DNA of 64,000 nucleotides, taken from the NCBI GenBank assembly GCA_050874585.1, contig JBNMKZ010000006.1, positions 134 through 64,133 of the forward strand. The letters run 5' to 3'. A program made the translations under genes and the position numbers. The first letter of the stretch is position 1, and each line of letters begins with the position of its first letter. Below, one piece after another: positions 1 to 64,000 of this stretch. The notes under the pieces were generated by a model that was not told where the DNA came from, ran no database searches, and worked only from the letters and a program-made list of their open reading frames with translations. Source of the DNA: Verrucomicrobiota bacterium. Its GTDB lineage: Bacteria > Verrucomicrobiota > Kiritimatiellia > RFP12 > UBA1067.

Positions 1-80
1 CGATTGACGGCATGACGGCAAAAGGATGGGGACTGCGCCCTCGAACCCCCGCAAACCGCCGCGCAAGCCCACAAGCAAGC

Positions 81-96
81 GGTTTTTTGGTATAAT
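81..96 (+). promoter_or_regulatory. extended -10 promoter (T-tract + TGGTATAAT)
   Basis: Sequence GGTTTTTTGGTATAAT, with TG at 88-89 and TATAAT at 91-96, 34 nt before ATG 131. It lies inside the longer ORF 26..1927. It is the right end of a ~37-bp cassette repeated at 22684-22720 and 35193-35230. Confidence 0.6.
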
Positions 97-130
97 ATTC
101 ACTTTCAAGAGTTTTAATAGAATTTGTGCC

Positions 131-1927
131 ATGGCGAACAAGACTCACAATCGTAAAAACTTAACGGGTGCGGGGGGCGTGTCGTCACGCAAAAATGCCT
201 TTTTCCCCCTGGCGGCTTTTCTTCTTCTTTCTCTGACGGTGATAGCGGCGGAGACTATGTTGCCGTCGGCAACGGTAGATGTGTCCGTCACGCTGAAGCC
301 CGGCTGGAACGCGTTTTATGTGCCAGTTGCGCCGCGTGAAACGGCGGATGAGACGTTCGCCGACTGGCCTGTTCCGTCCGTCTCCCTCTACAGTTCGCGG
401 GTGTTCCTTGAGACGCGTTCGACCGAAGGCGGCGTTACGGGCGAAACGGTGACGCGCACCCCGTTCCTGATTTGGACGCGTGAAGCCCCCGCCGCCTCGT
501 CTCTTTCCTCTCTTGTGGGCGATTCGGTTCTCGTCTGCTGCAACACGGGGACGGTGGCGTATGTCGCCTATCTTCGGGGCGTACCGGCTGCGCCGCGTGT
601 CGCGTGGCATGTCTCGAACTCGTCGGGCGAGACGCTCAACTACGTCGGCGTGGGGATGAACCCGGGCGCAAAGGTCAAGGCCTCCACCTGGTTTGCGGGG
701 TGCACATCCGTGCGCGGCGGTTTGTTCTACAAACTGTCGGGGACGGATGAGAGTTCGCCGCGTGTCTCGTCGCTTGCGGGATTTGGCGCGACGGCATCCG
801 CAATGCTCTCGGACGGCATGGCCGTTCTGGTCCCGGGCGCGGCGATTTCGGAATGGTCGGGTCCGCTGTACGTGACGCCCCGTGATGGCGTTGATTTCGG
901 CGACTCGCGCACGACGGACGAGGTGTCAATCCGCAATGACGGCGCGGCGGAAAAGACGGTGACGCTGTCGCTTGTGTCGTCTTCCGATGGCGCGGAGCCG
1001 ATGGCGCTGCTGGTACGAGATGCCGCGGAGGCGGTTGTGAACCCGGACTGGCTGTCCCTGACCGTCAATGGCGACGGGCTGACGCGGACGCTTGCGACGG
1101 GCGAGACATGGCGCGTTTCACTGGCACTCGACCGGACGAAGCTGCTCGGGACAGGGGCGCGGCTCAGTTCGATTCTGCGCGTTGCCGAAGTCGGTGGGAC
1201 GGAAATGCGCGTCAACTTTCCCGTGTCGGCGACAGCTGCGCGGGAGGAGAATACCTGGCCAAGCGGACTGTGGGCGGTCGATCTTGAACTGGACCGCGTG
1301 TCGCGCTATGTGACGGACGACACGCGCGTGGACGGTGTCAAGGCGGGTGGCAAGATGAAGCTCCGCCTTTATGTCCACGTGGATGCGCAGGGCGTGACGC
1401 GCCTGTTGTCGCGGGTGACGATTGCCGGGACGCAGAAGTCGGACGGGACAATCTCACGGACGGCCTTCGGTCCGCAGGCGACCTTGCCGGCGGGGCTTGA
1501 CTATGCGCGGCGTCTTACGTCCGCCGCGCTGCCGGTTGACTTGGATGCGCTTTTGCCGACGGGCGGCTCGAAGTGGGGCGAGAAGCAGACGTTTGACTAC
1601 CGAATCGCCGCGAAAAGTCCGTCAAATCCGTTCCGTCATCCGTTGCATCCGATGTTCGATGGAAAGGACGCGAACTTCGAGCCGTTGCCGTACGATGGCG
1701 ACGACTTCAGGAACTATGCGAATACGGTGAAGCCCGAACTCTTCTCGCTGGGCGGGCAGGTCGTGCTGGAGCCGGACGCGACGACGGGCACGGCGTGGTC
1801 GCCGCAGGAGACGGTGTCGGGTTCGTGTGACTGGATTTACACGGGGCTAATGCGGCAGGGGTCCGTCAAGGCCACGGGACGCTTTACGGCGCAGCGCGTC
1901 GTCCCCGGCGTTGCCCTGGGGCTGTGA
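131..1927 (+). CDS. hypothetical exported or membrane-anchored protein (598 aa)
   Basis: From ORF 26..1927. Start moved to in-frame ATG 131 because the TGGTATAAT box lies at 88-96. Hydrophobic N-terminal segment FFPLAAFLLLSLTVIAAE. No family recognised. C-terminal motif NPFRHPLHPMFDG noted. Confidence 0.65.
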   Translation: MANKTHNRKNLTGAGGVSSRKNAFFPLAAFLLLSLTVIAAETMLPSATVDVSVTLKPGWNAFYVPVAPRETADETFADWPVPSVSLYSSRVFLETRSTEGGVTGETVTRTPFLIWTREAPAASSLSSLVGDSVLVCCNTGTVAYVAYLRGVPAAPRVAWHVSNSSGETLNYVGVGMNPGAKVKASTWFAGCTSVRGGLFYKLSGTDESSPRVSSLAGFGATASAMLSDGMAVLVPGAAISEWSGPLYVTPRDGVDFGDSRTTDEVSIRNDGAAEKTVTLSLVSSSDGAEPMALLVRDAAEAVVNPDWLSLTVNGDGLTRTLATGETWRVSLALDRTKLLGTGARLSSILRVAEVGGTEMRVNFPVSATAAREENTWPSGLWAVDLELDRVSRYVTDDTRVDGVKAGGKMKLRLYVHVDAQGVTRLLSRVTIAGTQKSDGTISRTAFGPQATLPAGLDYARRLTSAALPVDLDALLPTGGSKWGEKQTFDYRIAAKSPSNPFRHPLHPMFDGKDANFEPLPYDGDDFRNYANTVKPELFSLGGQVVLEPDATTGTAWSPQETVSGSCDWIYTGLMRQGSVKATGRFTAQRVVPGVALGL

Positions 1928-2011
1928 GGGCGGTATGGGACGGACGGGACGGATGTGACACACACGCGACCAAGAACCGAGACAGGAGAACATAAGAGGA
2001 AACCCAAGGTG

Positions 2012-2746
2012 ATGAAAGGCGAGAAAATGAACGAAGTGGCTAATCAGCCTGCCGCCGCAGGCCGTCCGCTTCCCATTATTTTGCCTCATGGCGGGTACCG
2101 CAAGTTGATTGTCTATCGCAAAAGCGACATCATCTACGAGGGAACGGTTGTCTTCTGTCGGCGGTTTCTGCCGGCGCACGGCGACCGTACGGTCGATCAG
2201 ATGACGCAGGCTGCACGTAGTTGCAAGCAGAACATCGCCGAGGGGAGCGCGGCTTCGGGGACGTCGAAGGAGACCGAGATTAAGCTCACCAATGTGGCGC
2301 GGGCGACTCTTGACGAATTGATTGAAGACTATCTCGATTGGCTCAAGGTACATGGCTTTGAGCCGTGGCCGACGGACGATGTGCGCCGTGTGGCCGCACG
2401 TGACTTTGCAAAAGAACACGCGGACTGGACCGACTGGAAGCCGTTCTTCGCGACGCGTCCACCGGAGACGGTGGCGAATCTCATGTTGACGCTCTGCCAC
2501 CAGACGCGCTATCTGCTGGATCGCATGCTGGCGCGGCAGGAGGCGGATTTCACGCGTTTCGGCGGTGTGCGCGAGCGGATGCACGCCGTCCGTACGGCGG
2601 CACGCGGCGAAAACTGGGAGACGGGTGTCTACTCGCGCCTTGATGCGGCGGGTGATGTCGCCGAACTCACGGCCTGTGCGTTGGAGATCAAGCACCGCGT
2701 TGACCAGGCCGTTGCCGCGCTCAAGCGCCGGAAGGGGTGGCGGTAG
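2012..2746 (+). CDS. four-helix-bundle protein (23S rRNA intervening-sequence protein / Avd-like family) with C-terminal suffix domain
   Basis: LPHGGYRKL, DQMTQAARSCKQNIAEGSAASGTSKETEIKLTNVARATLDEL matches the family signature as I remember it. Start is uncertain (GTG 1955, ATG 2012 or ATG 2027). AAGAGGA at 1994-2000 favours 2012. Confidence 0.75.
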   Translation: MKGEKMNEVANQPAAAGRPLPIILPHGGYRKLIVYRKSDIIYEGTVVFCRRFLPAHGDRTVDQMTQAARSCKQNIAEGSAASGTSKETEIKLTNVARATLDELIEDYLDWLKVHGFEPWPTDDVRRVAARDFAKEHADWTDWKPFFATRPPETVANLMLTLCHQTRYLLDRMLARQEADFTRFGGVRERMHAVRTAARGENWETGVYSRLDAAGDVAELTACALEIKHRVDQAVAALKRRKGWR

Positions 2747-2862
2747 GTAGTGTGCGCGAGACGGACAGGACGCACGCGACTTTTTGAAGAAGAAGAAATA
2801 GAAGCGAATTTAAAACCAGAGGATTAGAAAACAGCAAGCGAACTTAAAAGGAAACCAGAAAA

Positions 2863-3924
2863 ATGAAATTCAACAATCAATTCAAGTCGGTTCTGTCGCG
2901 TCAGTCCCACGCGTCGCGTCCGTCCCGTGCGCGGAGCCTTCGCGCCTTTCTCGCGGTGGCGTGTGCGGCCTTTTCGGTGGCGGCATCGGCTGTGCCCGTG
3001 TCCGTGGCCTATCAGGGTGTCCTGCGCAATGCCCAAGGTGGCGTGATTGCAGATCGTCAGCAGACGATTGAGTTCCGTCTCTACAAGGAGGCCACGGGCG
3101 AGACGACATCCGCCCTCTGGGGGCGCTCGGTCGCCGTGCTCCTCGACACGAACGGGCTCTTCAATGTTTCGCTTGAGGATGGCAACGGCTCCGTGCTGGA
3201 GTCCACGGCCTACACGAATCTCGTCTCGGCGCTCAAGGCCGCCCGCACGACCAACCTCTTCGTGGGTCTGACCGTCGTCAACAGCTCCGGCGAAATTGCG
3301 CCGCGTCAGCAGATTCTCTCCGTTCCCTACGCGACGTTTGCGCAGGATGTCGACGCCGCCTCTGGCGACTTCCGCGTCTCGGGCCGTGCGGTCGTCAAGG
3401 ATCTTGAGGTCTCGAACAAGGCCGCGTTCAAGGGCGCGGTCGAGTTTGCGCAGGATGTCGCGATTGACAAGAAGCTGACCGTTTCGGGTGGACTCAAGGT
3501 CGCGGCGGGCGGCGGCATCGAGGGCTACGGCACGATTCCCGTCGGCGGCATCATCATGTGGAGTGGTCGCACCGTTCCCGACGGCTGGGCGCTTTGCGAC
3601 GGAAACAATGGAACGCCGAATTTGGTCGATCGGTTTGTAATGGGGGCGACGACGGCCAAGATTGGTGGAACGGGCGGTAAATCGTCGATTAATCTGACAA
3701 TCAACCAGTTGCCGCCGCATCGGCACGAGTATTTTGGCGACGACCAGATTCATGGCCGCGACGCTGAGACGACGTGGGCTTCGCGCTATGTTGGTGGCTA
3801 CGACGCCGACAGTAGCAAAAAGGGCGACGCACAGGTGTATTGGTCTGGCTCGACAGGCAATGGGGATGCGATCGATATTCTGCCGCCTTACTATCGGCTC
3901 GCGTTCATCATGCGCGTGAAGTAA
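2863..3924 (+). CDS. phage tail collar domain protein (MdpB-like), secreted
   Basis: C-terminal GIIMWSGRTVPDGWALCDGNNGTPNLVDRFVMGA ... INLTINQLPPHRHEY is the tail-collar signature. N-terminus is signal-peptide-like (AVACAAFSVAASA). An A-rich leader lies upstream. Confidence 0.8.
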   Translation: MKFNNQFKSVLSRQSHASRPSRARSLRAFLAVACAAFSVAASAVPVSVAYQGVLRNAQGGVIADRQQTIEFRLYKEATGETTSALWGRSVAVLLDTNGLFNVSLEDGNGSVLESTAYTNLVSALKAARTTNLFVGLTVVNSSGEIAPRQQILSVPYATFAQDVDAASGDFRVSGRAVVKDLEVSNKAAFKGAVEFAQDVAIDKKLTVSGGLKVAAGGGIEGYGTIPVGGIIMWSGRTVPDGWALCDGNNGTPNLVDRFVMGATTAKIGGTGGKSSINLTINQLPPHRHEYFGDDQIHGRDAETTWASRYVGGYDADSSKKGDAQVYWSGSTGNGDAIDILPPYYRLAFIMRVK

Positions 3925-3952
3925 AAAACGAATTCCTTCTTTTCGGACTACC

Positions 3953-6900
3953 ATGAAGCGTCTTCTCCTTTACCTATTGGCTGCGGCTGCCGCCGTCCCC
4001 TGGCCGGGACTGGCGGCGGACGAAAAGCCGTCCTACTCTCTCGCCCTCCCGACGGCCGCCGTCCTGCGCAATACGGATGACGTGGCGGCGAACGAGTGGC
4101 TCGCGTCGAACCGCACGATTTCCGTCGTCTCCTGTGCATCTGCCGCGCCGACGGCTTCGTCTGCGACGATTGCGGGCAATCCCGTTCTTCGGCTCGACTC
4201 GTGCGAGGCGGGCTTTGCGTTCGAGCGCATCAAGCCGGAGGTCTGGCTCGGCGGGACGCTGATTGCGCCGGCCGGGACGGACTGGACGAAGACTTACGAG
4301 GCCTATCTTGCGGCGGGTGGCGAGAAGACGGCGTTCATCTTTGATCCGCAGGGCAAGCGCGTCTATGCGCAGGTGGGCGGTACGCACGAGTTCACGTGGG
4401 TGCTCTCGGACGGCACGCGGCAGACGCGCAACTACGTCATCTCGTCCATTTGCGAGGGGCGGCCCTATCGGATGTTCTGGACGGACGACCCGTACAATGC
4501 GCCGCCCGTCAACATGAGCGGACGCTACATCCGCCTTTTCGGTCCGGACGAGATTGTCAAGCCCGTCTACGGGACGCAGGTCGTGGACCAGAATGGCCAG
4601 CGTGTCACGAACTCGAATGTCATCGTCAGCGGCGTCTTTCTTGACTCGTCCTCGTCGTGCCTTTACGCACGCGGCAAGGTCTCGGGGCAGTTCCTCGTTG
4701 CATTCTACGACTCCGGTTCCTATGAAAAGCTTCAGCGCATGCAGGTGGTTGAGGTCGGTGAACCCGGTGTCAACTATATGAAGGGCTATGTCGGCGAGAA
4801 GATTGAACCGTACGGCACGGGCTATGACACGGCGGGGCTTTACCCGTCCCCCGTCACGCTCGGTTCGGATGCGAACGACACCTCGGGAACCTACTACTAT
4901 CAGCACAAGGGCACCTATTCCTACAGTCCGAAGAACAACTGGGTTTATCCGCTGCGGACGACGGAAGGGGAGGCCTGGCGGTTGGACGTCTACTGGATGG
5001 AGACCGACGCGCATGGCATCAGCTGGCCGTTCGAACGATGCAACTATGACTGCTCGTGGCCGACGAACCGTGCTGCGATGCTCATCGCAGGTGCCCCCGT
5101 CAAGTTGCCGAGTGAGTACTCCGTGACGCTCAGTTCGTTCCAGGAGCCGGAGGGGCACGCTCGCGCACCTGAAGGCACCATTTTCAAGACGCAGGGCGCG
5201 GGCTTTTCGTTGCTCAAGGTCGGCGGACAGGATAATGTCTGGTTCATTCCCGTGCGTACGATTGAGCGGGCGGACACGAACTTCTTCACCCTCGCCGAAA
5301 GCGAGTGGTTTGTCGGCGATGAACTGCGGCCACGCGGCGGTTCCGTGCGCGGAACGGCGAACGGCTATATGCCCGAGATCGACATGACGGTTCCGGGTCT
5401 TCTGAACCTCGCCGAGTCGGGCGACAACTACAATCCGAACCTTTACTACGACTGGACGGCGACCTCGAACGATCTTGCGTCCGTCATCTACGCGGTCAAT
5501 ACCGTTCCGGCCTCCGCGAAGCCGCTGGAGGTCTGGTGGTCGTCGACCGTCCAGCAGGAGGGAATGTCGAAGCCGATTTCCTTCCCGTCGCTGGTGCAGC
5601 GCTATCGGATTGCGTGGCCGGCGGTCGACCAGGTGCCACAGATTGTCCTTGCCTCGCAGCAGGGCGGTGCCGGGACGACGCGCTATGAGACGGGTGCGAG
5701 CGCCAGTTTCGACAGTGCGGAAGCGACGCTCGCGCTGCCGAATGCCTATGCCTTCCATTCGATGGGCGGTTCGATTTCGTTTTGGGCGAACGCCGAGGAA
5801 CTGTCCGCTTCGGGCGACGTGCTGTCGCTCGGGACGGCGAACGATGCGCCGCTGACGGCGCACGTGACGGCCGACTTTGATGCGACGGCTGGGCGTGTCG
5901 CCTACAGCCTTGCGCTCACGGATGACGCGGGCGGTCTTGCGTCGCTTGCAACGCCGGCGCTCACGACGGACGGTTGGCACAAGGTCGTTTTCTCGTTCGG
6001 GTCGTCGAACCTGACGGCGTTCGTGGACGGCACGAGTGCCGCGTCGACGACGGTTGCGCGCGCGGCATTCGGCGGCTTTTTGGCGGGCAACCGTCTGGGC
6101 GGTGGAAACGCCGCCGTCGGGCTCGACCTTGACGATGTCGCCGTTTGGGCACGCACGTTTGATGCGGATGCCGCTTCGAACACGCTTTATTCCGTCCTCT
6201 CGGGCAATGAGGATGCGCTGACGTTTGCCTTTCTGTTCGAGGATAACGATTTGGAGCCGACCTTCGCCAATGTGCCGCGCACGGCGACTGACCATGTATC
6301 GGGGCGGACGTTCGATGCGGTGCACATCCTGCGGGCGACGCCGGGTGCACCCGTTCTCGGCACAGGTGTCTTCGCGGCGGATTCGACCCCGGTCGTCTAC
6401 CGTCAGCCCGATGCCTCGAAGCCCGGGTACAATCCGAATGAGGAGCACGCCTTCATGGCATCTGGCGCGGGTGGTTACTACGCTTGGGCACTGCGCTGCG
6501 ACCTCAATACGGACGAGACGTCCGAGCCGTTCGTCCTGGCTCAGTGCGTGTTGAACGGGCGGGCGGCCATGCGGGCGTTCTCGGTTCTCCTCACGAACGA
6601 GGTCTATACGGCGCTCGCGGCGGATGTGGATGCCGGGCACATGCTGCCGGGTCCGCATCCGATTGACCTCCTCGACACGCCATGGTGCCCGAAGGTTCGC
6701 TGGGATGCGGTGGACGGCCAGCCCTATGCGAGCGCCTTCCGCGACCGCAAGGGCCAGGTCTGGGCGCGTGCGGCGGGGGCGATTCCGATTCGGATGTACT
6801 ACCGCAATCAGGACGGATTCGACTATCCGAGCCTCTCGGCACCGCCTCCCGTCAATGCGGAGATTCCGTGGCTGTCGGAGCTGGGGCAAACGCCGAACGC

Positions 6901-9900
6901 GCATACGCTCGACAACACGCCGGCCCTTTGGACGTGGCGCGTCGCGTGGCCGTCGGGCGTGCCGACGATGCGCATTGGCGAGACGCTGACGACTGCAGCG
7001 AATGGACTGCCAGAAGTCTGGAACGCGAAGTCGGTGGCCGTCGTCTGGCCGCAGGGTGAAACGGATACGGTGCGGCTCTGGGACCCGACCGTGGCGCGTG
7101 AGTCCGGCAAGGAAGGCTACAAGACCGTGTCGGACCTGCTCGCCGATTTCGGCTTCTCGGTGGATGCGGGCAATGTCAAGCTCCGAGCGGGCAAGTATAC
7201 GTTCAAGGACTTGCCGCCGTCCATTGGCGATCGCTTCTACGTTGACGTCAGCAAGACGGTCACGAACTGCGTGACGCTCATCGGCAAGCTGGAGACGAAT
7301 GCGGGCGGCTCCATCCTCTGGCCGAATGTCGGCAACCAGGCCGAGATTGAGGCGTTGAAGGGCTTGGCGCCGGAAGGTCTGGAGACTTCAAAGCGCATGG
7401 CATGGGAGAACTTGATTGACGGGCTGGGGCTGTCCGCGCCAGTCGTGCCGACGACGGTGACGGATCCGCTCGATCCGGATGTCGCCTACATGCCGCGTGA
7501 CCACTACGCCCTCACGGCGATGGGCCAGACGAACTATGTTACGATTATTGAGAACGACGCGCCCGTCGGTAGCGGTCTCGGCCAGCTCGGGGTACAGGAA
7601 GGGGACGCAATCTCCATGCACGTCTTCGCCGTGACGAACCGCTACTATGCGGGGCGTGTCATTGCACGGGAAGATCCCCTGAACCTCCTCTCGCAGAAAC
7701 TCGCCATCCTCTACACCGAGTCGTTCGCCGGTGAGGCCGACGACTACGAGTTCGAGTGGAAGAAGGCGACGCCCACGGCTTCGGGTGCGATGCCGAAGGA
7801 CTACACGAACGCCTATGCGCGTGTCTTCTCCGAGCCGGCCGAGATGCAGGGCCTCACGCGCTTTACGCTTGGCGAGCAGGGCGACACGCTCGCGAATCTC
7901 GTCAACACCTTCTACGTGATGCGCTACCGGGCCGTCAGCGGCGCGGCAAAGGAGACGATGGGTGACACCTGGAGCGACTGGTGCGGGCCGACGCTCGCCG
8001 AGGGATGGATTCAGCGCGTCGTCAACAATGTGACACCGTTCACACAGCGTATGACCGACCTCTACGAGAACCGCGCCGAGACGGCCTCGTCGATGATTCA
8101 GGCCGCTGGCGGGCCGTACATGGGCGATGTTGCGCTCAGTCAGGATAACCTCACGTCCGTCGGGCTCATCCAGCTTTACCAGACGCTTCTCAACAAGGCG
8201 GAGTCGATGTCCATTGCCTCCGGCTCGGCGCAGGGCGTAAACGACGCAGAAGTGAACAAGCAGCTGTTGCTCGCCGTGGAGCGCCTGGCCGACCTCTACA
8301 CGCTACTCGGCAACGATGCCTACGCCGATGCGCTGAATCCAACGATTGGCTTCGGGTCTGACAATATCAACTATGGCGCGGCATCGCCGGGGCTTTTCTG
8401 CTTCGACAATCAGGTGCCGACGCTCCTTGACGAGGAACTTGCGCTTTTGCGCGGGCGCACGGGCGCAAACAATCCGTCCGTTGAGACGGCTCCGTTCTAC
8501 AACCGTCTCGTCTGGAATTTTACGCGTGGCATTACGGCGGGCGAGGTCGCCTACGCGATGAACTACAACATCAACTCGTCGAACGGTGACGCGAAGATAG
8601 ACGAGAATGACGCGGCACTTCAGTATCCGCAGGGGCATGGCGACGCATGGGGACACTACCTGAGCGGTCTCACGGCCTACTACCGCCTGTTGCGCAACCC
8701 GAACTTCACGTGGCCCGTCTCGCAGTCGCAGATGCTGGTCGCGGATGCCGTCGTTGATGTCGACTACTACGACGAGGAGCGCTTCGCCGAGATTGCGAAC
8801 AAGCTTGCCGTGACGGCGGCGGCGGTTGTCGATCGCACGGCCCGAAAGGCGTGGCGCGACAACGGCGGGGCGAACGGCGCGGGCTTCCTCGACGACGACA
8901 CGGAGCGCAACTTCGGCTATGGCGAATGGGCGACACGAGGTGCAATTGGTGCCGTTGCGAACTGGATGGTGGCGAATGCCATTCTGCCCGAGGCCGAGAC
9001 GGCCGAGGCCTGCAGCCGCCTCGTCTTCGGTCCTGACACGTACCTGTCGAATACCAATCTGCCGCTGGCCGCCTCGTCTGACCTGGCGCACGGCTGGACA
9101 TTCGAGTTCCAGGTCTCCGCACCGACCAACAGCCCGACGATTGGCGCGGGTTCGTTGCTGACGCTCTACGGAACCTTCGATGAGGATGCGCTCACCGTTG
9201 GCCGTCCGACCTCGGATGAGACGGATGCGACTGTCGGCATCCTGACGCTGGCGGCGACGGGCGATGGTCAGGCAAAGGTCGTGGCCCAGAATCGCACCTA
9301 CTATGTTGTTCCGGTCACCAACTACGTCACCGTCGTCGAGACGAATGCAACGGGGGAAGTCCTGACGACGCCCGGTGTCGAGAAAGTCGTGTACGACACG
9401 CGATTTGACACGAAAATGATTCTTGATGGTGAGACGATCCCCTTGCCGGAAGGGGCGCTTGTTGCGCTTGATCGCACGGCTTCGGGCGCGACGACCTTGC
9501 GCGTCCTCGATCCGAAGGGGGCTTCGCTGGCGCAACTCGACCTTGGCACGAGGATTCGGTGCACGCGGCCGATGGCCATTTTCGGCGGCGGATTTACGGG
9601 GTCGATTGGTGAAATTCGCGGATGGGGTGCGTCCCGTTCGGATGCGGAACTCCAGGCGGCGCGCACCTATGTGAATCCGCGCGAGCCGACGCTCGTGTTC
9701 TATATTCGCGGCACAACGTGGCGCACGACGGATGAGACGCTGGTGGATGAGACCCCGGGCAATGACTGCCCGTGGGAAGTTGTGAACCCACAGTGGGCGA
9801 AAGTCTCCGAGTCGGGCCTGTCGCTTGCGTTCTCGGATGATGGGCTTCTGCGCATTGACCGCACGACCGTCACCGACCTCGCGACGATTCCGACCTCCGT

Positions 9901-17717: not shown

Positions 17718-18629
17718 ATGATTACAGTAACAAAGACGGTCAAGTTCGATGCGGCACACATTCTGACCAATCATTGCGGATTGTGCAAGAACCTGCATGG
17801 GCACACCTATCGGGTGGACATTTCCGTCACCCAGTCCGAGGGACGCCCGGGTGACATGGTGATTGATTTCAAGGATTTGAAGAACATTGCGGAAGAGGTC
17901 ATCTGCGCCTCCTTCGACCATGCCTTCATCTACAATACGACATCGGCGGGTGAGTGCGAAATTGCCGCCGTCGTGCAGAAGCACGGCATGCGGACGGTGG
18001 CTCTGCCGTTCCGATCGACGGCCGAGAACCTTGCGAAGTACTTCCACGACGAACTGCGTCGGCGGATTCCCGAGGTGTCGTCCGTCAAGGTCTGGGAGAC
18101 GGAGGCGAGTTGTGCGGAATACCATGAGCCGCCGCGCATTCTGCCGTCCTTTCCCTTCCTGAAGGGGCGCATTGACGATTCGGTGCTCCAGGAGGGATTG
18201 CATCCGCGCTTTGCGAAAGCCTTTGCGTTCTTGCGGCGACCGGATCTTGCGGACTTGCCCATTGGGCGGCATGAGATTGACGGTGATGACTGCTGGGCCA
18301 TTGTGAGCGAAGTTGACCTCAAGCCTTTCGGCGACAGCCAGCGCGCCGAGGTTCACAGGACCTTCATCGACATTCAGGCTCCGATAGACGGACCTGAAAC
18401 ATACGGACTCCTCGATCTCGCCGGACGCAACCTCGGTCCGTTTGATGAGGAAAAGGACATCGCCTTTGGACAGGAGAAGATGGTTCCCCTGACGCTTGTT
18501 CCGGGCGAGTATGCGATTTTCATGCCGGTGAACGGTGCCCATGCGCCTTGCCTGACGCTGGGCGGTCCGACGCGGCGGAAGAAACTAATCGTCAAAGTTC
18601 GGGCTTCGGTAGACGGAGCGCGGAATTGA
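17718..18629 (+). CDS. fusion protein: QueD-like 6-carboxytetrahydropterin synthase + YhcH/YjgK/YiaL (DUF386) domain
   Basis: N-terminal half has VKFDAAHILTNHCGLCKNLHGHTYRV (PTPS/QueD His/Cys motif). C-terminal half has GRHEIDGDDCWAIVSE ... HRTFIDIQAPIDGPE ... FMPVNGAHAP ... KKLIVKV (YhcH family pattern). Confidence 0.8.
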   Translation: MITVTKTVKFDAAHILTNHCGLCKNLHGHTYRVDISVTQSEGRPGDMVIDFKDLKNIAEEVICASFDHAFIYNTTSAGECEIAAVVQKHGMRTVALPFRSTAENLAKYFHDELRRRIPEVSSVKVWETEASCAEYHEPPRILPSFPFLKGRIDDSVLQEGLHPRFAKAFAFLRRPDLADLPIGRHEIDGDDCWAIVSEVDLKPFGDSQRAEVHRTFIDIQAPIDGPETYGLLDLAGRNLGPFDEEKDIAFGQEKMVPLTLVPGEYAIFMPVNGAHAPCLTLGGPTRRKKLIVKVRASVDGARN

Positions 18630-19405
18630 AGATTATCTCCCTTGCGAGCGGATCGAAGGGCAACGCCTACTGCGTCTGTAGCGAAAGTTCGGTTCTCCTC
18701 GTCGACTGCGGGCTGTGCCTGAGGAGCCTTCGCCAGCGACTTGCCGAGGCGGGGCTTTCACCCGACCGCATCTGCGCCGTCGTCATTACCCACAGCCACG
18801 ACGACCATGTGAAGGGGTTGCCGCTCTTCCACAAGAACTATCCGTCGATTCCGCTCTTCGCCAATCTCATGACGGCGGAAACCATCGCCTGGAAGTACAA
18901 GATGGATGAGTTCGCCTTTACGCCCTTTGAGGATGGGCAGCCTTTTGGCATCGGCCCATTTGAGATTGAGCCGTTCTCAATTCCGCACGACACGTCCGAC
19001 CCCGTCGGTTATCTCGTCCGGGCGGATGGGAAGACCTATTTCCACGGGACGGACATCGGAACGCCGCTGGATTCGATTGGGCGGCACCTCGCGGAGGCGG
19101 ATGTCGCGACGCTGGAATCGAACCACGATGCTGTCATGTTGCGTGCGAGTTCGCGTCCCGAAGAATTGAAGCAGCGCATTTGGGGTCCGCGTGGGCATCT
19201 CTCGAACGACCAGGCGTGTGAGCTTGTCCGCAAGTTCGCCTCCCCGCGCCTCAAGAAGCTGAGCCTTGCGCATCTTTCGGAAGAGTGCAATGTGCCGCAT
19301 CTTGCGGAGTGCGCCATGCGGGAGACGCTTGTCGCCCTGCATCGGCAGGATATCGAACTTGAGATTCTTGCACAAAATGCCATTGGTTGTCCGTGGGAAT
19401 GCTGA
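18626..19405 (+). CDS. MBL-fold metallo-hydrolase
   Basis: Contains THSHDDH (HxHxDH) and the N-terminus ASGSKGNAY...LVDCG. TTG 18626 overlaps the upstream TGA (TTGA). Confidence 0.8.
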   Translation: MKIISLASGSKGNAYCVCSESSVLLVDCGLCLRSLRQRLAEAGLSPDRICAVVITHSHDDHVKGLPLFHKNYPSIPLFANLMTAETIAWKYKMDEFAFTPFEDGQPFGIGPFEIEPFSIPHDTSDPVGYLVRADGKTYFHGTDIGTPLDSIGRHLAEADVATLESNHDAVMLRASSRPEELKQRIWGPRGHLSNDQACELVRKFASPRLKKLSLAHLSEECNVPHLAECAMRETLVALHRQDIELEILAQNAIGCPWEC

Positions 19406-19421
19406 AAGGCGCGGCAGATTT

Positions 19422-19430
19422 TGGTATAAT
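19422..19430 (+). promoter_or_regulatory. extended -10 promoter TGGTATAAT
   Basis: Sequence ATTTTGGTATAAT, with TATAAT at 19425-19430, 55 nt before GTG 19486. Confidence 0.6.
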
Positions 19431-19485
19431 GCCAGCCGTCATCCCGCAGGAGTTGGATGGCGGATGTAAGAAGGAGAAAAAAAGC

Positions 19486-21237
19486 GTGAAATCGAAGGTA
19501 GTCTCAATGTGTCTGGGGTTGGCGGCATCGCTGGTGGCCTCAGCGGCGGAAGTCCGTTCGCTCGACGGTCTCTGGGAGTTCGCATTTGACAAGGGGGGGC
19601 GGTTGGAGGCGGCGAATCCGACTTTCGCGGCGACGGACAAGATGTCCGTTCCGGGTTGCTTTGACATGACGCCGCGTTACTACAACCGCCGCGGACTCGC
19701 CCACTACCGTCGGGCGGTGACGCTTGACCGAGCGGTGGCGAATGCACGCATTCGCGTGAAGGGGATGGGGCTTGCCATGCGGCTTTTCGTGGACGGACGA
19801 GCCGTCGGTGAATCGCACCTGCCGTGGAGCACGGTCGAGTTCGCGGTCGGTCCGCTGTCCGCCGGACGGCACGAAATCGTTGCTGCGCTCGACAATCGCC
19901 TGACGGGCGAACCGGGCGAACTCTTCCAGCCGTTCTACGACTTCTATGCTTCGGGTGGCTTCTACCATGGCGTTGACCTGGTCCTTCAGGAGCGCGAAAC
20001 CGAGATTGACCGTGTCCTCGTCAGGACGCAGGACTATCGTACGGGAAAGGTTGAACTGGAACTCGTCTTCTCCGGATCGGCAGAACCGACCGAGAAAGAG
20101 TTCGCGGCAACGGTGTCCTTCGACGGTGGAGCGCCCGCGCGCGTCCTCTTCACGGGCGGACGCGCAACGCTGACCGTGCCGAACTTTCGCCTGTGGAGTC
20201 CCGAGTCGCCGGCCTTGCACCGCGTCACCGTCGCGGCGGATGGATATGGCGCGAAGACCGAGCGATTCGGTATCCGCGAGATCAAGGCCGAGAAGAAGCG
20301 CATCCTTCTGAACGGCCGCGAGATTTACCTGACGGGTGTTAATCGCCACGAGGCGCATCCCGAGTTCGGCTATGCGACGTCGTTGCCTCTGATGATGGAG
20401 GATGTCCAGCTGATGAAGGACCTCGGGTGCAACTACGTGCGCGGGGCGCACTATCCGCAGACGGAGGAATTTCTGAGCCTTTGCGATGAGGTGGGCCTGA
20501 TGGTCTGGGAGGAGTCGCTCGGGTGGGGCAATGGACCGGCCAACCTGACGAACGAGGTCTTCATTGCGCGGCAGATTGAGCAGACGCGGCTGATGGTTCG
20601 CAACTCCTTCAATCATCCGAGCATCATCATCTACGGCTTTATGAACGAGATGGCGAGCGATGTGCCCGTTGGACGAGACCTGATTAAGCGGCTCACCGGT
20701 GTCGTCCGCCACGAGAACTCCGGGCGGCTGGTGACCTGGGCCTGCAACCGTCCGATGGGCGACTTGGGCAATGAGTTTACCGACATCATCGCCTACAATA
20801 CCTATCCCGGCTGGTGCTGGGGTGATGATGGTGCGATTGACGAAGAGACGCTGCAGAAGACGATGCGTGACGAGACGACGTATGTCGTGAACGCCCTGAG
20901 AAAGAAGTTCGGCGAGGAGAAGCCGATCATCGTCTCGGAGATGGGTACGTGCGCCGTTTACGGCCAGCGCGATCGGGATGGTGCCCAGTGGACGGAGGAG
21001 TTCGAGTCGCAGTATGTCGGCGCGGCGATTCGTGCCGTCTTTGAGAATCCGGAAGTCAGGGGCTTCACGGTCTGGCAGTTCGCCGATTCGCGCAGCTACT
21101 TCCGGGGCGGTGCCAGCATCCGTTCCAAGCCCTTTGCGATGAACTTGGCCGGGCTTTTCGACGGCTATCGGCGTGAGAAGTTGGCCGCCCAGACGGTGCG
21201 GAAACTCTTCCAGTCGAAGATTGGGCAGGAGAAGTGA
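19486..21237 (+). CDS. glycoside hydrolase family 2 (beta-glucuronidase/beta-galactosidase-like), secreted
   Basis: Contains NRHEAHPEFG, NYVRGAHYPQ, NHPSIIIYGFMNE and IIVSEMG. Signal peptide MCLGLAASLVASAAE. GTG 19486 lies 9 nt after AAGGAG (19471-19476). Confidence 0.85.
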   Translation: MKSKVVSMCLGLAASLVASAAEVRSLDGLWEFAFDKGGRLEAANPTFAATDKMSVPGCFDMTPRYYNRRGLAHYRRAVTLDRAVANARIRVKGMGLAMRLFVDGRAVGESHLPWSTVEFAVGPLSAGRHEIVAALDNRLTGEPGELFQPFYDFYASGGFYHGVDLVLQERETEIDRVLVRTQDYRTGKVELELVFSGSAEPTEKEFAATVSFDGGAPARVLFTGGRATLTVPNFRLWSPESPALHRVTVAADGYGAKTERFGIREIKAEKKRILLNGREIYLTGVNRHEAHPEFGYATSLPLMMEDVQLMKDLGCNYVRGAHYPQTEEFLSLCDEVGLMVWEESLGWGNGPANLTNEVFIARQIEQTRLMVRNSFNHPSIIIYGFMNEMASDVPVGRDLIKRLTGVVRHENSGRLVTWACNRPMGDLGNEFTDIIAYNTYPGWCWGDDGAIDEETLQKTMRDETTYVVNALRKKFGEEKPIIVSEMGTCAVYGQRDRDGAQWTEEFESQYVGAAIRAVFENPEVRGFTVWQFADSRSYFRGGASIRSKPFAMNLAGLFDGYRREKLAAQTVRKLFQSKIGQEK

Positions 21238-21239
21238 GC

Positions 21240-22352
21240 ATGGACGGCGAGAAGGCGAGTCATTTCATTCGGTCAACCCCGGCGTTGCAGGCCGCGTGTG
21301 AGAAGGCCCGATTGGAGGGTGTCCTCGCGCTTGATACGGAATTCGTCTGGCGTTCGACCTACCGTCCGCAACTGGGCATCGTGCAGTTGGGGTGCGCGGC
21401 AGATTGCTGGGCGCTCGACTGCCAGACGGGGGTTCATGTGGAGGCCCTTCGGGAGTTGGTCGAAAGCGCGGCGGTTACGAAGATTCTGCACGATGCACGG
21501 CAGGACCTCCTGCACCTGCACCACTACACGGGGGCTTGGCCGGTGAACGTGTTCGACACGCAACTGGCCGCCGCCTTCGCTGGTTTTCGGGCGGGCATCG
21601 GCCTCCAGCAACTGCTCTTCGATGCGATTAACGTTGGCTTGCCGAAGACCGAGACGCTGACGGACTGGATGCATCGTCCCCTGACGGCGGCTCAAATCGA
21701 CTATGCGCTGGATGACGTGCGCTACCTGCCCGAATTGCGCTCGGCCCTCCTGACGCGAATGGACGAGTTCGGGACGCGGGCGTGGTTTGAGGAGGATAGC
21801 CTCAAATACGGTGACGAGGCTTTTTATGAGGAGGGCCGTCCCGAGCGGGCCTGGCTACGGATGAAGATTCACCGCGTTCGGCTTGACGGACGCGGCCGTG
21901 CCATCTTGCGGGCCCTTGCCGCCCGCCGGGAGGAACTGGCCCAGGAGTGGAATCTGCCGCGTTCGTGGCTTGGCGATGACGATTCCCTGGCGCAAATTGC
22001 CGCGCAGGGAGAAGTGGGGCGGCTTCGGCACCGCGTCACCGAGGGTCGCGGCGAAGTTCTCCGCGCCCAGTACGCCCAGGTTCTTCGCGAGGCAGCCGAA
22101 ACGCCGCCCGAGGACTGGCCCGACGATCCGCATCGCCACTACATTCAGGAGGTGTGCGAATCGGCCAGTCGAGCGGTCGAATGGCTGGCCGAGCGGGCCA
22201 AGGACCTTCATGTGGACGTTTCGCTCATCGCCAACCGGGCGACGGTCACGGCGTATGTTGACGATGTCATGGACGAGACGAATCCGCTTGCGCACGGCTG
22301 GCGCTACGAGGTCGTCGGACGCGAGATGGCCGAACGCTTCGGCGTGGACTGA
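21240..22352 (+). CDS. rnd: ribonuclease D
   Basis: DEDD exonuclease motifs LALDTEF, ILHDARQDL and YALDDV, plus an HRDC-like C-terminus. Start is either ATG 21240 or GTG 21234 (which overlaps the GH2 stop). Confidence 0.85.
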   Translation: MDGEKASHFIRSTPALQAACEKARLEGVLALDTEFVWRSTYRPQLGIVQLGCAADCWALDCQTGVHVEALRELVESAAVTKILHDARQDLLHLHHYTGAWPVNVFDTQLAAAFAGFRAGIGLQQLLFDAINVGLPKTETLTDWMHRPLTAAQIDYALDDVRYLPELRSALLTRMDEFGTRAWFEEDSLKYGDEAFYEEGRPERAWLRMKIHRVRLDGRGRAILRALAARREELAQEWNLPRSWLGDDDSLAQIAAQGEVGRLRHRVTEGRGEVLRAQYAQVLREAAETPPEDWPDDPHRHYIQEVCESASRAVEWLAERAKDLHVDVSLIANRATVTAYVDDVMDETNPLAHGWRYEVVGREMAERFGVD

Positions 22353-22390
22353 GCGCGGCAGTTTTTGCGGGGATGACTTGTACTTGTAAG

Positions 22391-22426
22391 GGAATGTGGC
22401 GGTGAATGCCCCACATTCCTTTTGGT
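22391..22426 (+). terminator. rho-independent terminator after rnd
   Basis: Stem GGAATGTGG (22391-22399) pairs with CCACATTCC (22411-22419). The 11-nt loop is followed by TTTTGG. Confidence 0.7.
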
Positions 22427-22448
22427 ATTGTACGTTTCATCGCGAGCG

Positions 22449-22624
22449 CGGCAAGACGCAGGAGCGCGGCGAAATGTCCGCAGGACCTGACGCGTTCCTG
22501 CGCATCAACGCGGGCATTCCTCCGCATCAACGAGCGTAATCCTCCGCATCAACGAGTCCAAATCATCCCTTGAAAAAGGGTCAATCAAGGCGTCAACAAG
22601 GCTCAACTAAGGCTAAGTAAACCT
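22449..22624. repeat. 22-bp phased repeat array followed by 11-bp sub-repeats
   Basis: Cores GACGCA 22455, TCCGCA 22477, TGCGCA 22499, TCCGCA 22521 and TCCGCA 22543. The last three units are near-identical (TTCCTSCGCATCAACGMG). They are followed by TCAATCAAGGC / GTCAACAAGGC / TCAACTAAGGC at an 11-bp period (22581-22613). Confidence 0.8.
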
Positions 22625-22683
22625 TTGTTGTCGAGGCGCGAGAGGTGAGCGCAACCGTGGAAGCCGAGACCGAGCGACAGCTT

Positions 22684-22719
22684 CGCGCAAGCCCCCGAGC
22701 AAGCGGTTTTTGGTATAAT
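22684..22719 (+). promoter_or_regulatory. conserved promoter cassette ending in TGGTATAAT (leaderless configuration)
   Basis: Sequence CGCGCAAGCCCCCGAGCAAGCGGTTTTTGGTATAAT, with TATAAT at 22714-22719. There are 8 nt between the box and the trmB ATG 22728. Confidence 0.6.
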
Positions 22720-22727
22720 ATGCGCAC

Positions 22728-23441
22728 ATGAGGATCACATCGACAACTGAGTGCGTCATTCGCGTGACGGATCCCTGCAAACCGCTGGAATTTGACCTTT
22801 CGCGTCCCCTCGAAATCGAGGTCGGGTGCGGGAAGGGCCGTTTCCTGACGGCACGGGCCGCCGCGCACCCGGAATGCGACTTCCTGGGCATCGAGCGGAT
22901 GCTTGGCCGCGTACAGAGCTTTGAGGGGAAGTGTGCGCGGAAGGGGCTGTGCAATGCGCACGTTTTGCGCCTTGAGGCGCTCTATACATTCCATTATCTC
23001 CTACCAGCGCACCATGCCCGGACGGTCTACGTGTTCTTTCCCGATCCGTGGCCGAAGAAACGCCACCACTCGCACCGGCTGTTCGGTCCGCTCTTCCTGA
23101 ATGCGCTCTGGAAGCGCCTTGAGGTGGGCGGTCGGCTGGAGTTCGCGACGGACCATGCGGAATACTTCGGGGTCGTCTGCGAATGCTTTGCGGCGGATTC
23201 GCGCTTTCGCCGCGTTGAGCCGATGCCGCGTCCGAAGGAGGTCTGGACGGAGTTCGAGACATCCTTCCGCGAGAAGGGTCTCCCCATTTACAGTGCGGCG
23301 TGGCAATCGCTCCCGGCGGACGATGCCCCGCTTGAACCGCTGACCATTCCGCCGGAGGCCGAGCCTCGTGAAGGGGTCGTCAGAAGATACGAAACAGCAG
23401 AAGCCGCAGGTGCAGAAGCAGAAGAATCAGAGGAAGAATGA
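22728..23441 (+). CDS. trmB: tRNA (guanine-N7)-methyltransferase
   Basis: Contains EVGCGKGRF (SAM motif) and the FFPDPWPKKRHHSHRL signature. The C-terminus carries an acidic tail. Confidence 0.9.
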   Translation: MRITSTTECVIRVTDPCKPLEFDLSRPLEIEVGCGKGRFLTARAAAHPECDFLGIERMLGRVQSFEGKCARKGLCNAHVLRLEALYTFHYLLPAHHARTVYVFFPDPWPKKRHHSHRLFGPLFLNALWKRLEVGGRLEFATDHAEYFGVVCECFAADSRFRRVEPMPRPKEVWTEFETSFREKGLPIYSAAWQSLPADDAPLEPLTIPPEAEPREGVVRRYETAEAAGAEAEESEEE

Positions 23442-25669
23442 ATCAGGAAATTACCGCCCGCATGGTTGCCGAAGTCGGCGCCAGCGCCCGTCAGATCGCC
23501 GCCGTTGAGAAACTCCTTTCGGAGGGCTGTACCGTGCCCTTCATCGCCCGCTACCGCAAGGAGGCTCACGGCAACCTCGACGAAGTCGCCATTGGAAAGA
23601 TTCAGGATCGGCTCGCCTACTACGGTGAGCTTGAGTCGCGCAAGGAGACGATTCTCAAGTCAATCGACGAGCAGGGCAAGCTGACGGACGAGTTGCGCGA
23701 CAAGATTGCCGCGTGCTGGCAGAAGAGTGCGCTTGAGGACCTCTACCAGCCCTACAAGCCGAAGCGCCGCACGCGGGCGCAGATTGCGAAGGAGAAGGGC
23801 TTTGAGCCGCTGGCGGAGTCCATCTGGGCGGGTGCGGCGTTTGAGGCGAGCGACGAGGACCTGCAGTTCGCCCGCGACATCCTGGCAGAGCGCATTGCGG
23901 ACATGGCCGAGGTGCGCGGTTTGGTGCGCCAGGCCTTCGCCACGAAGTCCGTCGTCAAGAGCGAGGTCGCGAGTCCGAAGCCGACCGAGCCGACGAAGTT
24001 CGAGCAGTACTACGAGTTTGAGGAGCCGATTACCACGATTCCATCCCACCGCTACCTGGCGATTCGCCGCGGGCAGAAGGAGGGCGTCTTGTGGGTGAAG
24101 CTCGTACTGGATGCCGCGCCGGTGATTGAGCGGATGATGGAGCTTGTCGAGAAGGCCGAGGGAGCCGGGTTTGACGCGGACGAGTGTTGCCGCGAGCAGG
24201 TGCAGATGGCGGCGGAGGACGCGTACAAGCGCCTGCTGGCGCCGAGCTGTGAGATTGACGTGACGGTCGAGAAGAAGATGGAGGCGGATCGTGCGGCGGT
24301 CGAGGTCTTCGCGGAGAACCTGCGCCACCTCCTGCTGGCTCCGCCGTTAGGCGAGAAGGCCGTGCTGGCCATCGATCCCGGCATTCGCACGGGGTGCAAG
24401 GTCGCCATGCTGGACGCGACGGGCAAGTACCTCGGCAAGACGGTGCTCTTTCCGATGCAGAAGCCGGCGGAGGCCGCGGCGGCAATCAAGCTGATTGCCG
24501 CGAAGTTCCATCCGCAGGCCATCGCCGTCGGCAATGGCACGGCCGGGCGCGAGACGGAGGCCTTCGTGCGAAAGACACTGAAGGACATCGGGCGCACGGA
24601 CATCCTCGTCATCAGCGTGAGCGAGGCGGGAGCCTCGGTCTATTCCGCGTCGGAAATCGCACGCAAGGAGTTCCCCGACCTCGACCTGACGGTGCGCGGC
24701 GCAATCTCAATCGGCCGACGCCTGCAGGATCCGCTCGCGGAGCTCGTGAAGGTCGACCCGAAGGCCATCGGCGTAGGACAGTACCAGCACGACGTGCACC
24801 AGCCGCTTCTCGGGGCCAAGCTCGACGAGGTCGTCGTGAGTTGCGTGAACGGCGTGGGCGTTGAGCTGAACACGGCCTCGGCCCCGCTCCTGGAGCGCGT
24901 GTCGGGCGTGAGCGCGTCGCTGGCGAAGTCCATCGTCGAGTGGCGCAATGAGAACGGAACCTTCAAGTCCCGCGAAGACCTGCACAAGGTGAAGGGACTT
25001 GGGGCGAAGGCGTTTGAGCAGTGCGCGGGCTTCTTGCGCATTCGCGGCGCGGAGAATCCGCTGGACTCGTCCGCCGTGCATCCCGAGCGCTACCAGCTGG
25101 TCGGGCGCATGGCCGCCGATGCGGGCCTTTCGGTCCGTGACCTCGTGGGGAACTCGCTCGCGGCAAAGAAGATTGACATCCGCCGCTATGTGACGGACGA
25201 CGTGGGCGAGCCGACGCTGAAGGACATCCTGGCCGAGCTGATTCGCCCGGGACGCGATCCGCGCGCCGTCTTCGAGCCGCCGAAGTTCCGCGACGACGTG
25301 ACGAAGATTGAGGACGTGCAGGAGGGCATGAAGCTGGAGGGCATCGTGACGAACGTGACGGCGTTTGGCGCGTTCGTCGACATTGGCGTTCATCAGGACG
25401 GGCTGGTGCATGTCTCGGAACTGAGCGACAATTTCGTGACGGACCCGGCCTCGGTCGTCAAGGCGGGCGACCGGCTGACGGTGACGGTCATCGGCGTTGA
25501 CCGGGTGCGTGGGCGCATCTCGCTCTCGGCGAAGTCGAAGCCGGGACTTGGCGCGACGGCCTCGGGCCGAGGTGCGGGGGGCGGTGGCGCTCGCCGCGAT
25601 TCGCGGCGCACGACGTTCGCGCCGTCGTCTGGGAGCGGTTTCTCCTGCAATCCGTTCGCCAATCTGTAG
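23438..25669 (+). CDS. tex: Tex-like transcription accessory protein (S1 RNA-binding domain)
   Basis: N-terminal VPFIARYRKE, C-terminal S1 domain GIVTNVTAFGAFVDIGVHQDGLVHVSEL. ATGA overlap with trmB. Confidence 0.9.
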   Translation: MNQEITARMVAEVGASARQIAAVEKLLSEGCTVPFIARYRKEAHGNLDEVAIGKIQDRLAYYGELESRKETILKSIDEQGKLTDELRDKIAACWQKSALEDLYQPYKPKRRTRAQIAKEKGFEPLAESIWAGAAFEASDEDLQFARDILAERIADMAEVRGLVRQAFATKSVVKSEVASPKPTEPTKFEQYYEFEEPITTIPSHRYLAIRRGQKEGVLWVKLVLDAAPVIERMMELVEKAEGAGFDADECCREQVQMAAEDAYKRLLAPSCEIDVTVEKKMEADRAAVEVFAENLRHLLLAPPLGEKAVLAIDPGIRTGCKVAMLDATGKYLGKTVLFPMQKPAEAAAAIKLIAAKFHPQAIAVGNGTAGRETEAFVRKTLKDIGRTDILVISVSEAGASVYSASEIARKEFPDLDLTVRGAISIGRRLQDPLAELVKVDPKAIGVGQYQHDVHQPLLGAKLDEVVVSCVNGVGVELNTASAPLLERVSGVSASLAKSIVEWRNENGTFKSREDLHKVKGLGAKAFEQCAGFLRIRGAENPLDSSAVHPERYQLVGRMAADAGLSVRDLVGNSLAAKKIDIRRYVTDDVGEPTLKDILAELIRPGRDPRAVFEPPKFRDDVTKIEDVQEGMKLEGIVTNVTAFGAFVDIGVHQDGLVHVSELSDNFVTDPASVVKAGDRLTVTVIGVDRVRGRISLSAKSKPGLGATASGRGAGGGGARRDSRRTTFAPSSGSGFSCNPFANL

Positions 25670-25683
25670 GAAGGCCCGCTGCG

Positions 25684-27798
25684 ATGACCGATTTCTCAAA
25701 ACTGCTGAATCCCGAACAGTGTGCGGCGGCGACGGCTGGTGACGGGCCGCTTCTTGTGCTGGCGGCGGCGGGCACGGGCAAGACGCGGACGCTCGTGCAC
25801 CGCGTTGCCTATCTCATCGAGCAGGGTGTCGACCCCGGGCGCATCCTCCTCCTGACGTTCACGAACCGGGCGGCGCGGGAGATGCTGGAGCGGGCTGAAA
25901 AGGTCGTGGGACCGGACGCCTCGGCCATTTGGAGCGGAACCTTCCACAGCATCTGCGCCCGCTTCCTCCGCCGCTACGGCTCAACGCTCGGCTACAAGCC
26001 CGGCTTCCAGATTCTCGACGAGGAAGATCAGCGCAAGCTGATTGCCGACCTCATCCGTGCAAATGTCAAGGACCCGAAGGACTTCCCGAAGAAGGACGTC
26101 ATTGCGAAGATGATTTCGGAGGCGGCGAACGAGCAGAAGCCCGTCGCCTTCATCGCCGCACGCTGGCAGACGCGCACGGCCGGGGTGGACCCGGAGGCGA
26201 TTGCACGCATCGCCGAACTCTATGCGGCGCGGAAGATGGAACTCGGCGCGATGGATTTCGACGACCTGCTCGTGAACGGCCTGAGACTCCTGAAGGAGAA
26301 GGCGAACGTGCGGGAACTCCTGCAGGAGCACTTCCTTTACATCCTCGTGGACGAGTACCAGGACACGAACGGACTTCAGGCGGAGTTCACCGACATTCTC
26401 GCGGCGAAGCACCGCAACATCATGGCCGTCGGTGACGACTTCCAGTGCATCTACACGTGGCGCGGTGCGCAGATTGAGAACATCATGGAGTTTCCGCACC
26501 GCTGGGAAGGCTGCCGGACCATCAAGCTTGAGCGGAACTACCGCTCGGTTCCGGGCGTTCTGGACATTGCCAATGTGGTGATGAAGGACGCGTCCAACCA
26601 GTTCGAGAAGGTGCTGCGTCCGACGCGTGGCGCGGCGGTTGAGCTGCCGTGGCTCTACCGCGTCTGGGACGACCTCGCGCAGGCCAACGAAATCTGCAAG
26701 CTTGTCAGCCGCGTCCACGGTCTCGGCTACCGCTACTCGGATGTGGCCGTTCTCTACCGAAGCCATTTCCAGTCCATCAAGATTCAGATGACGCTGGCGC
26801 GGATGGGGCTGCCGTACCGCATCACGAGTGGTGTCGGCGTATTCGAGCAGATTCACGTCAAGGATGTGCTCGCCTACCTGCGGATTCTGCTGAACCCGAC
26901 GGACGAGCTCTCGTTCCTCCGTCTGGTTTCGCTTTTCCCGGGTGTTGGTGAGAAGAGCGCGAAGACCTACTGGGAGAAGCTCGGGCGGCAGTTCGACGGA
27001 CGGCGCAAGGAGGACCGCGAGGCTCTCCACGGACTCCTCGGGGCGAAGGCGCGGCCCATCTGGCCGCCGCTGGCGAAGTGCTTCGAGTGCGCGGCGGATC
27101 ACCTGGCCGAGAACGAGGTCGGCGAAATCGTCAGCGACTTCTGCGACCTTTTCTATGAGGATCACCTGCACCGCGAATGGGAGGACCAGGATGCGGAGGA
27201 CAGACTGGACGATGTGAAGGAACTTGCCACGCAGATCGCCGGGTCGGAAGGGGGGCTTGAGGAGTTCCTCTCGGATGTCGCGCTGATGACGAACCTCGAC
27301 GTGCGCAAGAACGACCCGACGCTCGACCGCATCACGCTCTCGACTGTCCACCAGGCGAAGGGCATGGAGTGGCCGGTCGTCATCGTTCCCTGGCTTTCGG
27401 AGGGACTCTTCCCCAGTGCGAAGGCGACGGAGGAGGGGCGCCTTGACGAGGAACGGCGGCTCTTCTACGTGGTCGTCACGCGGGCAAAGGACCAGCTCTA
27501 TCTCTTCTCCCCGCAGATGCGCCAGAGTACCGACGGGGGCGTTTATCCCGTGGAGGCGTCCATGTTCGTGAAGGAGATTCCCCGCGACCTGATTCAGGTG
27601 CGCAACGTGGCGAGCTATCCCGATGCCTATTCGGGCGGCTACGGGCGCGGCACTTCGCGCTATTCGGGCGGCGGTTCGTCGTATGGCGGCGGTGGGGGCT
27701 ATGGCCGTTCGTCGTCGGGCGGGTATGGCGGTTCGTCGCGTCGCGGCGGTTCGGGCGGCAAGCCGCCGACCACCTACAAGACAACCTGGAGGCACTGA
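25684..27798 (+). CDS. UvrD/PcrA/Rep family ATP-dependent DNA helicase with Gly/Ser/Tyr/Arg-rich C-terminal tail
   Basis: Walker A AAAGTGKT, DEYQDT and TVHQAKGMEWPVV. The last ~60 residues are low complexity (GGYGRGTSRYSGGGSSYGGGGGYGRSSSGGYGGSSRRGGSGG). Confidence 0.9.
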   Translation: MTDFSKLLNPEQCAAATAGDGPLLVLAAAGTGKTRTLVHRVAYLIEQGVDPGRILLLTFTNRAAREMLERAEKVVGPDASAIWSGTFHSICARFLRRYGSTLGYKPGFQILDEEDQRKLIADLIRANVKDPKDFPKKDVIAKMISEAANEQKPVAFIAARWQTRTAGVDPEAIARIAELYAARKMELGAMDFDDLLVNGLRLLKEKANVRELLQEHFLYILVDEYQDTNGLQAEFTDILAAKHRNIMAVGDDFQCIYTWRGAQIENIMEFPHRWEGCRTIKLERNYRSVPGVLDIANVVMKDASNQFEKVLRPTRGAAVELPWLYRVWDDLAQANEICKLVSRVHGLGYRYSDVAVLYRSHFQSIKIQMTLARMGLPYRITSGVGVFEQIHVKDVLAYLRILLNPTDELSFLRLVSLFPGVGEKSAKTYWEKLGRQFDGRRKEDREALHGLLGAKARPIWPPLAKCFECAADHLAENEVGEIVSDFCDLFYEDHLHREWEDQDAEDRLDDVKELATQIAGSEGGLEEFLSDVALMTNLDVRKNDPTLDRITLSTVHQAKGMEWPVVIVPWLSEGLFPSAKATEEGRLDEERRLFYVVVTRAKDQLYLFSPQMRQSTDGGVYPVEASMFVKEIPRDLIQVRNVASYPDAYSGGYGRGTSRYSGGGSSYGGGGGYGRSSSGGYGGSSRRGGSGGKPPTTYKTTWRH

Positions 27799-27799
27799 G

Positions 27800-28297
27800 A
27801 TGGAGGCGTTTACGATTCGACAGGCGCGGCTGGCGGATGCCGAGCGGGTGTTCAGGTTCATTCTCGGGAACAGCGACCTTCTTGTGCCGCGCTCCCTTGG
27901 TAATGTCGTCGAGAACATCGACCGCTTTTTCGTTGCCGAGGTCGGCGAGGCCCTTGTCGGCTGTGCGGCCTATCAGGTGCACCCCGAAATCGGCGACGTG
28001 CAGGCGGCGACGGTCGAGATACAGTCCGTCGCCGTCGACGCGGCGCACCGCAAGCTTGGCATCGGGCGAGCGCTCGTCGAGGCCGTGGTCGCCCGATCGG
28101 CGCAGTTCGGCCCGCGTGAGGTGCTGGTGCTGACGTTCGCGCCGGAATTCTTCACGAAGCTTGGCTTCCACGAGATACCGAAGACGCGCGTCATGCACAA
28201 GCTCTACACGGGGTGCATCAACTGCACGAAGCACACGAACCCTTTCACCTGCCCGGAAATCGCGATGAAACGCGACCTTCCTCAGAATATGGTATAA
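27800..28297 (+). CDS. GNAT family N-acetyltransferase
   Basis: In-frame ATG 27800, 2 nt after the helicase stop. Acetyl-CoA motif QSVAVDAAHRKLGIGRALV. Cys-rich C-terminus CINCTKHTNPFTCPE. Confidence 0.8.
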   Translation: MEAFTIRQARLADAERVFRFILGNSDLLVPRSLGNVVENIDRFFVAEVGEALVGCAAYQVHPEIGDVQAATVEIQSVAVDAAHRKLGIGRALVEAVVARSAQFGPREVLVLTFAPEFFTKLGFHEIPKTRVMHKLYTGCINCTKHTNPFTCPEIAMKRDLPQNMV

Positions 28298-28298
28298 T
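28290..28298 (+). promoter_or_regulatory. extended -10 promoter TGGTATAAT
   Basis: TATAAT at 28293-28298 contains the GNAT stop codon TAA (28295-28297). It lies 42 nt before ATG 28341, which has the AAGGAGG RBS. Confidence 0.55.
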
Positions 28299-28340
28299 CT
28301 CACTCACCTAAACGGATAAACAACTAAAGGAGGCTCGAAG

Positions 28341-29267
28341 ATGATTAGCGGCGGCTTGGTATTCTTTGCAATTGTGGCGGTGATTGTCCTTGTGGCAATC
28401 GTCAAGACGGCGGTCATCGTGCCGCAGAAGACGGCTTACATCGTGGAGCGGCTCGGCAAGTACCGTTGCACGCTGGAGGCGGGCTTCCACATCCTGATTC
28501 CGTTCTTCGATCGCGTGGCCTACCGTCACACGCTGAAGGAGCAGGCGATTGACGTGCCGCCCCAGCAGTGCATCACGAAGGACAATATCGCCGTGGACGT
28601 GGACGGCATCCTCTACATGCAGGTGATGGATCCGGCGAAGGCGAGCTACGGCATCGGCAACTACCTCTTCGCGACGACCCAGCTCGCGCAGACGACGATG
28701 CGTTCCGAGATGGGCAAGCTCGACCTCGACCGCAGCTTCGAGGAGCGCACGTCCATCAACGCGGCGATTGTCGCGGCGGTTGACAAGGCGAGCGACCCGT
28801 GGGGCATCAAGGTGACGCGCTACGAGATCAAGAACATCACGCCGCCGCAGACGATTCGCGATGCGATGGAGAAGCAGATGAGGGCCGAGCGCGAGAAGCG
28901 GGCGATGATTGCGGAGTCCGAGGGCGAGCGCCAGTCGAAGATCAACCGTGCGGAAGGCGAGCGCCAGCAGGCGATTGCCCTGTCGGAAGGCGAACGCGCC
29001 CGCCGCATCAACGAGGCGGAGGGCAAGGCGAAGGAGATTCTCCTCGTGGCCGAGGCGCAGGCGGCGGGCATTGAGAAGGTTGCGGCGGCCATCAGCGGAA
29101 AGGGCGGTCTTGAGTCCGTCAACATGCAGCTTGCGCAAATGTACCTCACGCAGTTCGGCAACCTGGCGAAGACGAACAACACGATGATTATCCCCTCGAA
29201 CCTGGCGGATGTTGCGGGCGTTCTCAAGGCCTGCACGAGCGTCGTGCGCAAGGTCGACGGCAAGTAA
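28341..29267 (+). CDS. SPFH/Band 7 (stomatin/paraslipin-like) membrane protein
   Basis: N-terminal TM segment, then the Band 7 core (VPQKTAYIVERLGKY ... DPWGIKVTRYEIKNI), then an EAE/ERQ-rich coiled coil. Confidence 0.9.
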   Translation: MISGGLVFFAIVAVIVLVAIVKTAVIVPQKTAYIVERLGKYRCTLEAGFHILIPFFDRVAYRHTLKEQAIDVPPQQCITKDNIAVDVDGILYMQVMDPAKASYGIGNYLFATTQLAQTTMRSEMGKLDLDRSFEERTSINAAIVAAVDKASDPWGIKVTRYEIKNITPPQTIRDAMEKQMRAEREKRAMIAESEGERQSKINRAEGERQQAIALSEGERARRINEAEGKAKEILLVAEAQAAGIEKVAAAISGKGGLESVNMQLAQMYLTQFGNLAKTNNTMIIPSNLADVAGVLKACTSVVRKVDGK

Positions 29268-29301
29268 GATTCCCTTTTGAACTAGTGACTAAGGAGTTGA
29301 C

Positions 29302-30198
29302 ATGAAACCTACATTGGTTGTTTTGGCGGCGGGCATGGGCTCGCGTTACGGTGGCCTCAAGCAGGTGGACCCGGTGGGTCCGTCAGGCGAGGCGATTCTC
29401 GACTATTCCGTTTTCGACGCGGTGCGCGGCGGCTTTGGCAAGGTCGTCTTCATCATTCGTCATGATTTCGAGGCCGAGTTCAAGGAGAAGGTCGGCAAGA
29501 AGTACGAGGGTCTCGTCCCCGTCGAGTACTGCTACCAGGACATCAACGACCTGCCCGCGCCGTACAAGGTGCCGGAAGGGCGTACGAAACCCTGGGGTAC
29601 GGCCCATGCGACGCGGGCGGCGCGCAAGGTCGTCCACGAACCGTTCGCCGTCATCAATGCGGACGACTTCTATGGACGCGATGCGTTCGCCAAGCTGGGG
29701 GCCTTCCTCGCCGAGGCGAAGCCGATGCACTTTGCGATGGTCGGCTACAAGCTTGCGCTCACGCTCAGCGAGAACGGTTCGGTCGCGCGCGGCATTTGCG
29801 ACGTCGCGGCGGACGGCTCGCTGAAGAGCGTCACCGAGATGACCAAGATCGTGCGCACGGCGGATGGGGCCGAGAACCGTGAGGATCCCGAGCATCCTGT
29901 CAAGCTGACGGCGAAGGAACTCGTCTCGATGAACCTCTGGGGCTTCACGCCCGAACTCTTCGACGCCCTTGAGGCGCGCTTTCCCGCGTGGCTCGCCGCC
30001 AACGGGACGAAGGAGAAGAGCGAGTGGTACATTCCCTTTGTCGTGGATGAACTTATCCACGAGGGCAAGGCGGACTGCAAGGTGCTGCCGACGGAATCGA
30101 GCTGGTTTGGCGTGACCTACCGCGAGGACAAGCCGTTTGTCATGGCGGAGATCAAGAAACTCGTCGATTCCGGTGAGTATCCTTCAAAGCTGTTCTGA
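29302..30198 (+). CDS. sugar-phosphate nucleotidyltransferase family protein
   Basis: N-terminal VVLAAGMGSRYGGLKQ nucleotide-binding motif. Substrate is not assignable. Confidence 0.7.
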   Translation: MKPTLVVLAAGMGSRYGGLKQVDPVGPSGEAILDYSVFDAVRGGFGKVVFIIRHDFEAEFKEKVGKKYEGLVPVEYCYQDINDLPAPYKVPEGRTKPWGTAHATRAARKVVHEPFAVINADDFYGRDAFAKLGAFLAEAKPMHFAMVGYKLALTLSENGSVARGICDVAADGSLKSVTEMTKIVRTADGAENREDPEHPVKLTAKELVSMNLWGFTPELFDALEARFPAWLAANGTKEKSEWYIPFVVDELIHEGKADCKVLPTESSWFGVTYREDKPFVMAEIKKLVDSGEYPSKLF

Positions 30199-30898
30199 CC
30201 TCATTTGGCCGCGGGCGTGCGAGGTGTGCGGTCGGGCGGTGGATCGTCCGGCGCGGCATCTCTGCGCGTCCTGTCTGGCGCGACTGCCGTTCGTGCCGCA
30301 GGTCGGGTGCTGTTCGGTCTGCGGTCGGGCGGTTGAAGGGCTCGCGAACGACTATCTCTGCGAAGATTGCTCGGGCGCGGGCCGTCCTCATTTTGACCGT
30401 GCGGCGAGTGCCTTGCGGTTTGAGGGCGTGGCGCGGGATCTCGTGCTGGGGTTCAAGTTCCGTCGCCACCTGTGGCTTCGGGATGACCTGGTCGACTGGA
30501 TGGAGTCGGCGCTTCGTGCGCGGTTCGATGCGGCGGCGGTGGACATGGTGCTGCCGATGCCCGCAACGCCCTGGCACCGTCTCGACAGGGGCTACAACCA
30601 GTGCGCCTACTTGGCGCACCCCCTGGCGCGGCGGATTGACCGCCGCTACGATGGAGGCATTCTCGCACGCACGGGACTGCCGCGCCGGCAGAGTTCGCTG
30701 ACGGAGCAGGAGCGGCGGGAGAATGCGAAGGGGACCTTCCGGGTGCGGCACGCGGAGCATGTGCGCGGGAGGACGGTACTGGTGGTCGACGATGTCATGA
30801 CGACGGGGGCAACGCTTTCCGAATGCGCCCGGGCGTTGAAGCTCGCGGGGGCTTGGCGCGTCTGGGGACTGACGGTCGTGCGCTCGATTCGCACCTGA
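30137..30898 (+). CDS. ComF family protein (phosphoribosyltransferase domain)
   Basis: CxxC pairs (CEVCGRAV..CASC, CSVCGRAV..CEDC) and PRTase motif VLVVDDVMTTGATL. The start is uncertain, because ATG 30137 overlaps the previous gene by 62 nt. Confidence 0.75.
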   Translation: MSWRRSRNSSIPVSILQSCSDLIWPRACEVCGRAVDRPARHLCASCLARLPFVPQVGCCSVCGRAVEGLANDYLCEDCSGAGRPHFDRAASALRFEGVARDLVLGFKFRRHLWLRDDLVDWMESALRARFDAAAVDMVLPMPATPWHRLDRGYNQCAYLAHPLARRIDRRYDGGILARTGLPRRQSSLTEQERRENAKGTFRVRHAEHVRGRTVLVVDDVMTTGATLSECARALKLAGAWRVWGLTVVRSIRT

Positions 30899-30914
30899 GG
30901 GGGCGGCTTCATTT

Positions 30915-30923
30915 TGGTATAAT
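30915..30923 (+). promoter_or_regulatory. extended -10 promoter TGGTATAAT
   Basis: Sequence CATTTTGGTATAAT, with TATAAT at 30918-30923. The ~70-nt leader contains a CTGGAC (30932-30937) / GTCCAG (30967-30972) stem before GTG 30997. Confidence 0.6.
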
Positions 30924-30996
30924 ATGCGGCACTGGACGCGGTTGACGCAGGGTTTTGAACGGGACGGTCCAGCAGTAGCGATACAGAAAGGCACAC

Positions 30997-32856
30997 GTGA
31001 AAATCGGCAAGCGGCTGAAACTCGACGTTTACGGCGAATCGCATGCACCGGCAATCGGCATGCGAATGGAGGGCTTTCCGCCCGAACTGACCATTGACAG
31101 GGCGGAGCTTCAGGCCTTTATGGAGCGTCGCGCTCCGGGGCGTGACGCGCTCTCAACGGCGCGGCGCGAGCCGGATGTGCCGGAGTTCCTCTCCGGGCTT
31201 TCGGGTGATGTGACGACAGGCGGAGTGATTGAGGCGATTATCCGCAACACCGACACGCGGAGCCGCGACTACGAGAAGACCGTGCCGCGTCCGGGGCACG
31301 CGGATTATCCGAACTGGGTGAAGAATGGGCGAATCCCCGCCGGCGGTGGGGCGAACTCGGGGCGGTTGACGGCGGCGATGTGCATCGCGGGCGGACTCTG
31401 CCTGCAGGCCCTCGCCAAGCGCGGCATTGCCGTGAAGGCGCGCATTGAGCGTGTCGGCGACGCGGCGGCGGCCAAGTCGGAGGGCGATTCGGTCGGCGGC
31501 ATCATCGCGGCGGAAGTGACCGGACTCCCGGTCGGACTGGGCGGACCGATGTTCGACGGGCTGGACGGTGCGCTTGCCGAGGCCATCTTCGGAATCCCCG
31601 GCGTGAAGGGCATCGAGTTCGGCAACGGTTTTGCCGCGAGCGGGCTGAAGGGGTCGGAGAACAACGACCCGTTCGTCGTGCGCGAGGGGCGCGTTGTGAC
31701 GCTCACGAACAACCACGGCGGCATTCTTGGCGGCATGACGAGTGGGATGCCGCTCGTCTTTCGTGTGGCGATGAAGCCGACGCCCTCCATCTACAAGCCC
31801 CAGCGGAGCGTCGACTTGGCGACAATGAAGGAGGTCGAGTTCCGTGTGCGCGGTCGGCACGACCCGTGCATCGCCTTCCGTGCGGTGCCGGTGGTGGAAG
31901 CCCTGACGGCCTTTACGATTCTGGATGCCCTGCTGGTCGAGGAGAGCGGCATCGAGTTTCGGTCGATTCCGCAGGACTTGCGCAACATCGTGATTGACGA
32001 GACGGTGGCGAAACTTTACCCCGCGCTTGCGGAACGGGCGATTTGCGTGATTCCGTCCGGCGAGGAGCACAAGACGATTGGCACGGTCGGACGGATTTGG
32101 AGTGCCTTTGCGAAGGCCGGGATTGGGCGCAAGGATACGGTCGTGGCCATCGGCGGCGGCGTGACGGGCGACCTGACGGGATTCGCGGCGGCGACGTGGA
32201 TGCGCGGCATCGACTGGGTCAATGTGCCGACGACCCTGCTGGCGATGGTGGATGCCTCGTATGGCGGCAAGACCGCCTGCGATCTTGCGGAGGGCAAGAA
32301 CCTGGCGGGGGCCTTCCATCCGCCGCGTCGGGTCATCATTGACGTCAACTTCCTGAAGACGCTGCCGCCGCGGCGGCTGGCGGATGGCCGTGCCGAGATG
32401 ATCAAGCACGAGGTCATCGGCGGTCTTGCCCGCACGGCCGATGTCGCGGCGTTTCCGCCCGCCGAGGAGATTCGCCGCAATCTCGCGGTCAAGGTCGCCG
32501 TCGTGCGGCGCGATCCGCAGGAGCGCACGGGCGAGCGCATGAAGCTGAACGCGGGGCACACGGTGGGCCATGCCGTCGAGAAGGCGAGCGACTACCGAAT
32601 CTCGCATGGTGAAGCCGTGGCCATCGGGTGCGTGGCCGAGGCGCGGCTTGCCGTGGAGAAGGGCCTTGCCGAACCGGCGTTCGTGGCTGAACTCGCGGCG
32701 CGGTTCACGGCGGCGGGACTGCCGACCGAACTCCCCGAGGGCATGACATTTGATAACCTGAAGCCCATCATGGCGGGCGACAAGAAGCGCGAGGGCAAGA
32801 CGGTCGTCTTCGCGCTGCCGTGTGGATGGGGTGACGTGAGGGCGGTGAGGATTTAA
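30997..32856 (+). CDS. aroC-aroB: bifunctional chorismate synthase / 3-dehydroquinate synthase fusion
   Basis: N-terminal ~325 aa carry YGESHAPAIG, RPGHADY and RGRHDPC (AroC). The C-terminal part carries EEHKT, VAIGGGVTGDLTGFAAAT, VPTTLLAMVDASYGGKTA and GKNLAGAFHPP (AroB). Confidence 0.9.
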   Translation: MKIGKRLKLDVYGESHAPAIGMRMEGFPPELTIDRAELQAFMERRAPGRDALSTARREPDVPEFLSGLSGDVTTGGVIEAIIRNTDTRSRDYEKTVPRPGHADYPNWVKNGRIPAGGGANSGRLTAAMCIAGGLCLQALAKRGIAVKARIERVGDAAAAKSEGDSVGGIIAAEVTGLPVGLGGPMFDGLDGALAEAIFGIPGVKGIEFGNGFAASGLKGSENNDPFVVREGRVVTLTNNHGGILGGMTSGMPLVFRVAMKPTPSIYKPQRSVDLATMKEVEFRVRGRHDPCIAFRAVPVVEALTAFTILDALLVEESGIEFRSIPQDLRNIVIDETVAKLYPALAERAICVIPSGEEHKTIGTVGRIWSAFAKAGIGRKDTVVAIGGGVTGDLTGFAAATWMRGIDWVNVPTTLLAMVDASYGGKTACDLAEGKNLAGAFHPPRRVIIDVNFLKTLPPRRLADGRAEMIKHEVIGGLARTADVAAFPPAEEIRRNLAVKVAVVRRDPQERTGERMKLNAGHTVGHAVEKASDYRISHGEAVAIGCVAEARLAVEKGLAEPAFVAELAARFTAAGLPTELPEGMTFDNLKPIMAGDKKREGKTVVFALPCGWGDVRAVRI

Positions 32857-32859
32857 GAC

Positions 32860-34962
32860 ATGAAGACGCTTTACCTGTATGGTCCGCCGGCGAGCGGAAA
32901 GACGACGCTGGCGCGGAAGCTGGCGCGTGAATTCGGCCGACCGGCCGTCGACCTCGATGCGGAAATCGTGCGGCGCACGGGGCGTTCGATACCCGACATC
33001 TTCGCGGCCGAGGGTGAGGCCAGCTTTCGACGCATCGAGAGCGAGACCCTTCGCGCCGTTTCGGCCCCCATCGTCGCGCTCGGGGGTGGAACGCTTCTAG
33101 ACCCCGCGAACCGCGCCTATGCGGAAGAGAACGGGTTCGTCGTCGTGCTGGACGTGGACGACGAGACGCTGGCGCGGCGGATTGAGGCGGCGCAGGGGAC
33201 GCGTCCGCTTGGCAACCGTGCGGCGGAGCGTCGCGCACACTACGCGTCCTTTCCTCATCATCTTGGGGCAGACGACCGAATCGTTTTGCCGCGTCCGCTC
33301 CGGGGACGCATCACGGTTCCCGTCTCCAAGTCGCATCTCCACCGTCTGCTGATTGCGGAGTTTCTCTCGGGGGCGGCCGTTCCGCCCATTGACGCGGCGG
33401 ACTGCGCCGACATTGCCGCGACGAAGCGGTGTCTTGCGGCGCTACCGACGCCCGCTGCGCGCGGCACGGTGACGGCGGCGACCCTGGACTGCGGTGAAAG
33501 CGGCTCGACACTGCGCTTTCTCGCCCCGCTCGCGGCGGCCCTTGGCGTGAAGGCGACATACGTCCGCCGTGGACGGCTTGCGGAACGACCGATGATTGAC
33601 TACGACGGACTCGCCGCCGGTGTGCACGAGTTGCGCGGCGACGTCTCCAGCCAGTTTGTCACGGGGCTCCTCTTCGCCCTGCCGCTGATGGACGGCGATT
33701 CGGAGATTCGTTTCACCACGCCCCTCCAGTCGCGGGGTTATGTGGACATGACGCTGGACGTGATTCGCGCCTTCGGCATCCGCGTGACGGAAGCCGAATG
33801 GGGCTTTGCCATCCCCGGCAACCAGCGGTACCGTGCGCCTGCGACACCTGTTCAGCCCGAAGGGGACTGGAGCGGCGCGGCCTTCTGGTTCGCGGCGAAT
33901 GCGCTTGGAAGCGAGATTCAGGTGGCGGGACTTGCCGCGAATTCGCACCAGCCCGACCGCGTCGTCTGTGAGCTGATTGACCGCATCCGTGAGGGGCGGG
34001 GGCCCGTGGACGTCTCGGGGTGTCCCGACCTCTATCCTGCCCTGGCCGTCGTCGACGCACTTCTCGGCAAACGGACCGTCTTTACGGGCACGGAACGCCT
34101 GCGAATTAAGGAGTCCGACCGGCTGGCGGCCATGGAGGAGTGGCGGCGTTCGCCGACGGACGTCGACACGAAGGGCGACCACCGCATCGCCATGGCGGCG
34201 GCGATTGCCGCGCTGCATTCGGACTGTCCTGCGCTGATTCACGGGGCCTCGTGCGTGTCCAAGTCGTATCCGGGCTTCTGGGACGAACTGCACATGGACC
34301 TCTATCTCGTCACGGGGTGGCCGCTCGTCAAGACGCGTAGCCCCGAGATTCACAATGCCGCCTATGCCGCCGAAGGGCGAAAGGCAGAGATGATTTCCTA
34401 TCCGTCCGAGACGATTGAGGGGGCGATGGCGTTTGCTGCGCTGGCGGACGTGAAGGGCATGGCCGTGACGATTCCGCACAAGCTGAGCGTCATGCCGCTT
34501 TTGGACGAAATCGACCCGGCGGCCCGGGCCATTGGTGCTGTGAATACGGTCGTCTTCCGCGCGGGGCGGAAGTATGGCTACAACACCGATGCGGATGGAT
34601 TTGCGGAGGCTCTGCTGGCCTTTTGCGGACGCGCCGATCTCGCCGGGATGTCGGTGGCCCTTTTGGGCGCGGGCGGTGCGGCGAAGGCCGTCGACTACGC
34701 CCTCCGGCGGCTGGGGGCGAAGGTGTCAACCTATCATCGCCGTCCGCTTGATAGGGCGCCGGACATTATCGTCAACGCAACGCCGGTCGACCCGATACCG
34801 GATTACGCCTTTACGGGACGCGAGCTTGTCTACGACCTGCGCTACGTTCCGGCCGAAACGCCGCTGATGGCGCGTGCGCGGGCGGCCGGTTGCCGGGTCG
34901 AGAATGGGTTTTCCATGCTGCAGGCACAGGCGCGTGGCCAGCGGCGGCTCTTTTTCGGCTGA
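32860..34962 (+). CDS. aroK-aroA-aroE: trifunctional shikimate kinase / EPSP synthase / shikimate dehydrogenase fusion
   Basis: GPPASGKTT + DLDAEI (AroK). SKSHLHRLLI, CGESGSTLRFLAPLAA and RIKESDRL (AroA). SPEIHNAAY, VTIPHK, GAVNTV and GYNTDADGF (AroE). Confidence 0.88.
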   Translation: MKTLYLYGPPASGKTTLARKLAREFGRPAVDLDAEIVRRTGRSIPDIFAAEGEASFRRIESETLRAVSAPIVALGGGTLLDPANRAYAEENGFVVVLDVDDETLARRIEAAQGTRPLGNRAAERRAHYASFPHHLGADDRIVLPRPLRGRITVPVSKSHLHRLLIAEFLSGAAVPPIDAADCADIAATKRCLAALPTPAARGTVTAATLDCGESGSTLRFLAPLAAALGVKATYVRRGRLAERPMIDYDGLAAGVHELRGDVSSQFVTGLLFALPLMDGDSEIRFTTPLQSRGYVDMTLDVIRAFGIRVTEAEWGFAIPGNQRYRAPATPVQPEGDWSGAAFWFAANALGSEIQVAGLAANSHQPDRVVCELIDRIREGRGPVDVSGCPDLYPALAVVDALLGKRTVFTGTERLRIKESDRLAAMEEWRRSPTDVDTKGDHRIAMAAAIAALHSDCPALIHGASCVSKSYPGFWDELHMDLYLVTGWPLVKTRSPEIHNAAYAAEGRKAEMISYPSETIEGAMAFAALADVKGMAVTIPHKLSVMPLLDEIDPAARAIGAVNTVVFRAGRKYGYNTDADGFAEALLAFCGRADLAGMSVALLGAGGAAKAVDYALRRLGAKVSTYHRRPLDRAPDIIVNATPVDPIPDYAFTGRELVYDLRYVPAETPLMARARAAGCRVENGFSMLQAQARGQRRLFFG

Positions 34963-35175
34963 CGGGGTTTCGGAAGTCGCGGCGAAAGGACGGGGACTTC
35001 GCCCCCGAATCCCGCTTGGGAGCGGCGGAGCGCAGAAGGGCGGGGAAAAGCCCCGCCGCGTAGGCGTTCAGAAGGCGCGAGCGCGGCACGCTGAATGGGC
35101 GCGGCCTGCCGGACGGCAGGCCGGCAAGACCACCTGCTGCGGGGTGCCGGTGGTCGGCCTGTTCCTCCTCTCGGG

Positions 35176-35221
35176 CTCGGGGGCTTGCGCGTCGGGCGAG
35201 CCCCCGAGCAGGCGGTTTTTT
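35176..35221 (+). terminator. hairpin + T-tract (possible aro operon terminator overlapping the tyrS promoter)
   Basis: Perfect 10-bp stem CTCGGGGGCT (35176-35185) / AGCCCCCGAG (35199-35208) with a 13-nt loop. A T6 run at 35216-35221 also forms the T-tract of the next promoter. Confidence 0.45.
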
Positions 35222-35229
35222 GGTATAAT
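35221..35229 (+). promoter_or_regulatory. extended -10 promoter TGGTATAAT (leaderless configuration)
   Basis: TATAAT at 35224-35229, with 8 nt between the box and the tyrS ATG 35238. The upstream cassette GGGCGAGCCCCCGAGCAGGCGGTTTTTT is homologous to 60-90 and 22684-22710. Confidence 0.6.
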
Positions 35230-35237
35230 ACCCAAAT

Positions 35238-36503
35238 ATGAAACTACTTGACGAATTGAAGGCTCGTGGACTTGTTGAGGCTCTGACCGATCCGGCGATT
35301 GAGGCGGCGTTGGAGAAGCCGATGACGGTTTATTGCGGATTCGATCCTTCCGCCCGCTCCCTGCAGGCGGGCAACCTCGTGTCCATCATGGTCCTGAAGC
35401 GGTTTCAGCAGGCCGGGCACAAGGTCATAGCCCTCGTCGGGGGCGCGACGGGGCTGATTGGCGACCCGAGCGGAAAGTCCGCCGAGCGCAACATGCTGAC
35501 GGTTGAGCAGGTGGCGGAGAACAAGAAGGGCATTCGTGAGAACTTGGCCCGAATCCTCGATTTCGACGGCCCGAACGCGGCGATTCTCGTCGACAACTAC
35601 GACTGGTACAAGGGCACGAGCGCGATTGAGTTCCTGCGCGACATCGCCATCAACTTCCGTGTGCCGCAGATGCTGGCGAAGGAGTCCGTGCGCAAGCGTT
35701 TAGAGGCGAGCGAGGGTGCCCTGACCTTTACGGAATTCTCCTACCAGATTCTGCAGGGCAACGACTTCTTGCACCTCTACGACAACTACGGCTGCCAGAT
35801 GGAGGTCGGCGGGGCCGACCAGTGGGGCAACATCACGGCGGGGACGGATCTCGTGCGGCGGATGCGCGGCAAGTCGGCCTTCGGCCTGACGTTCCCGCTG
35901 CTTCTCGACTCGACGGGCAAGAAGTTCGGCAAGTCCGAGGGCAACGCGCTCTTTCTGAACGGCGAAATGACGTCCGTCTACGATTGGTACCAGTACTTCC
36001 TGCGCGCGGCGGATGCCGATGTCATCCGTTACCTGAAGGTCTTCTCGATGAAGTCGCTTGACGAGATTGCCGAACTGGAGGCCGCGATGAAGCGGAATCC
36101 CGAGGCGCGGATTCCCCAGAAGGCGCTGGCGGAGGAGTTGACGCGTCTCGTGCATGGCGAGGCGGGGCTTCAGACGGCGCTCGGCGCGACGAAGACGCTC
36201 TTTGGCGGGGATGTCGCGGGCAAGTCGGCGGATGAGCTTGAGACAATTTTCAAGGATGTGAAGTCCGCCGAGATGGCCGCAGGTGACGTTCTCGGCAAGC
36301 CGGTCTTTGCCGTGGCGGCGGCGGCCGGGATGTTCAAGTCCAACGGCGAAGCGCGGCGGATGGCCCAGCAGGGCGGGCTCTCGCTGAACGGCACGAAGGT
36401 CGACGACAAGCGCGTTTTCGCGGCGGACGATCTCGTGGACGGTCGGATTGCCATCCTGAAGCAGGGCAAAAAGAACAACTTCCTTCTGAAGATTAAGGCT
36501 TGA
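35238..36503 (+). CDS. tyrS: tyrosine--tRNA ligase (HIGH motif replaced by QAGN)
   Basis: Contains GGATGLIGDPSGKSAER, GGADQWGNITAG and KFGKS (KMSKS), with an S4-like C-terminus. The position of HIGH reads SLQAGNL (35358-35378). Confidence 0.9.
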   Translation: MKLLDELKARGLVEALTDPAIEAALEKPMTVYCGFDPSARSLQAGNLVSIMVLKRFQQAGHKVIALVGGATGLIGDPSGKSAERNMLTVEQVAENKKGIRENLARILDFDGPNAAILVDNYDWYKGTSAIEFLRDIAINFRVPQMLAKESVRKRLEASEGALTFTEFSYQILQGNDFLHLYDNYGCQMEVGGADQWGNITAGTDLVRRMRGKSAFGLTFPLLLDSTGKKFGKSEGNALFLNGEMTSVYDWYQYFLRAADADVIRYLKVFSMKSLDEIAELEAAMKRNPEARIPQKALAEELTRLVHGEAGLQTALGATKTLFGGDVAGKSADELETIFKDVKSAEMAAGDVLGKPVFAVAAAAGMFKSNGEARRMAQQGGLSLNGTKVDDKRVFAADDLVDGRIAILKQGKKNNFLLKIKA

Positions 36504-37618
36504 AAACCCTCGAACGATACGTCTTCGGCTCATTCCTGTCGAGCTTCGTGCTCGCCTTCCTCGTGCTCAGTTTCGTGCTGACGGTCGGGCTGATGGTGCA
36601 GATTGTCGGCTTCATCCTGGACGGTGTGCCGATGTCGCTCGTCGCGGAGTTCGCGGCTGTGAGCTTCCCCGAGACGCTGCAGTGGACGATGCCGCTCGCG
36701 CTGCTCGTGTCGAGCGTGCTCGTCTTTTCGCGGATGAGCGCCGACAGCGAAATCGCCGCGATGCGCGCCTGCGGCGTGAACCTGCTCGCGGTCATGAAGT
36801 GGCCGATTCTCTTTGCGTTTTTGTGTAGTGCACTGGGGATGTTCGTCAACAACGAGATTGTGCCGCGAGGGCATGAAATCCGCCGCACGCTGAAGTCGAA
36901 GGTATCCGTCGGGACGGGGCTTGAGATTCTCGAGCCCGGGCGCATCATCGACGACTTCCCGAATGTGAAGATTTACTTCGGCTCGAAGGAGGGAAACTGG
37001 TTGCACGACCTCGTCGTGATGGACTACACCGACCCGAAGGTCGATCGGATGATTACGGCGGCGAAGGCCCTCGTGACCAGCCAGGGCCGCGATGTCTCGC
37101 TCGACCTCTACCAGATGACGATGGATCCGCTTGATGCCGACCATCCGACGATGGCGCGGGCGAATCGCGTCCAGTACCTCGTGAAGGATGCGCTCAAGGA
37201 CTCCCACTACACGCGCCGCGACAAGGACCTGCGCTTTCGGGAGGTGCTGGACAAGATCGGGCGGCTGAAGGAGCGCATCCGTGGGTTGACGAATGCGAGC
37301 CACGCGAAGGGGACGGAGCGGCAGCTTCTTGAGCGGGAACTCTCGAACCTGAAGGTCGAGTTCATGAAGCGCTTCGTCTTCGCCATGGCCTCGTTCTGCT
37401 TTGTCCTAATCGGCGTGCCGCTCGGCATTCGTGCGCAGCGCAAGGAGTCGTCGATTGGCATGGCGATTTCGCTGGCGGTTTCGCTGGGCTACTACATGGT
37501 TGTCATTCTGGCCCTCGGCATGGAAAACCAGGCCTCGCTTCATCCCGAAATCATCATCTGGCTGCCGGTGGTCGTCTGCTTCGGCCTGGCGGCGCGGCTG
37601 ATACCGAAGAACCTTTAA
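36500..37618 (+). CDS. LptF/LptG family LPS export permease
   Basis: N-terminus (M)KTLERYVFGSFLSSFVLAFLVL is typical of YjgP/YjgQ, with TM segments at both ends. TTG 36500 overlaps the tyrS TGA (TTGA). Confidence 0.85.
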   Translation: MKTLERYVFGSFLSSFVLAFLVLSFVLTVGLMVQIVGFILDGVPMSLVAEFAAVSFPETLQWTMPLALLVSSVLVFSRMSADSEIAAMRACGVNLLAVMKWPILFAFLCSALGMFVNNEIVPRGHEIRRTLKSKVSVGTGLEILEPGRIIDDFPNVKIYFGSKEGNWLHDLVVMDYTDPKVDRMITAAKALVTSQGRDVSLDLYQMTMDPLDADHPTMARANRVQYLVKDALKDSHYTRRDKDLRFREVLDKIGRLKERIRGLTNASHAKGTERQLLERELSNLKVEFMKRFVFAMASFCFVLIGVPLGIRAQRKESSIGMAISLAVSLGYYMVVILALGMENQASLHPEIIIWLPVVVCFGLAARLIPKNL

Positions 37619-37658
37619 GAGAGAAACGAATACGACAAAAGAAAAGGAGAGTAAGACG

Positions 37659-38438
37659 ATGGCGAAGATTCATTCAACGGCGATTGTGGAGGACGGCGCG
37701 ATTCTGGGCGCGGACATTGAGGTCGGGCCTTACGCCCACATCGGGGCGAACGTGAAGATCGGCGACGGCACGACGATTGGCCAGGGCGCGATTGTCGACG
37801 GGCATACGACGATTGGCAACCAGTGCCAGATTTTCCCCTACGCCCTTATCGGCATGAAGACGCAGGACCTCAAGTACAAGGCGGGGTCGGTCAGCTATGT
37901 GGAGATTGGCAACCGCACGGTGATTCGCGAGTTCGCGACTGTGCATCTCGGCACGGCGGACGGCGAGAAGACGATTATCGGCGACGACTGCCTGTTCATG
38001 GCCTACTGCCACGCGGCGCACGGTGTGATTCTCGGCAACCACGTGATTTGCTCGAATTCTGTTCAGCTGGCGGGCGACGTCCATCTGCAGGACTACGCCA
38101 TCGTCGGCGGATGCGCGGCTTCGCACCAGTTCTGCACGGTTGGCCGCCACGCGATGGTCGGTGGCATGTGCAAGGTGCGGCAGGATGTGCCGCCGTATAT
38201 GCTTTGTGACATGGTCGAGGGCACGATGAAGGTACTCGGTCCGAATGTTGTCGGTCTCACGCGGCGTGGCTTCAAGCGGGAGGTGATTCAGGCCATCAAG
38301 GAGGCCTATCGCTTCATCTACCGTGACGGACTGAACCGCACCCAGGCCCTTGAGCGCGTCGAGAACGACGTCGAGCCGTTTGAGGAAATAAAGGAACTCG
38401 TCTCCTTTTACCGCCACTCCACACGCGGCGTTTGCTGA
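37659..38438 (+). CDS. lpxA: acyl-ACP--UDP-N-acetylglucosamine O-acyltransferase
   Basis: IHSTAIVEDGAILGADIEVGPYAHIG hexapeptide repeats, with the LpxA C-terminal helical domain. AAGGAG RBS present. Confidence 0.92.
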   Translation: MAKIHSTAIVEDGAILGADIEVGPYAHIGANVKIGDGTTIGQGAIVDGHTTIGNQCQIFPYALIGMKTQDLKYKAGSVSYVEIGNRTVIREFATVHLGTADGEKTIIGDDCLFMAYCHAAHGVILGNHVICSNSVQLAGDVHLQDYAIVGGCAASHQFCTVGRHAMVGGMCKVRQDVPPYMLCDMVEGTMKVLGPNVVGLTRRGFKREVIQAIKEAYRFIYRDGLNRTQALERVENDVEPFEEIKELVSFYRHSTRGVC

Positions 38439-38440
38439 CG

Positions 38441-39604
38441 ATGGGCCTGAACGCGTTTGGCTTCTGCGGGGCGACAATCGATTCCCGGCTGGTCCGGCCG
38501 GGAATGCTCTACGTTGCCCTCAAGGGGGAGCGGGCCGACGGCAACAATTTTATTCCGCAGGCCCTGGCCGCCGGCGCGGCGAAAGTCATCGGCGGGGCGA
38601 ACGCCCTCGCCGAGATGCAGGCCCTTGCGCACGACTATCGCCGTTCGCTCAGGGCGAAGGTCATCGGTGTGACGGGTTCGGCCGGCAAGACGACGACCAA
38701 GGAATTGCTCAGGGCCTTTCTCTCCCGTCTCGGCAAGGTCCATGCCACGGAGGGGAATTTCAACAATCATCTCGGGCTTCCCCTGACCATCCTGAACTGT
38801 CCTCCCGATGCGGACTATCTCGTCGTCGAGATGGGGACGAACCATCCGGGCGAGATTGCGAAACTCTGTGACATCGCCGAGCCGGACATCGGGTTGATGA
38901 CGAACGTGGGCACGGCCCACCTGGAGTTCTTCGGTTCCCAGGACGGCATCGCGGACGAGAAGGGAACGCTCTTTGCGCGGGCGACGGATTTCTCGGTCGT
39001 TTCGTCCGAGAACGTGCGGCTGGCGCGGCTGCGGAATCTCTGCCGCGCCGAGCTGATTGAGGTCGACCCTCACGCGGCGTGGATGGCGGCGGCCTTGGAC
39101 GGCGTGTTGCCGGGTGCGCACAATGTCTCGAACGCCTGCCTCGCCTTCGCCGTGGCCGAACGCCTCGGGGCGACGCGGGCGGATGCCGTGGCGGCCCTTG
39201 CGGACTTCCGTCTGCCAGGGGCGCGGTGGCGGCAGATTGAGCGTGGCGGCGTCCATTTTGTTGACGACAGCTACAACGCCAACCCGGACTCGATGGTTGC
39301 CGCGCTGGATGCCTTCGCGAAGATGCCGTGCACCGGGCGGCGCGTGGCCGTGCTGGGCGACATGGGGGAACTCGGGCCGAAGTCATTCGCCTTCCACCAG
39401 CGGGTCTTCGCCCATGCGAAGGGCCTCGGCATTCCGCTCGTCATCGGCGTGGGGGCGCAGTCCGCCCGTTGCGCCTGCGATCGGGCGTATTCCACATTGG
39501 AGGACTTGATGGACGCATTCCGCTCGCTGGTCTCGTCCGGCGACCGGGTGCTCCTGAAGGCCTCCCATTCCATGAACCTCTCGAAATTGATAGACAGCCT
39601 GTGA
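38441..39604 (+). CDS. murF: UDP-N-acetylmuramoyl-tripeptide--D-alanyl-D-alanine ligase
   Basis: Contains GVTGSAGKTTTKE and DDSYNANPDSM. Start is either ATG 38441 or TTG 38432 (which overlaps lpxA). Confidence 0.85.
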   Translation: MGLNAFGFCGATIDSRLVRPGMLYVALKGERADGNNFIPQALAAGAAKVIGGANALAEMQALAHDYRRSLRAKVIGVTGSAGKTTTKELLRAFLSRLGKVHATEGNFNNHLGLPLTILNCPPDADYLVVEMGTNHPGEIAKLCDIAEPDIGLMTNVGTAHLEFFGSQDGIADEKGTLFARATDFSVVSSENVRLARLRNLCRAELIEVDPHAAWMAAALDGVLPGAHNVSNACLAFAVAERLGATRADAVAALADFRLPGARWRQIERGGVHFVDDSYNANPDSMVAALDAFAKMPCTGRRVAVLGDMGELGPKSFAFHQRVFAHAKGLGIPLVIGVGAQSARCACDRAYSTLEDLMDAFRSLVSSGDRVLLKASHSMNLSKLIDSL

Positions 39605-40044
39605 ACATACTCGTACTCAATGGGCCGAACCTGAACCTGCTCGGCATTCGCGAACCGGCACTCTACGGCAACCGCACCTATGCGGACCTGGAGCGCTTTA
39701 TCGCCGACACGGCCGCCGGCCTCGGTCGGGACGTGACCGTCGAGGTGCGCCAGTCGAACCACGAGGGTGTGCTCGTGGACTGGATTCAGTCCGCCCGGGG
39801 TGTCTTCGACGGAATCGTCCTCAACGCCGCCGCCTACACCCACACCTCCGTCGCCATTCTCGACGCGCTGAAGGCGGTGGCGATTCGCACGATCGAGGTG
39901 CACCTGACCGAGCCGAAGGCGCGTGAGCCGTTCCGCCGCGTCTCCTACGTGGGAATGGTTGCGGAAAAGACGTGTTCCGGGCGCGGGTTCGAGTCGTATG
40001 CGGATGCCATCCGCTACCTCGTCGAGACGCAGGGGAGGGCGTAG
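39601..40044 (+). CDS. aroQ: type II 3-dehydroquinate dehydratase
   Basis: Contains LNGPNLNLLG, RQSNHEG, NAAAYTHTSVA and EVHLT. GTG 39601 overlaps the murF TGA (GTGA). Confidence 0.92.
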   Translation: MNILVLNGPNLNLLGIREPALYGNRTYADLERFIADTAAGLGRDVTVEVRQSNHEGVLVDWIQSARGVFDGIVLNAAAYTHTSVAILDALKAVAIRTIEVHLTEPKAREPFRRVSYVGMVAEKTCSGRGFESYADAIRYLVETQGRA

Positions 40045-40048
40045 GGCC

Positions 40049-40300
40049 ATGCCGCTTTACGTCTATGAGGCGAAGGAGCCCGCGAAGGGCTGTGCGAAGT
40101 GCCGTGACGGATTCGAAGTGACGCAGTCCCTGAAGGAGCCGCACCTCACGAAATGCCCAGACTGCGGGGCTGAAATCTACCGCGTCATTCAGGCCCCGGG
40201 GCTGACCCATTCCAAGACCGACCTCCACTACCGGGCCAAGCGCGCCGGGTTCAAGTGCCTGAAGAAAGTCCAGAAGGGCGAGTACGAGACGCTTTACTGA
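40049..40300 (+). CDS. FmdB family zinc-ribbon protein
   Basis: MPLYVYE start with CAKC ... CPDCG cysteine pairs. In-frame ATG 40049 lies 5 nt after the aroQ stop. Confidence 0.75.
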   Translation: MPLYVYEAKEPAKGCAKCRDGFEVTQSLKEPHLTKCPDCGAEIYRVIQAPGLTHSKTDLHYRAKRAGFKCLKKVQKGEYETLY

Positions 40301-40303
40301 GCG

Positions 40304-41488
40304 ATGACCGTTTGGATTGAGAACCCGTTCGACAACCTGCCGCGTGAGGGGTCGCGTCCGCTTCGGTTCTGGCTGATGGCCCGGGCCTTCGTGCAGGCGG
40401 GGCATCGGGTGGTCTACTGGACGAGCGACTTCAGCCATACGGCGAAGGCGCGGCGGAATTTGCCGACGGCCTTCACGGACGAGGGCGTGGCCGTGCGGCT
40501 CGTACCGACGCCGCCCTACCGAACGAACGTCAGCCTGGCGCGGATTCGCAGTCACCGCGCCTATGCGCGGGCCTGGGAGGCGGCCGCCAGTGCGACGGAT
40601 TTGTCCGCTCCGAACGCGATCATCGTCTCCACGCCGCCGCTTGCGACGGGGGACATGGCGATTCGCCTGGCGCGGCGGTTTGGGGGGCGGCTTGTCGTGG
40701 ACGTGATGGACGCCTGGCCCGAGACCTTTTACCGGCTCCTGCCGACCTTCGCGGCCCCGCTGCTTGGGCGGATGCTGTTCGCGTCCGCCGACGCGGCGGC
40801 GCGGCGGCTTTACCGGGCGGCGGATCTTGTGACGGGCGTCGCCGACCGCTATGGGGCGATAGCCCGTTCGAAGGGGGCGACCTCGTATCGGCGCTTCTAT
40901 CACGGCATCGACTGTGCGGCCGCCCCCGCCCGGATCGAGGGACGGCGGGCAGGCGTTGCGCTCGTCTACATCGGGAACATGGGTACGACCTACGACCTTC
41001 AGACGCTCGTGCAGGCAATGGAACTTTTGCCGACGGCCACGCTGGATCTCGCTGGGGCGGGTGCACAGGCCGAGGCGGTCGTGCGGCTCATCCGCGAACG
41101 GGGCCTGGTGGAGCGCGTCCGCTACCACGGCTACCTGAAGGCGGCCGACATGGCCGACCTCCTCAGCCGGGCCGACATCGGGGTCGTCCCCATGGCGAGC
41201 GAGAGCTTCGTGGGCGTACCCTACAAGTTCGCCGATTACGCGGCGGCGGGATTGGCCATCGTCAGTTCGCTCGGGGGCGAAACCGAAGACCTGTTGCGGA
41301 AATATGGCGCGGGGGCCGTCTACCGCTGGGGGAACGCTCGCTCGCTTGCGACGGCGGTGGACTCGCTGGTGCCGCGTCTCGCGGCGGCGCAGGCCGCCTC
41401 GCGGCGGCTGGCGCACGAGGAACTCGATGCGCGGCAGATTTATGCGGACTATGTCCGGGCCGTCGAGCGGTTGGTGTCGGAGTCCTGA
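40304..41488 (+). CDS. glycosyltransferase family 4 (GT-B fold)
   Basis: Size and the C-terminal region (YIGNMG ... GVVPMASESFVGVPYKFADYAAAGLAIV) fit a GT4 glycosyltransferase. Confidence 0.8.
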   Translation: MTVWIENPFDNLPREGSRPLRFWLMARAFVQAGHRVVYWTSDFSHTAKARRNLPTAFTDEGVAVRLVPTPPYRTNVSLARIRSHRAYARAWEAAASATDLSAPNAIIVSTPPLATGDMAIRLARRFGGRLVVDVMDAWPETFYRLLPTFAAPLLGRMLFASADAAARRLYRAADLVTGVADRYGAIARSKGATSYRRFYHGIDCAAAPARIEGRRAGVALVYIGNMGTTYDLQTLVQAMELLPTATLDLAGAGAQAEAVVRLIRERGLVERVRYHGYLKAADMADLLSRADIGVVPMASESFVGVPYKFADYAAAGLAIVSSLGGETEDLLRKYGAGAVYRWGNARSLATAVDSLVPRLAAAQAASRRLAHEELDARQIYADYVRAVERLVSES

Positions 41489-41545
41489 CCGCCGCGTCGC
41501 GGCGGAATAATCAGAAGATTCGGAGGATGAGCCTGTCGGCGGCCC

Positions 41546-41809
41546 GTCGTGTGCCGTTGGACGGGCTGGCCCTTGCGCACGGGAAGGGAGCCCCGTGCGC
41601 ATACGGGACTCCCGTTGTGCGCAGGCGGGGCTTCTGTCGTGCGCATCTCGCGAAGTTCCTATGCCCATCGGAAGAAAACTTACTGCCCAGTAACTTTAGA
41701 CTTACTGCCCAGTAAGTTTTGATTTACTGCGCAGTAAGTCTGTCGCCGATGGGCATCGGAATCGCGGCGACTGCCCAAAGGTTTCGCGGCGGATGCCGAT
41801 GGTCGCCGC
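41546..41809. repeat. twelve consecutive 22-bp phased palindromic units
   Basis: Core hexamers start at 41552, 41574, 41596, 41618, 41640, 41662, 41684, 41706, 41728, 41750, 41772 and 41794. They read TGCCGT, TGCGCA x4, TGCCCA x3, TGCGCA, TGGGCA, TGCCCA and TGCCGA. Three units are 14-bp perfect palindromes TTACTGSSCAGTAA. Confidence 0.9.
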
Positions 41810-41973
41810 GGCGGAGGGTGTTTATTCCGGTTTCTTGTCGGTTTGTGAATGAAATCTTGCGCTTTTGTCGCCTTCGTGGCTTGGGCGGACGGCAATTCCG
41901 CCGCGCCCAACGGGTGCAGACACCGCCACATCTTCGCCGCGAGAGGCATCCACTATCAATGTCGCCGCATAAA

Positions 41974-41982
41974 TGATAGAAT
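41974..41982 (+). promoter_or_regulatory. possible extended -10 promoter TGATAGAAT
   Basis: TG at 41974-41975 and TAGAAT at 41977-41982, in a low-GC patch about 55 nt before ATG 42036. Confidence 0.35.
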
Positions 41983-42035
41983 AGCGGCACTTCTTGAAAG
42001 AGAACAGACCCTTGTATGGAAAGCGAGGTGAGTTT

Positions 42036-42239
42036 ATGGCTACATCGAGTATAACTGCGAACTTTTGCACTGACGACCCCAAGGTCGCCAACAAGATTGT
42101 TCATACCTTATTTACAGACATGAAACCGTCATCCAAATTGCCGACGGCTCTCCATTCGGAGAGGAAGTACACGTCAGCACAGGAACGCGCTTTCTGGCGG
42201 CGATTTGAAAAGGTGCATGGATTGATGGCGAACGCATGA
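42036..42239 (+). CDS. small hypothetical protein (67 aa) in low-GC patch
   Basis: In-frame ATG 42036 lies 5 nt after GAGGTG (42025-42030). Protein MATSSITANFCTDDPKVANKIVHTLF... has no family I recognise. Confidence 0.4.
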   Translation: MATSSITANFCTDDPKVANKIVHTLFTDMKPSSKLPTALHSERKYTSAQERAFWRRFEKVHGLMANA

Positions 42240-42385
42240 TCAATTCAATGAGATAATAGGCTGATAGGTCGGTTGCAGTCGCGGTATTCATTCAAAAGTG
42301 GCTCGTCCAGTTGTGCAAACGCGGGAGAGTTGGTGTAGAATATCCACAGTTGCGAAAAGGCAAGTCATTGTGTGAGGAACTAACC

Positions 42386-44074
42386 ATGCAAAAATCGCTC
42401 AAGTCGTTAGCAAAAATGTCGAGAACACGTAAGCTGGTCGCCGCGCTGCCCCTGGCGCTCGCGGCAACCGGAGCCTTTGCCGGAGTGGTGGGCACGTTGC
42501 CCGAACCGACGGTCGTGGACGGTAAGAACGTCTACACGCTGGGGACGAGCACGTCGGATGCGATTCCGACGCGTGAGAACGCCGAGGCGAACTACGACTA
42601 CATCGACTGGGCGTCGCTCAGCGTGCCCGCCGGGTCGGTCGTCAAGCTGAACGGCGCGGTCGTGCTCGATGCATTGCCCGAGGACGTCACCTACGACTGG
42701 ATCGCCTGCACGCGCATCGCCTATGTCGGCACGAGTTTCGCCACCGCCGGTAAGAAAGTGACGGTCCCCGCGACGGCGACGGCTCTCTTCTACACGAGCA
42801 CGGTGACGAAGAGCGAGGACGGAACCTCGTTCTCGCTGTCGTCCGACAAGAATTCCACGATTCAGGCGGATGTCGAAATCAATGGCGAGTTGCCGGTTCC
42901 AGGCGGCTACCAGCCCCGCTTCCAAGGATCGGTAACAGGAACGGGTGCGATGGATCTAAATGGTTTTGGCACATCGCTCGGCTTTTACGGCTCGCTATCC
43001 TTCAGCGGTTCAGTTGCCTTTGGAGCTTCGCAGGAGGCAGAAACGATTCGCATTACCTCTACTGAAGGTGTGAGTTCTCTTGGTGTTGTGAAAAGTAGTT
43101 ATCTTCCCGCCAAACCTGCTGGCTCAGGACCTAATGCTGTTTTCTTTACGCCACAAGATGAGGCTGGGGCATCGCACGAGTTGACAATTGGTGAACTTTA
43201 TCTTTGTGGTTGGACTTCTCGCGGAGGTGGTGTTGATGTCATTGGAGGCAACTCTCTCAGAACGGAGACGGGCTTTGCACGGCGTTGGGGTGTGCAACTC
43301 GTTACCTATGGGAATGATACGATTCGTGTCAAGAACATTACTGGTCAGGATATTCCGTGCCTTGGCCTCTTTGCGGATGAAAATGTGAGTTACAAGGTTG
43401 ATGCGGAGGAGCCGAAGTTTGATAAAGGCCTCGGAAACTTTATCATTGAAGGAAATCAGAGCACGGAGGCCTTCATTATTTCTCCGATGGCGAATGTGAC
43501 ATTGACGGGTTACCATGGGAATTATGCTGCGAACCGTTACTTCTTCTATACAGCTGAGTCGAGTGTTGTGAATCGTGCGCAGATTCTTGACTTTTCTGGC
43601 ATTGGGGGCTCTGGTTTTGACCTTGGGCATGAGCACTGGCGGGTGATGGGTTATAGTCCGGCAAGTCTGCCGCAGAAGATTGTCAATCACAAGGGACGTC
43701 CGGATCGCATTAACATCTATCTTTCAGACAGCGAGTGGACGATGCCGTTCGACTTCGGTGCGGAGGATGTGAATCCGGCACGGTGCGAGACGGACTGTCG
43801 GTATCTTCATGTCGCCGCCAAGGGTACGGTCTATGTGCGCAATAACACGACGGCGGCGCATGCGGCGTATCCGTCGGAGTGGACGGAATATCCCGTCATC
43901 ACGACCTACGCGGGTGGTGCGCCGACGAACGAGAAGGGCGAGTCGGTCTTCAATGACTGGACGATCGTTCCCGTCGGCAAGTGGGGTCAGGTCCAGATTG
44001 AGAAGGTCGTGAAGGATACGGGCCTCTACCTGCGCATGCGCCGGGAGAACGCCTTCCACATCATCATCCGCTGA
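42386..44074 (+). CDS. secreted surface-type protein, function unknown (compositionally mosaic gene)
   Basis: ATG 42386 follows GAGGAA. Signal peptide KLVAALPLALAATGAFAG. GSVTGTGAMDLNGFGT resembles an autotransporter-associated beta-strand repeat. The central part uses A/T-ending codons. Confidence 0.75.
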   Translation: MQKSLKSLAKMSRTRKLVAALPLALAATGAFAGVVGTLPEPTVVDGKNVYTLGTSTSDAIPTRENAEANYDYIDWASLSVPAGSVVKLNGAVVLDALPEDVTYDWIACTRIAYVGTSFATAGKKVTVPATATALFYTSTVTKSEDGTSFSLSSDKNSTIQADVEINGELPVPGGYQPRFQGSVTGTGAMDLNGFGTSLGFYGSLSFSGSVAFGASQEAETIRITSTEGVSSLGVVKSSYLPAKPAGSGPNAVFFTPQDEAGASHELTIGELYLCGWTSRGGGVDVIGGNSLRTETGFARRWGVQLVTYGNDTIRVKNITGQDIPCLGLFADENVSYKVDAEEPKFDKGLGNFIIEGNQSTEAFIISPMANVTLTGYHGNYAANRYFFYTAESSVVNRAQILDFSGIGGSGFDLGHEHWRVMGYSPASLPQKIVNHKGRPDRINIYLSDSEWTMPFDFGAEDVNPARCETDCRYLHVAAKGTVYVRNNTTAAHAAYPSEWTEYPVITTYAGGAPTNEKGESVFNDWTIVPVGKWGQVQIEKVVKDTGLYLRMRRENAFHIIIR

Positions 44075-44085
44075 CGACGATTGCG

Positions 44086-46797
44086 ATGACCGCTGTGAAG
44101 ACGAGCCGTACACTGAGCTTCTGCGTGGCGTTTGCGGCGGTCGCTTCCGCGTGGGCCGGCAACCTGCTTCCCTCCGAGCCGGGGGTGAAGGGGCAGCCGG
44201 CCCTTCACTTGGTTGATGACGACCACGGGTCGAACAACTCGAACGTGGCCTACTGGGTGAGCCGCGAGAACGTCTTCGCCCTGCGCGGCAAGGTCGTCCA
44301 CCTGCAGGGGCAGGTGAAGCAGGTTCGAACCAGCACCTGGAAGGGCATCGGCTTCACGCTCTGGGCGCGGCGGGCCTATGGGCGCAAGGGTCCGCAGGTT
44401 CGCATCGGCACGGGGACGATTGGCCCGACGCCCTGGATGGACCTGCGGCTCTCGCTTCGGCTTCCGGAGGATGCGGACGGCCTGACCGTTGCGTTCGATT
44501 GTGCGAACGGCTGGGGTCAGACGGGTGAGGCCTGGTTCAGGGATGTCATCTTGACGGCGGATGCCGCGGAATTGCCGCGTCCGAAGGGGCTGCCGCCGTC
44601 GGCCTTCGTCGAGCACGCGTTCGCGGAACTGGTGCCGACGAACGACACGCCGGCGATGGCCGCCCACCGTGCGTCCTACCGCGATCAGCCGCCGACGAAG
44701 TCCGATTCGTTTGTGCGTCCCGAGATTCGCAACGGCACCTGGTACCTGAACGGCAAGCCCGTCTTCTTCACGGGTCCGTGGATTCTGAACCGCATCGACC
44801 GGGGGAATCCGCTCAACATCACGAACGTCTGCTACACCGACTCGGGTTCGCCCGAGGCATTCGCCTACGCTGGGTTCGACTCGGCGCAGATTTCCGCCGC
44901 ACCGAATCGGTATGGTGCCCTCCTGAGGGGGCTTGAGATTGACGTCGGGCGCAAGCCCTGGGAACCCGATTTCGCCGCGCAGGAGGCCGACTTCGCGAAA
45001 TACTGCGCCGACTTCCAGGCGAAGCCGCTTGTGCTGGACTTCGCCTTCGGGTTCAATCCGGCCCTGCCGAAGGCGATTCAGCGTCGTGCGGACCAGAAGA
45101 AGATGGGGCAGGTCTGGCATGAGTTCTTTCCGCTGTGCCCTGAGTGTCCCGAGGGACGGCGGTACTACCGCGACTACTTCCTCGGCGGAACCCGGGCGGC
45201 CCTGCGCCACGGGCTGAACGTCTACATGTACGAGCTTTTCAACGAGTCGGCCTACGCCTGCGGGTGCAAGTACAACCTGCGGGAGTTTGCGCGGCGGATG
45301 AAGTCGAAGTACGGCAAGATCGCCGAGGCGAACGCGGTCTGGGGGACGGCGTTCCTCTCCTTCTGGGACGTGGCGATTCAGACGGAGCCGGAGCAGTACG
45401 ACGGCCTGCGCTACGACTGGTACGACTTCCTCTCCGACCGCTATGTTGAGATATTGAAGGATGGCATGGCGGCGATTCGCAGCGTGGACCAGCGCGGCGG
45501 CATCTTCTTCACCGAGCAGGCGGCGGGTACGCCGCCCGTGCATCGGGGCGAGGACGTCATCAAGCTCTCGGATACGCTGGATGCGCTGGCGATTGAAGGC
45601 GGCTGGCGGTATGGCGGCGGGCGAGACTACGAGGCGAAGGGCGGCACGGATGCCGTCGTCGCCCAGGATACGACGAAGCACTTCTACAACTGCGACTGGT
45701 ACGCGGCGGCGGCGCGGGGACGCGTCCCGGTCGTCAACGACGAGCACTACTGCGGACGATTTGAGGACGGCAAGCGTGTGCCGTCGAAGCGCGAGGACTA
45801 CATCACTTCCCTTTGGCTGGAACTGATGCATGGCGTGTCGGCGACCTATTTCTACAACTGGGACAAGCGTTCGTGGGACTACCGGGACCTTGAGGGGGCG
45901 CGGCGGAATGTGGAGGAGCCGAGTTACAAGAGCTACTCCTTCCTGAATCCGTTCAACTGTCCGCCCGAGAACCTGGATGCGCCGAAGCGGTTCAAGGCCG
46001 AGTTTGCGCCCTATGCGGAGAAGGTGCTGCCGTTTCCGCGTGTGAAGCCGGCGACGGTCGCCGTCTTCTATTCCCGTACGCGGGAGATTCACCGCGACGC
46101 GTTCCCGTCGTTCGACCCGACGCAGCCGAAGTGGAAGGCCGGGCATCGCACGAAGACGGCGGCGTGGTATCTTTCGGTTCTGCACGCGTTTTATCCCGTG
46201 AAGGTCGTCTTTGCGCGGGACCTGGCGACGCTCGACCCTGAGGTCAAGGTCGTCATCGTGCCCGAGGCGGAGGCCGAGAAGGTGTCGGTCGTCTCGGATC
46301 TCAAGTCGTTCGTCGACCGTGGGGGAACGGTGATTGCGGATGCGTCGGCGTTTGCCTACGACGAGTACATGAGGGCGACGGCGGCGGCCGAGGGGGCCTT
46401 CGTCCGCGTCGATTCGATTGGGGCGATGCTGTCGGAGCTCGGTCGGCTCGATGTGCCGCGCTACGCCGACTGGCAGGCGACGGACGGCAAGGGGGCGCTC
46501 GCCGGCGGCGACGTCCAGATTTGCGACCGCGGCGATTTCAAGCTCATCTGCCTTGTGGCGATGAAGGAGCGCGCCGTGCGCACGGGTCTCCTCTCGCTGA
46601 CGAACCTGTCGGGAGAAGGGCCGTGGAAGGTGACGAACGGCGTGACGGGCGAGCACCTCGGCGACTGGACGCGTACGACGCTCGCGAAGGGTGTCCCCGT
46701 GGTGCTTCCGCCGCAGGAGCGGCTCATTCTCGTTCTGGAGAAGACGACGGCGAAGACCTCCTGGTGGCGGCGGGCTTGGCGACGTGTGGAGAAGTGA
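44086..46797 (+). CDS. secreted putative glycoside hydrolase (clan GH-A-like core, GH42-like architecture; family not assignable by eye)
   Basis: Signal peptide SFCVAFAAVASAWA. Candidate catalytic motifs are YELFNES and FFTEQAAG. Paralogous to the C-terminal two-thirds of the next gene. Confidence 0.7.
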   Translation: MTAVKTSRTLSFCVAFAAVASAWAGNLLPSEPGVKGQPALHLVDDDHGSNNSNVAYWVSRENVFALRGKVVHLQGQVKQVRTSTWKGIGFTLWARRAYGRKGPQVRIGTGTIGPTPWMDLRLSLRLPEDADGLTVAFDCANGWGQTGEAWFRDVILTADAAELPRPKGLPPSAFVEHAFAELVPTNDTPAMAAHRASYRDQPPTKSDSFVRPEIRNGTWYLNGKPVFFTGPWILNRIDRGNPLNITNVCYTDSGSPEAFAYAGFDSAQISAAPNRYGALLRGLEIDVGRKPWEPDFAAQEADFAKYCADFQAKPLVLDFAFGFNPALPKAIQRRADQKKMGQVWHEFFPLCPECPEGRRYYRDYFLGGTRAALRHGLNVYMYELFNESAYACGCKYNLREFARRMKSKYGKIAEANAVWGTAFLSFWDVAIQTEPEQYDGLRYDWYDFLSDRYVEILKDGMAAIRSVDQRGGIFFTEQAAGTPPVHRGEDVIKLSDTLDALAIEGGWRYGGGRDYEAKGGTDAVVAQDTTKHFYNCDWYAAAARGRVPVVNDEHYCGRFEDGKRVPSKREDYITSLWLELMHGVSATYFYNWDKRSWDYRDLEGARRNVEEPSYKSYSFLNPFNCPPENLDAPKRFKAEFAPYAEKVLPFPRVKPATVAVFYSRTREIHRDAFPSFDPTQPKWKAGHRTKTAAWYLSVLHAFYPVKVVFARDLATLDPEVKVVIVPEAEAEKVSVVSDLKSFVDRGGTVIADASAFAYDEYMRATAAAEGAFVRVDSIGAMLSELGRLDVPRYADWQATDGKGALAGGDVQICDRGDFKLICLVAMKERAVRTGLLSLTNLSGEGPWKVTNGVTGEHLGDWTRTTLAKGVPVVLPPQERLILVLEKTTAKTSWWRRAWRRVEK

Positions 46798-46821
46798 AGG
46801 TAGTTGAATCGAAGTAGAAGG

Positions 46822-49800
46822 ATGACGATGAGAGCAGCACAGTGTGGTTTGGCGGTGACGCTTGGTTTGGCTGGGTTCCTTTCGGTTTCGGCGGAGGTCT
46901 CGTTTCCGTCCCGCCTGACGGCGGCGGATGCCGGGCGGCAGTTCGTGGGCGCGGCCGACGGTTCGACGCGGTGGGCGGCCGACGAACCGCGGCAGCTCGA
47001 AATTGAAGGTGCGGATGGCGTCCGCTTTGAGAACATCGCCTTCTCCAATGTGTCGGTCGTGGTCGTTTCGGCGAAGGGTGTTGTCTTTCAGAACTGCCGG
47101 CTGACGGGGAATTCGGACTGGGCGATTTGGTTCCAGGACGGGGCGCAGTCGAACGTGGTGCGGTATTGCGAGATTGCTGGACCGGGCGGCATCCGTCTGG
47201 GCGGGGGCGCGTCGGCGGGGCCTTCCGCCGCGTGCGCGGCCAATGAGATTGTCGACACGACGATCGTTCAGCGGGGGCGGCCGGGCGGTGCGGGCGTCTG
47301 GATGGGCGGCTCGTCTGCGGGCAACCGGCTCGTCCACAATGACATCTCGGGGGCATTTGGCGTGGGGATTAGCGTCGATGCATCCTCGCGGAACCGCCTG
47401 GAGGGAAATCTCGTCCACGAGCTCGGCTCGAAGGGCCGCGAGGCGACGGGCATTGGGCTGTCGGGTGCGGATAATACCGTCTGGGGCAATACGGTCTTCG
47501 CGATTCCGGGCGGACGGGATAGCGGGGTTGGACTCTTTCTCGTGGAGCCGGCGGGCGAGACGGTCGTCGCCTCCAATCTCGTCTATGGGACGGATGGCGC
47601 GGCCTACCGTCAGGCGGGGGGCGCGGGCGTTCGTCTTGAGAACAACATCCTGTCGCGCAAGTTTGCCGCGCCGCTTGACGTTTCGGAGGGCGGCGCGTTG
47701 ACGGCAACGCACAACATCTTCTACTGGGGCGAGGGTGACTTTTTCGCCCGTATGCCGTCGGGCGCGGCGAAATTCACGGCCAACCAGTTCTGCTGCCGCG
47801 AGGGGGATGGCACGGTGCGCTTCAGGGGGCTGACATTGGCCGACTGGCAGCGTGCGGGCGGCGATGCGGGTGCGATTGAGTGCGATGCGCTCCTGACCGA
47901 TCCCGATGCGGGCAACTACCGCGTGCGCCCGGATGCGCGTGCGATGCGCATCGGCTTCAGGCGGTTCGACCCGTTTGCCGCCGGCGTGCGGACGGACTAT
48001 TCGAACTACCGCTATCCCCAGCAGCCGCTCACGCCCCACGAGCAGGCCTATAAGAAGAGCTACGAGGATCAGCCGCCCGTGACGGACGACGGGAACCTTG
48101 AGAAGCGGCCCGAAATCCGAAATGGCACCTGGTATGTGAACGGCAAGCCCGAGTACTATCTCGGGGTGTGGCTCTACAACCGCGTCCGCGAGTGGGGCAA
48201 GGGGTCGAATCCGCTCAAGATTGACCACATCGCCTATACCGAGCGGCCCGGGACGAACAACTTTCCGCAACTGGGCTTCAACTCGTCCCAGCTCTCGTGT
48301 GCACACGCCGACATCGGGCGCATCCTGCATGGGGCGCGTCCGCGCCGCGACGTGGACGAGTTCGAGCGCGAGATGCTTGAGTTCTACCGGGGCTTCGGCG
48401 ACATGCCGTTCGTCGTGGACTTTGCCTTCGGCTACGACAACATCTACCCGAAACCCGTGCGCATCGCGCTCGACCAGCGTCGGTTCGACTGGCACAACTT
48501 CATTCCGCTCTGTCCCGAGGACCCCGAGGGCGACGCGTACTACCGCGACTTCTTCCTCGGCGGCACGAAGGGGGCACTCCGTGCGGGCGCGAACGTCTTC
48601 CTCTGGGAACTCTTCAACGAGTCGGCCTACAACTGCGAGTGCGTCTACAACCGCCGCGACTTCGTGGCGCGGATGCTGAAGCGCCACGGTTCGCTCGCGG
48701 CACTCAACGCCCACTGGGGGACGGCGTATACGACGACGGACGAGATTGTGGCCGTCGATTCCTTCATGTCGAATCCGGCCGCCTGGTACGACTGGTGCGT
48801 CTTTTCGGCGGCGCGGTACAACGAGATTCTCGCGAAGTACCGGGCCGTCATCGAGTCGACCGACAAGCGGGAGCGCGTCTACTTTACGGAGCAGGCGGCG
48901 GGACATCCGCCCGTGCACCGTGGCATGGACTTGCGCGGGGCCGATGCGCTCGACGCGCTCGCCCTTGAGGGCGGCTGGCAGTTCGGCGGCAATACGGACT
49001 ACCAGGCGAAGAGCGCGATGGAGGCCGTCGTCGCCTCGCGTGGCTCGCGGCACTTCTACAACTGTGACTTCTACCAGGCGCTGGCCAAGGGCAAGAAGGT
49101 CATCGTCAACGACGAGCACTACTGTATGCGCCTTGAGAACGGCAAGCGCGTGCCGTCCAAGCGTTCGGACTACATCACGGCCCTTTGGCTTGAGGTGATG
49201 CACGGGGTCTCGGCGAACTTCACCTACGTCTGGGACAAGCGCGCCTGGGAATACAAGGATGCCGCCGGGGCGTTGAAGAATGTGGAGAAGCCGAGCTACA
49301 AGTCCTCGTCGCTGCTGAATCCGTACAACGTGAAGCCCGAGGATCTCGCCGCATTCAAGGAATTCCAGGATGAGCTTGCGCCCTACAAGGAGAAGGTGTT
49401 GCCGTTTCCGCGTGTGAAGCCGGCGACCGTCGCCGTCCTGCTCTCGAAGCCGACGCAGATTCAGCGCGACCGGCTCGCCCCCGTCGATCCGACGCGCCCG
49501 CTCTGGCAAAGCCAGCCCGACCGCGCCGGTGTCTGGTACGTCTCCTTCCTCCATGCGCTTTATCCGGTCAAGGTCGTCTTCGAGGAAGATCTTGACGCAC
49601 TTGAGACGGCGGCGGTCATCCTGCCCGATTCGCAGTACGTCCTGCCGGAAGTCGTCGGGAAACTCCGTGCCTATGCGGCGCGTGGTGGACTCGTCATCGC
49701 GGCGGACGACTCGCTCGCCTTCGATGCGTGGGGCAAGCCGCTGCGTGCCGACATTCCGATGCGGCGCGTGAAGGGCGTTGACGAGGCGTTGGGTGTGCTG

Positions 49801-50142
49801 GCGGAGAAGAATGTCCGTCGCTATGCCGCGATTGAGCCGACGGATGGGAACGACGAGCCGATTGCCGCCGCCGATGTGCAGATTTGCGATCGCGGCGACT
49901 TCAAGCTGGTCTGTCTCGCCGACATGGGCGGGCGGCGGACGCGGCAAATCCGCCTCCGGCTCTTCATCGATGAGTCGGCGGATGCGTCCTACCGCGTGTA
50001 CAATCCGGTTCTCAAGCGGGAACTGGGCGTTTGCACGGTTGCGGAACTGGCGCGGGGAATTCAGCTGGAGCTCCCGCCGCAGGAGCGTGTGCTCGTTGAA
50101 TTGACGAAGGCGGAAACGGAAGAAACCAAGGAGACGAAATGA
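46822..50142 (+). CDS. secreted protein: N-terminal right-handed beta-helix (PbH1 repeats) + GH-like domain paralogous to 44086..46797
   Basis: Beta-helix repeats (NRLVHNDISGAFGVGISV, NRLEGNLVHE, NTVWGNTVF). Then YEDQPPV..RPEIRNGTWYVNGKP, WELFNES, YFTEQAAG and NDEHYCMRLENGKRVPSKRSDYITALWLEVMHGVS. Start is one of TTG 46804, ATG 46822 or ATG 46828. Confidence 0.75.
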   Translation: MTMRAAQCGLAVTLGLAGFLSVSAEVSFPSRLTAADAGRQFVGAADGSTRWAADEPRQLEIEGADGVRFENIAFSNVSVVVVSAKGVVFQNCRLTGNSDWAIWFQDGAQSNVVRYCEIAGPGGIRLGGGASAGPSAACAANEIVDTTIVQRGRPGGAGVWMGGSSAGNRLVHNDISGAFGVGISVDASSRNRLEGNLVHELGSKGREATGIGLSGADNTVWGNTVFAIPGGRDSGVGLFLVEPAGETVVASNLVYGTDGAAYRQAGGAGVRLENNILSRKFAAPLDVSEGGALTATHNIFYWGEGDFFARMPSGAAKFTANQFCCREGDGTVRFRGLTLADWQRAGGDAGAIECDALLTDPDAGNYRVRPDARAMRIGFRRFDPFAAGVRTDYSNYRYPQQPLTPHEQAYKKSYEDQPPVTDDGNLEKRPEIRNGTWYVNGKPEYYLGVWLYNRVREWGKGSNPLKIDHIAYTERPGTNNFPQLGFNSSQLSCAHADIGRILHGARPRRDVDEFEREMLEFYRGFGDMPFVVDFAFGYDNIYPKPVRIALDQRRFDWHNFIPLCPEDPEGDAYYRDFFLGGTKGALRAGANVFLWELFNESAYNCECVYNRRDFVARMLKRHGSLAALNAHWGTAYTTTDEIVAVDSFMSNPAAWYDWCVFSAARYNEILAKYRAVIESTDKRERVYFTEQAAGHPPVHRGMDLRGADALDALALEGGWQFGGNTDYQAKSAMEAVVASRGSRHFYNCDFYQALAKGKKVIVNDEHYCMRLENGKRVPSKRSDYITALWLEVMHGVSANFTYVWDKRAWEYKDAAGALKNVEKPSYKSSSLLNPYNVKPEDLAAFKEFQDELAPYKEKVLPFPRVKPATVAVLLSKPTQIQRDRLAPVDPTRPLWQSQPDRAGVWYVSFLHALYPVKVVFEEDLDALETAAVILPDSQYVLPEVVGKLRAYAARGGLVIAADDSLAFDAWGKPLRADIPMRRVKGVDEALGVLAEKNVRRYAAIEPTDGNDEPIAAADVQICDRGDFKLVCLADMGGRRTRQIRLRLFIDESADASYRVYNPVLKRELGVCTVAELARGIQLELPPQERVLVELTKAETEETKETK

Positions 50143-53100
50143 AGGGACTGATGATTGGAGCCGTCGTGGGGGTGGCCTTTTCGGCGATTGCGGGGACGAC
50201 GCTTGAGCCGGGCGTTCAGGTGGATGGCCGTTGGCTCGATGCGGCCGCAGCAAAGGCGCGGGGCCTCGTCCTGACGGAGCAGGTTCTGCCCGAGGGCCGC
50301 CGCGTGACGCTTGAGAATCGGAGCGGCGCGACGGTTCGCCCCGAGGAACTCGGCTGGCGGAAAGTCGGGCGGGACGATTTCGACGTGAAGGGCCTGAAGG
50401 TCTATCTCGAAGGCTGGCAGATGGCGAGCCCCTGCGGTGTGCGCAACTGGGATGACGAGCCGTTCGACTATTCGCCCGGCTACCTTCACAACTGCGTCTC
50501 GACTCCAAGCGATTTTCATCCGGGCGAGCGGGGACGCTTCCTCGCCGACTACATGTGCTGCTTCCGTCGTCCCGACGGGCGGATGCGGCTGTATGGGTTT
50601 ACGACGGGCAAGGATCGCTTCGGGCACTTTCGGATGCAACTGGATGCGGAGGGGGTTCGGGAACTCTTCGCCCTCAGCGCCTGCGACCGCGCCGAACTGA
50701 CGCCGGGCGCGGTGATTCAGTCCGAGACGCTTGTCGAGATGGAGGACGATGCGACCGAACGGCTGTTCGCGGCGTTTGCCGACCGCTGGGCGGACGCGTC
50801 GGGTCGGCGGGCGAAGGTCGAGACGCCGATTGGCTGGTGCAGCTGGTACTACTACTTCAGCAAGGTGACGCTCGCGGACGTCATCGAGAACATGGACTGG
50901 CTGGTCGCCCATCGGGCGAAAGGCTTTGAACGCGTCAAGGTCATCCAGCTCGACGACGGCTACCAGACGGCCCTCGGGGATTGGCTGAGCGCAAACGAGA
51001 AGTTCCCCGGCGGCCTGCGGCGGTATGCCGAGGAGGTGAAGGCGCGGGGCTTCGTGCCCGCCGTCTGGGTTGGGCCGTTCATGGTCGAGGAGAACGCGGT
51101 TCTCGCGAAGGAGCACCCGGATTGGCTGGTGAAGGGGGCGGATGGGCGGCCCGCCTCACCGCTCGGGTGGCGCGGCAATCACAGGGTCTATGTGCTCGAC
51201 GGGACGAATCCGGCGGCACAGGAGCACCTGCGTACGCTCTTCAGGACCTTGCGCGGTTATGGCATCGAGTACGTGAAGCTCGACTTCTGCATGATTGCCT
51301 CATCGGTGAAGGATGCCGTCTACCACGACCGCACGGCGACGCGGGCGCAGGCCCTGCGCCGGGGGTTCGAGGCGATTCGCGAGGGCTTTGGCGACGACGG
51401 GTTCATCATGGGGTGCACGGTGCCGTTCGGTCCGCTCGTCGGGCTGGCGGACGCGATGCGCACCTCGACGGACATCACCCCCTACTGGCAGGGGAAGAAC
51501 CACCAGTATGCGGAAGCCCCGAACGTGCCGAACGTCTGCCGGAACATCATCAATCACGCCTACATGAACAACCGCGTGTGGATCAACGATCCCGACACGC
51601 TGATTGTGCGCGACGATGCGACCGAGCTGACGAAGAACGAGGTTGAGCTGTGGGCCGAGGCGGTCGCCGTTGTCGGCGGGTCGCTTCTGCTGTCGGATCG
51701 GTTCTCGACCCTGTCGCCGGAGCGGATGCCGCTCGTGACGCGTGCACTGGCGGATGCGGGGCGCTACCAGAATCCCTATCCGGCCGATCGCTGGGAGCGG
51801 ACGTATCCGACCGTCTGGAAAGCGCTGAAGGATGGCCGCCTGCAGACGGCGACGTTCGACTTCACGAACAGCCATTCCGTCTCGGTGTCGAGCGCGAAGG
51901 GCACCTGGGTCGAGGAGGCCGGCATCCGCAAGTTCAAGGTCGGTCGGTCGCCGGTGGAGGCGAAGGCCGAGTCGGCGGCGGCGTATGAACGCACGCCGCA
52001 GGCGCTTGAGATTCGCGTGGACGAGTCGATGACGCTGGATGACGTCAACGCGATGGAAGTTCCGCCGGGGGCCAAGGTCCTGTTCAAGCGCGGCGGCGTG
52101 TGGCGTGGGCAGCTCCAGCCCCGGAGCGGCAAGCCGGGGCATCCGGTGACCTACGGTGCCTATGGGGATGGGCCGAAGCCGGTGATTGAGCCGAGTTACG
52201 ACCGCAGTCGGGCCGAGGACTGGACGGACGAGGGCGATGGCATCTGGTCGACGCGGACGGGCGCGGCGGCCGACATCGGGAACGTCATCCTCGATCATGG
52301 TGCGGCTGGGTGCGCCTTCAAGCGCGGCGCGCGGGCCGAACTGACGCGGGACCTCGACTTCTGGTGCGACCCGACGACATTCGTCGTCCACTTCAAGTCG
52401 CAGGCGAATCCGGCGACGCGCTGGAAATCGGTTGAACTTGCGGAGAAGGTCCATTGCATCGACGAGGCCGAGATGCATGACATCGCCTATGAGGGGCTGT
52501 GCCTGCGCTATTCCGCCGCGCACGGCATCGGCGGCGACGGCGTGAAGCGCATCATCGTGCGCGATTGCGACATTTCGTGGATTGGCGGCGGCTACCTCTA
52601 CTACGACAAGCTCGGCAACGGCGTTCGCTATGGCAATGGCATCGAGTTCTGGAGTGCGGCAGAGGATGTGCTCGTCGAGTCGAACCGCATTTGGCAAGTC
52701 TGGGATGCCGGGCTGACCAACCAGTCCAATGCCGACGGTGTCACCCAGCGGAACATCACCTATCGCGGCAACGAGGTCTGGGACTGTGAGTATTCCTACG
52801 AGTACTGGCAGCAGGGCGAGGGGTCGCGAACCGAGAACGTTCTCGTCGAGGGCAATGTCTTCCGCAATGCCGGTTCGGGATGGGGGCATCGCCAGCGGTG
52901 GAATCCGAACGCCGCCCACCTGATGTTCTACGATACGACGGCGCAGACGACGAACTTCGTCGTGCGCGGCAACGTGTTCTCGCGCTCGGCCGACACGCTC
53001 TTTCGCCTGTTCAACGACTGGCGGGCGAGCCTGACGATGGACGGCAACCGCTGGGAAGCCAAGGACGAGTCGGTCTGCCGTTTCCATGGCCGCCCGACGG

Positions 53101-53240
53101 AAGGTCTCATTTACCGCTATCCCGATCGGCTTGACCAGATTCACAAGGACGATGCATCTGAAATCGAGTCCCAGGGGACGGGTGCGCGCATCTTCACGTT
53201 CGACCAACTGAAAGAGTTCAAGGAGTTCATCCATGAATAA
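50139..53240 (+). CDS. alpha-galactosidase (GH36-like) fused to a C-terminal right-handed beta-helix domain
   Basis: Contains GWCSWYYYF, IQLDDGYQ, GIEYVKLDFC (nucleophile region) and WINDPDTL (acid/base region). The C-terminal ~400 aa carry parallel beta-helix repeats. ATGA overlap with the previous gene, and AAGGAG RBS. Confidence 0.82.
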   Translation: MKGLMIGAVVGVAFSAIAGTTLEPGVQVDGRWLDAAAAKARGLVLTEQVLPEGRRVTLENRSGATVRPEELGWRKVGRDDFDVKGLKVYLEGWQMASPCGVRNWDDEPFDYSPGYLHNCVSTPSDFHPGERGRFLADYMCCFRRPDGRMRLYGFTTGKDRFGHFRMQLDAEGVRELFALSACDRAELTPGAVIQSETLVEMEDDATERLFAAFADRWADASGRRAKVETPIGWCSWYYYFSKVTLADVIENMDWLVAHRAKGFERVKVIQLDDGYQTALGDWLSANEKFPGGLRRYAEEVKARGFVPAVWVGPFMVEENAVLAKEHPDWLVKGADGRPASPLGWRGNHRVYVLDGTNPAAQEHLRTLFRTLRGYGIEYVKLDFCMIASSVKDAVYHDRTATRAQALRRGFEAIREGFGDDGFIMGCTVPFGPLVGLADAMRTSTDITPYWQGKNHQYAEAPNVPNVCRNIINHAYMNNRVWINDPDTLIVRDDATELTKNEVELWAEAVAVVGGSLLLSDRFSTLSPERMPLVTRALADAGRYQNPYPADRWERTYPTVWKALKDGRLQTATFDFTNSHSVSVSSAKGTWVEEAGIRKFKVGRSPVEAKAESAAAYERTPQALEIRVDESMTLDDVNAMEVPPGAKVLFKRGGVWRGQLQPRSGKPGHPVTYGAYGDGPKPVIEPSYDRSRAEDWTDEGDGIWSTRTGAAADIGNVILDHGAAGCAFKRGARAELTRDLDFWCDPTTFVVHFKSQANPATRWKSVELAEKVHCIDEAEMHDIAYEGLCLRYSAAHGIGGDGVKRIIVRDCDISWIGGGYLYYDKLGNGVRYGNGIEFWSAAEDVLVESNRIWQVWDAGLTNQSNADGVTQRNITYRGNEVWDCEYSYEYWQQGEGSRTENVLVEGNVFRNAGSGWGHRQRWNPNAAHLMFYDTTAQTTNFVVRGNVFSRSADTLFRLFNDWRASLTMDGNRWEAKDESVCRFHGRPTEGLIYRYPDRLDQIHKDDASEIESQGTGARIFTFDQLKEFKEFIHE

Positions 53241-54585
53241 GTTTCTGCTGTACGTCTCGGTTGTCGCCTCGATTGGTGGCTTTCTCTTCGGTTTTGACTC
53301 GGGCGTCATCTCGGGCGCGGAAGGGGCCATTCAGAACGAGTTCGCGCTCAGTTCCTTTTGGCACGGTCTCATCATTTCGGGTGCGCTCATTGGTACGATT
53401 ATCGGTGTCTTCACGGCCGGACGACCGAGCGACCGCTGGGGACGTCGCCCCGTGCTGTGGGCGATGGCCATTCTCTTTCTCATTTCGGCGGTTGGGTGTG
53501 CCCTCACGCCGATGGATGCGAAACTCGGACCGCACCTGCTGGGCTGGTTCCGTTTCATCGGTGGGCTTGCCATCGGCGGCGTGAGCGTGGTCGTGCCGCT
53601 CTACATCGTCGAAATCGCGCCCGGCAATCGCCGCGGGTTGCTCGTCGGACTGAACCAGTTCAACGTCGTCTTCGGCATTCTGGCGAGCTACATTACGAAC
53701 TATCTCGTCGCCAAGTACATGCCGCAGGTCGACCCGCGGATTGTTTGGCGTGTGATGCTGGGCGTCGAGTGCCTGCCCATCGTGGCGTTTATGGCACTGT
53801 TGGTGACGATTCCCGAATCGCCGCGTTGGCTCGTTCGTGCGGGACGGATGGACGAGGCGCGGGACATCCTGCGGCGGACGGGCGTTGCGGATGCGGAGGC
53901 AACGGTTGGCGAGATTCGTTTGACCCTGGCGGCGGCGGCTGGCGGCCGGGACGTGCCGCTTTTCCAGCGCAAGTACCTGAAGCCGATTCTGCTTGCGTTC
54001 TTCATCGCCTTTTTCAACCAGACGAGCGGCATCAACGCCATCAACTACTATGCGCCGCGCATCTTCGGGATGATTTTTGGTGAGAACTCGTCCCTCGTTT
54101 CCCTCATTGGCACGATGGGCATGGGAACCGTCAACCTGATCTTCACCGCACTCGCCTTTGCCGTGATTGACCGTGTCGGACGGCGTGTGCTGATTCTGAC
54201 GGGTTCGGCGGCCATGATCCTGATGCACGGGCTTGTCGCCTGGCAGCTGTCGCTCGCCCAGCCCAATGCGGCGATTGCCGTCTGCGGTATTTTCGGTTTC
54301 ATGGCGTTCTTTGCGCTTTCATCGGGTGCCTGCCTCTGGGTTTACATTTCCGAGGTGTTCCCGAATGCCGTCCGAGCGAAGGGTCAGGCGTTCGGGTGCT
54401 TCATCCACTGGTTCCTCTGCACGGTAATCAGCTGGGCCTTCCCCTGGGCGGCCGAGCGGGCCGGGTCGGCGACATTTGGCTTCTTTGCCCTGATGATGGT
54501 CTGCCAGCTCGTCTGGGCGATCTTCTTCATGCCCGAGACGAAGGGCGGCACAACCGAGGATATTGAAAAGAGATTGGGATTCTGA
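53233..54585 (+). CDS. MFS sugar porter family transporter
   Basis: Contains GGFLFGFDSGVISGA, GRRPVL, PESPRWL and PETKG, with 12 predicted hydrophobic segments. Confidence 0.92.
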   Translation: MNKFLLYVSVVASIGGFLFGFDSGVISGAEGAIQNEFALSSFWHGLIISGALIGTIIGVFTAGRPSDRWGRRPVLWAMAILFLISAVGCALTPMDAKLGPHLLGWFRFIGGLAIGGVSVVVPLYIVEIAPGNRRGLLVGLNQFNVVFGILASYITNYLVAKYMPQVDPRIVWRVMLGVECLPIVAFMALLVTIPESPRWLVRAGRMDEARDILRRTGVADAEATVGEIRLTLAAAAGGRDVPLFQRKYLKPILLAFFIAFFNQTSGINAINYYAPRIFGMIFGENSSLVSLIGTMGMGTVNLIFTALAFAVIDRVGRRVLILTGSAAMILMHGLVAWQLSLAQPNAAIAVCGIFGFMAFFALSSGACLWVYISEVFPNAVRAKGQAFGCFIHWFLCTVISWAFPWAAERAGSATFGFFALMMVCQLVWAIFFMPETKGGTTEDIEKRLGF

Positions 54586-54588
54586 GAG

Positions 54589-56637
54589 ATGTCACCACGA
54601 ATTAAGAGTTTGCTGGATCGCACGTTTGAAAAGGAACAGCGCGCATTTCGCCGCGATGTGGACTGGAAGCCGCTTCTTGACCGCTTTGTGGCGGAAGGAG
54701 TGGACGACGAGACACGCGCACGAGTCGGCCTTGAGGAAATGCTGAAGGCCGAGAAGCCGGCCTTTATGGAAGGGGAAAGAATCCACTTCCTGCGGACCGT
54801 CAAGCAGATACCCGACCTTCACACGGTGGCTGAGATGGAGGCCCGGAAGGCCGCCGGCACGGCTTTTGGCGAGAAGGGGGTTGTCTTCAACCTGACGGCG
54901 GATTTCGCGCCGACCATTCGCGACGGTCTCGACTGCCGCCTGGCGGAGATTGAGGCGCGTCTCGTCCGTGCGCACGCGGAGAATGATGCGGAGGGGATTT
55001 CCTTCCTCACGAACGCGGCACTTTCGGTCAAGGCCGTGCTGGATCTCGTCGACCGCTACCGGGCGGCTCTTCCGACGGGGTCGGTCGATTGGCTGATGGC
55101 CGTCCATCGGGGCGCGAAGACGTTCCCCGAGGCCCTTCAGGTGCTGCGCGTTCTCCACTATGCCCTGTGGTGCGAGGGCGAATACCATTGTGGACTCGGT
55201 CGGTTGGACCAGTACCTGTTTCCGTATTATGCGGACGACATCGCCAACGGTCGGCTGACGGTCGAGGAGGCCCTCGAATATATTGAGGAGTTCTTCATCG
55301 CCTGCAATCGCGACAGCGACCTCTACATTGGCGTTCAGCAGGGCGACAACGGGCAGTCCATTATGTTGGGCGGTGTGACGCGTGCGGGTGCGGAAGCCTT
55401 CAACGACCTGTCGCGCCTTTTCCTGCGGGCGTGCGGCGAACTCAAGCTGGTTGATCCGAAAATCAACCTGCGCGTCAGCAAGACGACACCGCTCGAAATC
55501 TATGAGGAGGGGACGAAGCTGACGAAGGAAGGTCTCGGCTTCCCCCAGTACGCGAACGATGACGTGGTCATTCCCGCACTCGTCCGGTGGGGGTACGAGC
55601 TGGAGGATGCGCGGGACTATTCGGTTGCCGCGTGCTGGGAGTTCCTGATTCCCGGTTGTGGACTCGACATCGACAACATTGACGCGGTCTCGTTCGTCGG
55701 CAGCCTCGATGCGGCCCTGCGTACGCCCTGTGCGACATACGAGGAGGTTGAGAAGGCCTTCTTCGCCGAAATCCAGCGTCGGGCGGATGCCCTGGTCGAG
55801 AAGTATCGCCATGTGGAGATTCTGCCGGGGCCGTTCGTCTCGGTCATTTCGACCGGTTGCATCGACCGCGCCCGCGACATTTGCCAGGGTGCGAAGTACA
55901 ACAACTTCGGTATTCACGGCACGGGTATCGCCGTGGCCGTCGATTCGCTCGCCTCCGTTCGTGAGCTCGTCTTTGAGCGCAAGCTGGTGACGCTGGCCGA
56001 ACTCGTCCGCCTGATGGATACCGACTTTGCCGGTCGGCCCGACGTACTCGCGGCGGCAAAGGCCGCGCCGAAGATGGGAAATGCCGATTCGCGTGTGGAT
56101 GACATTGCCAAACGCCTGCTGGCCTTCTGGGGACATGCCTTTGACGGCAAGCGCAACGATCGCGGCGGCATCTTCCGTCCGGGTACGGGGAGTGCGATGT
56201 ACTACATTTGGCATGCGCGTGAAGTCCCGGCGAGTGCCGACGGACGGCTCAGGGGTGAGCCGCTTTCGGCGAACTATGCGCCGTCGCTGGACGCGTCGGT
56301 CAAGGGGCCGATTAGCGTCATCCGCAGTTTTACGGAGCCGGACCTCATGCCCGTCTGCAACGGCGGTCCGCTGACCATTGAGATTCACGACTCGGCGTTT
56401 GCCTTCCCGGACGGTGTCGAGAAAGTGGCGCATCTCGTGAAGTTCTTCGTGGATCGCGGGGGACACCAGATGCAGATCAACACGATCAACCGGGAGACCC
56501 TGCTTGATGCGCAGGCGCATCCCGAACGCCATCGTCACCTGATTGTGCGCGTTTGGGGATGGTCGGGGTACTTCGTGGAACTCGACAAGTGCTTCCAGGA
56601 CCAGATCATCAAGCGCGTGGAACTCGCCGCCTCATGA
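54589..56637 (+). CDS. glycyl radical enzyme, PFL2/dehydratase-like, short form (682 aa)
   Basis: C-terminal glycyl radical motif LIVRVWGWSGYFVEL (Gly at 56557-56559). Cys loop is VAACWEF (Cys 55633-55635, Glu two residues later). Also GRLDQYLFPYY and FPQYANDD. Confidence 0.88.
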   Translation: MSPRIKSLLDRTFEKEQRAFRRDVDWKPLLDRFVAEGVDDETRARVGLEEMLKAEKPAFMEGERIHFLRTVKQIPDLHTVAEMEARKAAGTAFGEKGVVFNLTADFAPTIRDGLDCRLAEIEARLVRAHAENDAEGISFLTNAALSVKAVLDLVDRYRAALPTGSVDWLMAVHRGAKTFPEALQVLRVLHYALWCEGEYHCGLGRLDQYLFPYYADDIANGRLTVEEALEYIEEFFIACNRDSDLYIGVQQGDNGQSIMLGGVTRAGAEAFNDLSRLFLRACGELKLVDPKINLRVSKTTPLEIYEEGTKLTKEGLGFPQYANDDVVIPALVRWGYELEDARDYSVAACWEFLIPGCGLDIDNIDAVSFVGSLDAALRTPCATYEEVEKAFFAEIQRRADALVEKYRHVEILPGPFVSVISTGCIDRARDICQGAKYNNFGIHGTGIAVAVDSLASVRELVFERKLVTLAELVRLMDTDFAGRPDVLAAAKAAPKMGNADSRVDDIAKRLLAFWGHAFDGKRNDRGGIFRPGTGSAMYYIWHAREVPASADGRLRGEPLSANYAPSLDASVKGPISVIRSFTEPDLMPVCNGGPLTIEIHDSAFAFPDGVEKVAHLVKFFVDRGGHQMQINTINRETLLDAQAHPERHRHLIVRVWGWSGYFVELDKCFQDQIIKRVELAAS

Positions 56638-57398
56638 CGGGACGGGTCTTCGAGATTCGCGAATTTACCCTCCAGGACGGGCCGGGCATCCGCACGACCG
56701 TCTTTTTCAAGGGCTGTCCGCTGAAGTGCGCCTGGTGCCACAATCCGGAAGGGCAGTCCCACGAGATCGAGTTCATGACGCGTCCCTCGGGGGAAAAGGT
56801 CCGGTGCGGGGCGGATTGGACGGCGGAAGCCCTGGCCACCGAACTCCTGCGGAATGCGGACATCATGTCCGCCTCGGGCGGCGGCATCACCTTTTCGGGT
56901 GGCGAACCCCTGATGCAGGCCGAATTTCTCCTTTCGCTCATTGACGCGATTCGGTCGCGCCCGGAGTCGAAGGGCGTTGGGCTTGCAATTGAGACGAGCG
57001 GCTACTGCCCTCAGTCGACCTACGCGGCGGTTGTTTCGCGGCTCGATTTCGTCTATCAGGACCTGAAGCATCATTCAGTGGCGGACTTTCGGAAATGGAC
57101 GGGTGGCGACCTTGGGGTCGTTTTGGAGAACATCGCCTGGCTGAAGGCGAGTGGCATCGCCTACCGCATTCGCGTACCGCTGATCCCGGGGGTAAACGAT
57201 GCTCCGGCCGACCGTGCCGCCTTGGAGAATCTGATTGGCGATTCACCCGTCGAGTGGCTGCCCTATAACGCGGCGGCTGGTGCCAAGTACCCCCTCTTGG
57301 GGCGGACCTATCCTCTCGCGGCGGAATTCCGATGCCCGTCGGATGGAATTCTGATGCCCGTCGGAAAAATTTCTGATGGGCATCAGAAAACGCTCTGA
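56634..57398 (+). CDS. glycyl-radical enzyme activating protein (radical SAM)
   Basis: GPGIRTTVFFKGCPLKCAWCHNPE (CX3CX2C) and GGITFSGGEPL. In-frame ATG 56634 overlaps the GRE stop (ATGA). The last ~24 codons lie in the 22-bp repeat array. Confidence 0.9.
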   Translation: MTGRVFEIREFTLQDGPGIRTTVFFKGCPLKCAWCHNPEGQSHEIEFMTRPSGEKVRCGADWTAEALATELLRNADIMSASGGGITFSGGEPLMQAEFLLSLIDAIRSRPESKGVGLAIETSGYCPQSTYAAVVSRLDFVYQDLKHHSVADFRKWTGGDLGVVLENIAWLKASGIAYRIRVPLIPGVNDAPADRAALENLIGDSPVEWLPYNAAAGAKYPLLGRTYPLAAEFRCPSDGILMPVGKISDGHQKTL

Positions 57399-57458
57399 TG
57401 GGCATCAGAAAGGACGCCAATGCCCATTAGACGGGGCGGAGTTCCCCACGGGCAGGTT
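57327..57458. repeat. 22-bp phased palindromic array (homologous to 13535-13622)
   Basis: Cores TGCCCG 57333, TGCCCG 57355, TGGGCA 57377, TGGGCA 57399, TGCCCA 57421 and degenerate TCCCCA 57443. Arms include TTCCGA/TCGGA and TTCTGA/TCAGAA. Confidence 0.85.
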
Positions 57459-57482
57459 GGATGCCTCTCGCGCGCATATTTT

Positions 57483-57491
57483 TGGTATAAT
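57483..57491 (+). promoter_or_regulatory. extended -10 promoter TGGTATAAT (leaderless configuration)
   Basis: Sequence ATTTTTGGTATAAT, with TATAAT at 57486-57491. There are 7 nt between the box and ATG 57499. Confidence 0.6.
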
Positions 57492-57498
57492 ACGGCCC

Positions 57499-57777
57499 AT
57501 GAAACGAAGTGAATTGGAGGAGGAGATTCGGCAGGTCATTCTGTCTTCCGTAGAGGTTGACGGACTGACTGCGGCGGATCTGGCGGCCGATCAACCGCTC
57601 TTTGGGGACGGGATCGGCTTGGATAGCATTGATGCACTGGAAATCGGCGCCGCGCTCCGTAAGAAGTATCAGGTCAAGTTTAAGGCGAATTCCAGCGAGA
57701 ATCGCGTCCATTTCCGGACGATTGCCTCGTTGGCGGACTTTATCGCCGCGAATGCCGGGATTACCATTGAGGACTGA
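57499..57777 (+). CDS. acyl carrier protein (first of tandem pair)
   Basis: 92 aa, with GLDSIDALE (phosphopantetheine Ser). In-frame ATG 57499 chosen over 57376, which runs through the repeat array and the promoter. Confidence 0.85.
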   Translation: MKRSELEEEIRQVILSSVEVDGLTAADLAADQPLFGDGIGLDSIDALEIGAALRKKYQVKFKANSSENRVHFRTIASLADFIAANAGITIED

Positions 57778-57779
57778 AA

Positions 57780-58037
57780 ATGAAGACAAAAGAAGAGATT
57801 TTGGAAGCGATTAAGGGCGTTTTGGTCAGCGAATTCGAGTGCGACCCCGCATCGCTCGTGCCCGAGGCGCGGCTTTATGAGGATCTTGACCTCGACAGCA
57901 TCGACGCGGTCGACCTGATCGTCAGGCTTCAGAACCAGACGAAGCTGAAGGTCAAGGCCGAGGACTTCAAGTCGATTCGCACGTTGGGCGACGTCGCCGG
58001 GGTAATCGAGAAACTGATGATTGAGCAGGGGAAGTGA
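57780..58037 (+). CDS. acyl carrier protein (second of tandem pair)
   Basis: 85 aa, with DLDSIDAVD. Starts 2 nt after the first ACP stop. Confidence 0.85.
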   Translation: MKTKEEILEAIKGVLVSEFECDPASLVPEARLYEDLDLDSIDAVDLIVRLQNQTKLKVKAEDFKSIRTLGDVAGVIEKLMIEQGK

Positions 58038-58414
58038 TGAAGCGAGTCCTGCCGGCTCTTCTGGTCGTCTGGGCGCTTTACTTCCTGAAGGCAAGGGTCT
58101 GGTTTCGCCTTTATCCGGCGGTCATGGTTGCCCTTGCCCTCGTTCTTTTTTCCGTTTCGCTCTTTCGCACGCCGTTTGTGGAGGTTTTTGCCCGCAAGAT
58201 GGGGGAGAAACTGGACGCGAGGGGCGTCTTGTATTGCCGAAAGGTGACGCGGGTGTGGGTCGCCTTCCTCTCCGTTCACCTGGTTGTGACGGTCGCCACT
58301 GTTTTCCTCTCGCGTGAGATTTGGGTGTTTTACAACGGTTTTCTCTCCTATGTCCTGATGGGGTCGCTTCTACTCGGCGAGCGGCTGTATCGGCGAAAGG
58401 TTCATCGTGTCTGA
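58034..58414 (+). CDS. small integral membrane protein (APE-cluster COG4648-like position)
   Basis: Four hydrophobic segments. GTG 58034 or ATG 58037 overlaps the ACP stop. Assignment rests on position within the cluster. Confidence 0.6.
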   Translation: MMKRVLPALLVVWALYFLKARVWFRLYPAVMVALALVLFSVSLFRTPFVEVFARKMGEKLDARGVLYCRKVTRVWVAFLSVHLVVTVATVFLSREIWVFYNGFLSYVLMGSLLLGERLYRRKVHRV

Positions 58415-59723
58415 TGTCATATTCAAAACGTCCGGCTCCACGGGGGCGGCGAAGGAAATCGTCCGTAGCGAGGAGTCGCTCCTGTCGGATGCAAGGTCGC
58501 TCGTCAAGGCGTTTCCGGATGTCTGGGCGGGGGCTCCTGAGGTCGTCTCGTCGGTCCCGACCAATCATATGTACGGGGCGCTTTGGCGCGTCCGCGCCCC
58601 ATCTGTTGCGGGGTGTCGGGTCAATCCTGCCGTGCTGCTGTCGGTCGAGGAACTGATGGAAGCCTGCCGTGGGGCGGCGCGGGCCGTTTTCGTGACGACA
58701 CCCTCCTTTCTTGAAAAGGCGTTGCTTCATCCAGATTTTGCACATTTAAGGGGACGGCTGACGGCCATTGTCACGGCTGGCAGTGAACTCCGCGAGGGGA
58801 CGGCCTTGGCCGTTGCCGATGTGGTTGGGGTGTGCCCGCTGGAGATTTTCGGGAGCACCGAGACGGGAACCGTGGCCTGGCGGCGGCGGACGGAAGGGGA
58901 CGAGTGGACGCTCGTCGAAGGCGTGTCGGCACGATTGGCGGACGGGGGCGGACTTGAGGTTGATTCGCCGTTCGCGATGAGCCGCCCGTACGTGATGTCC
59001 GATGGTGTGGAATTTACGGCGGCCAACCGCTTTCGCCTGCGGGGTCGGCTCGATCGGCGCGTCAAGATTCTGGAGGAGTTCGTCTCGCTCCCGGCGGTTG
59101 AGGCGGCGTTGGAGGCGTTGCCGCTCGTGGCGCAGGCGCGTGTCGAGGCCTATGGCGCGGATGTTCCTCGGTTAGGGGCTGTCCTCGTCCTGACGGAACG
59201 GGGCGTGAACATCCTCAGGCGGTCGACCTACGCCGAGTTGAGCGGCCAAATCCGCCGCGACTTGTTTGCAACCTTGCCGGGGATTGCCGTTCCTCGGCGC
59301 TTCCGTTTTGTGCGCGAATTGCCCGTCAATGAGCGCGGCAAGACGGCGGCGGGGGATGTTCGGGCGATCCTTTCGGCGAATTGGCAGGAGCCGGTCGTCT
59401 TCGACTGGACGCTTGCGCCGGGCGAACTTTCGACCAACCTCGTCTTTCCGCCCGATTCCGAGTGCTTTCGCGGACATTTCCCCAGCTTTCCGATTCTGCC
59501 GGGGGTGGCGCAGCTCTTCTACGTCTGCCATTTTGCGCGGCAGGTCTTCCCCGACTTCCCCACGACGCAGACCTATCGGCGGCTGAAGTTCCAGAAGGTC
59601 GTCTTTCCGGCGGATGTCATCCGCCTGACCGTGGCGCGGCGTTCGGAAGGGGGCTTTTCCTTCGCTCTCGTGGGGGAACATGGCCCATGCGCCTCGGGAC
59701 TGATTGAGGAGACGTGCCGATGA
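58407..59723 (+). CDS. AMP-dependent ligase fused to FabA/FabZ-like hotdog dehydratase
   Basis: KTSGSTGAAKEIV (AMP-binding), FGSTETG and NERGKT. C-terminal FRGHFPSFPILPGVAQL is the hotdog dehydratase motif. Confidence 0.82.
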   Translation: MSDVIFKTSGSTGAAKEIVRSEESLLSDARSLVKAFPDVWAGAPEVVSSVPTNHMYGALWRVRAPSVAGCRVNPAVLLSVEELMEACRGAARAVFVTTPSFLEKALLHPDFAHLRGRLTAIVTAGSELREGTALAVADVVGVCPLEIFGSTETGTVAWRRRTEGDEWTLVEGVSARLADGGGLEVDSPFAMSRPYVMSDGVEFTAANRFRLRGRLDRRVKILEEFVSLPAVEAALEALPLVAQARVEAYGADVPRLGAVLVLTERGVNILRRSTYAELSGQIRRDLFATLPGIAVPRRFRFVRELPVNERGKTAAGDVRAILSANWQEPVVFDWTLAPGELSTNLVFPPDSECFRGHFPSFPILPGVAQLFYVCHFARQVFPDFPTTQTYRRLKFQKVVFPADVIRLTVARRSEGGFSFALVGEHGPCASGLIEETCR

Positions 59724-60319
59724 AGCGGTTCTTGTTTCTTCTGTCCGTTGTTGGGCTGTCCGTCGCCTCCGCTTGTGCGGAGGCATTGCCCGTACGCTGT
59801 GTGGAGGCCTTTCGTCGGGCATTAGACGCGGATGCCGCGTGGACGCTTGAGCGCCGCTTGGCGGGGTCCGAGCGGACGCTTGTCTCAACGGGACTTGTCT
59901 CCTGTGCCGCCGGGCGCGGCATCGTCTGGGATGTGCGCGCACCATTTCCCTCCGTCGTGCACATGACGACGAACGCCATGGTTTTTGTGGATGAGGACGG
60001 ACGGCGCGAGAAGACGCTGGACGACTTGCCGCACTATGCCGAAATCCGCGCCCTGACGGATGCATTCGTCGCCGGGGACGAGAAGGCCTTCGACGGGGTG
60101 TTTGAACTGGAGGCGGAAGCACAGGCATCTGACGGATGGCGGATTCGTCTGGTGCCGGAGGTTCGAGCCATGCGTCGGCTTTTCGCCAGCATCGAGCTCG
60201 CGGGGGCCGAGACGCTGACCAACGTTGTCCTGAAATCGGGGGACGGCGGAACATCGACCATCCGCTTTCGTGAGCTGTCGCGGGGTGGGCATCTCCTCTG
60301 GAAGGATTCCGTGCCGTGA
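59720..60319 (+). CDS. LolA-like lipoprotein-carrier family protein (tentative)
   Basis: Signal peptide MKRFLFLLSVVGLSVASACA, about 200 aa. It occupies the LolA-like slot of aryl-polyene clusters. ATGA overlap (the alternative GTG 59714 is also possible). Confidence 0.5.
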   Translation: MKRFLFLLSVVGLSVASACAEALPVRCVEAFRRALDADAAWTLERRLAGSERTLVSTGLVSCAAGRGIVWDVRAPFPSVVHMTTNAMVFVDEDGRREKTLDDLPHYAEIRALTDAFVAGDEKAFDGVFELEAEAQASDGWRIRLVPEVRAMRRLFASIELAGAETLTNVVLKSGDGGTSTIRFRELSRGGHLLWKDSVP

Positions 60320-63249
60320 ACCGTGGTCGTGGTCGGCTGTTGGCGCGGTTTCTGATACCGGCTATTCTGGGCGGGGTGCTGGCCGTCGTCCAGTGGATGC
60401 GGCCCCTTGAAATTAAGACGTCTCTCTACGATTTGGTGGGGGATGCGGGACGGCTGATTCCCGAGGCCGTGCGCACCCAGTCGTCCGACCTCGTCCCCAT
60501 CGTCGTCTCGTCCACGAACGCTGAACACGCCGTTCGTGCGGCGGAGACGCTCTTTCGTCAGTTGCCGACCAACGACTGCGCGGAGATTCGCTTCCGTGTC
60601 GATGGCGCGGGGCTTGGTGATGTGCTCGACTTCTATCGGGCGGCGCGTGCCGGGCTTGTTTCCGAATCCGTTCGGGCGGACTTGGCGACCCTGGTCGGAC
60701 GGGAACGGATTGCCAAGTCGGCGGCGCGGCGCTTTTATTCATCCCCCGTGCCGCCGCTCTTCCCGCCGGAGGAGGATCCGTTTGGCCTCTTGGACGGCTT
60801 CGTGACCTCGCGTCCCGCGAGCGTCTCCGGCTGGATGCCGCGTGGCGGCATTCTGCAGGCCCAGCGGGACGGTTGGACGCATGTGCTGATTGTCCTGCGT
60901 CTCAAGCCCGAGTTGGTGGGAGATGCGGACGCGCTCATTGCGTTCAAGGGGCGGTTGGACGCGGCCCTTGCCGCCGTCATGGATGTCGATGTGCGGCTTG
61001 CGCCGTGCGGCGTGCCGATCCACACGGCCCTGACGGCGGCGCGCTGCAAGTCCGAAATCGGCTGGCTGACGGTCTTCTCGTTCGTCTTCATCTGCATTCT
61101 GGCGGTCTTCGTCTTCCGTTCGGTTCGCTGGATACCGCTCCTCGCCCTGTCGCTCGGCGTTGCCGCGCTGGCGGGCGGTGTTGCGCTGGTGATTTGCTTC
61201 CGTTCCGTTCACCTGATGACCATCGTCTTCGGGACGACCTTGCTCGGTCTCGTCATCGACTACTCGTTCCACTGGCTTCTTCAGGGCCGGGGGAGAAAGG
61301 CCACCGTCCTGCGCAGTTTGGCCATTTCGTTTGTGACGACGGAAGTCAGCCTGATTCCGCTGATGATTGCGACCTTGCCCGTCTTGCGCCAGTCGGCCGT
61401 CTTCCTCGGGGTCGGTCTTCTTGGGGCGTTTGCTTTCGTCCTTTGCGCCTATCCGTCGCCGCCGGCGGGGTCGCCGGAAGGGGAGACACCGTCACGGCTC
61501 GGCGGGTTTGTGGGTCTTCGCATTCTTCTGCTGGTCTTGGCCGCCTGTGCGGGATGGGGACTTTTCCACGTGCGTTTTGGGACGGAGCCAACCGCCCTCT
61601 ACAACCCTGCGCCACGACTGGCCGAGGCGGAACGGCTGCTCGCCGAGTTGAGCGGCGCGGCGGATTCGTCACGGGGCATTCTCGTCATTGAGGGTTCGGA
61701 CAGCTTGGATGAACTGCTGGCACGCGAGGAATCGTTGGGTTTGCCAGTGGAGGTGCCGCACCTCTCGCGCCTGATGCCGTCCCTCGCGCGGCGGAAGGAC
61801 GCGGCCGATCTCGTCGCCCGTCTCTACGCGGAATGCGGTCCGCGGCAGAAATCATTGCTGGGCTTTTCGGAACTGCCGCCGCCCACCGAACCGCAGCCTT
61901 GGCAGTGGGAACGCCTGCCGACGGCCTTCAGTCCGTTCTTCCATGGGCATTCGCTTGTCGTGCCCTCCGTGCCGCGACCTTCGGTCGACTTGCCGACGGG
62001 GGTTTCGTTCTGGCAGCCGCGGCAGATGATTGGCGACATCCTTTCCGCCTGGTCGGAGGAGACGTGCCGGCGGCTGGGCGTGGCGCTCGTCCTGATGCTG
62101 CTCATTCTCCTGTGCGTCTTCCGCCTGCGGGCGGTGGTCATCATGACTCCCTCGGCCTTCGCCATGGCCGTCGTCGCCGGGTTGCTGGGCCTTCTCGGGG
62201 AACGCGTGAATCTCTTTCACCTGCTCGCGGGGTTCCTGCTTGCGGGCATGAGCATCGATTACACCGTCTTCCTGCATTCGGGTCGTGGGTCGGTGCGTCC
62301 AACGCTGTGCTCGCTTCTGACGAGTCTCGCGGGTTTCGGAGCCCTCGCCTTCGTTTCGTTCCCGATTGTGCGGGCATTCGGCCTGACGCTTGGCGTGGGG
62401 CTGCCGGTCGCCTTCCTCGCGGCACTTGCCCTGCGGCCACGAGAAAGGAACCGCACGGAGCACGGGGCCTCGCCGCTGGGGCTTGAGATTCTTTGGCTGT
62501 TCTATCGTCTGCTGGGGCTTCGCGTCCTTCACTTCCTTTCGGGATTGGTTGGAGTCGTCGTGTGGACCTGCTCGCCTGCCGTTCGCCGCGCATCAGGATC
62601 CGTGCGCAAGGTCGTCAACTTTACCGTTTCGCTGTCCGACAAGCTGGTCGTCATGGCCGAGGGGCGGCATCTGCCGCAGGTCGAGACGGATGGCTCGGCG
62701 GATGCGCGGGATTTTCTGTCGGACATCGCGGCCCGGCGCGGCGTTTTTGTCCTCTGTTCCCATTGTGGAACGATTGAGGTCTTGGCCGCGCTCGGTTCGT
62801 GCGAGGTGACGTTCCACGCCTGGATGGAATTCACGCGGACGGGAGTCTTCAACCGATTCTACCTGCGCCACGCCAGGCGGCGCAAGGTCGTCATCCATCC
62901 CATTTCCGAATTCGGCCCAGAGACCGTCTTTGAGGCGGGCGACGCCCTCGATGCGGGTGACTGCCTTGTGATGGCGGGCGATCGCGGCTTCGGGCGGATG
63001 AGGACGGTCGAACTTAACGATGGTCGCTCGATGGTTCTGCCCGAAGGCGTCTACCGCTTTGCCCATGCGCTGGAACATCCCGTTTATTTTGTGGCGTGCC
63101 TTGCTTGTGGCAGGGGACGGTACCGTGCGATTATCCGCCATTTGCCGACGGACGTGAAGTCCATGGCTGAAGCTTATGCGGTGCAGTTGGCGGAACTTGT
63201 CGCGGAATGGCCGGACCAGTGGTATCGGTGGAAGGAAAGCGAATCATGA
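60316..63249 (+). CDS. MMPL/RND-type exporter fused to a C-terminal lysophospholipid (LpxL-like) acyltransferase domain
   Basis: Two TM bundles ending GLVIDYSFHW and GMSIDYTVFL. The C-terminal ~270 aa carry CSHCGTIE (HX4E/D acyltransferase motif) and MAGDRG. Confidence 0.78.
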   Translation: MNRGRGRLLARFLIPAILGGVLAVVQWMRPLEIKTSLYDLVGDAGRLIPEAVRTQSSDLVPIVVSSTNAEHAVRAAETLFRQLPTNDCAEIRFRVDGAGLGDVLDFYRAARAGLVSESVRADLATLVGRERIAKSAARRFYSSPVPPLFPPEEDPFGLLDGFVTSRPASVSGWMPRGGILQAQRDGWTHVLIVLRLKPELVGDADALIAFKGRLDAALAAVMDVDVRLAPCGVPIHTALTAARCKSEIGWLTVFSFVFICILAVFVFRSVRWIPLLALSLGVAALAGGVALVICFRSVHLMTIVFGTTLLGLVIDYSFHWLLQGRGRKATVLRSLAISFVTTEVSLIPLMIATLPVLRQSAVFLGVGLLGAFAFVLCAYPSPPAGSPEGETPSRLGGFVGLRILLLVLAACAGWGLFHVRFGTEPTALYNPAPRLAEAERLLAELSGAADSSRGILVIEGSDSLDELLAREESLGLPVEVPHLSRLMPSLARRKDAADLVARLYAECGPRQKSLLGFSELPPPTEPQPWQWERLPTAFSPFFHGHSLVVPSVPRPSVDLPTGVSFWQPRQMIGDILSAWSEETCRRLGVALVLMLLILLCVFRLRAVVIMTPSAFAMAVVAGLLGLLGERVNLFHLLAGFLLAGMSIDYTVFLHSGRGSVRPTLCSLLTSLAGFGALAFVSFPIVRAFGLTLGVGLPVAFLAALALRPRERNRTEHGASPLGLEILWLFYRLLGLRVLHFLSGLVGVVVWTCSPAVRRASGSVRKVVNFTVSLSDKLVVMAEGRHLPQVETDGSADARDFLSDIAARRGVFVLCSHCGTIEVLAALGSCEVTFHAWMEFTRTGVFNRFYLRHARRRKVVIHPISEFGPETVFEAGDALDAGDCLVMAGDRGFGRMRTVELNDGRSMVLPEGVYRFAHALEHPVYFVACLACGRGRYRAIIRHLPTDVKSMAEAYAVQLAELVAEWPDQWYRWKESES

Positions 63250-64000
63250 ACGATGTGTTGACGGATCTTGGAATTGTCTCGGCCCTTGGCGTGGGTGTCG
63301 AGGAGACGGCCCGCCGAATGGCGATGGGCGACACCTCTGGCATGAAGCTCCTGAAGGGGGCCTTGCCGGGGAATGACGAGACGGTCTTTGGGTTTGCCGC
63401 CCTCCCCGAGGCGGCGTTCGCGGCGGCACCGACGCGTGTGGCGGCTCTGATAGATGCCGCCCTTGAACAGCTGAAGCCGGCATTGGAGCGACTTCGCCGC
63501 GAGGTTCCGTCCTCCCGAATCGGGGCGGTGATTGGGACGAGCAATTCGACGATGGAGGAGTTCACGTCGAATCCCGATCGCATCGACATGGCGTATCCGT
63601 CGCAGCGGCTCCGCACGGAGTGGGGCGTTGGCGGTCCGGCCTGGGTCGTGTCCACGGCCTGTTCGTCGAGTGCGAAGGTGTTTGCGTCCGCCCGGCAGCT
63701 GATTGCAGACGGCCTTTGCGATGCTGTCTTGGTTGGCGGCGCGGATGCCTTTACGCGTGTTGTCCTGAACGGCTTCTATTCGCTGGAGGCAATTTCGCCG
63801 CGCCTGACGCGTCCGTTGGCGGCCGATCGGGACGGCATCAACCTCGGCGAGGGCGCGGCGGTTTTCATCCTGCGGCGCAGGAAGGCGGAATCATCGGATG
63901 TCTCGCTTCTCGGTGTTGGCGAGAGTTCAGATGCCCATCACCTGACGGCACCCGATCCGGAGGGGCGCGGGGCTGAGGCGGCCATGCGCGGGGCCTTGGC
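63246..64000 (+). CDS. beta-ketoacyl-ACP synthase (partial, continues past window end)
   Basis: My own translation from ATG 63246 (ATGA overlap) gives MNDVLTDLGIVSALGVG ... VVSTACSSSAKV (active-site Cys) ... GESSDAHHLTAPDP (His). It is open to nt 64000. Confidence 0.9.
   Translation, partial: MNDVLTDLGIVSALGVGVEETARRMAMGDTSGMKLLKGALPGNDETVFGFAALPEAAFAAAPTRVAALIDAALEQLKPALERLRREVPSSRIGAVIGTSNSTMEEFTSNPDRIDMAYPSQRLRTEWGVGGPAWVVSTACSSSAKVFASARQLIADGLCDAVLVGGADAFTRVVLNGFYSLEAISPRLTRPLAADRDGINLGEGAAVFILRRRKAESSDVSLLGVGESSDAHHLTAPDPEGRGAEAAMRGAL

Follow-up and report, generated by a model that had tools for sequence, protein, structure and literature searches.

Phased TGSSCA-centred palindromes downstream of genes in a Kiritimatiellia genome: a possible REP/BIME-like repeat family

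What kind of element is the run of short palindromes found at positions 41546–41809 of the 64,000-nucleotide stretch of Verrucomicrobiota (Kiritimatiellia) DNA analysed here, referred to below as the window? An earlier note, made from the letters of this DNA, had listed twelve core hexamers phased at 22 bp. The positions and sequences of all the hexamers were correct, every step was 22 bp, and the palindromes that it quoted were found: TTACTGCCCAGTAA (twice), TTACTGCGCAGTAA, CCGATGGGCATCGG and TATGCCCATCGG. This array, named array C, contains twelve units at a uniform 22-bp pitch (41552–41799) in a total stretch of 264 bp; ten of its twelve cores match the consensus TGSSCA, and its arms vary in sequence from unit to unit while keeping their self-complementarity. 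The best reading of these 264 bp is that modules C1 and C2, which lie side by side in them, belong to a dispersed repeat family with multiple copies. The features of the locus are the following:

41489–41505, plus strand: G+C-rich hairpin CCGCCGCGTCGCGGCGG, abutting the stop codon of a glycosyltransferase gene (40304–41488).
41552–41653, no strand assigned: module C1, five units at 22-bp pitch; the core at 41552 is TGCCGT, and those at 41574, 41596, 41618 and 41640 are TGCGCA.
41654–41809, no strand assigned: module C2, seven units that continue the phase of C1; the cores are TGCCCA at 41662, 41684 and 41706, TGCGCA at 41728, TGGGCA at 41750, TGCCCA at 41772 and TGCCGA at 41794.
41812–41839, plus strand: weak terminator-like hairpin with a T-rich tail, directly 3′ of array C (consensus match only, 5-bp stem).

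The spacers of C1 are G+C-rich, and their pairing is mostly from spacer to spacer across the module and less around each core. The arms of C2 are A+T-rich and strongly self-complementary, and this module holds a long palindrome (41656–41761) with 52-nt arms centred on the 41706 unit. Array C is non-coding: every ORF overlapping it is short or antisense, in line with the earlier note, which had seen no credible ORF there. The minimum free energy of its predicted fold is −159 kcal/mol for the plus strand and −142 kcal/mol for the minus strand, with z about −9 in both cases, so that the sense strand is predicted to fold more stably than the antisense strand by 17 kcal/mol. The motif CGCGGCGGA is present also at 13525 and at 57317, in each case ahead of an array. 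Its tie to the arrays is uncertain, and this 9-mer was rejected as a leader of the element because its 33 copies in the coding DNA of the window make it non-diagnostic.

Chance can be excluded as the source of the pattern, since the window contains 14 occurrences of TGSSCA-N16-TGSSCA, whereas 0.08 would be expected (sd 0.31; maximum of 2 in 100 shuffles). The spacings between TGSSCA sites peak at 22, 44, 66, 88 and 110 bp, with 14, 12, 8, 6 and 5 pairs, respectively, while every other spacing in the window is represented by at most one pair. A lag autocorrelation blind to the core, run on the window, picked out lag 22 at 41514–41836, 57247–57503 and 22424–22649, with values of 0.62–0.70 versus a shuffle maximum of 0.51. 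Nor is array C an artefact of assembly, as had been considered. Two Logan contigs (L001 and L002) are 100% identical to it up to 41690, both ending inside array C, and a 93%-identical relative (L229) has all twelve units with no indel.

Two further arrays, overlooked in the earlier note, occur in the window, one at 13541–13810 (in two parts, 13541–13612 and 13739–13810) and one at 57333–57426, together with a degenerate one at 22499–22548. With their full extents, they are:

13533–13620, no strand assigned: array A1, four units with cores TGCCCG at 13541, TGGGCA at 13563, TGCCCG at 13585 and TGCCCA at 13607.
13731–13818, no strand assigned: array A2, four TGCGCA cores (13739–13810), with arms that are not palindromic.
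22491–22556, no strand assigned: array B, three direct repeats of 22 bp, TGCGCA at 22499 and TCCGCA at 22521 and 22543.
57311–57435, no strand assigned: array D, five units with cores at 57333, 57355, 57377, 57399 and 57421.

All the arrays of the window are directly downstream of genes. Array A1 is an 80% paralogue of the 57311–57435 module (positions 13530–13632 aligned), and A2 is in phase with A1, the distance from 13607 to 13739 being 6 × 22 bp. The spacers of A2 have copies, with about 81% identity, in two loci of a Hadza MAG, another Kiritimatiellaeota genome. In array D the first two units are CC-centred and the next two GG-centred, so that the module would fold into a hairpin of about 40 bp; its predicted fold has −68.8 kcal/mol and z = −9. 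A called radical-SAM CDS ends within array D, from which about 22 of its codons, the last ones, and its stop codon at 57398 are derived. The arms of array B are not palindromic, and its membership of the family is doubtful.

Concerning the architecture of the unit, its 22 bp are made up of a palindrome of 18 bp (N6-TGSSCA-N6) and, after it, a linker of 4 nt. The best core is TGCGCA, with TGCCCA and TGGGCA as one-step variants. In 327 distinct units, collected with a search pattern that imposed the TGSSCA core and the 22-bp pitch, the arm positions ±1 to ±6 pair with frequencies of 0.74, 0.71, 0.66, 0.50, 0.61 and 0.48 (about 0.28 expected), and positions ±7 and ±8 pair at chance level. Among 138 diverse units, 68.3% of the cells are paired versus 51.5 ± 1.1 after shuffling, and the covariation score is 0.442 versus 0.173 with shuffled partners, a value of 0.442 being attained in none of 500 shuffles; with slid partners the score does not exceed 0.19. 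All four Watson-Crick pair types are present at each arm position, and no column outside TGSSCA is conserved in the alignment. The compensatory variation of the arms around a TGSSCA centre, claimed in the earlier note for array C, is thus genuine and extends far beyond the window. It is worth adding that unit identity within an array may be as low as about 50% with cores and phase intact, that CC- and GG-centred cores are intermixed on one strand within arrays, and that other cores are also seen in tandem palindromic arrays of the same phyla.

The comparison of array C with the same locus of L229, a species-level relative, indicates which part of the unit is retained. Identity is 69/72 in cores, 123/144 in arms and 38/48 in linkers (p = 0.007 for cores against the rest). 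C1 has kept its four TGCGCA cores unchanged and shows no indel, with 78% identity for the module and about 70% for its spacers, while the 41654–41765 part of C2 is 95.5% identical. In the orthologous contigs L220 and L228, array D is retained with four SNPs and no indel. An array, once placed, is therefore passed on vertically without indels, and its cores are the most constrained part.

These data bear on an alternative in which the units are phased sites that are read in the DNA duplex: each TGSSCA dyad would be occupied by a symmetric dimer, for instance a nucleoid-associated protein, a boundary factor or a type II topoisomerase, which would polymerise at 22 bp and mark operon ends as topological or transcriptional boundaries, the arms being a by-product or read by shape. 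CC and GG cores mixed on one strand would be the same site on the duplex and different loops in RNA. In modules A2, L059 and L020 arm pairing is at chance, yet cores and phase are kept, which fits a duplex-binding ruler better than unit hairpins; C1 can be counted with them as a bare-core module holding TGCGCA and the exact phase without arm pairing. The lack of indels over 264 bp between relatives, even with C1 spacers about 70% identical, the common phase of neighbouring modules and the stronger conservation of cores than of arms point in the same direction. A precedent is found in E. coli gyrase, which cleaves preferentially at the intergenic palindromes REP/BIME-2 (PMC6379681), but it is a precedent only, the text of that paper giving no explicit consensus string to set against T/GSSC/A. 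Nevertheless, such an alternative is unlikely. A reader of six bases leaves the strong covariation of the variable arms unexplained, and arrays with the same core at a 23-bp pitch (L089 and L032) mean that 22 bp is no universal ruler. Moreover, the bare-core modules are themselves copies of dispersed repeats with conserved spacers, patchiness among close relatives would be odd for a housekeeping boundary system, and no candidate protein was found. The 23-bp pitch also qualifies the statement of the earlier note that all cores sit on one DNA face, which holds only approximately, since 22 bp are 2.1 helical turns.

Arrays are also dispersed as blocks. The array D module (57311–57435) is 96% identical to positions 2297–2421 of another contig (L009) with unrelated flanks, and in the Bacteroidales chromosome OY781105 one 4-unit module is common to three loci, with similarity that stops at the array borders. 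Blocks of four or five units thus recur as whole modules at unrelated intergenic sites, both within and between related genomes. Their location is not indifferent to gene orientation. Arrays were found in 18 convergent, 24 tandem and 6 divergent gaps, whereas the array-free gaps of at least 120 bp at the same loci were 13, 41 and 28, respectively, giving a convergent versus divergent odds ratio of 6.5 for arrays (p = 0.0009). Arrays therefore prefer convergent gene ends and shun divergent gaps. In the window, four of the six intergenic gaps longer than 150 bp hold arrays, which start 0–150 bp past the upstream stop codon, and the spacing between arrays and the −10 elements that follow them is not constant (65 to about 190 bp).

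A transcript that may fold into a string of short hairpins had been the second suggestion of the earlier note, and an alternative of this kind would take the arrays as 3′ UTR hairpin strings acting only at the level of RNA, by terminating transcription, shielding mRNA from 3′ exonucleases or sequestering an RNA-binding protein through conserved loops, the way in which CsrB sequesters its partner. In addition to the short distance from stop codons and the preference for gene 3′ ends, it can draw on the very stable predicted folds, with the advantage of the sense strand in array C, and on sense-strand G-U pairs arising from TGCCCG core variants and from two of three arm substitutions between relatives. 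It is nonetheless quite improbable that RNA is the whole explanation. The motif is symmetric under reverse complementation, GCCC and GGGC loops are mixed on one strand, the z-scores of both strands are alike, and exact phase is of no obvious use in RNA. In a test for the transcribed strand, G-T outnumbered A-C mismatches by 192 to 163, counts in which copies within an array are not independent, and the bias did not match gene direction consistently (agreement in six arrays, disagreement in four). Six arrays lie in divergent gaps. Scanned against Rfam 15 at the gathering threshold, the arrays of the window and those in 12 carrier loci had no match, and an E-value scan of 41400–42100 gave chance-level values only.

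A pattern scan for the array architecture over 185,579 species genomes showed that it is far more frequent than expected by chance. Bacteroidota or PVC bacteria account for 77 of 118 among the matches listed, and several genomes contribute three to five separate matches apiece. Cultured carriers include Hoylesella marshii DSM 16973, Porphyromonas crevioricanis ATCC 55563, Epilithonimonas mollis DSM 18016, Chryseobacterium sp. Leaf180 and Parabacteroides sp. ASD2025. No TGSSCA/22 array was found in other Kiritimatiellia in 469 kb of JGI metagenomes comprising 80 orthologous loci fetched via the glycosyltransferase; these loci, all at most 58% identical, yielded patchiness and no insertion breakpoints. 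The distribution among lineages is patchy. A literature search for tandem palindromes of 22 bp between the genes of Bacteroidetes or PVC bacteria gave no description of these arrays.

In Actinomycetota, Myxococcota and some other phyla, many of the sequences that match the pattern are plain minisatellites without palindromes. This would fit an alternative in which the arrays are neutral minisatellites, the functionless product of replication slippage, kept palindromic by hairpin-templated mutation and with no dedicated protein. The ending of short-read contigs at arrays would also suit this proposal. It is very improbable, considering that units within an array may share only about 50% identity and still have intact cores and phase, that cores exceed arms and linkers in conservation with an unchanged number of units between relatives, that one multi-unit module occurs at unrelated loci, and that all four pair types co-vary.

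The leading idea of the earlier note was an iteron or operator array. An alternative along this line would be integrated iterons of a replication origin, or a centromere of plasmid or phage type. Tandem repeats of 22 bp do look like iteron arrays, and in a phage family (L206 and L208) TGCGCA arrays lie between a primase-helicase gene, which they directly follow, and a winged-helix gene, a likely origin. For the arrays of the window, this idea is hardly tenable. There are three or four of them in 64 kb of a housekeeping chromosome that lacks rep, par and phage genes; their neighbours are housekeeping genes, and neither replication nor partition genes were found near them. They have many copies per genome, arm sequences that differ from array to array, and a preference for gene 3′ ends without a constant distance to promoters, and BLAST of plasmid and phage records gave no match to arrays C and D. 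An operator array of one regulator was likewise rejected: a single regulator that reads sequence would not tolerate arms that differ between the arrays of one genome, divergent gaps are depleted, and the distance to the −10 element varies as indicated above.

A protein that could mobilise or bind the arrays was sought in several ways. No transposase or RAYT was found in the proteins encoded in the window, and no cas domain among the scanned proteins. All-against-all BLASTP of the ORFs of about 80 carrier loci showed no family recurrent beside arrays beyond generic ones. A regular expression for HUH...Y run over 1.58 Mb gave one match, a RAYT-like ORF located 1.1 kb from an array in one locus (L053). 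On present evidence this gene was rejected as the mobiliser, as its family (762 relatives) occurs in polysaccharide operons without flanking arrays and was not flanked by arrays in three other contexts.

With respect to the ends of the element, comparison of copies and flanks revealed neither target-site duplications nor terminal inverted repeats, and likewise no leader and no tail, and the 138-unit alignment contains no conserved GTAG or CGTC tag. Candidate terminal inverted repeats around array C were discarded because their pairs (41489–41499/41804–41814 and 41503–41513/41819–41829) cross instead of being nested. The possibility that the units are the interior of a mobile element bounded by such repeats, which the earlier note had put forward against itself, was not borne out, as similarity between copies ends at the array borders. 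No polymorphism between filled and empty sites was captured, and what points to mobility is solely the sharing of modules between sites with unrelated flanks, from which we infer that they may move. The other statement of the earlier note, that the arrays belong to no described repeat class, stands in so far as they are not tagged REPs, CRISPRs or MITEs bounded by terminal inverted repeats. It is too strong in another sense, because their multiple copies, modules at unrelated loci, patchiness and location after genes amount to REP/BIME-like or BrickBuilt-like behaviour.

Taking together the observations on dispersal, position and covariation, the explanation proposed, with about even confidence, is that the arrays are an undescribed REP/BIME-like family of multi-copy dispersed extragenic palindromes recognised through their TGSSCA apex. 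The units would act as DNA structures, and some protein would read the apex in one of two forms: a dyad on the duplex, or a hairpin or cruciform whose GSSC loop is closed by T-A. By analogy with REP elements, which require RAYT transposases and to which gyrase and IHF bind, recognition of the apex could account for both the copying of modules to new sites and the conserved core. Being located in 3′ untranslated regions, the arrays are probably also transcribed into strings of very stable hairpins, and these could serve, as in REP/BIME, as a 3′-end barrier, a terminator or an insulator between operons. Several observations count against this explanation. Adjoining modules are in phase (C1/C2 and A1/A2), which independent insertion does not predict, and to this are added the negative results on mobilising genes, element ends and tags given above, and the modules with arm pairing at chance.

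A more far-reaching version can be offered tentatively, as possible but rather doubtful. The arrays would be the footprint of a new system common to Bacteroidota and PVC, in which a dedicated protein, distinct both from RAYTs of the GTAG/CGTC type and from IS transposases, recognises the apex of the DNA hairpin or dyad and lays down or maintains units at fixed pitch, so that the host obtains phased structures at operon ends. This would make the arrays a new class of repeat plus protein and not another REP family. REP/BIME with RAYT, the classical example of palindromic repeats that have been domesticated, are essentially proteobacterial. A second architecture across Bacteroidota, the dominant phylum of the gut, and across Kiritimatiellia and Verrucomicrobia would imply a further DNA- or RNA-binding activity and would offer a new handle on operon-end insulation in these bacteria. 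The existence of cultured carriers makes the question directly testable. There are also practical consequences. Short-read contigs end at arrays, which fragment short-read assemblies at operon boundaries, and gene callers may read arrays as spurious C-termini, as in the radical-SAM gene mentioned above.

Concerning known systems, CRISPR repeats of 24–48 bp alternate with unique spacers of similar length, whereas here the units are contiguous at a pitch of 22 bp and only 4 nt link their palindromes. Iterons (e.g. the 22-bp iterons of R6K, or the phage arrays of L206 and L208) are similar in having tandem units of about 22 bp with a short motif on roughly one helix face, but they are identical direct repeats beside a rep gene, with one or a few arrays per replicon, while the arrays studied here are palindromic, have variable arms, are many per chromosome and follow housekeeping genes. 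The BOX elements of Streptococcus pneumoniae are modular, dispersed and intergenic, with a variable number of boxB tandem repeats and stable hairpins; they differ in their boxA and boxC end modules, their 45-bp unit and their phylum, and they have no conserved 6-bp apex at short pitch.

A closer resemblance in arrangement is offered by BrickBuilt, an intergenic MITE with about 19 copies per genome of Porphyromonas gingivalis, the core of which is a spacer-less 23-nt tandem repeat with dyad symmetry, predicted long stem-loops and a variable number of units (PMC4596501). The same paper reports BrickBuilt only in P. gingivalis and P. gulae and mentions uncharacterised 22-nt tandem repeats in strain W83 (PMC4596501). 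Many carriers belong to the same phylum, and the arrays are also tandem, spacer-less, intergenic and multi-copy, with a repeat of 22 bp and 23-bp variants. The difference, as judged from the description of BrickBuilt and not from its repeat sequence, is that it has a leader and a tail with IS5-like terminal inverted repeats, absent here.

Bacteroidetes have REPs of 21–26 nt (PMC6006769, supplement), and the REP of the Bacteroidetes-specific RAYT subclass 2.6 was considered and set aside, being similar in size but not centred on TGSSCA. The likeness to REP/BIME and REPIN in general is wider. These are short imperfect palindromes of 20–40 bp, to be compared with an 18-bp palindrome within 22 bp, and they are also extragenic, numerous in each genome, clustered with mixed orientation, biased to gene 3′ ends and convergent gaps, and patchy in a lineage-specific manner. 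Their stems co-vary between families with a short motif fixed, and inverted pairs give long hairpins in REPINs, as in array D. On the other side, no association with a RAYT was seen in the 1.58 Mb scanned, the carriers belong to Bacteroidota and PVC, and some modules consist of core and phase only. The arrays are further set apart by two properties: the conserved part of the palindrome is its apex, TGSSCA, and not its foot, where REP fixes a GTAG or CGTC tag, and the units abut with a 4-nt linker, strictly phased at 22 bp.

The array that the earlier note had placed at 41546-41809 (array C) was recovered as described: twelve hexamers follow one another in exact 22-bp steps from 41552 to 41794, every palindrome quoted there is present, and no real ORF runs across the region. 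The cores match TGSSCA, the hexamer at the apex of the palindrome, in 10 of the 12 units, the outermost two units having TGCCGT and TGCCGA. A search of Rfam at array C gave no match. Over the whole window, TGSSCA-N16-TGSSCA was observed 14 times (0.08 expected), and the spacings between TGSSCA hexamers pile up at multiples of 22 only. The claimed period of 22 was also found independently of the core, as lag 22 stands out in the autocorrelation at 22424-22649, 41514-41836 and 57247-57503. The arrays of the window are the following:

13541-13612: sister array A1, four units with the 22-bp TGSSCA-type architecture
13739-13810: sister array A2, four TGCGCA cores, in phase with the 13541-13612 block
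22499-22548: array B, degenerate
41546-41809: array C, twelve units
57333-57426: sister array D, five units, e.g., TCTGATGGGCATCAGA

Single, isolated units were not above chance in the window. An assembly artefact, which the earlier note had left as a possible explanation of array C, was ruled out by two Logan short-read contigs (L001 and L002), 100% identical to the window up to 41690, where they end inside the array, and by a relative (L229, glycosyltransferase 93% identical) in which all twelve units are present. Other Logan contigs (L221-L227) start at about 57365-57406, within array D, and such repeated stops within arrays indicate that the repeats break up metagenome assemblies where operons meet. 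Downstream of array C (window 41946-42310 versus L229 3610-3860), similarity to the 93% relative vanishes completely; the promoter-like TGATAGAAT (41964-41972) has no counterpart in L229, and a 67-aa ORF (42036-42239), with no Pfam match and no record elsewhere, is absent from it.

The window derives from the chromosome of a gut Kiritimatiellia (related proteins carry the names Kiritimatiellia or Kiritimatiellae) and has nearly every gene on the + strand. Of its six intergenic gaps above 150 bp, four are filled by arrays, which start 0-150 bp past the upstream stop codon, the preceding genes being a small ORF upstream of aspS, an RNase D-like gene, a GT1 glycosyltransferase and a radical-SAM activase. 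From 57333 to 57398, array D supplies the terminal ~22 codons and the stop codon of the radical-SAM activase as called (254 aa in L220, a contig orthologous around this array); either the native C-terminus was replaced by the array or the gene call overruns into the repeat. Two repeats stand in succession ahead of the trmB promoter (22491-22614): three copies of a non-palindromic direct repeat with period 22 (TCCTSCGCATCAACGAG), then 3.6 copies of an 11-bp repeat (AAGGCTCAAC). Promoters of the type TTTTTGGTATAAT occur at 22685-22730, 35195-35242 and 57478-57501, and also at 13946-13958 and 28287-28299; an ATG (22728, 35238, 57499) only 7-8 nt beyond such promoters suggests leaderless mRNAs. 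Two of them have in common the block GCCCCCGAGCARGCGGTTTTT(T)GGTATAAT, a terminator-like G+C-rich hairpin and T-run fused to an extended -10 element. The window further contains an ORF of 2796 aa and, after it, a TSP3-repeat protein (3953-12343), fused shikimate-pathway genes (30997-34962; chorismate synthase joined to DHQ synthase, and shikimate kinase joined to EPSP synthase and shikimate dehydrogenase) and, beginning directly past array D, an aryl-polyene-like cluster (57499-64000; two ACPs, an ApeI-like AMP-binding enzyme and a LolA_3-like protein).

Concerning the anatomy of the unit, arm pairing in 327 distinct units was 0.74, 0.71, 0.66, 0.50, 0.61 and 0.48 at core-flanking positions 1-6 and fell to chance level at positions 7 and 8, so the unit is an 18-bp palindrome plus a 4-nt linker. 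The compensatory variation of the arms, asserted earlier from array C, was borne out in 138 units picked for diversity: the covariation score was 0.442, against 0.173 ± 0.013 with partners shuffled (0 of 500 shuffles reached 0.442) and at most 0.19 with partners slid by 1-3 columns, and all four Watson-Crick pair types were seen at each arm position. In the same units no column beyond TGSSCA is conserved; the GTAG/CGTC tag is thus absent, and membership of the tagged REP superfamilies fails for lack of it. The core centre in the palindromic class is CG in the majority of units, otherwise CC or GG and nearly never GC, which suggests TGCGCA as the optimal core, with tolerance of one-step variants. 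Array D is predicted to fold into a ~40-bp hairpin (-68.8 kcal/mol). CC- and GG-centred units are intermixed on one strand, some modules, array D for one, arranging them as inverted blocks, and this mixture favours the main rival reading, a duplex-binding 'ruler' in which a protein sits on phased duplex sites; we consider it unlikely.

Modules are dispersed. A copy of the five-unit module 57311-57435 lies between different genes in another Kiritimatiellaeota genome (L009 2297-2421; 96% identity), and the window itself has one at 80% identity (13530-13632). For the 'bare-core' module at 13739-13797, copies at 81% identity exist at two loci of the L009 genome; the existence of bare-core modules also speaks for the duplex ruler. 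In the Bacteroidales chromosome OY781105 one four-unit module occurs at three loci, with similarity ending where the arrays end. The loci compared yielded no case of insertion, target duplication or empty site, and no protein family that recurs beside arrays.

The arrays are also patchy: orthologous loci of other Kiritimatiellia, 469 kb with their surroundings, contained none. In relatives with 73-74% protein identity, the glycosyltransferase is followed by different genes and by short gaps. Between L229 and the window, array C extends over 264 bp without indel, with 69/72 core, 123/144 arm and 38/48 linker positions identical (cores versus the rest, p = 0.007), and its first module (C1, 41552-41653) keeps four TGCGCA cores unchanged while being just 78% identical overall. 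Array D shows four substitutions and no indel in two ENA contigs ~95% identical to the window, the adjacent intergenic flank being more altered. It follows that arrays are inherited vertically once in place, with cores and phase constrained. Phase strictly held between diverged relatives, and adjoining modules meeting in phase, are further points for the duplex ruler. A neutral minisatellite is very unlikely.

With arrays masked ahead of ORF calling, 18 arrays were found in convergent, 24 in tandem and 6 in divergent gaps, compared to 13, 41 and 28 array-free gaps of at least 120 bp at the same loci (convergent versus divergent, odds ratio 6.5, p = 0.0009), a bias whose direction is more reliable than its size because the ORF calls are crude. 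This position, together with some G-U pairs on the sense strand, would suit a role in RNA only, which seems to us rather improbable. In the comparison of G-U with A-C mismatches, the favoured strand matched gene direction in 6 arrays and opposed it in 4.

A scan of 185,579 species, one genome each, for four TGSSCA cores at 22-bp pitch gave at least 118 stretches (about 1 expected by chance). Counted from record titles, the matches listed comprise 56 from Bacteroidota (Prevotella, Paraprevotella, Porphyromonas, Parabacteroides, Chryseobacterium, Flavobacterium, Epilithonimonas, Marinoscillum and others), 21 from PVC bacteria (11 Kiritimatiellia, 8 Verrucomicrobia, 2 Planctomycetota), 10 from gut bins unnamed or evidently mis-binned, and 31 from the remaining phyla, these last mainly non-palindromic minisatellites (inter-unit identity >85%, arm pairing <0.4). 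The Bacteroidota and PVC matches listed resemble the window arrays in that the core is invariant and the arms vary by array and genome while keeping self-complementarity (e.g., TCTGATGCGCATCAGA, GAGATGGGCATCTT, CCAATGGGCATTGG, TTTGGTGCGCACCAAA, GCGAGTGCGCACTCGC), core and pitch being dictated by the search pattern. Tandem arrays of palindromes that have another core or a pitch of 23 bp also occur in the same groups. TGCGCA-centred palindromes (ACATGCGCATGT, GGTTGCGCAACC) with shorter arms and longer linkers recur every 23 bp at L089 891-1038 and L032 4114-4195, and units of 21-24 bp with other cores (GGGGTACGAGCCTCGTACCCC, CTAGATTACTAG, CCGCTCCGGAGCGG) stand in tandem in Kiritimatiellia and Bacteroidales loci (L126 5733-5831, L127 1685-1828, L143 3704-3787, L147 6093-6180, L168 4158-4283, L097 5190-5255, L084 4513-4749). 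These genomes seem to be generally given to short hairpin units in tandem.

The comparison with iterons, drawn in the earlier note, is contradicted by copy number, gene context and arm variability, and that reading is extremely unlikely. A family of G+C-rich phage contigs (L206 4512-4600, L208 2840-3010, L202, L219) does carry TGCGCA at a 22-bp pitch, plus additional copies at ~10 bp; the array, which ends in TGCGCGCAATACAG, lies just past a primase-helicase gene and ahead of a LexA-type winged-helix gene, so these are probably true origin iterons, distinct from window-type arrays.

The window encodes no RAYT, the Y1 transposase of REP elements. Near an array, a single RAYT-like gene turned up (in L053; match to NCBIfam REP_Tyr_transpos, E = 2e-9, below cutoff). 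It is probably not the mobiliser: it belongs to a large Kiritimatiellae family that lies inside polysaccharide-synthesis operons and, in three other contexts, lacks flanking arrays. These HUH/Y1 proteins (L053 2353-3513; L233/L234 2367-3530; 762 relatives, widespread in Kiritimatiellae) have ~200 additional C-terminal residues, and the stop and start codons of their genes overlap those of the operon neighbours. Some contain an in-frame tandem hairpin repeat of 33 bp, TGGCCAAGCTGYGCTTGGCCA, located between their HUH and Tyr motifs (L053 2755-2890; L233/L234 2755-2888) and reminiscent of the REP insertions reported in RAYT subclass 2.4.

Taking together the co-varying palindromes with one fixed motif, the dispersed module copies, the 3'-end preference, the patchiness and the long-hairpin modules, we give about an even chance to array C being two clustered modules from an undescribed family of REP-like repeats. 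A protein would recognise the fixed apex on DNA, either in a hairpin or cruciform or in a dyad of the duplex, and this recognition would underlie module spread and core conservation alike; transcribed arrays would serve as 3'-end hairpin barriers between operons. That TGSSCA arrays reflect a new repeat-plus-protein system is possible, if on the improbable side. Neither Rfam nor the searchable literature yielded a description of these arrays. REP/BIME elements behave in just this combination of ways. The same combination comes close to BrickBuilt, a minisatellite element of Porphyromonas gingivalis (PMC4596501), whose leader, tail and IS5-like ends are all absent from TGSSCA arrays. The closest published statements are the mention of 22-nt tandem repeats for P. 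gingivalis W83 in the BrickBuilt paper (PMC4596501) and a RAYT survey in which the REPs of Bacteroidetes RAYTs are called 'atypical'.

Follow-up and report, generated by a model that had tools for sequence, protein, structure and literature searches.

A compact glycyl radical enzyme paired with a sugar symporter in a Verrucomicrobiota glycan operon and its predicted role in carbohydrate metabolism

Genes and features of the locus

The window, a stretch of 64,000 nucleotides from a Verrucomicrobiota bacterium that was analysed at its full length, carries a gene for a short glycyl radical enzyme (GRE) of the PFL2 type together with the genes of its activase, a sugar symporter, and secreted galactosidase-type enzymes. 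The following features were annotated:

42311..44074, + strand: 587-aa protein whose gene may open the co-directional operon and ends 12 nt before the next gene
44086..46797, + strand: GH42/GH167-like protein of 903 aa, same operon
46804..50142, + strand: beta-helix and GH42/GH167-like TIM-barrel protein of 1112 aa, same operon
50139..53240, + strand: secreted alpha-galactosidase of family GH36 (TmGalA-type) with a fused beta-helix domain
53233..54585, + strand: sugar-porter MFS symporter, XylE/GlcP-like (Pfam Sugar_tr, E = 1e-99; TIGR00879, 308 against a cutoff of 238)
54589..56637, + strand: short PFL2-type GRE of the AACWE / W-G-W clade (reading frame, domains, AF2 fold, clade tree)
54889..54891, + strand: Asn101 of the GRE, at the canonical His position (MAFFT, HHalign, translation; invariant in alignment A1)
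55627..55641, + strand: Cys loop AACWE, with catalytic Cys349, Trp350, and Glu351 of the C-x-E motif (alignments, translation)
56548..56574, + strand: Gly loop RVWGWSGYF, with radical Gly657 flanked by Trp656 and Trp658 (alignments, translation)
56634..57398, + strand: GRE-activating radical SAM enzyme of 254 aa with the motif CPLKCAWC (TIGR02494, 199.5 against a cutoff of 174)

The GRE reading frame starts with ATG and encodes 682 aa, in which both the ten-stranded PFL-like barrel domain (PF02901, E = 2e-83) and the C-terminal glycyl radical domain (PF01228, E = 9e-17) were found with Pfam and in the AF2 model. The pLDDT was 37 with the single sequence as input and 92 with alignment A1, and the alignment-based model matched the fold of solved GREs (CutC, glycerol dehydratase or GD, PflD, and 1,2-propanediol dehydratase or PD) with TM 0.85-0.90. 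Reading frame, domains, and fold agree with the 682-aa PFL2-type GRE given in a preliminary description that was made from the sequence alone.

The gene directly upstream was confirmed as an MFS sugar porter by the Sugar_tr and TIGR00879 models and by matches to XylE structures at 4e-66. Its stop codon ends at 54585 and the GRE start codon lies at 54589, which corrects the gap from the 4 nt described earlier to 3 nt. The ATG of the activase at 56634 overlaps the GRE stop codon (ATGA), as had been described. The activase carries the CX3CX2C motif and lacks the auxiliary ferredoxin-like Cys-rich insert; in alignment A3 it shares with its Kiritimatiellae orthologues a gap of about 38 columns, in which other activases of the TIGR02494 family have 8 Cys. 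The GRE and its activase are intact, and the catalytic machinery is in place.

Positions 53233-57398 constitute a three-gene cassette of sugar/H+ symporter, GRE, and activase, which is here appended to the operon of secreted galactosidase-type enzymes. The GH36 gene overlaps the start of the MFS gene, and the alpha-galactosidase and GH-like genes noted upstream in the preliminary description were resolved as this beta-helix-bearing GH36 enzyme and two GH42/GH167-like proteins. The 587-aa protein had no match in Pfam or the PDB. Two ACPs, an AMP-binding-ApeI fusion, and a LolA-like protein are encoded just downstream. Neither microcompartment nor aldehyde dehydrogenase genes were found in the 64-kb window, in line with the earlier claim. 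A promoter and terminator scan of 41-58.5 kb performed no better than on shuffles, and Rfam gave no match in the window.

Catalytic residues and clade membership

Catalytic residues were assigned with three independent alignments (phmmer against the PDB, MAFFT, and HHalign), all of which placed C349, E351, and G657 on the catalytic Cys, Glu, and Gly of GD (C433/E435), PflD, and YbiW, so that the residue assignment and the eliminase-type C-x-E motif originally read from the AACWE loop both held; the YbiW numbering used here (C441/E443) agrees with a 2026 GRE review. According to that review, C-x-E is kept by all GRE 1,2-eliminases and isomerases. The motif is common to the known C-O, C-N, and C-S eliminases and isomerases, in which the Glu hydrogen-bonds the substrate hydroxyl. 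In the window GRE, Trp350 replaces the usual Val or Ile between Cys and Glu, and the Trp-Gly-Trp radical loop, pointed out at the outset as unusual, is real and invariant across the whole clade.

The canonical His (PflD H156, YbiW H165, GD His164), which lies in the loop after strand beta-1 and did not vary among 15 canonical sequences, those of PflD and YbiW among them, has given way to Asn101. The GD residue has been proposed to protonate the leaving hydroxyl, and a simple dehydratase mechanism is not guaranteed because this GD-type His is absent. A His at the GD His164 position is a typical, not a formally defining, feature of GRE eliminases and isomerases. Further pocket exchanges, with equivalences set by sequence alignment and not by model coordinates, were GD Tyr339 to Gly255, GD Tyr640 to Gly534, and GD Asp447 to Asn363, and clade-specific polar invariants were D242, Y246, D253, N254, K291, N293, Q320, H443, R530, T596, and E598. 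By these alignments, the active site appears to have been remodelled in a carbohydrate-like manner.

The protein had been described as shortened entirely on the N-terminal side of the Cys loop, with a normal Cys349-Gly657 spacing. A deletion of about 70-92 residues before the Cys loop was indeed found (C349 compared with PflD C419, GD C433, and YbiW C441), and the spacing is 308 residues as stated; this distance is 14-37 residues shorter than in PflD (322), GD (330), and YbiW (345), so that part of the shortening follows the Cys. The N-terminal loss affects the region preceding the barrel, whose helices form the canonical dimer interface.

Sequence identity of the window GRE to any solved or characterised GRE was about 25-28%, and at most 25% to any solved GRE when aligned by structure. 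The best matches in the phmmer search of the PDB were GD (E = 4e-74) and then PD (2e-69), with PflD also among the top matches, and Foldseek placed CutC, GD, PflD, PD, and HypD all at TM 0.88-0.90 with no single nearest characterised GRE. None of the curated NCBIfam cutoffs for GRE families (HypD, CutC, HpsG/HpfG, the indoleacetate and HPA decarboxylases, PFL, and PRK09983) was reached. Scores and cutoffs were 278/1100 for HypD, 262/1109 for PRK09983, 242/1000 for HpfG, 241/1000 for HpsG, 237/1050 for CutC (TIGR04394), and 54/994 for PFL (TIGR01255); the subfamily model TIGR01774 also fell below its cutoff (295 against 678). In a neighbour-joining (NJ) tree, the window clade was monophyletic and separate from the characterised GREs, as the preliminary description had anticipated, and by these sequence comparisons the enzyme is assigned to a PFL2-type GRE clade without a characterised member.

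This AACWE / W-G-W clade, defined in the present analysis, was found in at least 596 species genomes from PVC phyla, Bacteroidales, Clostridia, and Spirochaetes, mostly of gut and rumen origin, with the hosts being overwhelmingly anaerobes of the herbivore or human gut and of the rumen. Its members are 640-710 aa long and are marked by the C-W-E Cys loop, the R-V-W-G-W-S Gly loop, Asn in place of His, Gly255/Gly534, and both deletions, a signature that was invariant or nearly so in 25 members of 34-84% identity and is complete in the window GRE. Cultured strains with clade members include Acetatifactor aquisgranensis DSM 110981 and Enterocloster hominis CLA-SR-H021. A sister clade with the loops S-A-C-W-E and R-V-W-G-F-S sits in capsule-type surface-polysaccharide biosynthesis loci, which encode Wzx flippase, glycosyltransferases, and UDP-galactopyranose mutase. 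A full-text literature search returned no paper on either clade, and close relatives are named 'pyruvate formate-lyase' in public annotation.

Genomic context across related loci

The context survey covered up to 84 loci from PVC, Planctomycetota, Bacteroidota, Bacillota, and Spirochaetota. In high-GC PVC loci greedy ORF calls were spoiled by long antisense ORFs, and clustering with seed BLAST was used instead. The activase adjoins the GRE in 70 of 82 loci. Orthologues of the sugar-porter MFS adjoin it in about 30 of 84, CUT2 or CUT1 sugar ABC systems occur in about 15, and LacI in 9. Glycosidase neighbours are present in a minority of loci and comprise GH36/GH27 alpha-galactosidase-type enzymes (about 15 of 84), GH51 alpha-L-arabinofuranosidase (at least 9), and GH127 (5). 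An aldose 1-epimerase, or mutarotase, was found in 6 of the 84, including tight modules such as mutarotase-activase-GRE-MFS-GH51, and in two loci (L076 and L070) the entire operon is SBP-permease-permease-GH51-LacI-activase-GRE. The sugar-derived substrate suggested in the preliminary description was strengthened by the sugar transporters, glycosidases, and mutarotase found among 80 related loci of several phyla; the fucose- or rhamnose-derived diols proposed there for screening were not favoured, the contexts pointing to arabinose- and galactose-type sugars instead.

Within the lineage of the window, MFS-GRE-activase is the only conserved core. The glycosidase genes are accessories that vary between loci; the GH36 gene lies upstream in about 11 close PVC relatives and is absent in four others (L004, L013-L015). 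Among PVC and Planctomycete copies of the GRE, several stand alone amid housekeeping genes. In three phyla (L049, L059, L079), genes for an SftI-like aldose-ketose isomerase, an XylB-like kinase, and a class II aldolase lie with that of the GRE, and their products are possible downstream enzymes. This set was seen in 3-4 loci only and could belong to a neighbouring pathway. Among the 80 related loci, those with annotated neighbours showed no microcompartment genes, and only one aldehyde dehydrogenase was encountered (L072, where it lies upstream together with an alcohol dehydrogenase).

Predicted reaction, alternatives, and known systems

The GRE is predicted, with a probability of roughly 0.55, to be a radical C-O lyase, either a dehydratase or a ring-opening isomerase, with an imported, galacto-configured free sugar as its substrate. 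The prediction draws on the intact catalytic machinery, the remodelled active site, and the sugar-centred gene contexts, whereas the restriction of glycosidase neighbours to a minority of loci, the lone PVC and Planctomycete copies, and the rarity of the isomerase/kinase/aldolase set weigh against it. A free galacto-configured aldose is the most probable substrate, namely D-galactose for the window operon and L-arabinose for many relatives, and one anomer is probably used because a mutarotase recurs near the GRE; substrate, regiochemistry, and product are all inferred. Secreted glycosidases would free a neutral monosaccharide to be brought in by the MFS porter, and the activase, with S-adenosylmethionine and a [4Fe-4S] cluster, would put the stable, oxygen-sensitive radical typical of GREs on Gly657. 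From there it would pass to Cys349, whose thiyl radical would take hydrogen from a carbinol carbon of the sugar, Glu351 would deprotonate the hydroxyl of that carbinol, and the ketyl radical would expel the oxygen substituent on the adjacent carbon. Departure of a hydroxyl would amount to net dehydration to a deoxy-keto sugar or deoxy-lactone, and departure of the ring oxygen to a ring-opening isomerisation as in PflD/YbiW, after which the product radical would regain hydrogen from Cys349. The regiochemistries considered as candidates were C1-H abstraction leading to a 2-deoxy-lactone, C2 ketyl ring-opening leading to a ketose, C3/C4 ketyl deoxygenation, and exocyclic diol dehydration of a furanose.

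Cheap non-radical pathways for galactose and arabinose exist and leave the need for a GRE unexplained, a point in favour of a modified sugar. The radical C-O cleavage proposed above might then act on a carbohydrate that is modified or non-reducing and closed to ordinary enzymes, such as 3,6-anhydrogalactose, a 1,5-anhydro-alditol, O-methyl or sulfated galactose, or a cyclitol, e.g. myo-inositol from galactinol-type alpha-galactosides. This alternative was considered plausible but unlikely. A recalcitrant ether bond would rationalise a GRE more easily, the loss of the general-acid His would matter less with a better leaving group, and in one locus (L049) a sulfatase and two enolase-superfamily genes adjoin the GRE. 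GH127 and GH167 include red-algal galactan enzymes, the two large upstream proteins of the window resemble GH167, and inositols are also carried by sugar-porter MFS proteins. The only known sugar-active GREs, PflD and YbiW, cleave an anhydro-sugar ether (2026 review). However, the hosts are overwhelmingly gut and rumen anaerobes, the commonest glycosidase partners are ordinary GH51 and GH36, the aldose 1-epimerase of 6 loci implies that the sugar is reducing and its anomeric centre free, and Firmicute operons with only GH51 and the GRE point to arabinose itself.

It is improbable that the enzyme is a divergent orthologue of the PflD/YbiW anhydro-alditol-6-phosphate isomerases acting on a phosphorylated sugar. 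The C-x-E motif, the fold match to PflD (TM 0.88), and the rank of PflD among the best PDB sequence matches would fit such a role, as would a HAD phosphatase following the GRE in two loci (L057, L069) and a ROK kinase near it in another (L064). Identity is only 27-28%, however, with a separate clade in the NJ tree, and the His kept in PflD and YbiW is Asn; PTS and fructose-6-phosphate aldolase genes are not nearby, unlike in the E. coli loci, and the symporters and ABC systems deliver unphosphorylated sugar.

A small-diol dehydratase (glycerol or 1,2-propanediol, e.g. from fucose or rhamnose), or another known eliminase type, was given very little weight. Although GD was the top PDB sequence match (4e-74), C-x-E is present, and the L072 locus has aldehyde and alcohol dehydrogenases upstream, NCBIfam equivalog scores were 3-4 times under the cutoffs, each of GD His164, Tyr339, Asp447, and Tyr640 is exchanged, fucose and rhamnose genes were not observed, and neither microcompartment shell nor CoA-acylating aldehyde dehydrogenase genes occur in the window or in close relatives. 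The small-diol assignment was rejected on pocket residues and gene context.

Just as doubtful is a biosynthetic role, in which the GRE would modify a sugar or acyl intermediate for the ACP/AMP-ligase/ApeI lipid cluster or for a surface glycan. It would accord with the two ACPs, AMP-binding-ApeI fusion, and LolA-like gene just downstream, with the capsule-type loci of the sister clade, and with a deep member of the window's motif clade (P0145, 37% identical, same motifs) lying in a biosynthetic-type cluster of B12-radical SAM, AMP-binding, PP-binding, and GT2 genes, which counts against the catabolic main reading. Even relatives 81-84% identical (L001, L004) do not keep the downstream cluster beside the GRE, whereas they conserve the MFS-GRE-activase core, and catabolic neighbours recur across phyla; the link to this cluster was rejected on its lack of conservation. 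Identity as a pyruvate or 2-ketobutyrate formate-lyase, the name carried by close relatives, is effectively refuted by the TIGR01255 score (54 bits against 994) and by an A-A-C-W-E loop in place of the adjacent Cys-Cys pair of PFL, and PFL structures match at 1e-11 only, compared with 1e-74 for eliminases.

Several reactions of gut microbes that matter to medicine and biotechnology are catalysed by GREs, and only about two dozen GRE functions are known, with entire clades lacking an assignment. The present clade is large, occurs commonly in gut metagenomes of humans, ruminants, and other animals, and is linked to the breakdown of plant and host glycans. Activity on free arabinose- or galactose-type sugars would be a new radical step in anaerobic carbohydrate metabolism and would widen the range of the recently discovered sugar-active GREs (PflD/YbiW), so far confined to rare anhydro-sugar phosphates, to mainstream dietary sugars. 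The Trp-Gly-Trp loop, the replaced His, and the N-terminal trimming offer natural experiments in the stabilisation, activation, and use of glycyl radicals. With clade members in cultured strains, the question is open to direct testing.

Because the sister clade lies in polysaccharide biosynthesis loci, the C-W-E superclade as a whole appears to be devoted to carbohydrates. Tentatively, the window enzyme might be a founding member of a 'carbohydrate-active GRE' superclade, in which the window branch would cleave C-O bonds of an unphosphorylated, common plant monosaccharide, L-arabinose or D-galactose, and the sister branch would make capsule sugars. If so, the window branch would perform a radical, cofactor-free, redox-neutral, and anomer-specific C-O cleavage, opening an anaerobic way into pentose and hexose catabolism that was not known before and that many bacteria of gut and rumen share, and the sister branch would use the same chemistry for unusual (deoxy or keto) capsule sugars. 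The trimmed N-terminus, the Trp-flanked glycyl radical, and an activase without auxiliary clusters would then make up a compact minimal GRE/activase pair.

Among known systems, the 'GRE isomerases' PflD and YbiW, which are C-O lyases of 1,5-anhydromannitol-6-phosphate and 1,5-anhydroglucitol-6-phosphate, share with the window GRE the PFL2-type fold (TM 0.85-0.88), the C-x-E loop, the lack of a microcompartment, and small residues at one of the two pocket positions that are Tyr in GD, as well as, by prediction, a carbohydrate substrate and a probably ketyl-driven C-O cleavage. They differ in belonging to another clade (27-28% identity by MAFFT), in length (765-810 aa), in keeping the canonical His, the G-C-V/I-E loop, and the A-G-Y Gly loop, and in using PTS-derived sugar phosphates that feed fructose-6-phosphate aldolase (FsaA/B), whereas the window GRE is paired with a symporter for unphosphorylated sugar. 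The B12-independent glycerol and 1,2-propanediol dehydratases align exactly at Cys, Glu, and Gly and follow the same general radical dehydration logic as that proposed here, but the window GRE is only about 25% identical and about 105 residues shorter, with Trp at the centre of C-x-E and Asn, Gly, Asn, and Gly for GD His164, Tyr339, Asp447, and Tyr640, and, L072 excepted, no aldehyde-processing or microcompartment partners were seen among its loci with annotated neighbours. The choline TMA-lyase CutC was the top Foldseek match (TM 0.89, E = 1e-42) and has C-x-E, but it shares only 23% identity, the TIGR04394 score is 237 against 1050, and the window GRE is without a choline or microcompartment context. 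The sister clade has the same deletions, Asn for His, C-W-E, and Trp before the radical Gly, and differs in its identity of 29-33%, in Phe instead of Trp after the radical Gly, and in its location in loci for surface-polysaccharide biosynthesis instead of among sugar transporters and glycosidases.

The enzyme, its catalytic motifs and its clade

ORF calling and translation confirmed that the gene proposed in the preliminary description is real. The features of the window that concern it are as follows:

42311-57398, seven co-directional genes, tightly spaced or overlapping
54589-56637 (+), the 682-aa glycyl radical enzyme (GRE)
55627-55641, Cys loop AACWE of the GRE
56548-56574, Gly loop RVWGWSGYF of the GRE
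56634-57398, GRE-activating radical SAM enzyme (activase)

Both loops were present as had been described, and Pfam assigned residues 173-535 to a PFL-like domain (E 2e-83) and residues 563-663 to a glycyl radical domain (E 9e-17). The proposed catalytic residues, C349, E351, and G657, fell on known catalytic residues in three independent alignments. In the phmmer alignment against the PDB, IIGCVEPQKPG and RVAGYSAQF of glycerol dehydratase (GD) were paired with VAACWEFLIPG and RVWGWSGYF, respectively, and the same placement was obtained by HHalign and by MAFFT alignment with Escherichia coli PflD and YbiW, for the latter of which the numbering obtained here (C441/E443) is that of a 2026 GRE review. 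Compared with PflD, GD, and YbiW, the protein lacks 83-128 residues (MAFFT, HHalign). This shortening had been placed entirely N-terminal to the Cys loop, which holds for 70-92 residues, missing mainly in two blocks, one between residues ~74 and ~99 of the window GRE and the other near its residue 161, but not for 14-37 more that are missing between Cys and Gly, mainly directly after the Cys loop. The N-terminal deletion falls among helices ahead of the barrel, which form the canonical dimer interface according to the same review, and it may affect oligomerisation.

An exhaustive homologue search over 1.8 billion cluster representatives, with the window GRE as query, returned dozens of 50%-identity clusters that align with it end to end (34-53% identity, 640-710 aa), and RVWGWSG[YFH]F and AACWE were found in every such homologue with an intact C-terminus. 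Positions invariant in a 25-member alignment include C349-W350-E351, R654, W656-G657-W658-S659, N101, G255, R530, and T596. The alignments show a predicted catalytic apparatus that is intact and under strong purifying selection. A neighbour-joining tree, the phylogenetic check that had been suggested, placed the window GRE in a separate monophyletic clade (the short clade) and not inside a characterised one. Outward from this clade, the tree contains a sister clade with the motifs RVWGFSAYF and SACWE, also short and of the Asn101 type, then [GS]GCWE proteins of about 745 aa, then DGCWE proteins (765-782 aa) in which the canonical active-site His is kept, and outermost the canonical GCVE/A-G-Y enzymes, PflD and YbiW among them.

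Scanning GTDB with a single genome for each species identified a confirmed relative in at least 596 genomes. Hosts among the matches listed include PVC bacteria (Kiritimatiellae, Lentisphaerae, Verrucomicrobia, and Thermoguttaceae of the Planctomycetes) as well as Bacteroidales, Prolixibacteraceae, Clostridia, Lachnospiraceae, and Spirochaetes, mostly from human, ruminant, and other gut samples; two cultured carriers, Acetatifactor aquisgranensis DSM 110981 and Enterocloster hominis CLA-SR-H021, are among them. The closest named-genome matches listed (L007, CAVDWI010000067.1; L008, CAVAHB010000021.1; 87-88% identical) have the GH36-MFS-GRE-activase order of the window and carry the labels Barnesiella intestinihominis and Faecalibacterium sp. 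CAG:74. Both sit on 8-10 kb contigs of 'cleanbin' MAGs and look like mis-binned Kiritimatiellae DNA. Some proteins that branch within or next to the W-G-W clade (P0151, P0156, P0176, P0177, P0181, and P0182) retain neither the Cys nor the Gly motif, and two loci of such paralogues (L099, L100) have no adjacent activase; these members are probably non-radical, repurposed or decaying.

Genomic context

The first of the seven genes encodes an unknown protein and the next two GH42/GH167-like proteins, of which one has a beta-helix domain; then follow a secreted alpha-galactosidase of the GH36 TmGalA type, with a beta-helix domain, an MFS sugar porter, the GRE, and the activase. The described ATGA coupling was borne out, as the start codon of the activase (56634) and the stop codon of the GRE share nucleotides; the gap between the MFS stop and the GRE start is 3 nt, not the 4 nt that had been reported. 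The activase is a partner of the GRE. In close relatives (81-87% identical) the glycosidases vary, being present at some loci (L001, L006) and replaced by AzlCD at others (L004), and MFS-GRE-activase is kept; this three-gene cassette is therefore the conserved unit. The activase of the window's Kiritimatiellae lineage (window, L001, L004) is without the ~38-residue, 8-Cys ferredoxin-like insert for auxiliary [4Fe-4S] clusters that is kept in orthologous activases of other phyla (L024, L034, L047, L059, L076, and L079), so that in this lineage alone the activase has been reduced to a minimal, PflA-like form.

Ortholog contexts, whose analysis had also been suggested, were compared by ORF clustering within 7 kb of the GRE (82 loci), seed BLAST (84 loci), and Pfam and NCBIfam scans, and the contexts of the cassette are sugar-centred. 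An activase is adjacent in 70 of 82 loci. Transport and regulation are represented by the orthologous sugar porter (about 30 loci), ribose-type (CUT2) ABC systems (about 8), CUT1 ABC permeases (about 7), and LacI regulators (9), and sugar release and conversion by GH36/GH27/Raffinose_syn-type alpha-galactosidases (about 15), GH51 arabinofuranosidases (at least 9), GH127 (5), and aldose 1-epimerase (6). Recurrent arrangements are mutarotase-activase-GRE-MFS-GH51(-GH127) in Bacteroidales and Opitutales (L055, L058, L060, L071, and L073), GH36-mutarotase-GH27-GH51-MFS-activase-GRE on one Prolixibacteraceae chromosome (L047), and SBP-permease-permease-GH51-LacI-activase-GRE in Acetatifactor and Eisenbergiella (L076, L070). 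Loci from three phyla (L049, L059, and L079) encode an SftI-like aldose-ketose isomerase, a XylB-like FGGY kinase, and a divergent class II ketose-bisphosphate aldolase, none of which reached an NCBIfam equivalog cutoff. A split transketolase with a Zn-dependent alcohol dehydrogenase and an aldehyde dehydrogenase was found at L072 only, stand-alone copies occur in some PVC and Planctomycete genomes, and no microcompartment shell genes were seen at any locus with annotated neighbours.

The sister clade is 29-33% identical to the window GRE, and in four of its five members sampled (L089/L090, P0192; L091/L092, P0158; L093/L094, P0204; L095, P0154) GRE and activase lie inside loci for the biosynthesis of surface polysaccharides (capsule or O-antigen-type). 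Their neighbours are Wzx flippase, GT2/GT4 glycosyltransferases, and NDP-sugar epimerases/dehydratases, with a UDP-galactopyranose mutase (GLF) Pfam match in the P0192 and P0158 loci (L089, L091/L092). This context suggests that a sugar is modified by a radical step during glycan biosynthesis. A deep, 37% identical AACWE/W-G-W member (P0145, locus L098) has an activase alongside and lies in a biosynthetic-type cluster that also encodes AMP-binding ligases, carrier proteins, a short-chain dehydrogenase, a GT2, and a radical SAM enzyme that binds B12; a catabolic role is therefore probably limited to the subclade at least 46% identical.

The window as a whole is a piece of the chromosome of a Kiritimatiellae-like gut bacterium, with housekeeping genes and with LptFG-LpxA-Mur ligase synteny to a Kiritimatiellae MAG, and no Rfam family, tRNA included, reached the gathering score across 1-64000. 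Other features are listed below.

2863-3924, protein with phage tail-collar and Gp10 C-terminal-like domains
3953-12343, giant 2796-aa protein, sole Pfam match a Laminin_G_3 lectin domain
12343-13203, TSP3-repeat protein
17661-18629, 6-pyruvoyl-tetrahydropterin synthase (PTPS) fused to a YhcH/YjgK/YiaL (DUF386) domain
30997-32856, chorismate synthase fused to 3-dehydroquinate synthase
32860-34962, shikimate kinase, EPSP synthase, and shikimate dehydrogenase N-domain fused
44026-50508 (-) and 54592-56538 (-), among others, very long antisense ORFs (up to 2160 aa) over real plus-strand genes
57376-63249, separate cluster immediately downstream of the activase, similar to genes for the synthesis and export of aryl-polyene-type lipids

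The proteins of 2863-13203 may form a surface adhesin or tail-fibre-derived system. The two shikimate-pathway fusions are an AROM-like arrangement, unusual for bacteria, and the antisense ORFs are a high-GC artefact by which length-based gene calling would be misled. In the downstream cluster, genes for two acyl carrier proteins accompany one for an AMP-binding/ApeI-dehydratase fusion, one for a LolA-like protein, and one for a 977-aa product without Pfam matches; relatives do not keep this cluster beside the GRE.

Active site, probable substrate and proposed mechanism

Pocket equivalences were derived from the phmmer, MAFFT, and HHalign alignments. GD Tyr339, Tyr640, Asp447, and Ser282, pocket residues in the GD structure, correspond to Gly255, Gly534, Asn363, and His200 of the window GRE. 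Trp350 takes the place of the canonical Val/Ile between Cys and Glu, and Trp656 that of the small residue preceding the radical Gly. The canonical His in the loop after strand 1 (PflD H156, YbiW H165, GD His164), kept in 15/15 canonical sequences, is Asn101 here and invariantly so across the whole short superclade (MAFFT, HHalign); in GD this His is proposed to protonate the leaving hydroxyl (2026 review). The Cys-Glu pair that starts ketyl chemistry is retained. The net picture is of a putatively larger pocket, with amide and other polar side chains and an aromatic platform, such as a monosaccharide would be expected to need.

We infer that the substrate is a reducing monosaccharide imported in unphosphorylated form: delivery by symporters and ABC systems leaves a sugar unphosphorylated, and the presence of mutarotase points to a reducing sugar used anomer-specifically by the first cytoplasmic enzyme. 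D-galactose and L-arabinose, which have their C1-C4 configuration in common, are the products of the associated glycosidases, so that a galacto-configured aldose is the best guess. Both sugars have ordinary pathways, which makes a modified sugar (anhydro, O-methyl, or sulfated) or a cyclitol a serious, though less probable, rival. For the galacto-configured aldose, by analogy with every C-x-E GRE (2026 review), the Cys349 thiyl radical would take H from a carbinol carbon, Glu351 would deprotonate the hydroxyl, the ketyl radical would expel the beta C-O substituent, and Cys349 would give the hydrogen back. A leaving hydroxyl would yield a deoxy-keto sugar or 2-deoxy-lactone, and a leaving ring oxygen a ring-opened isomer, as with PflD/YbiW. 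Because the His general acid is lost, simple GD-like dehydration should not be assumed.

Relation to characterised enzymes

The window GRE scored 295 bits against the broad PFL2 model TIGR01774 (cutoff 678) and missed every equivalog cutoff for HypD, CutC, HpsG/HpfG, decarboxylases, and PFL by a factor of at least 3; its matches to solved GREs (1e-74 at best; phmmer, PDB) are confined to residues 173-680. Since its AF2 model (pLDDT 92, pTM 0.92) superposes equally on CutC, GD, PflD, 1,2-propanediol dehydratase (PD), and HypD (TM 0.88-0.90, 22-25% identity), it is predicted to be a genuine PFL2-type barrel that stands no nearer to any one characterised eliminase or isomerase than to the others. 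The June 2026 review, which lists all characterised GREs, points out that validation is lacking for entire clades, and no published work on the short clade was found in the literature searched. The family is structurally trimmed and motif-divergent, and its substrate class is probably new. Membership in the PflD/YbiW or GD/PD families failed on cutoffs, clade position, the conserved His, and genomic context; in its proposed working the enzyme is closest to PflD/YbiW, through carbohydrate C-O cleavage, and likewise to GD/PD, through dehydration.
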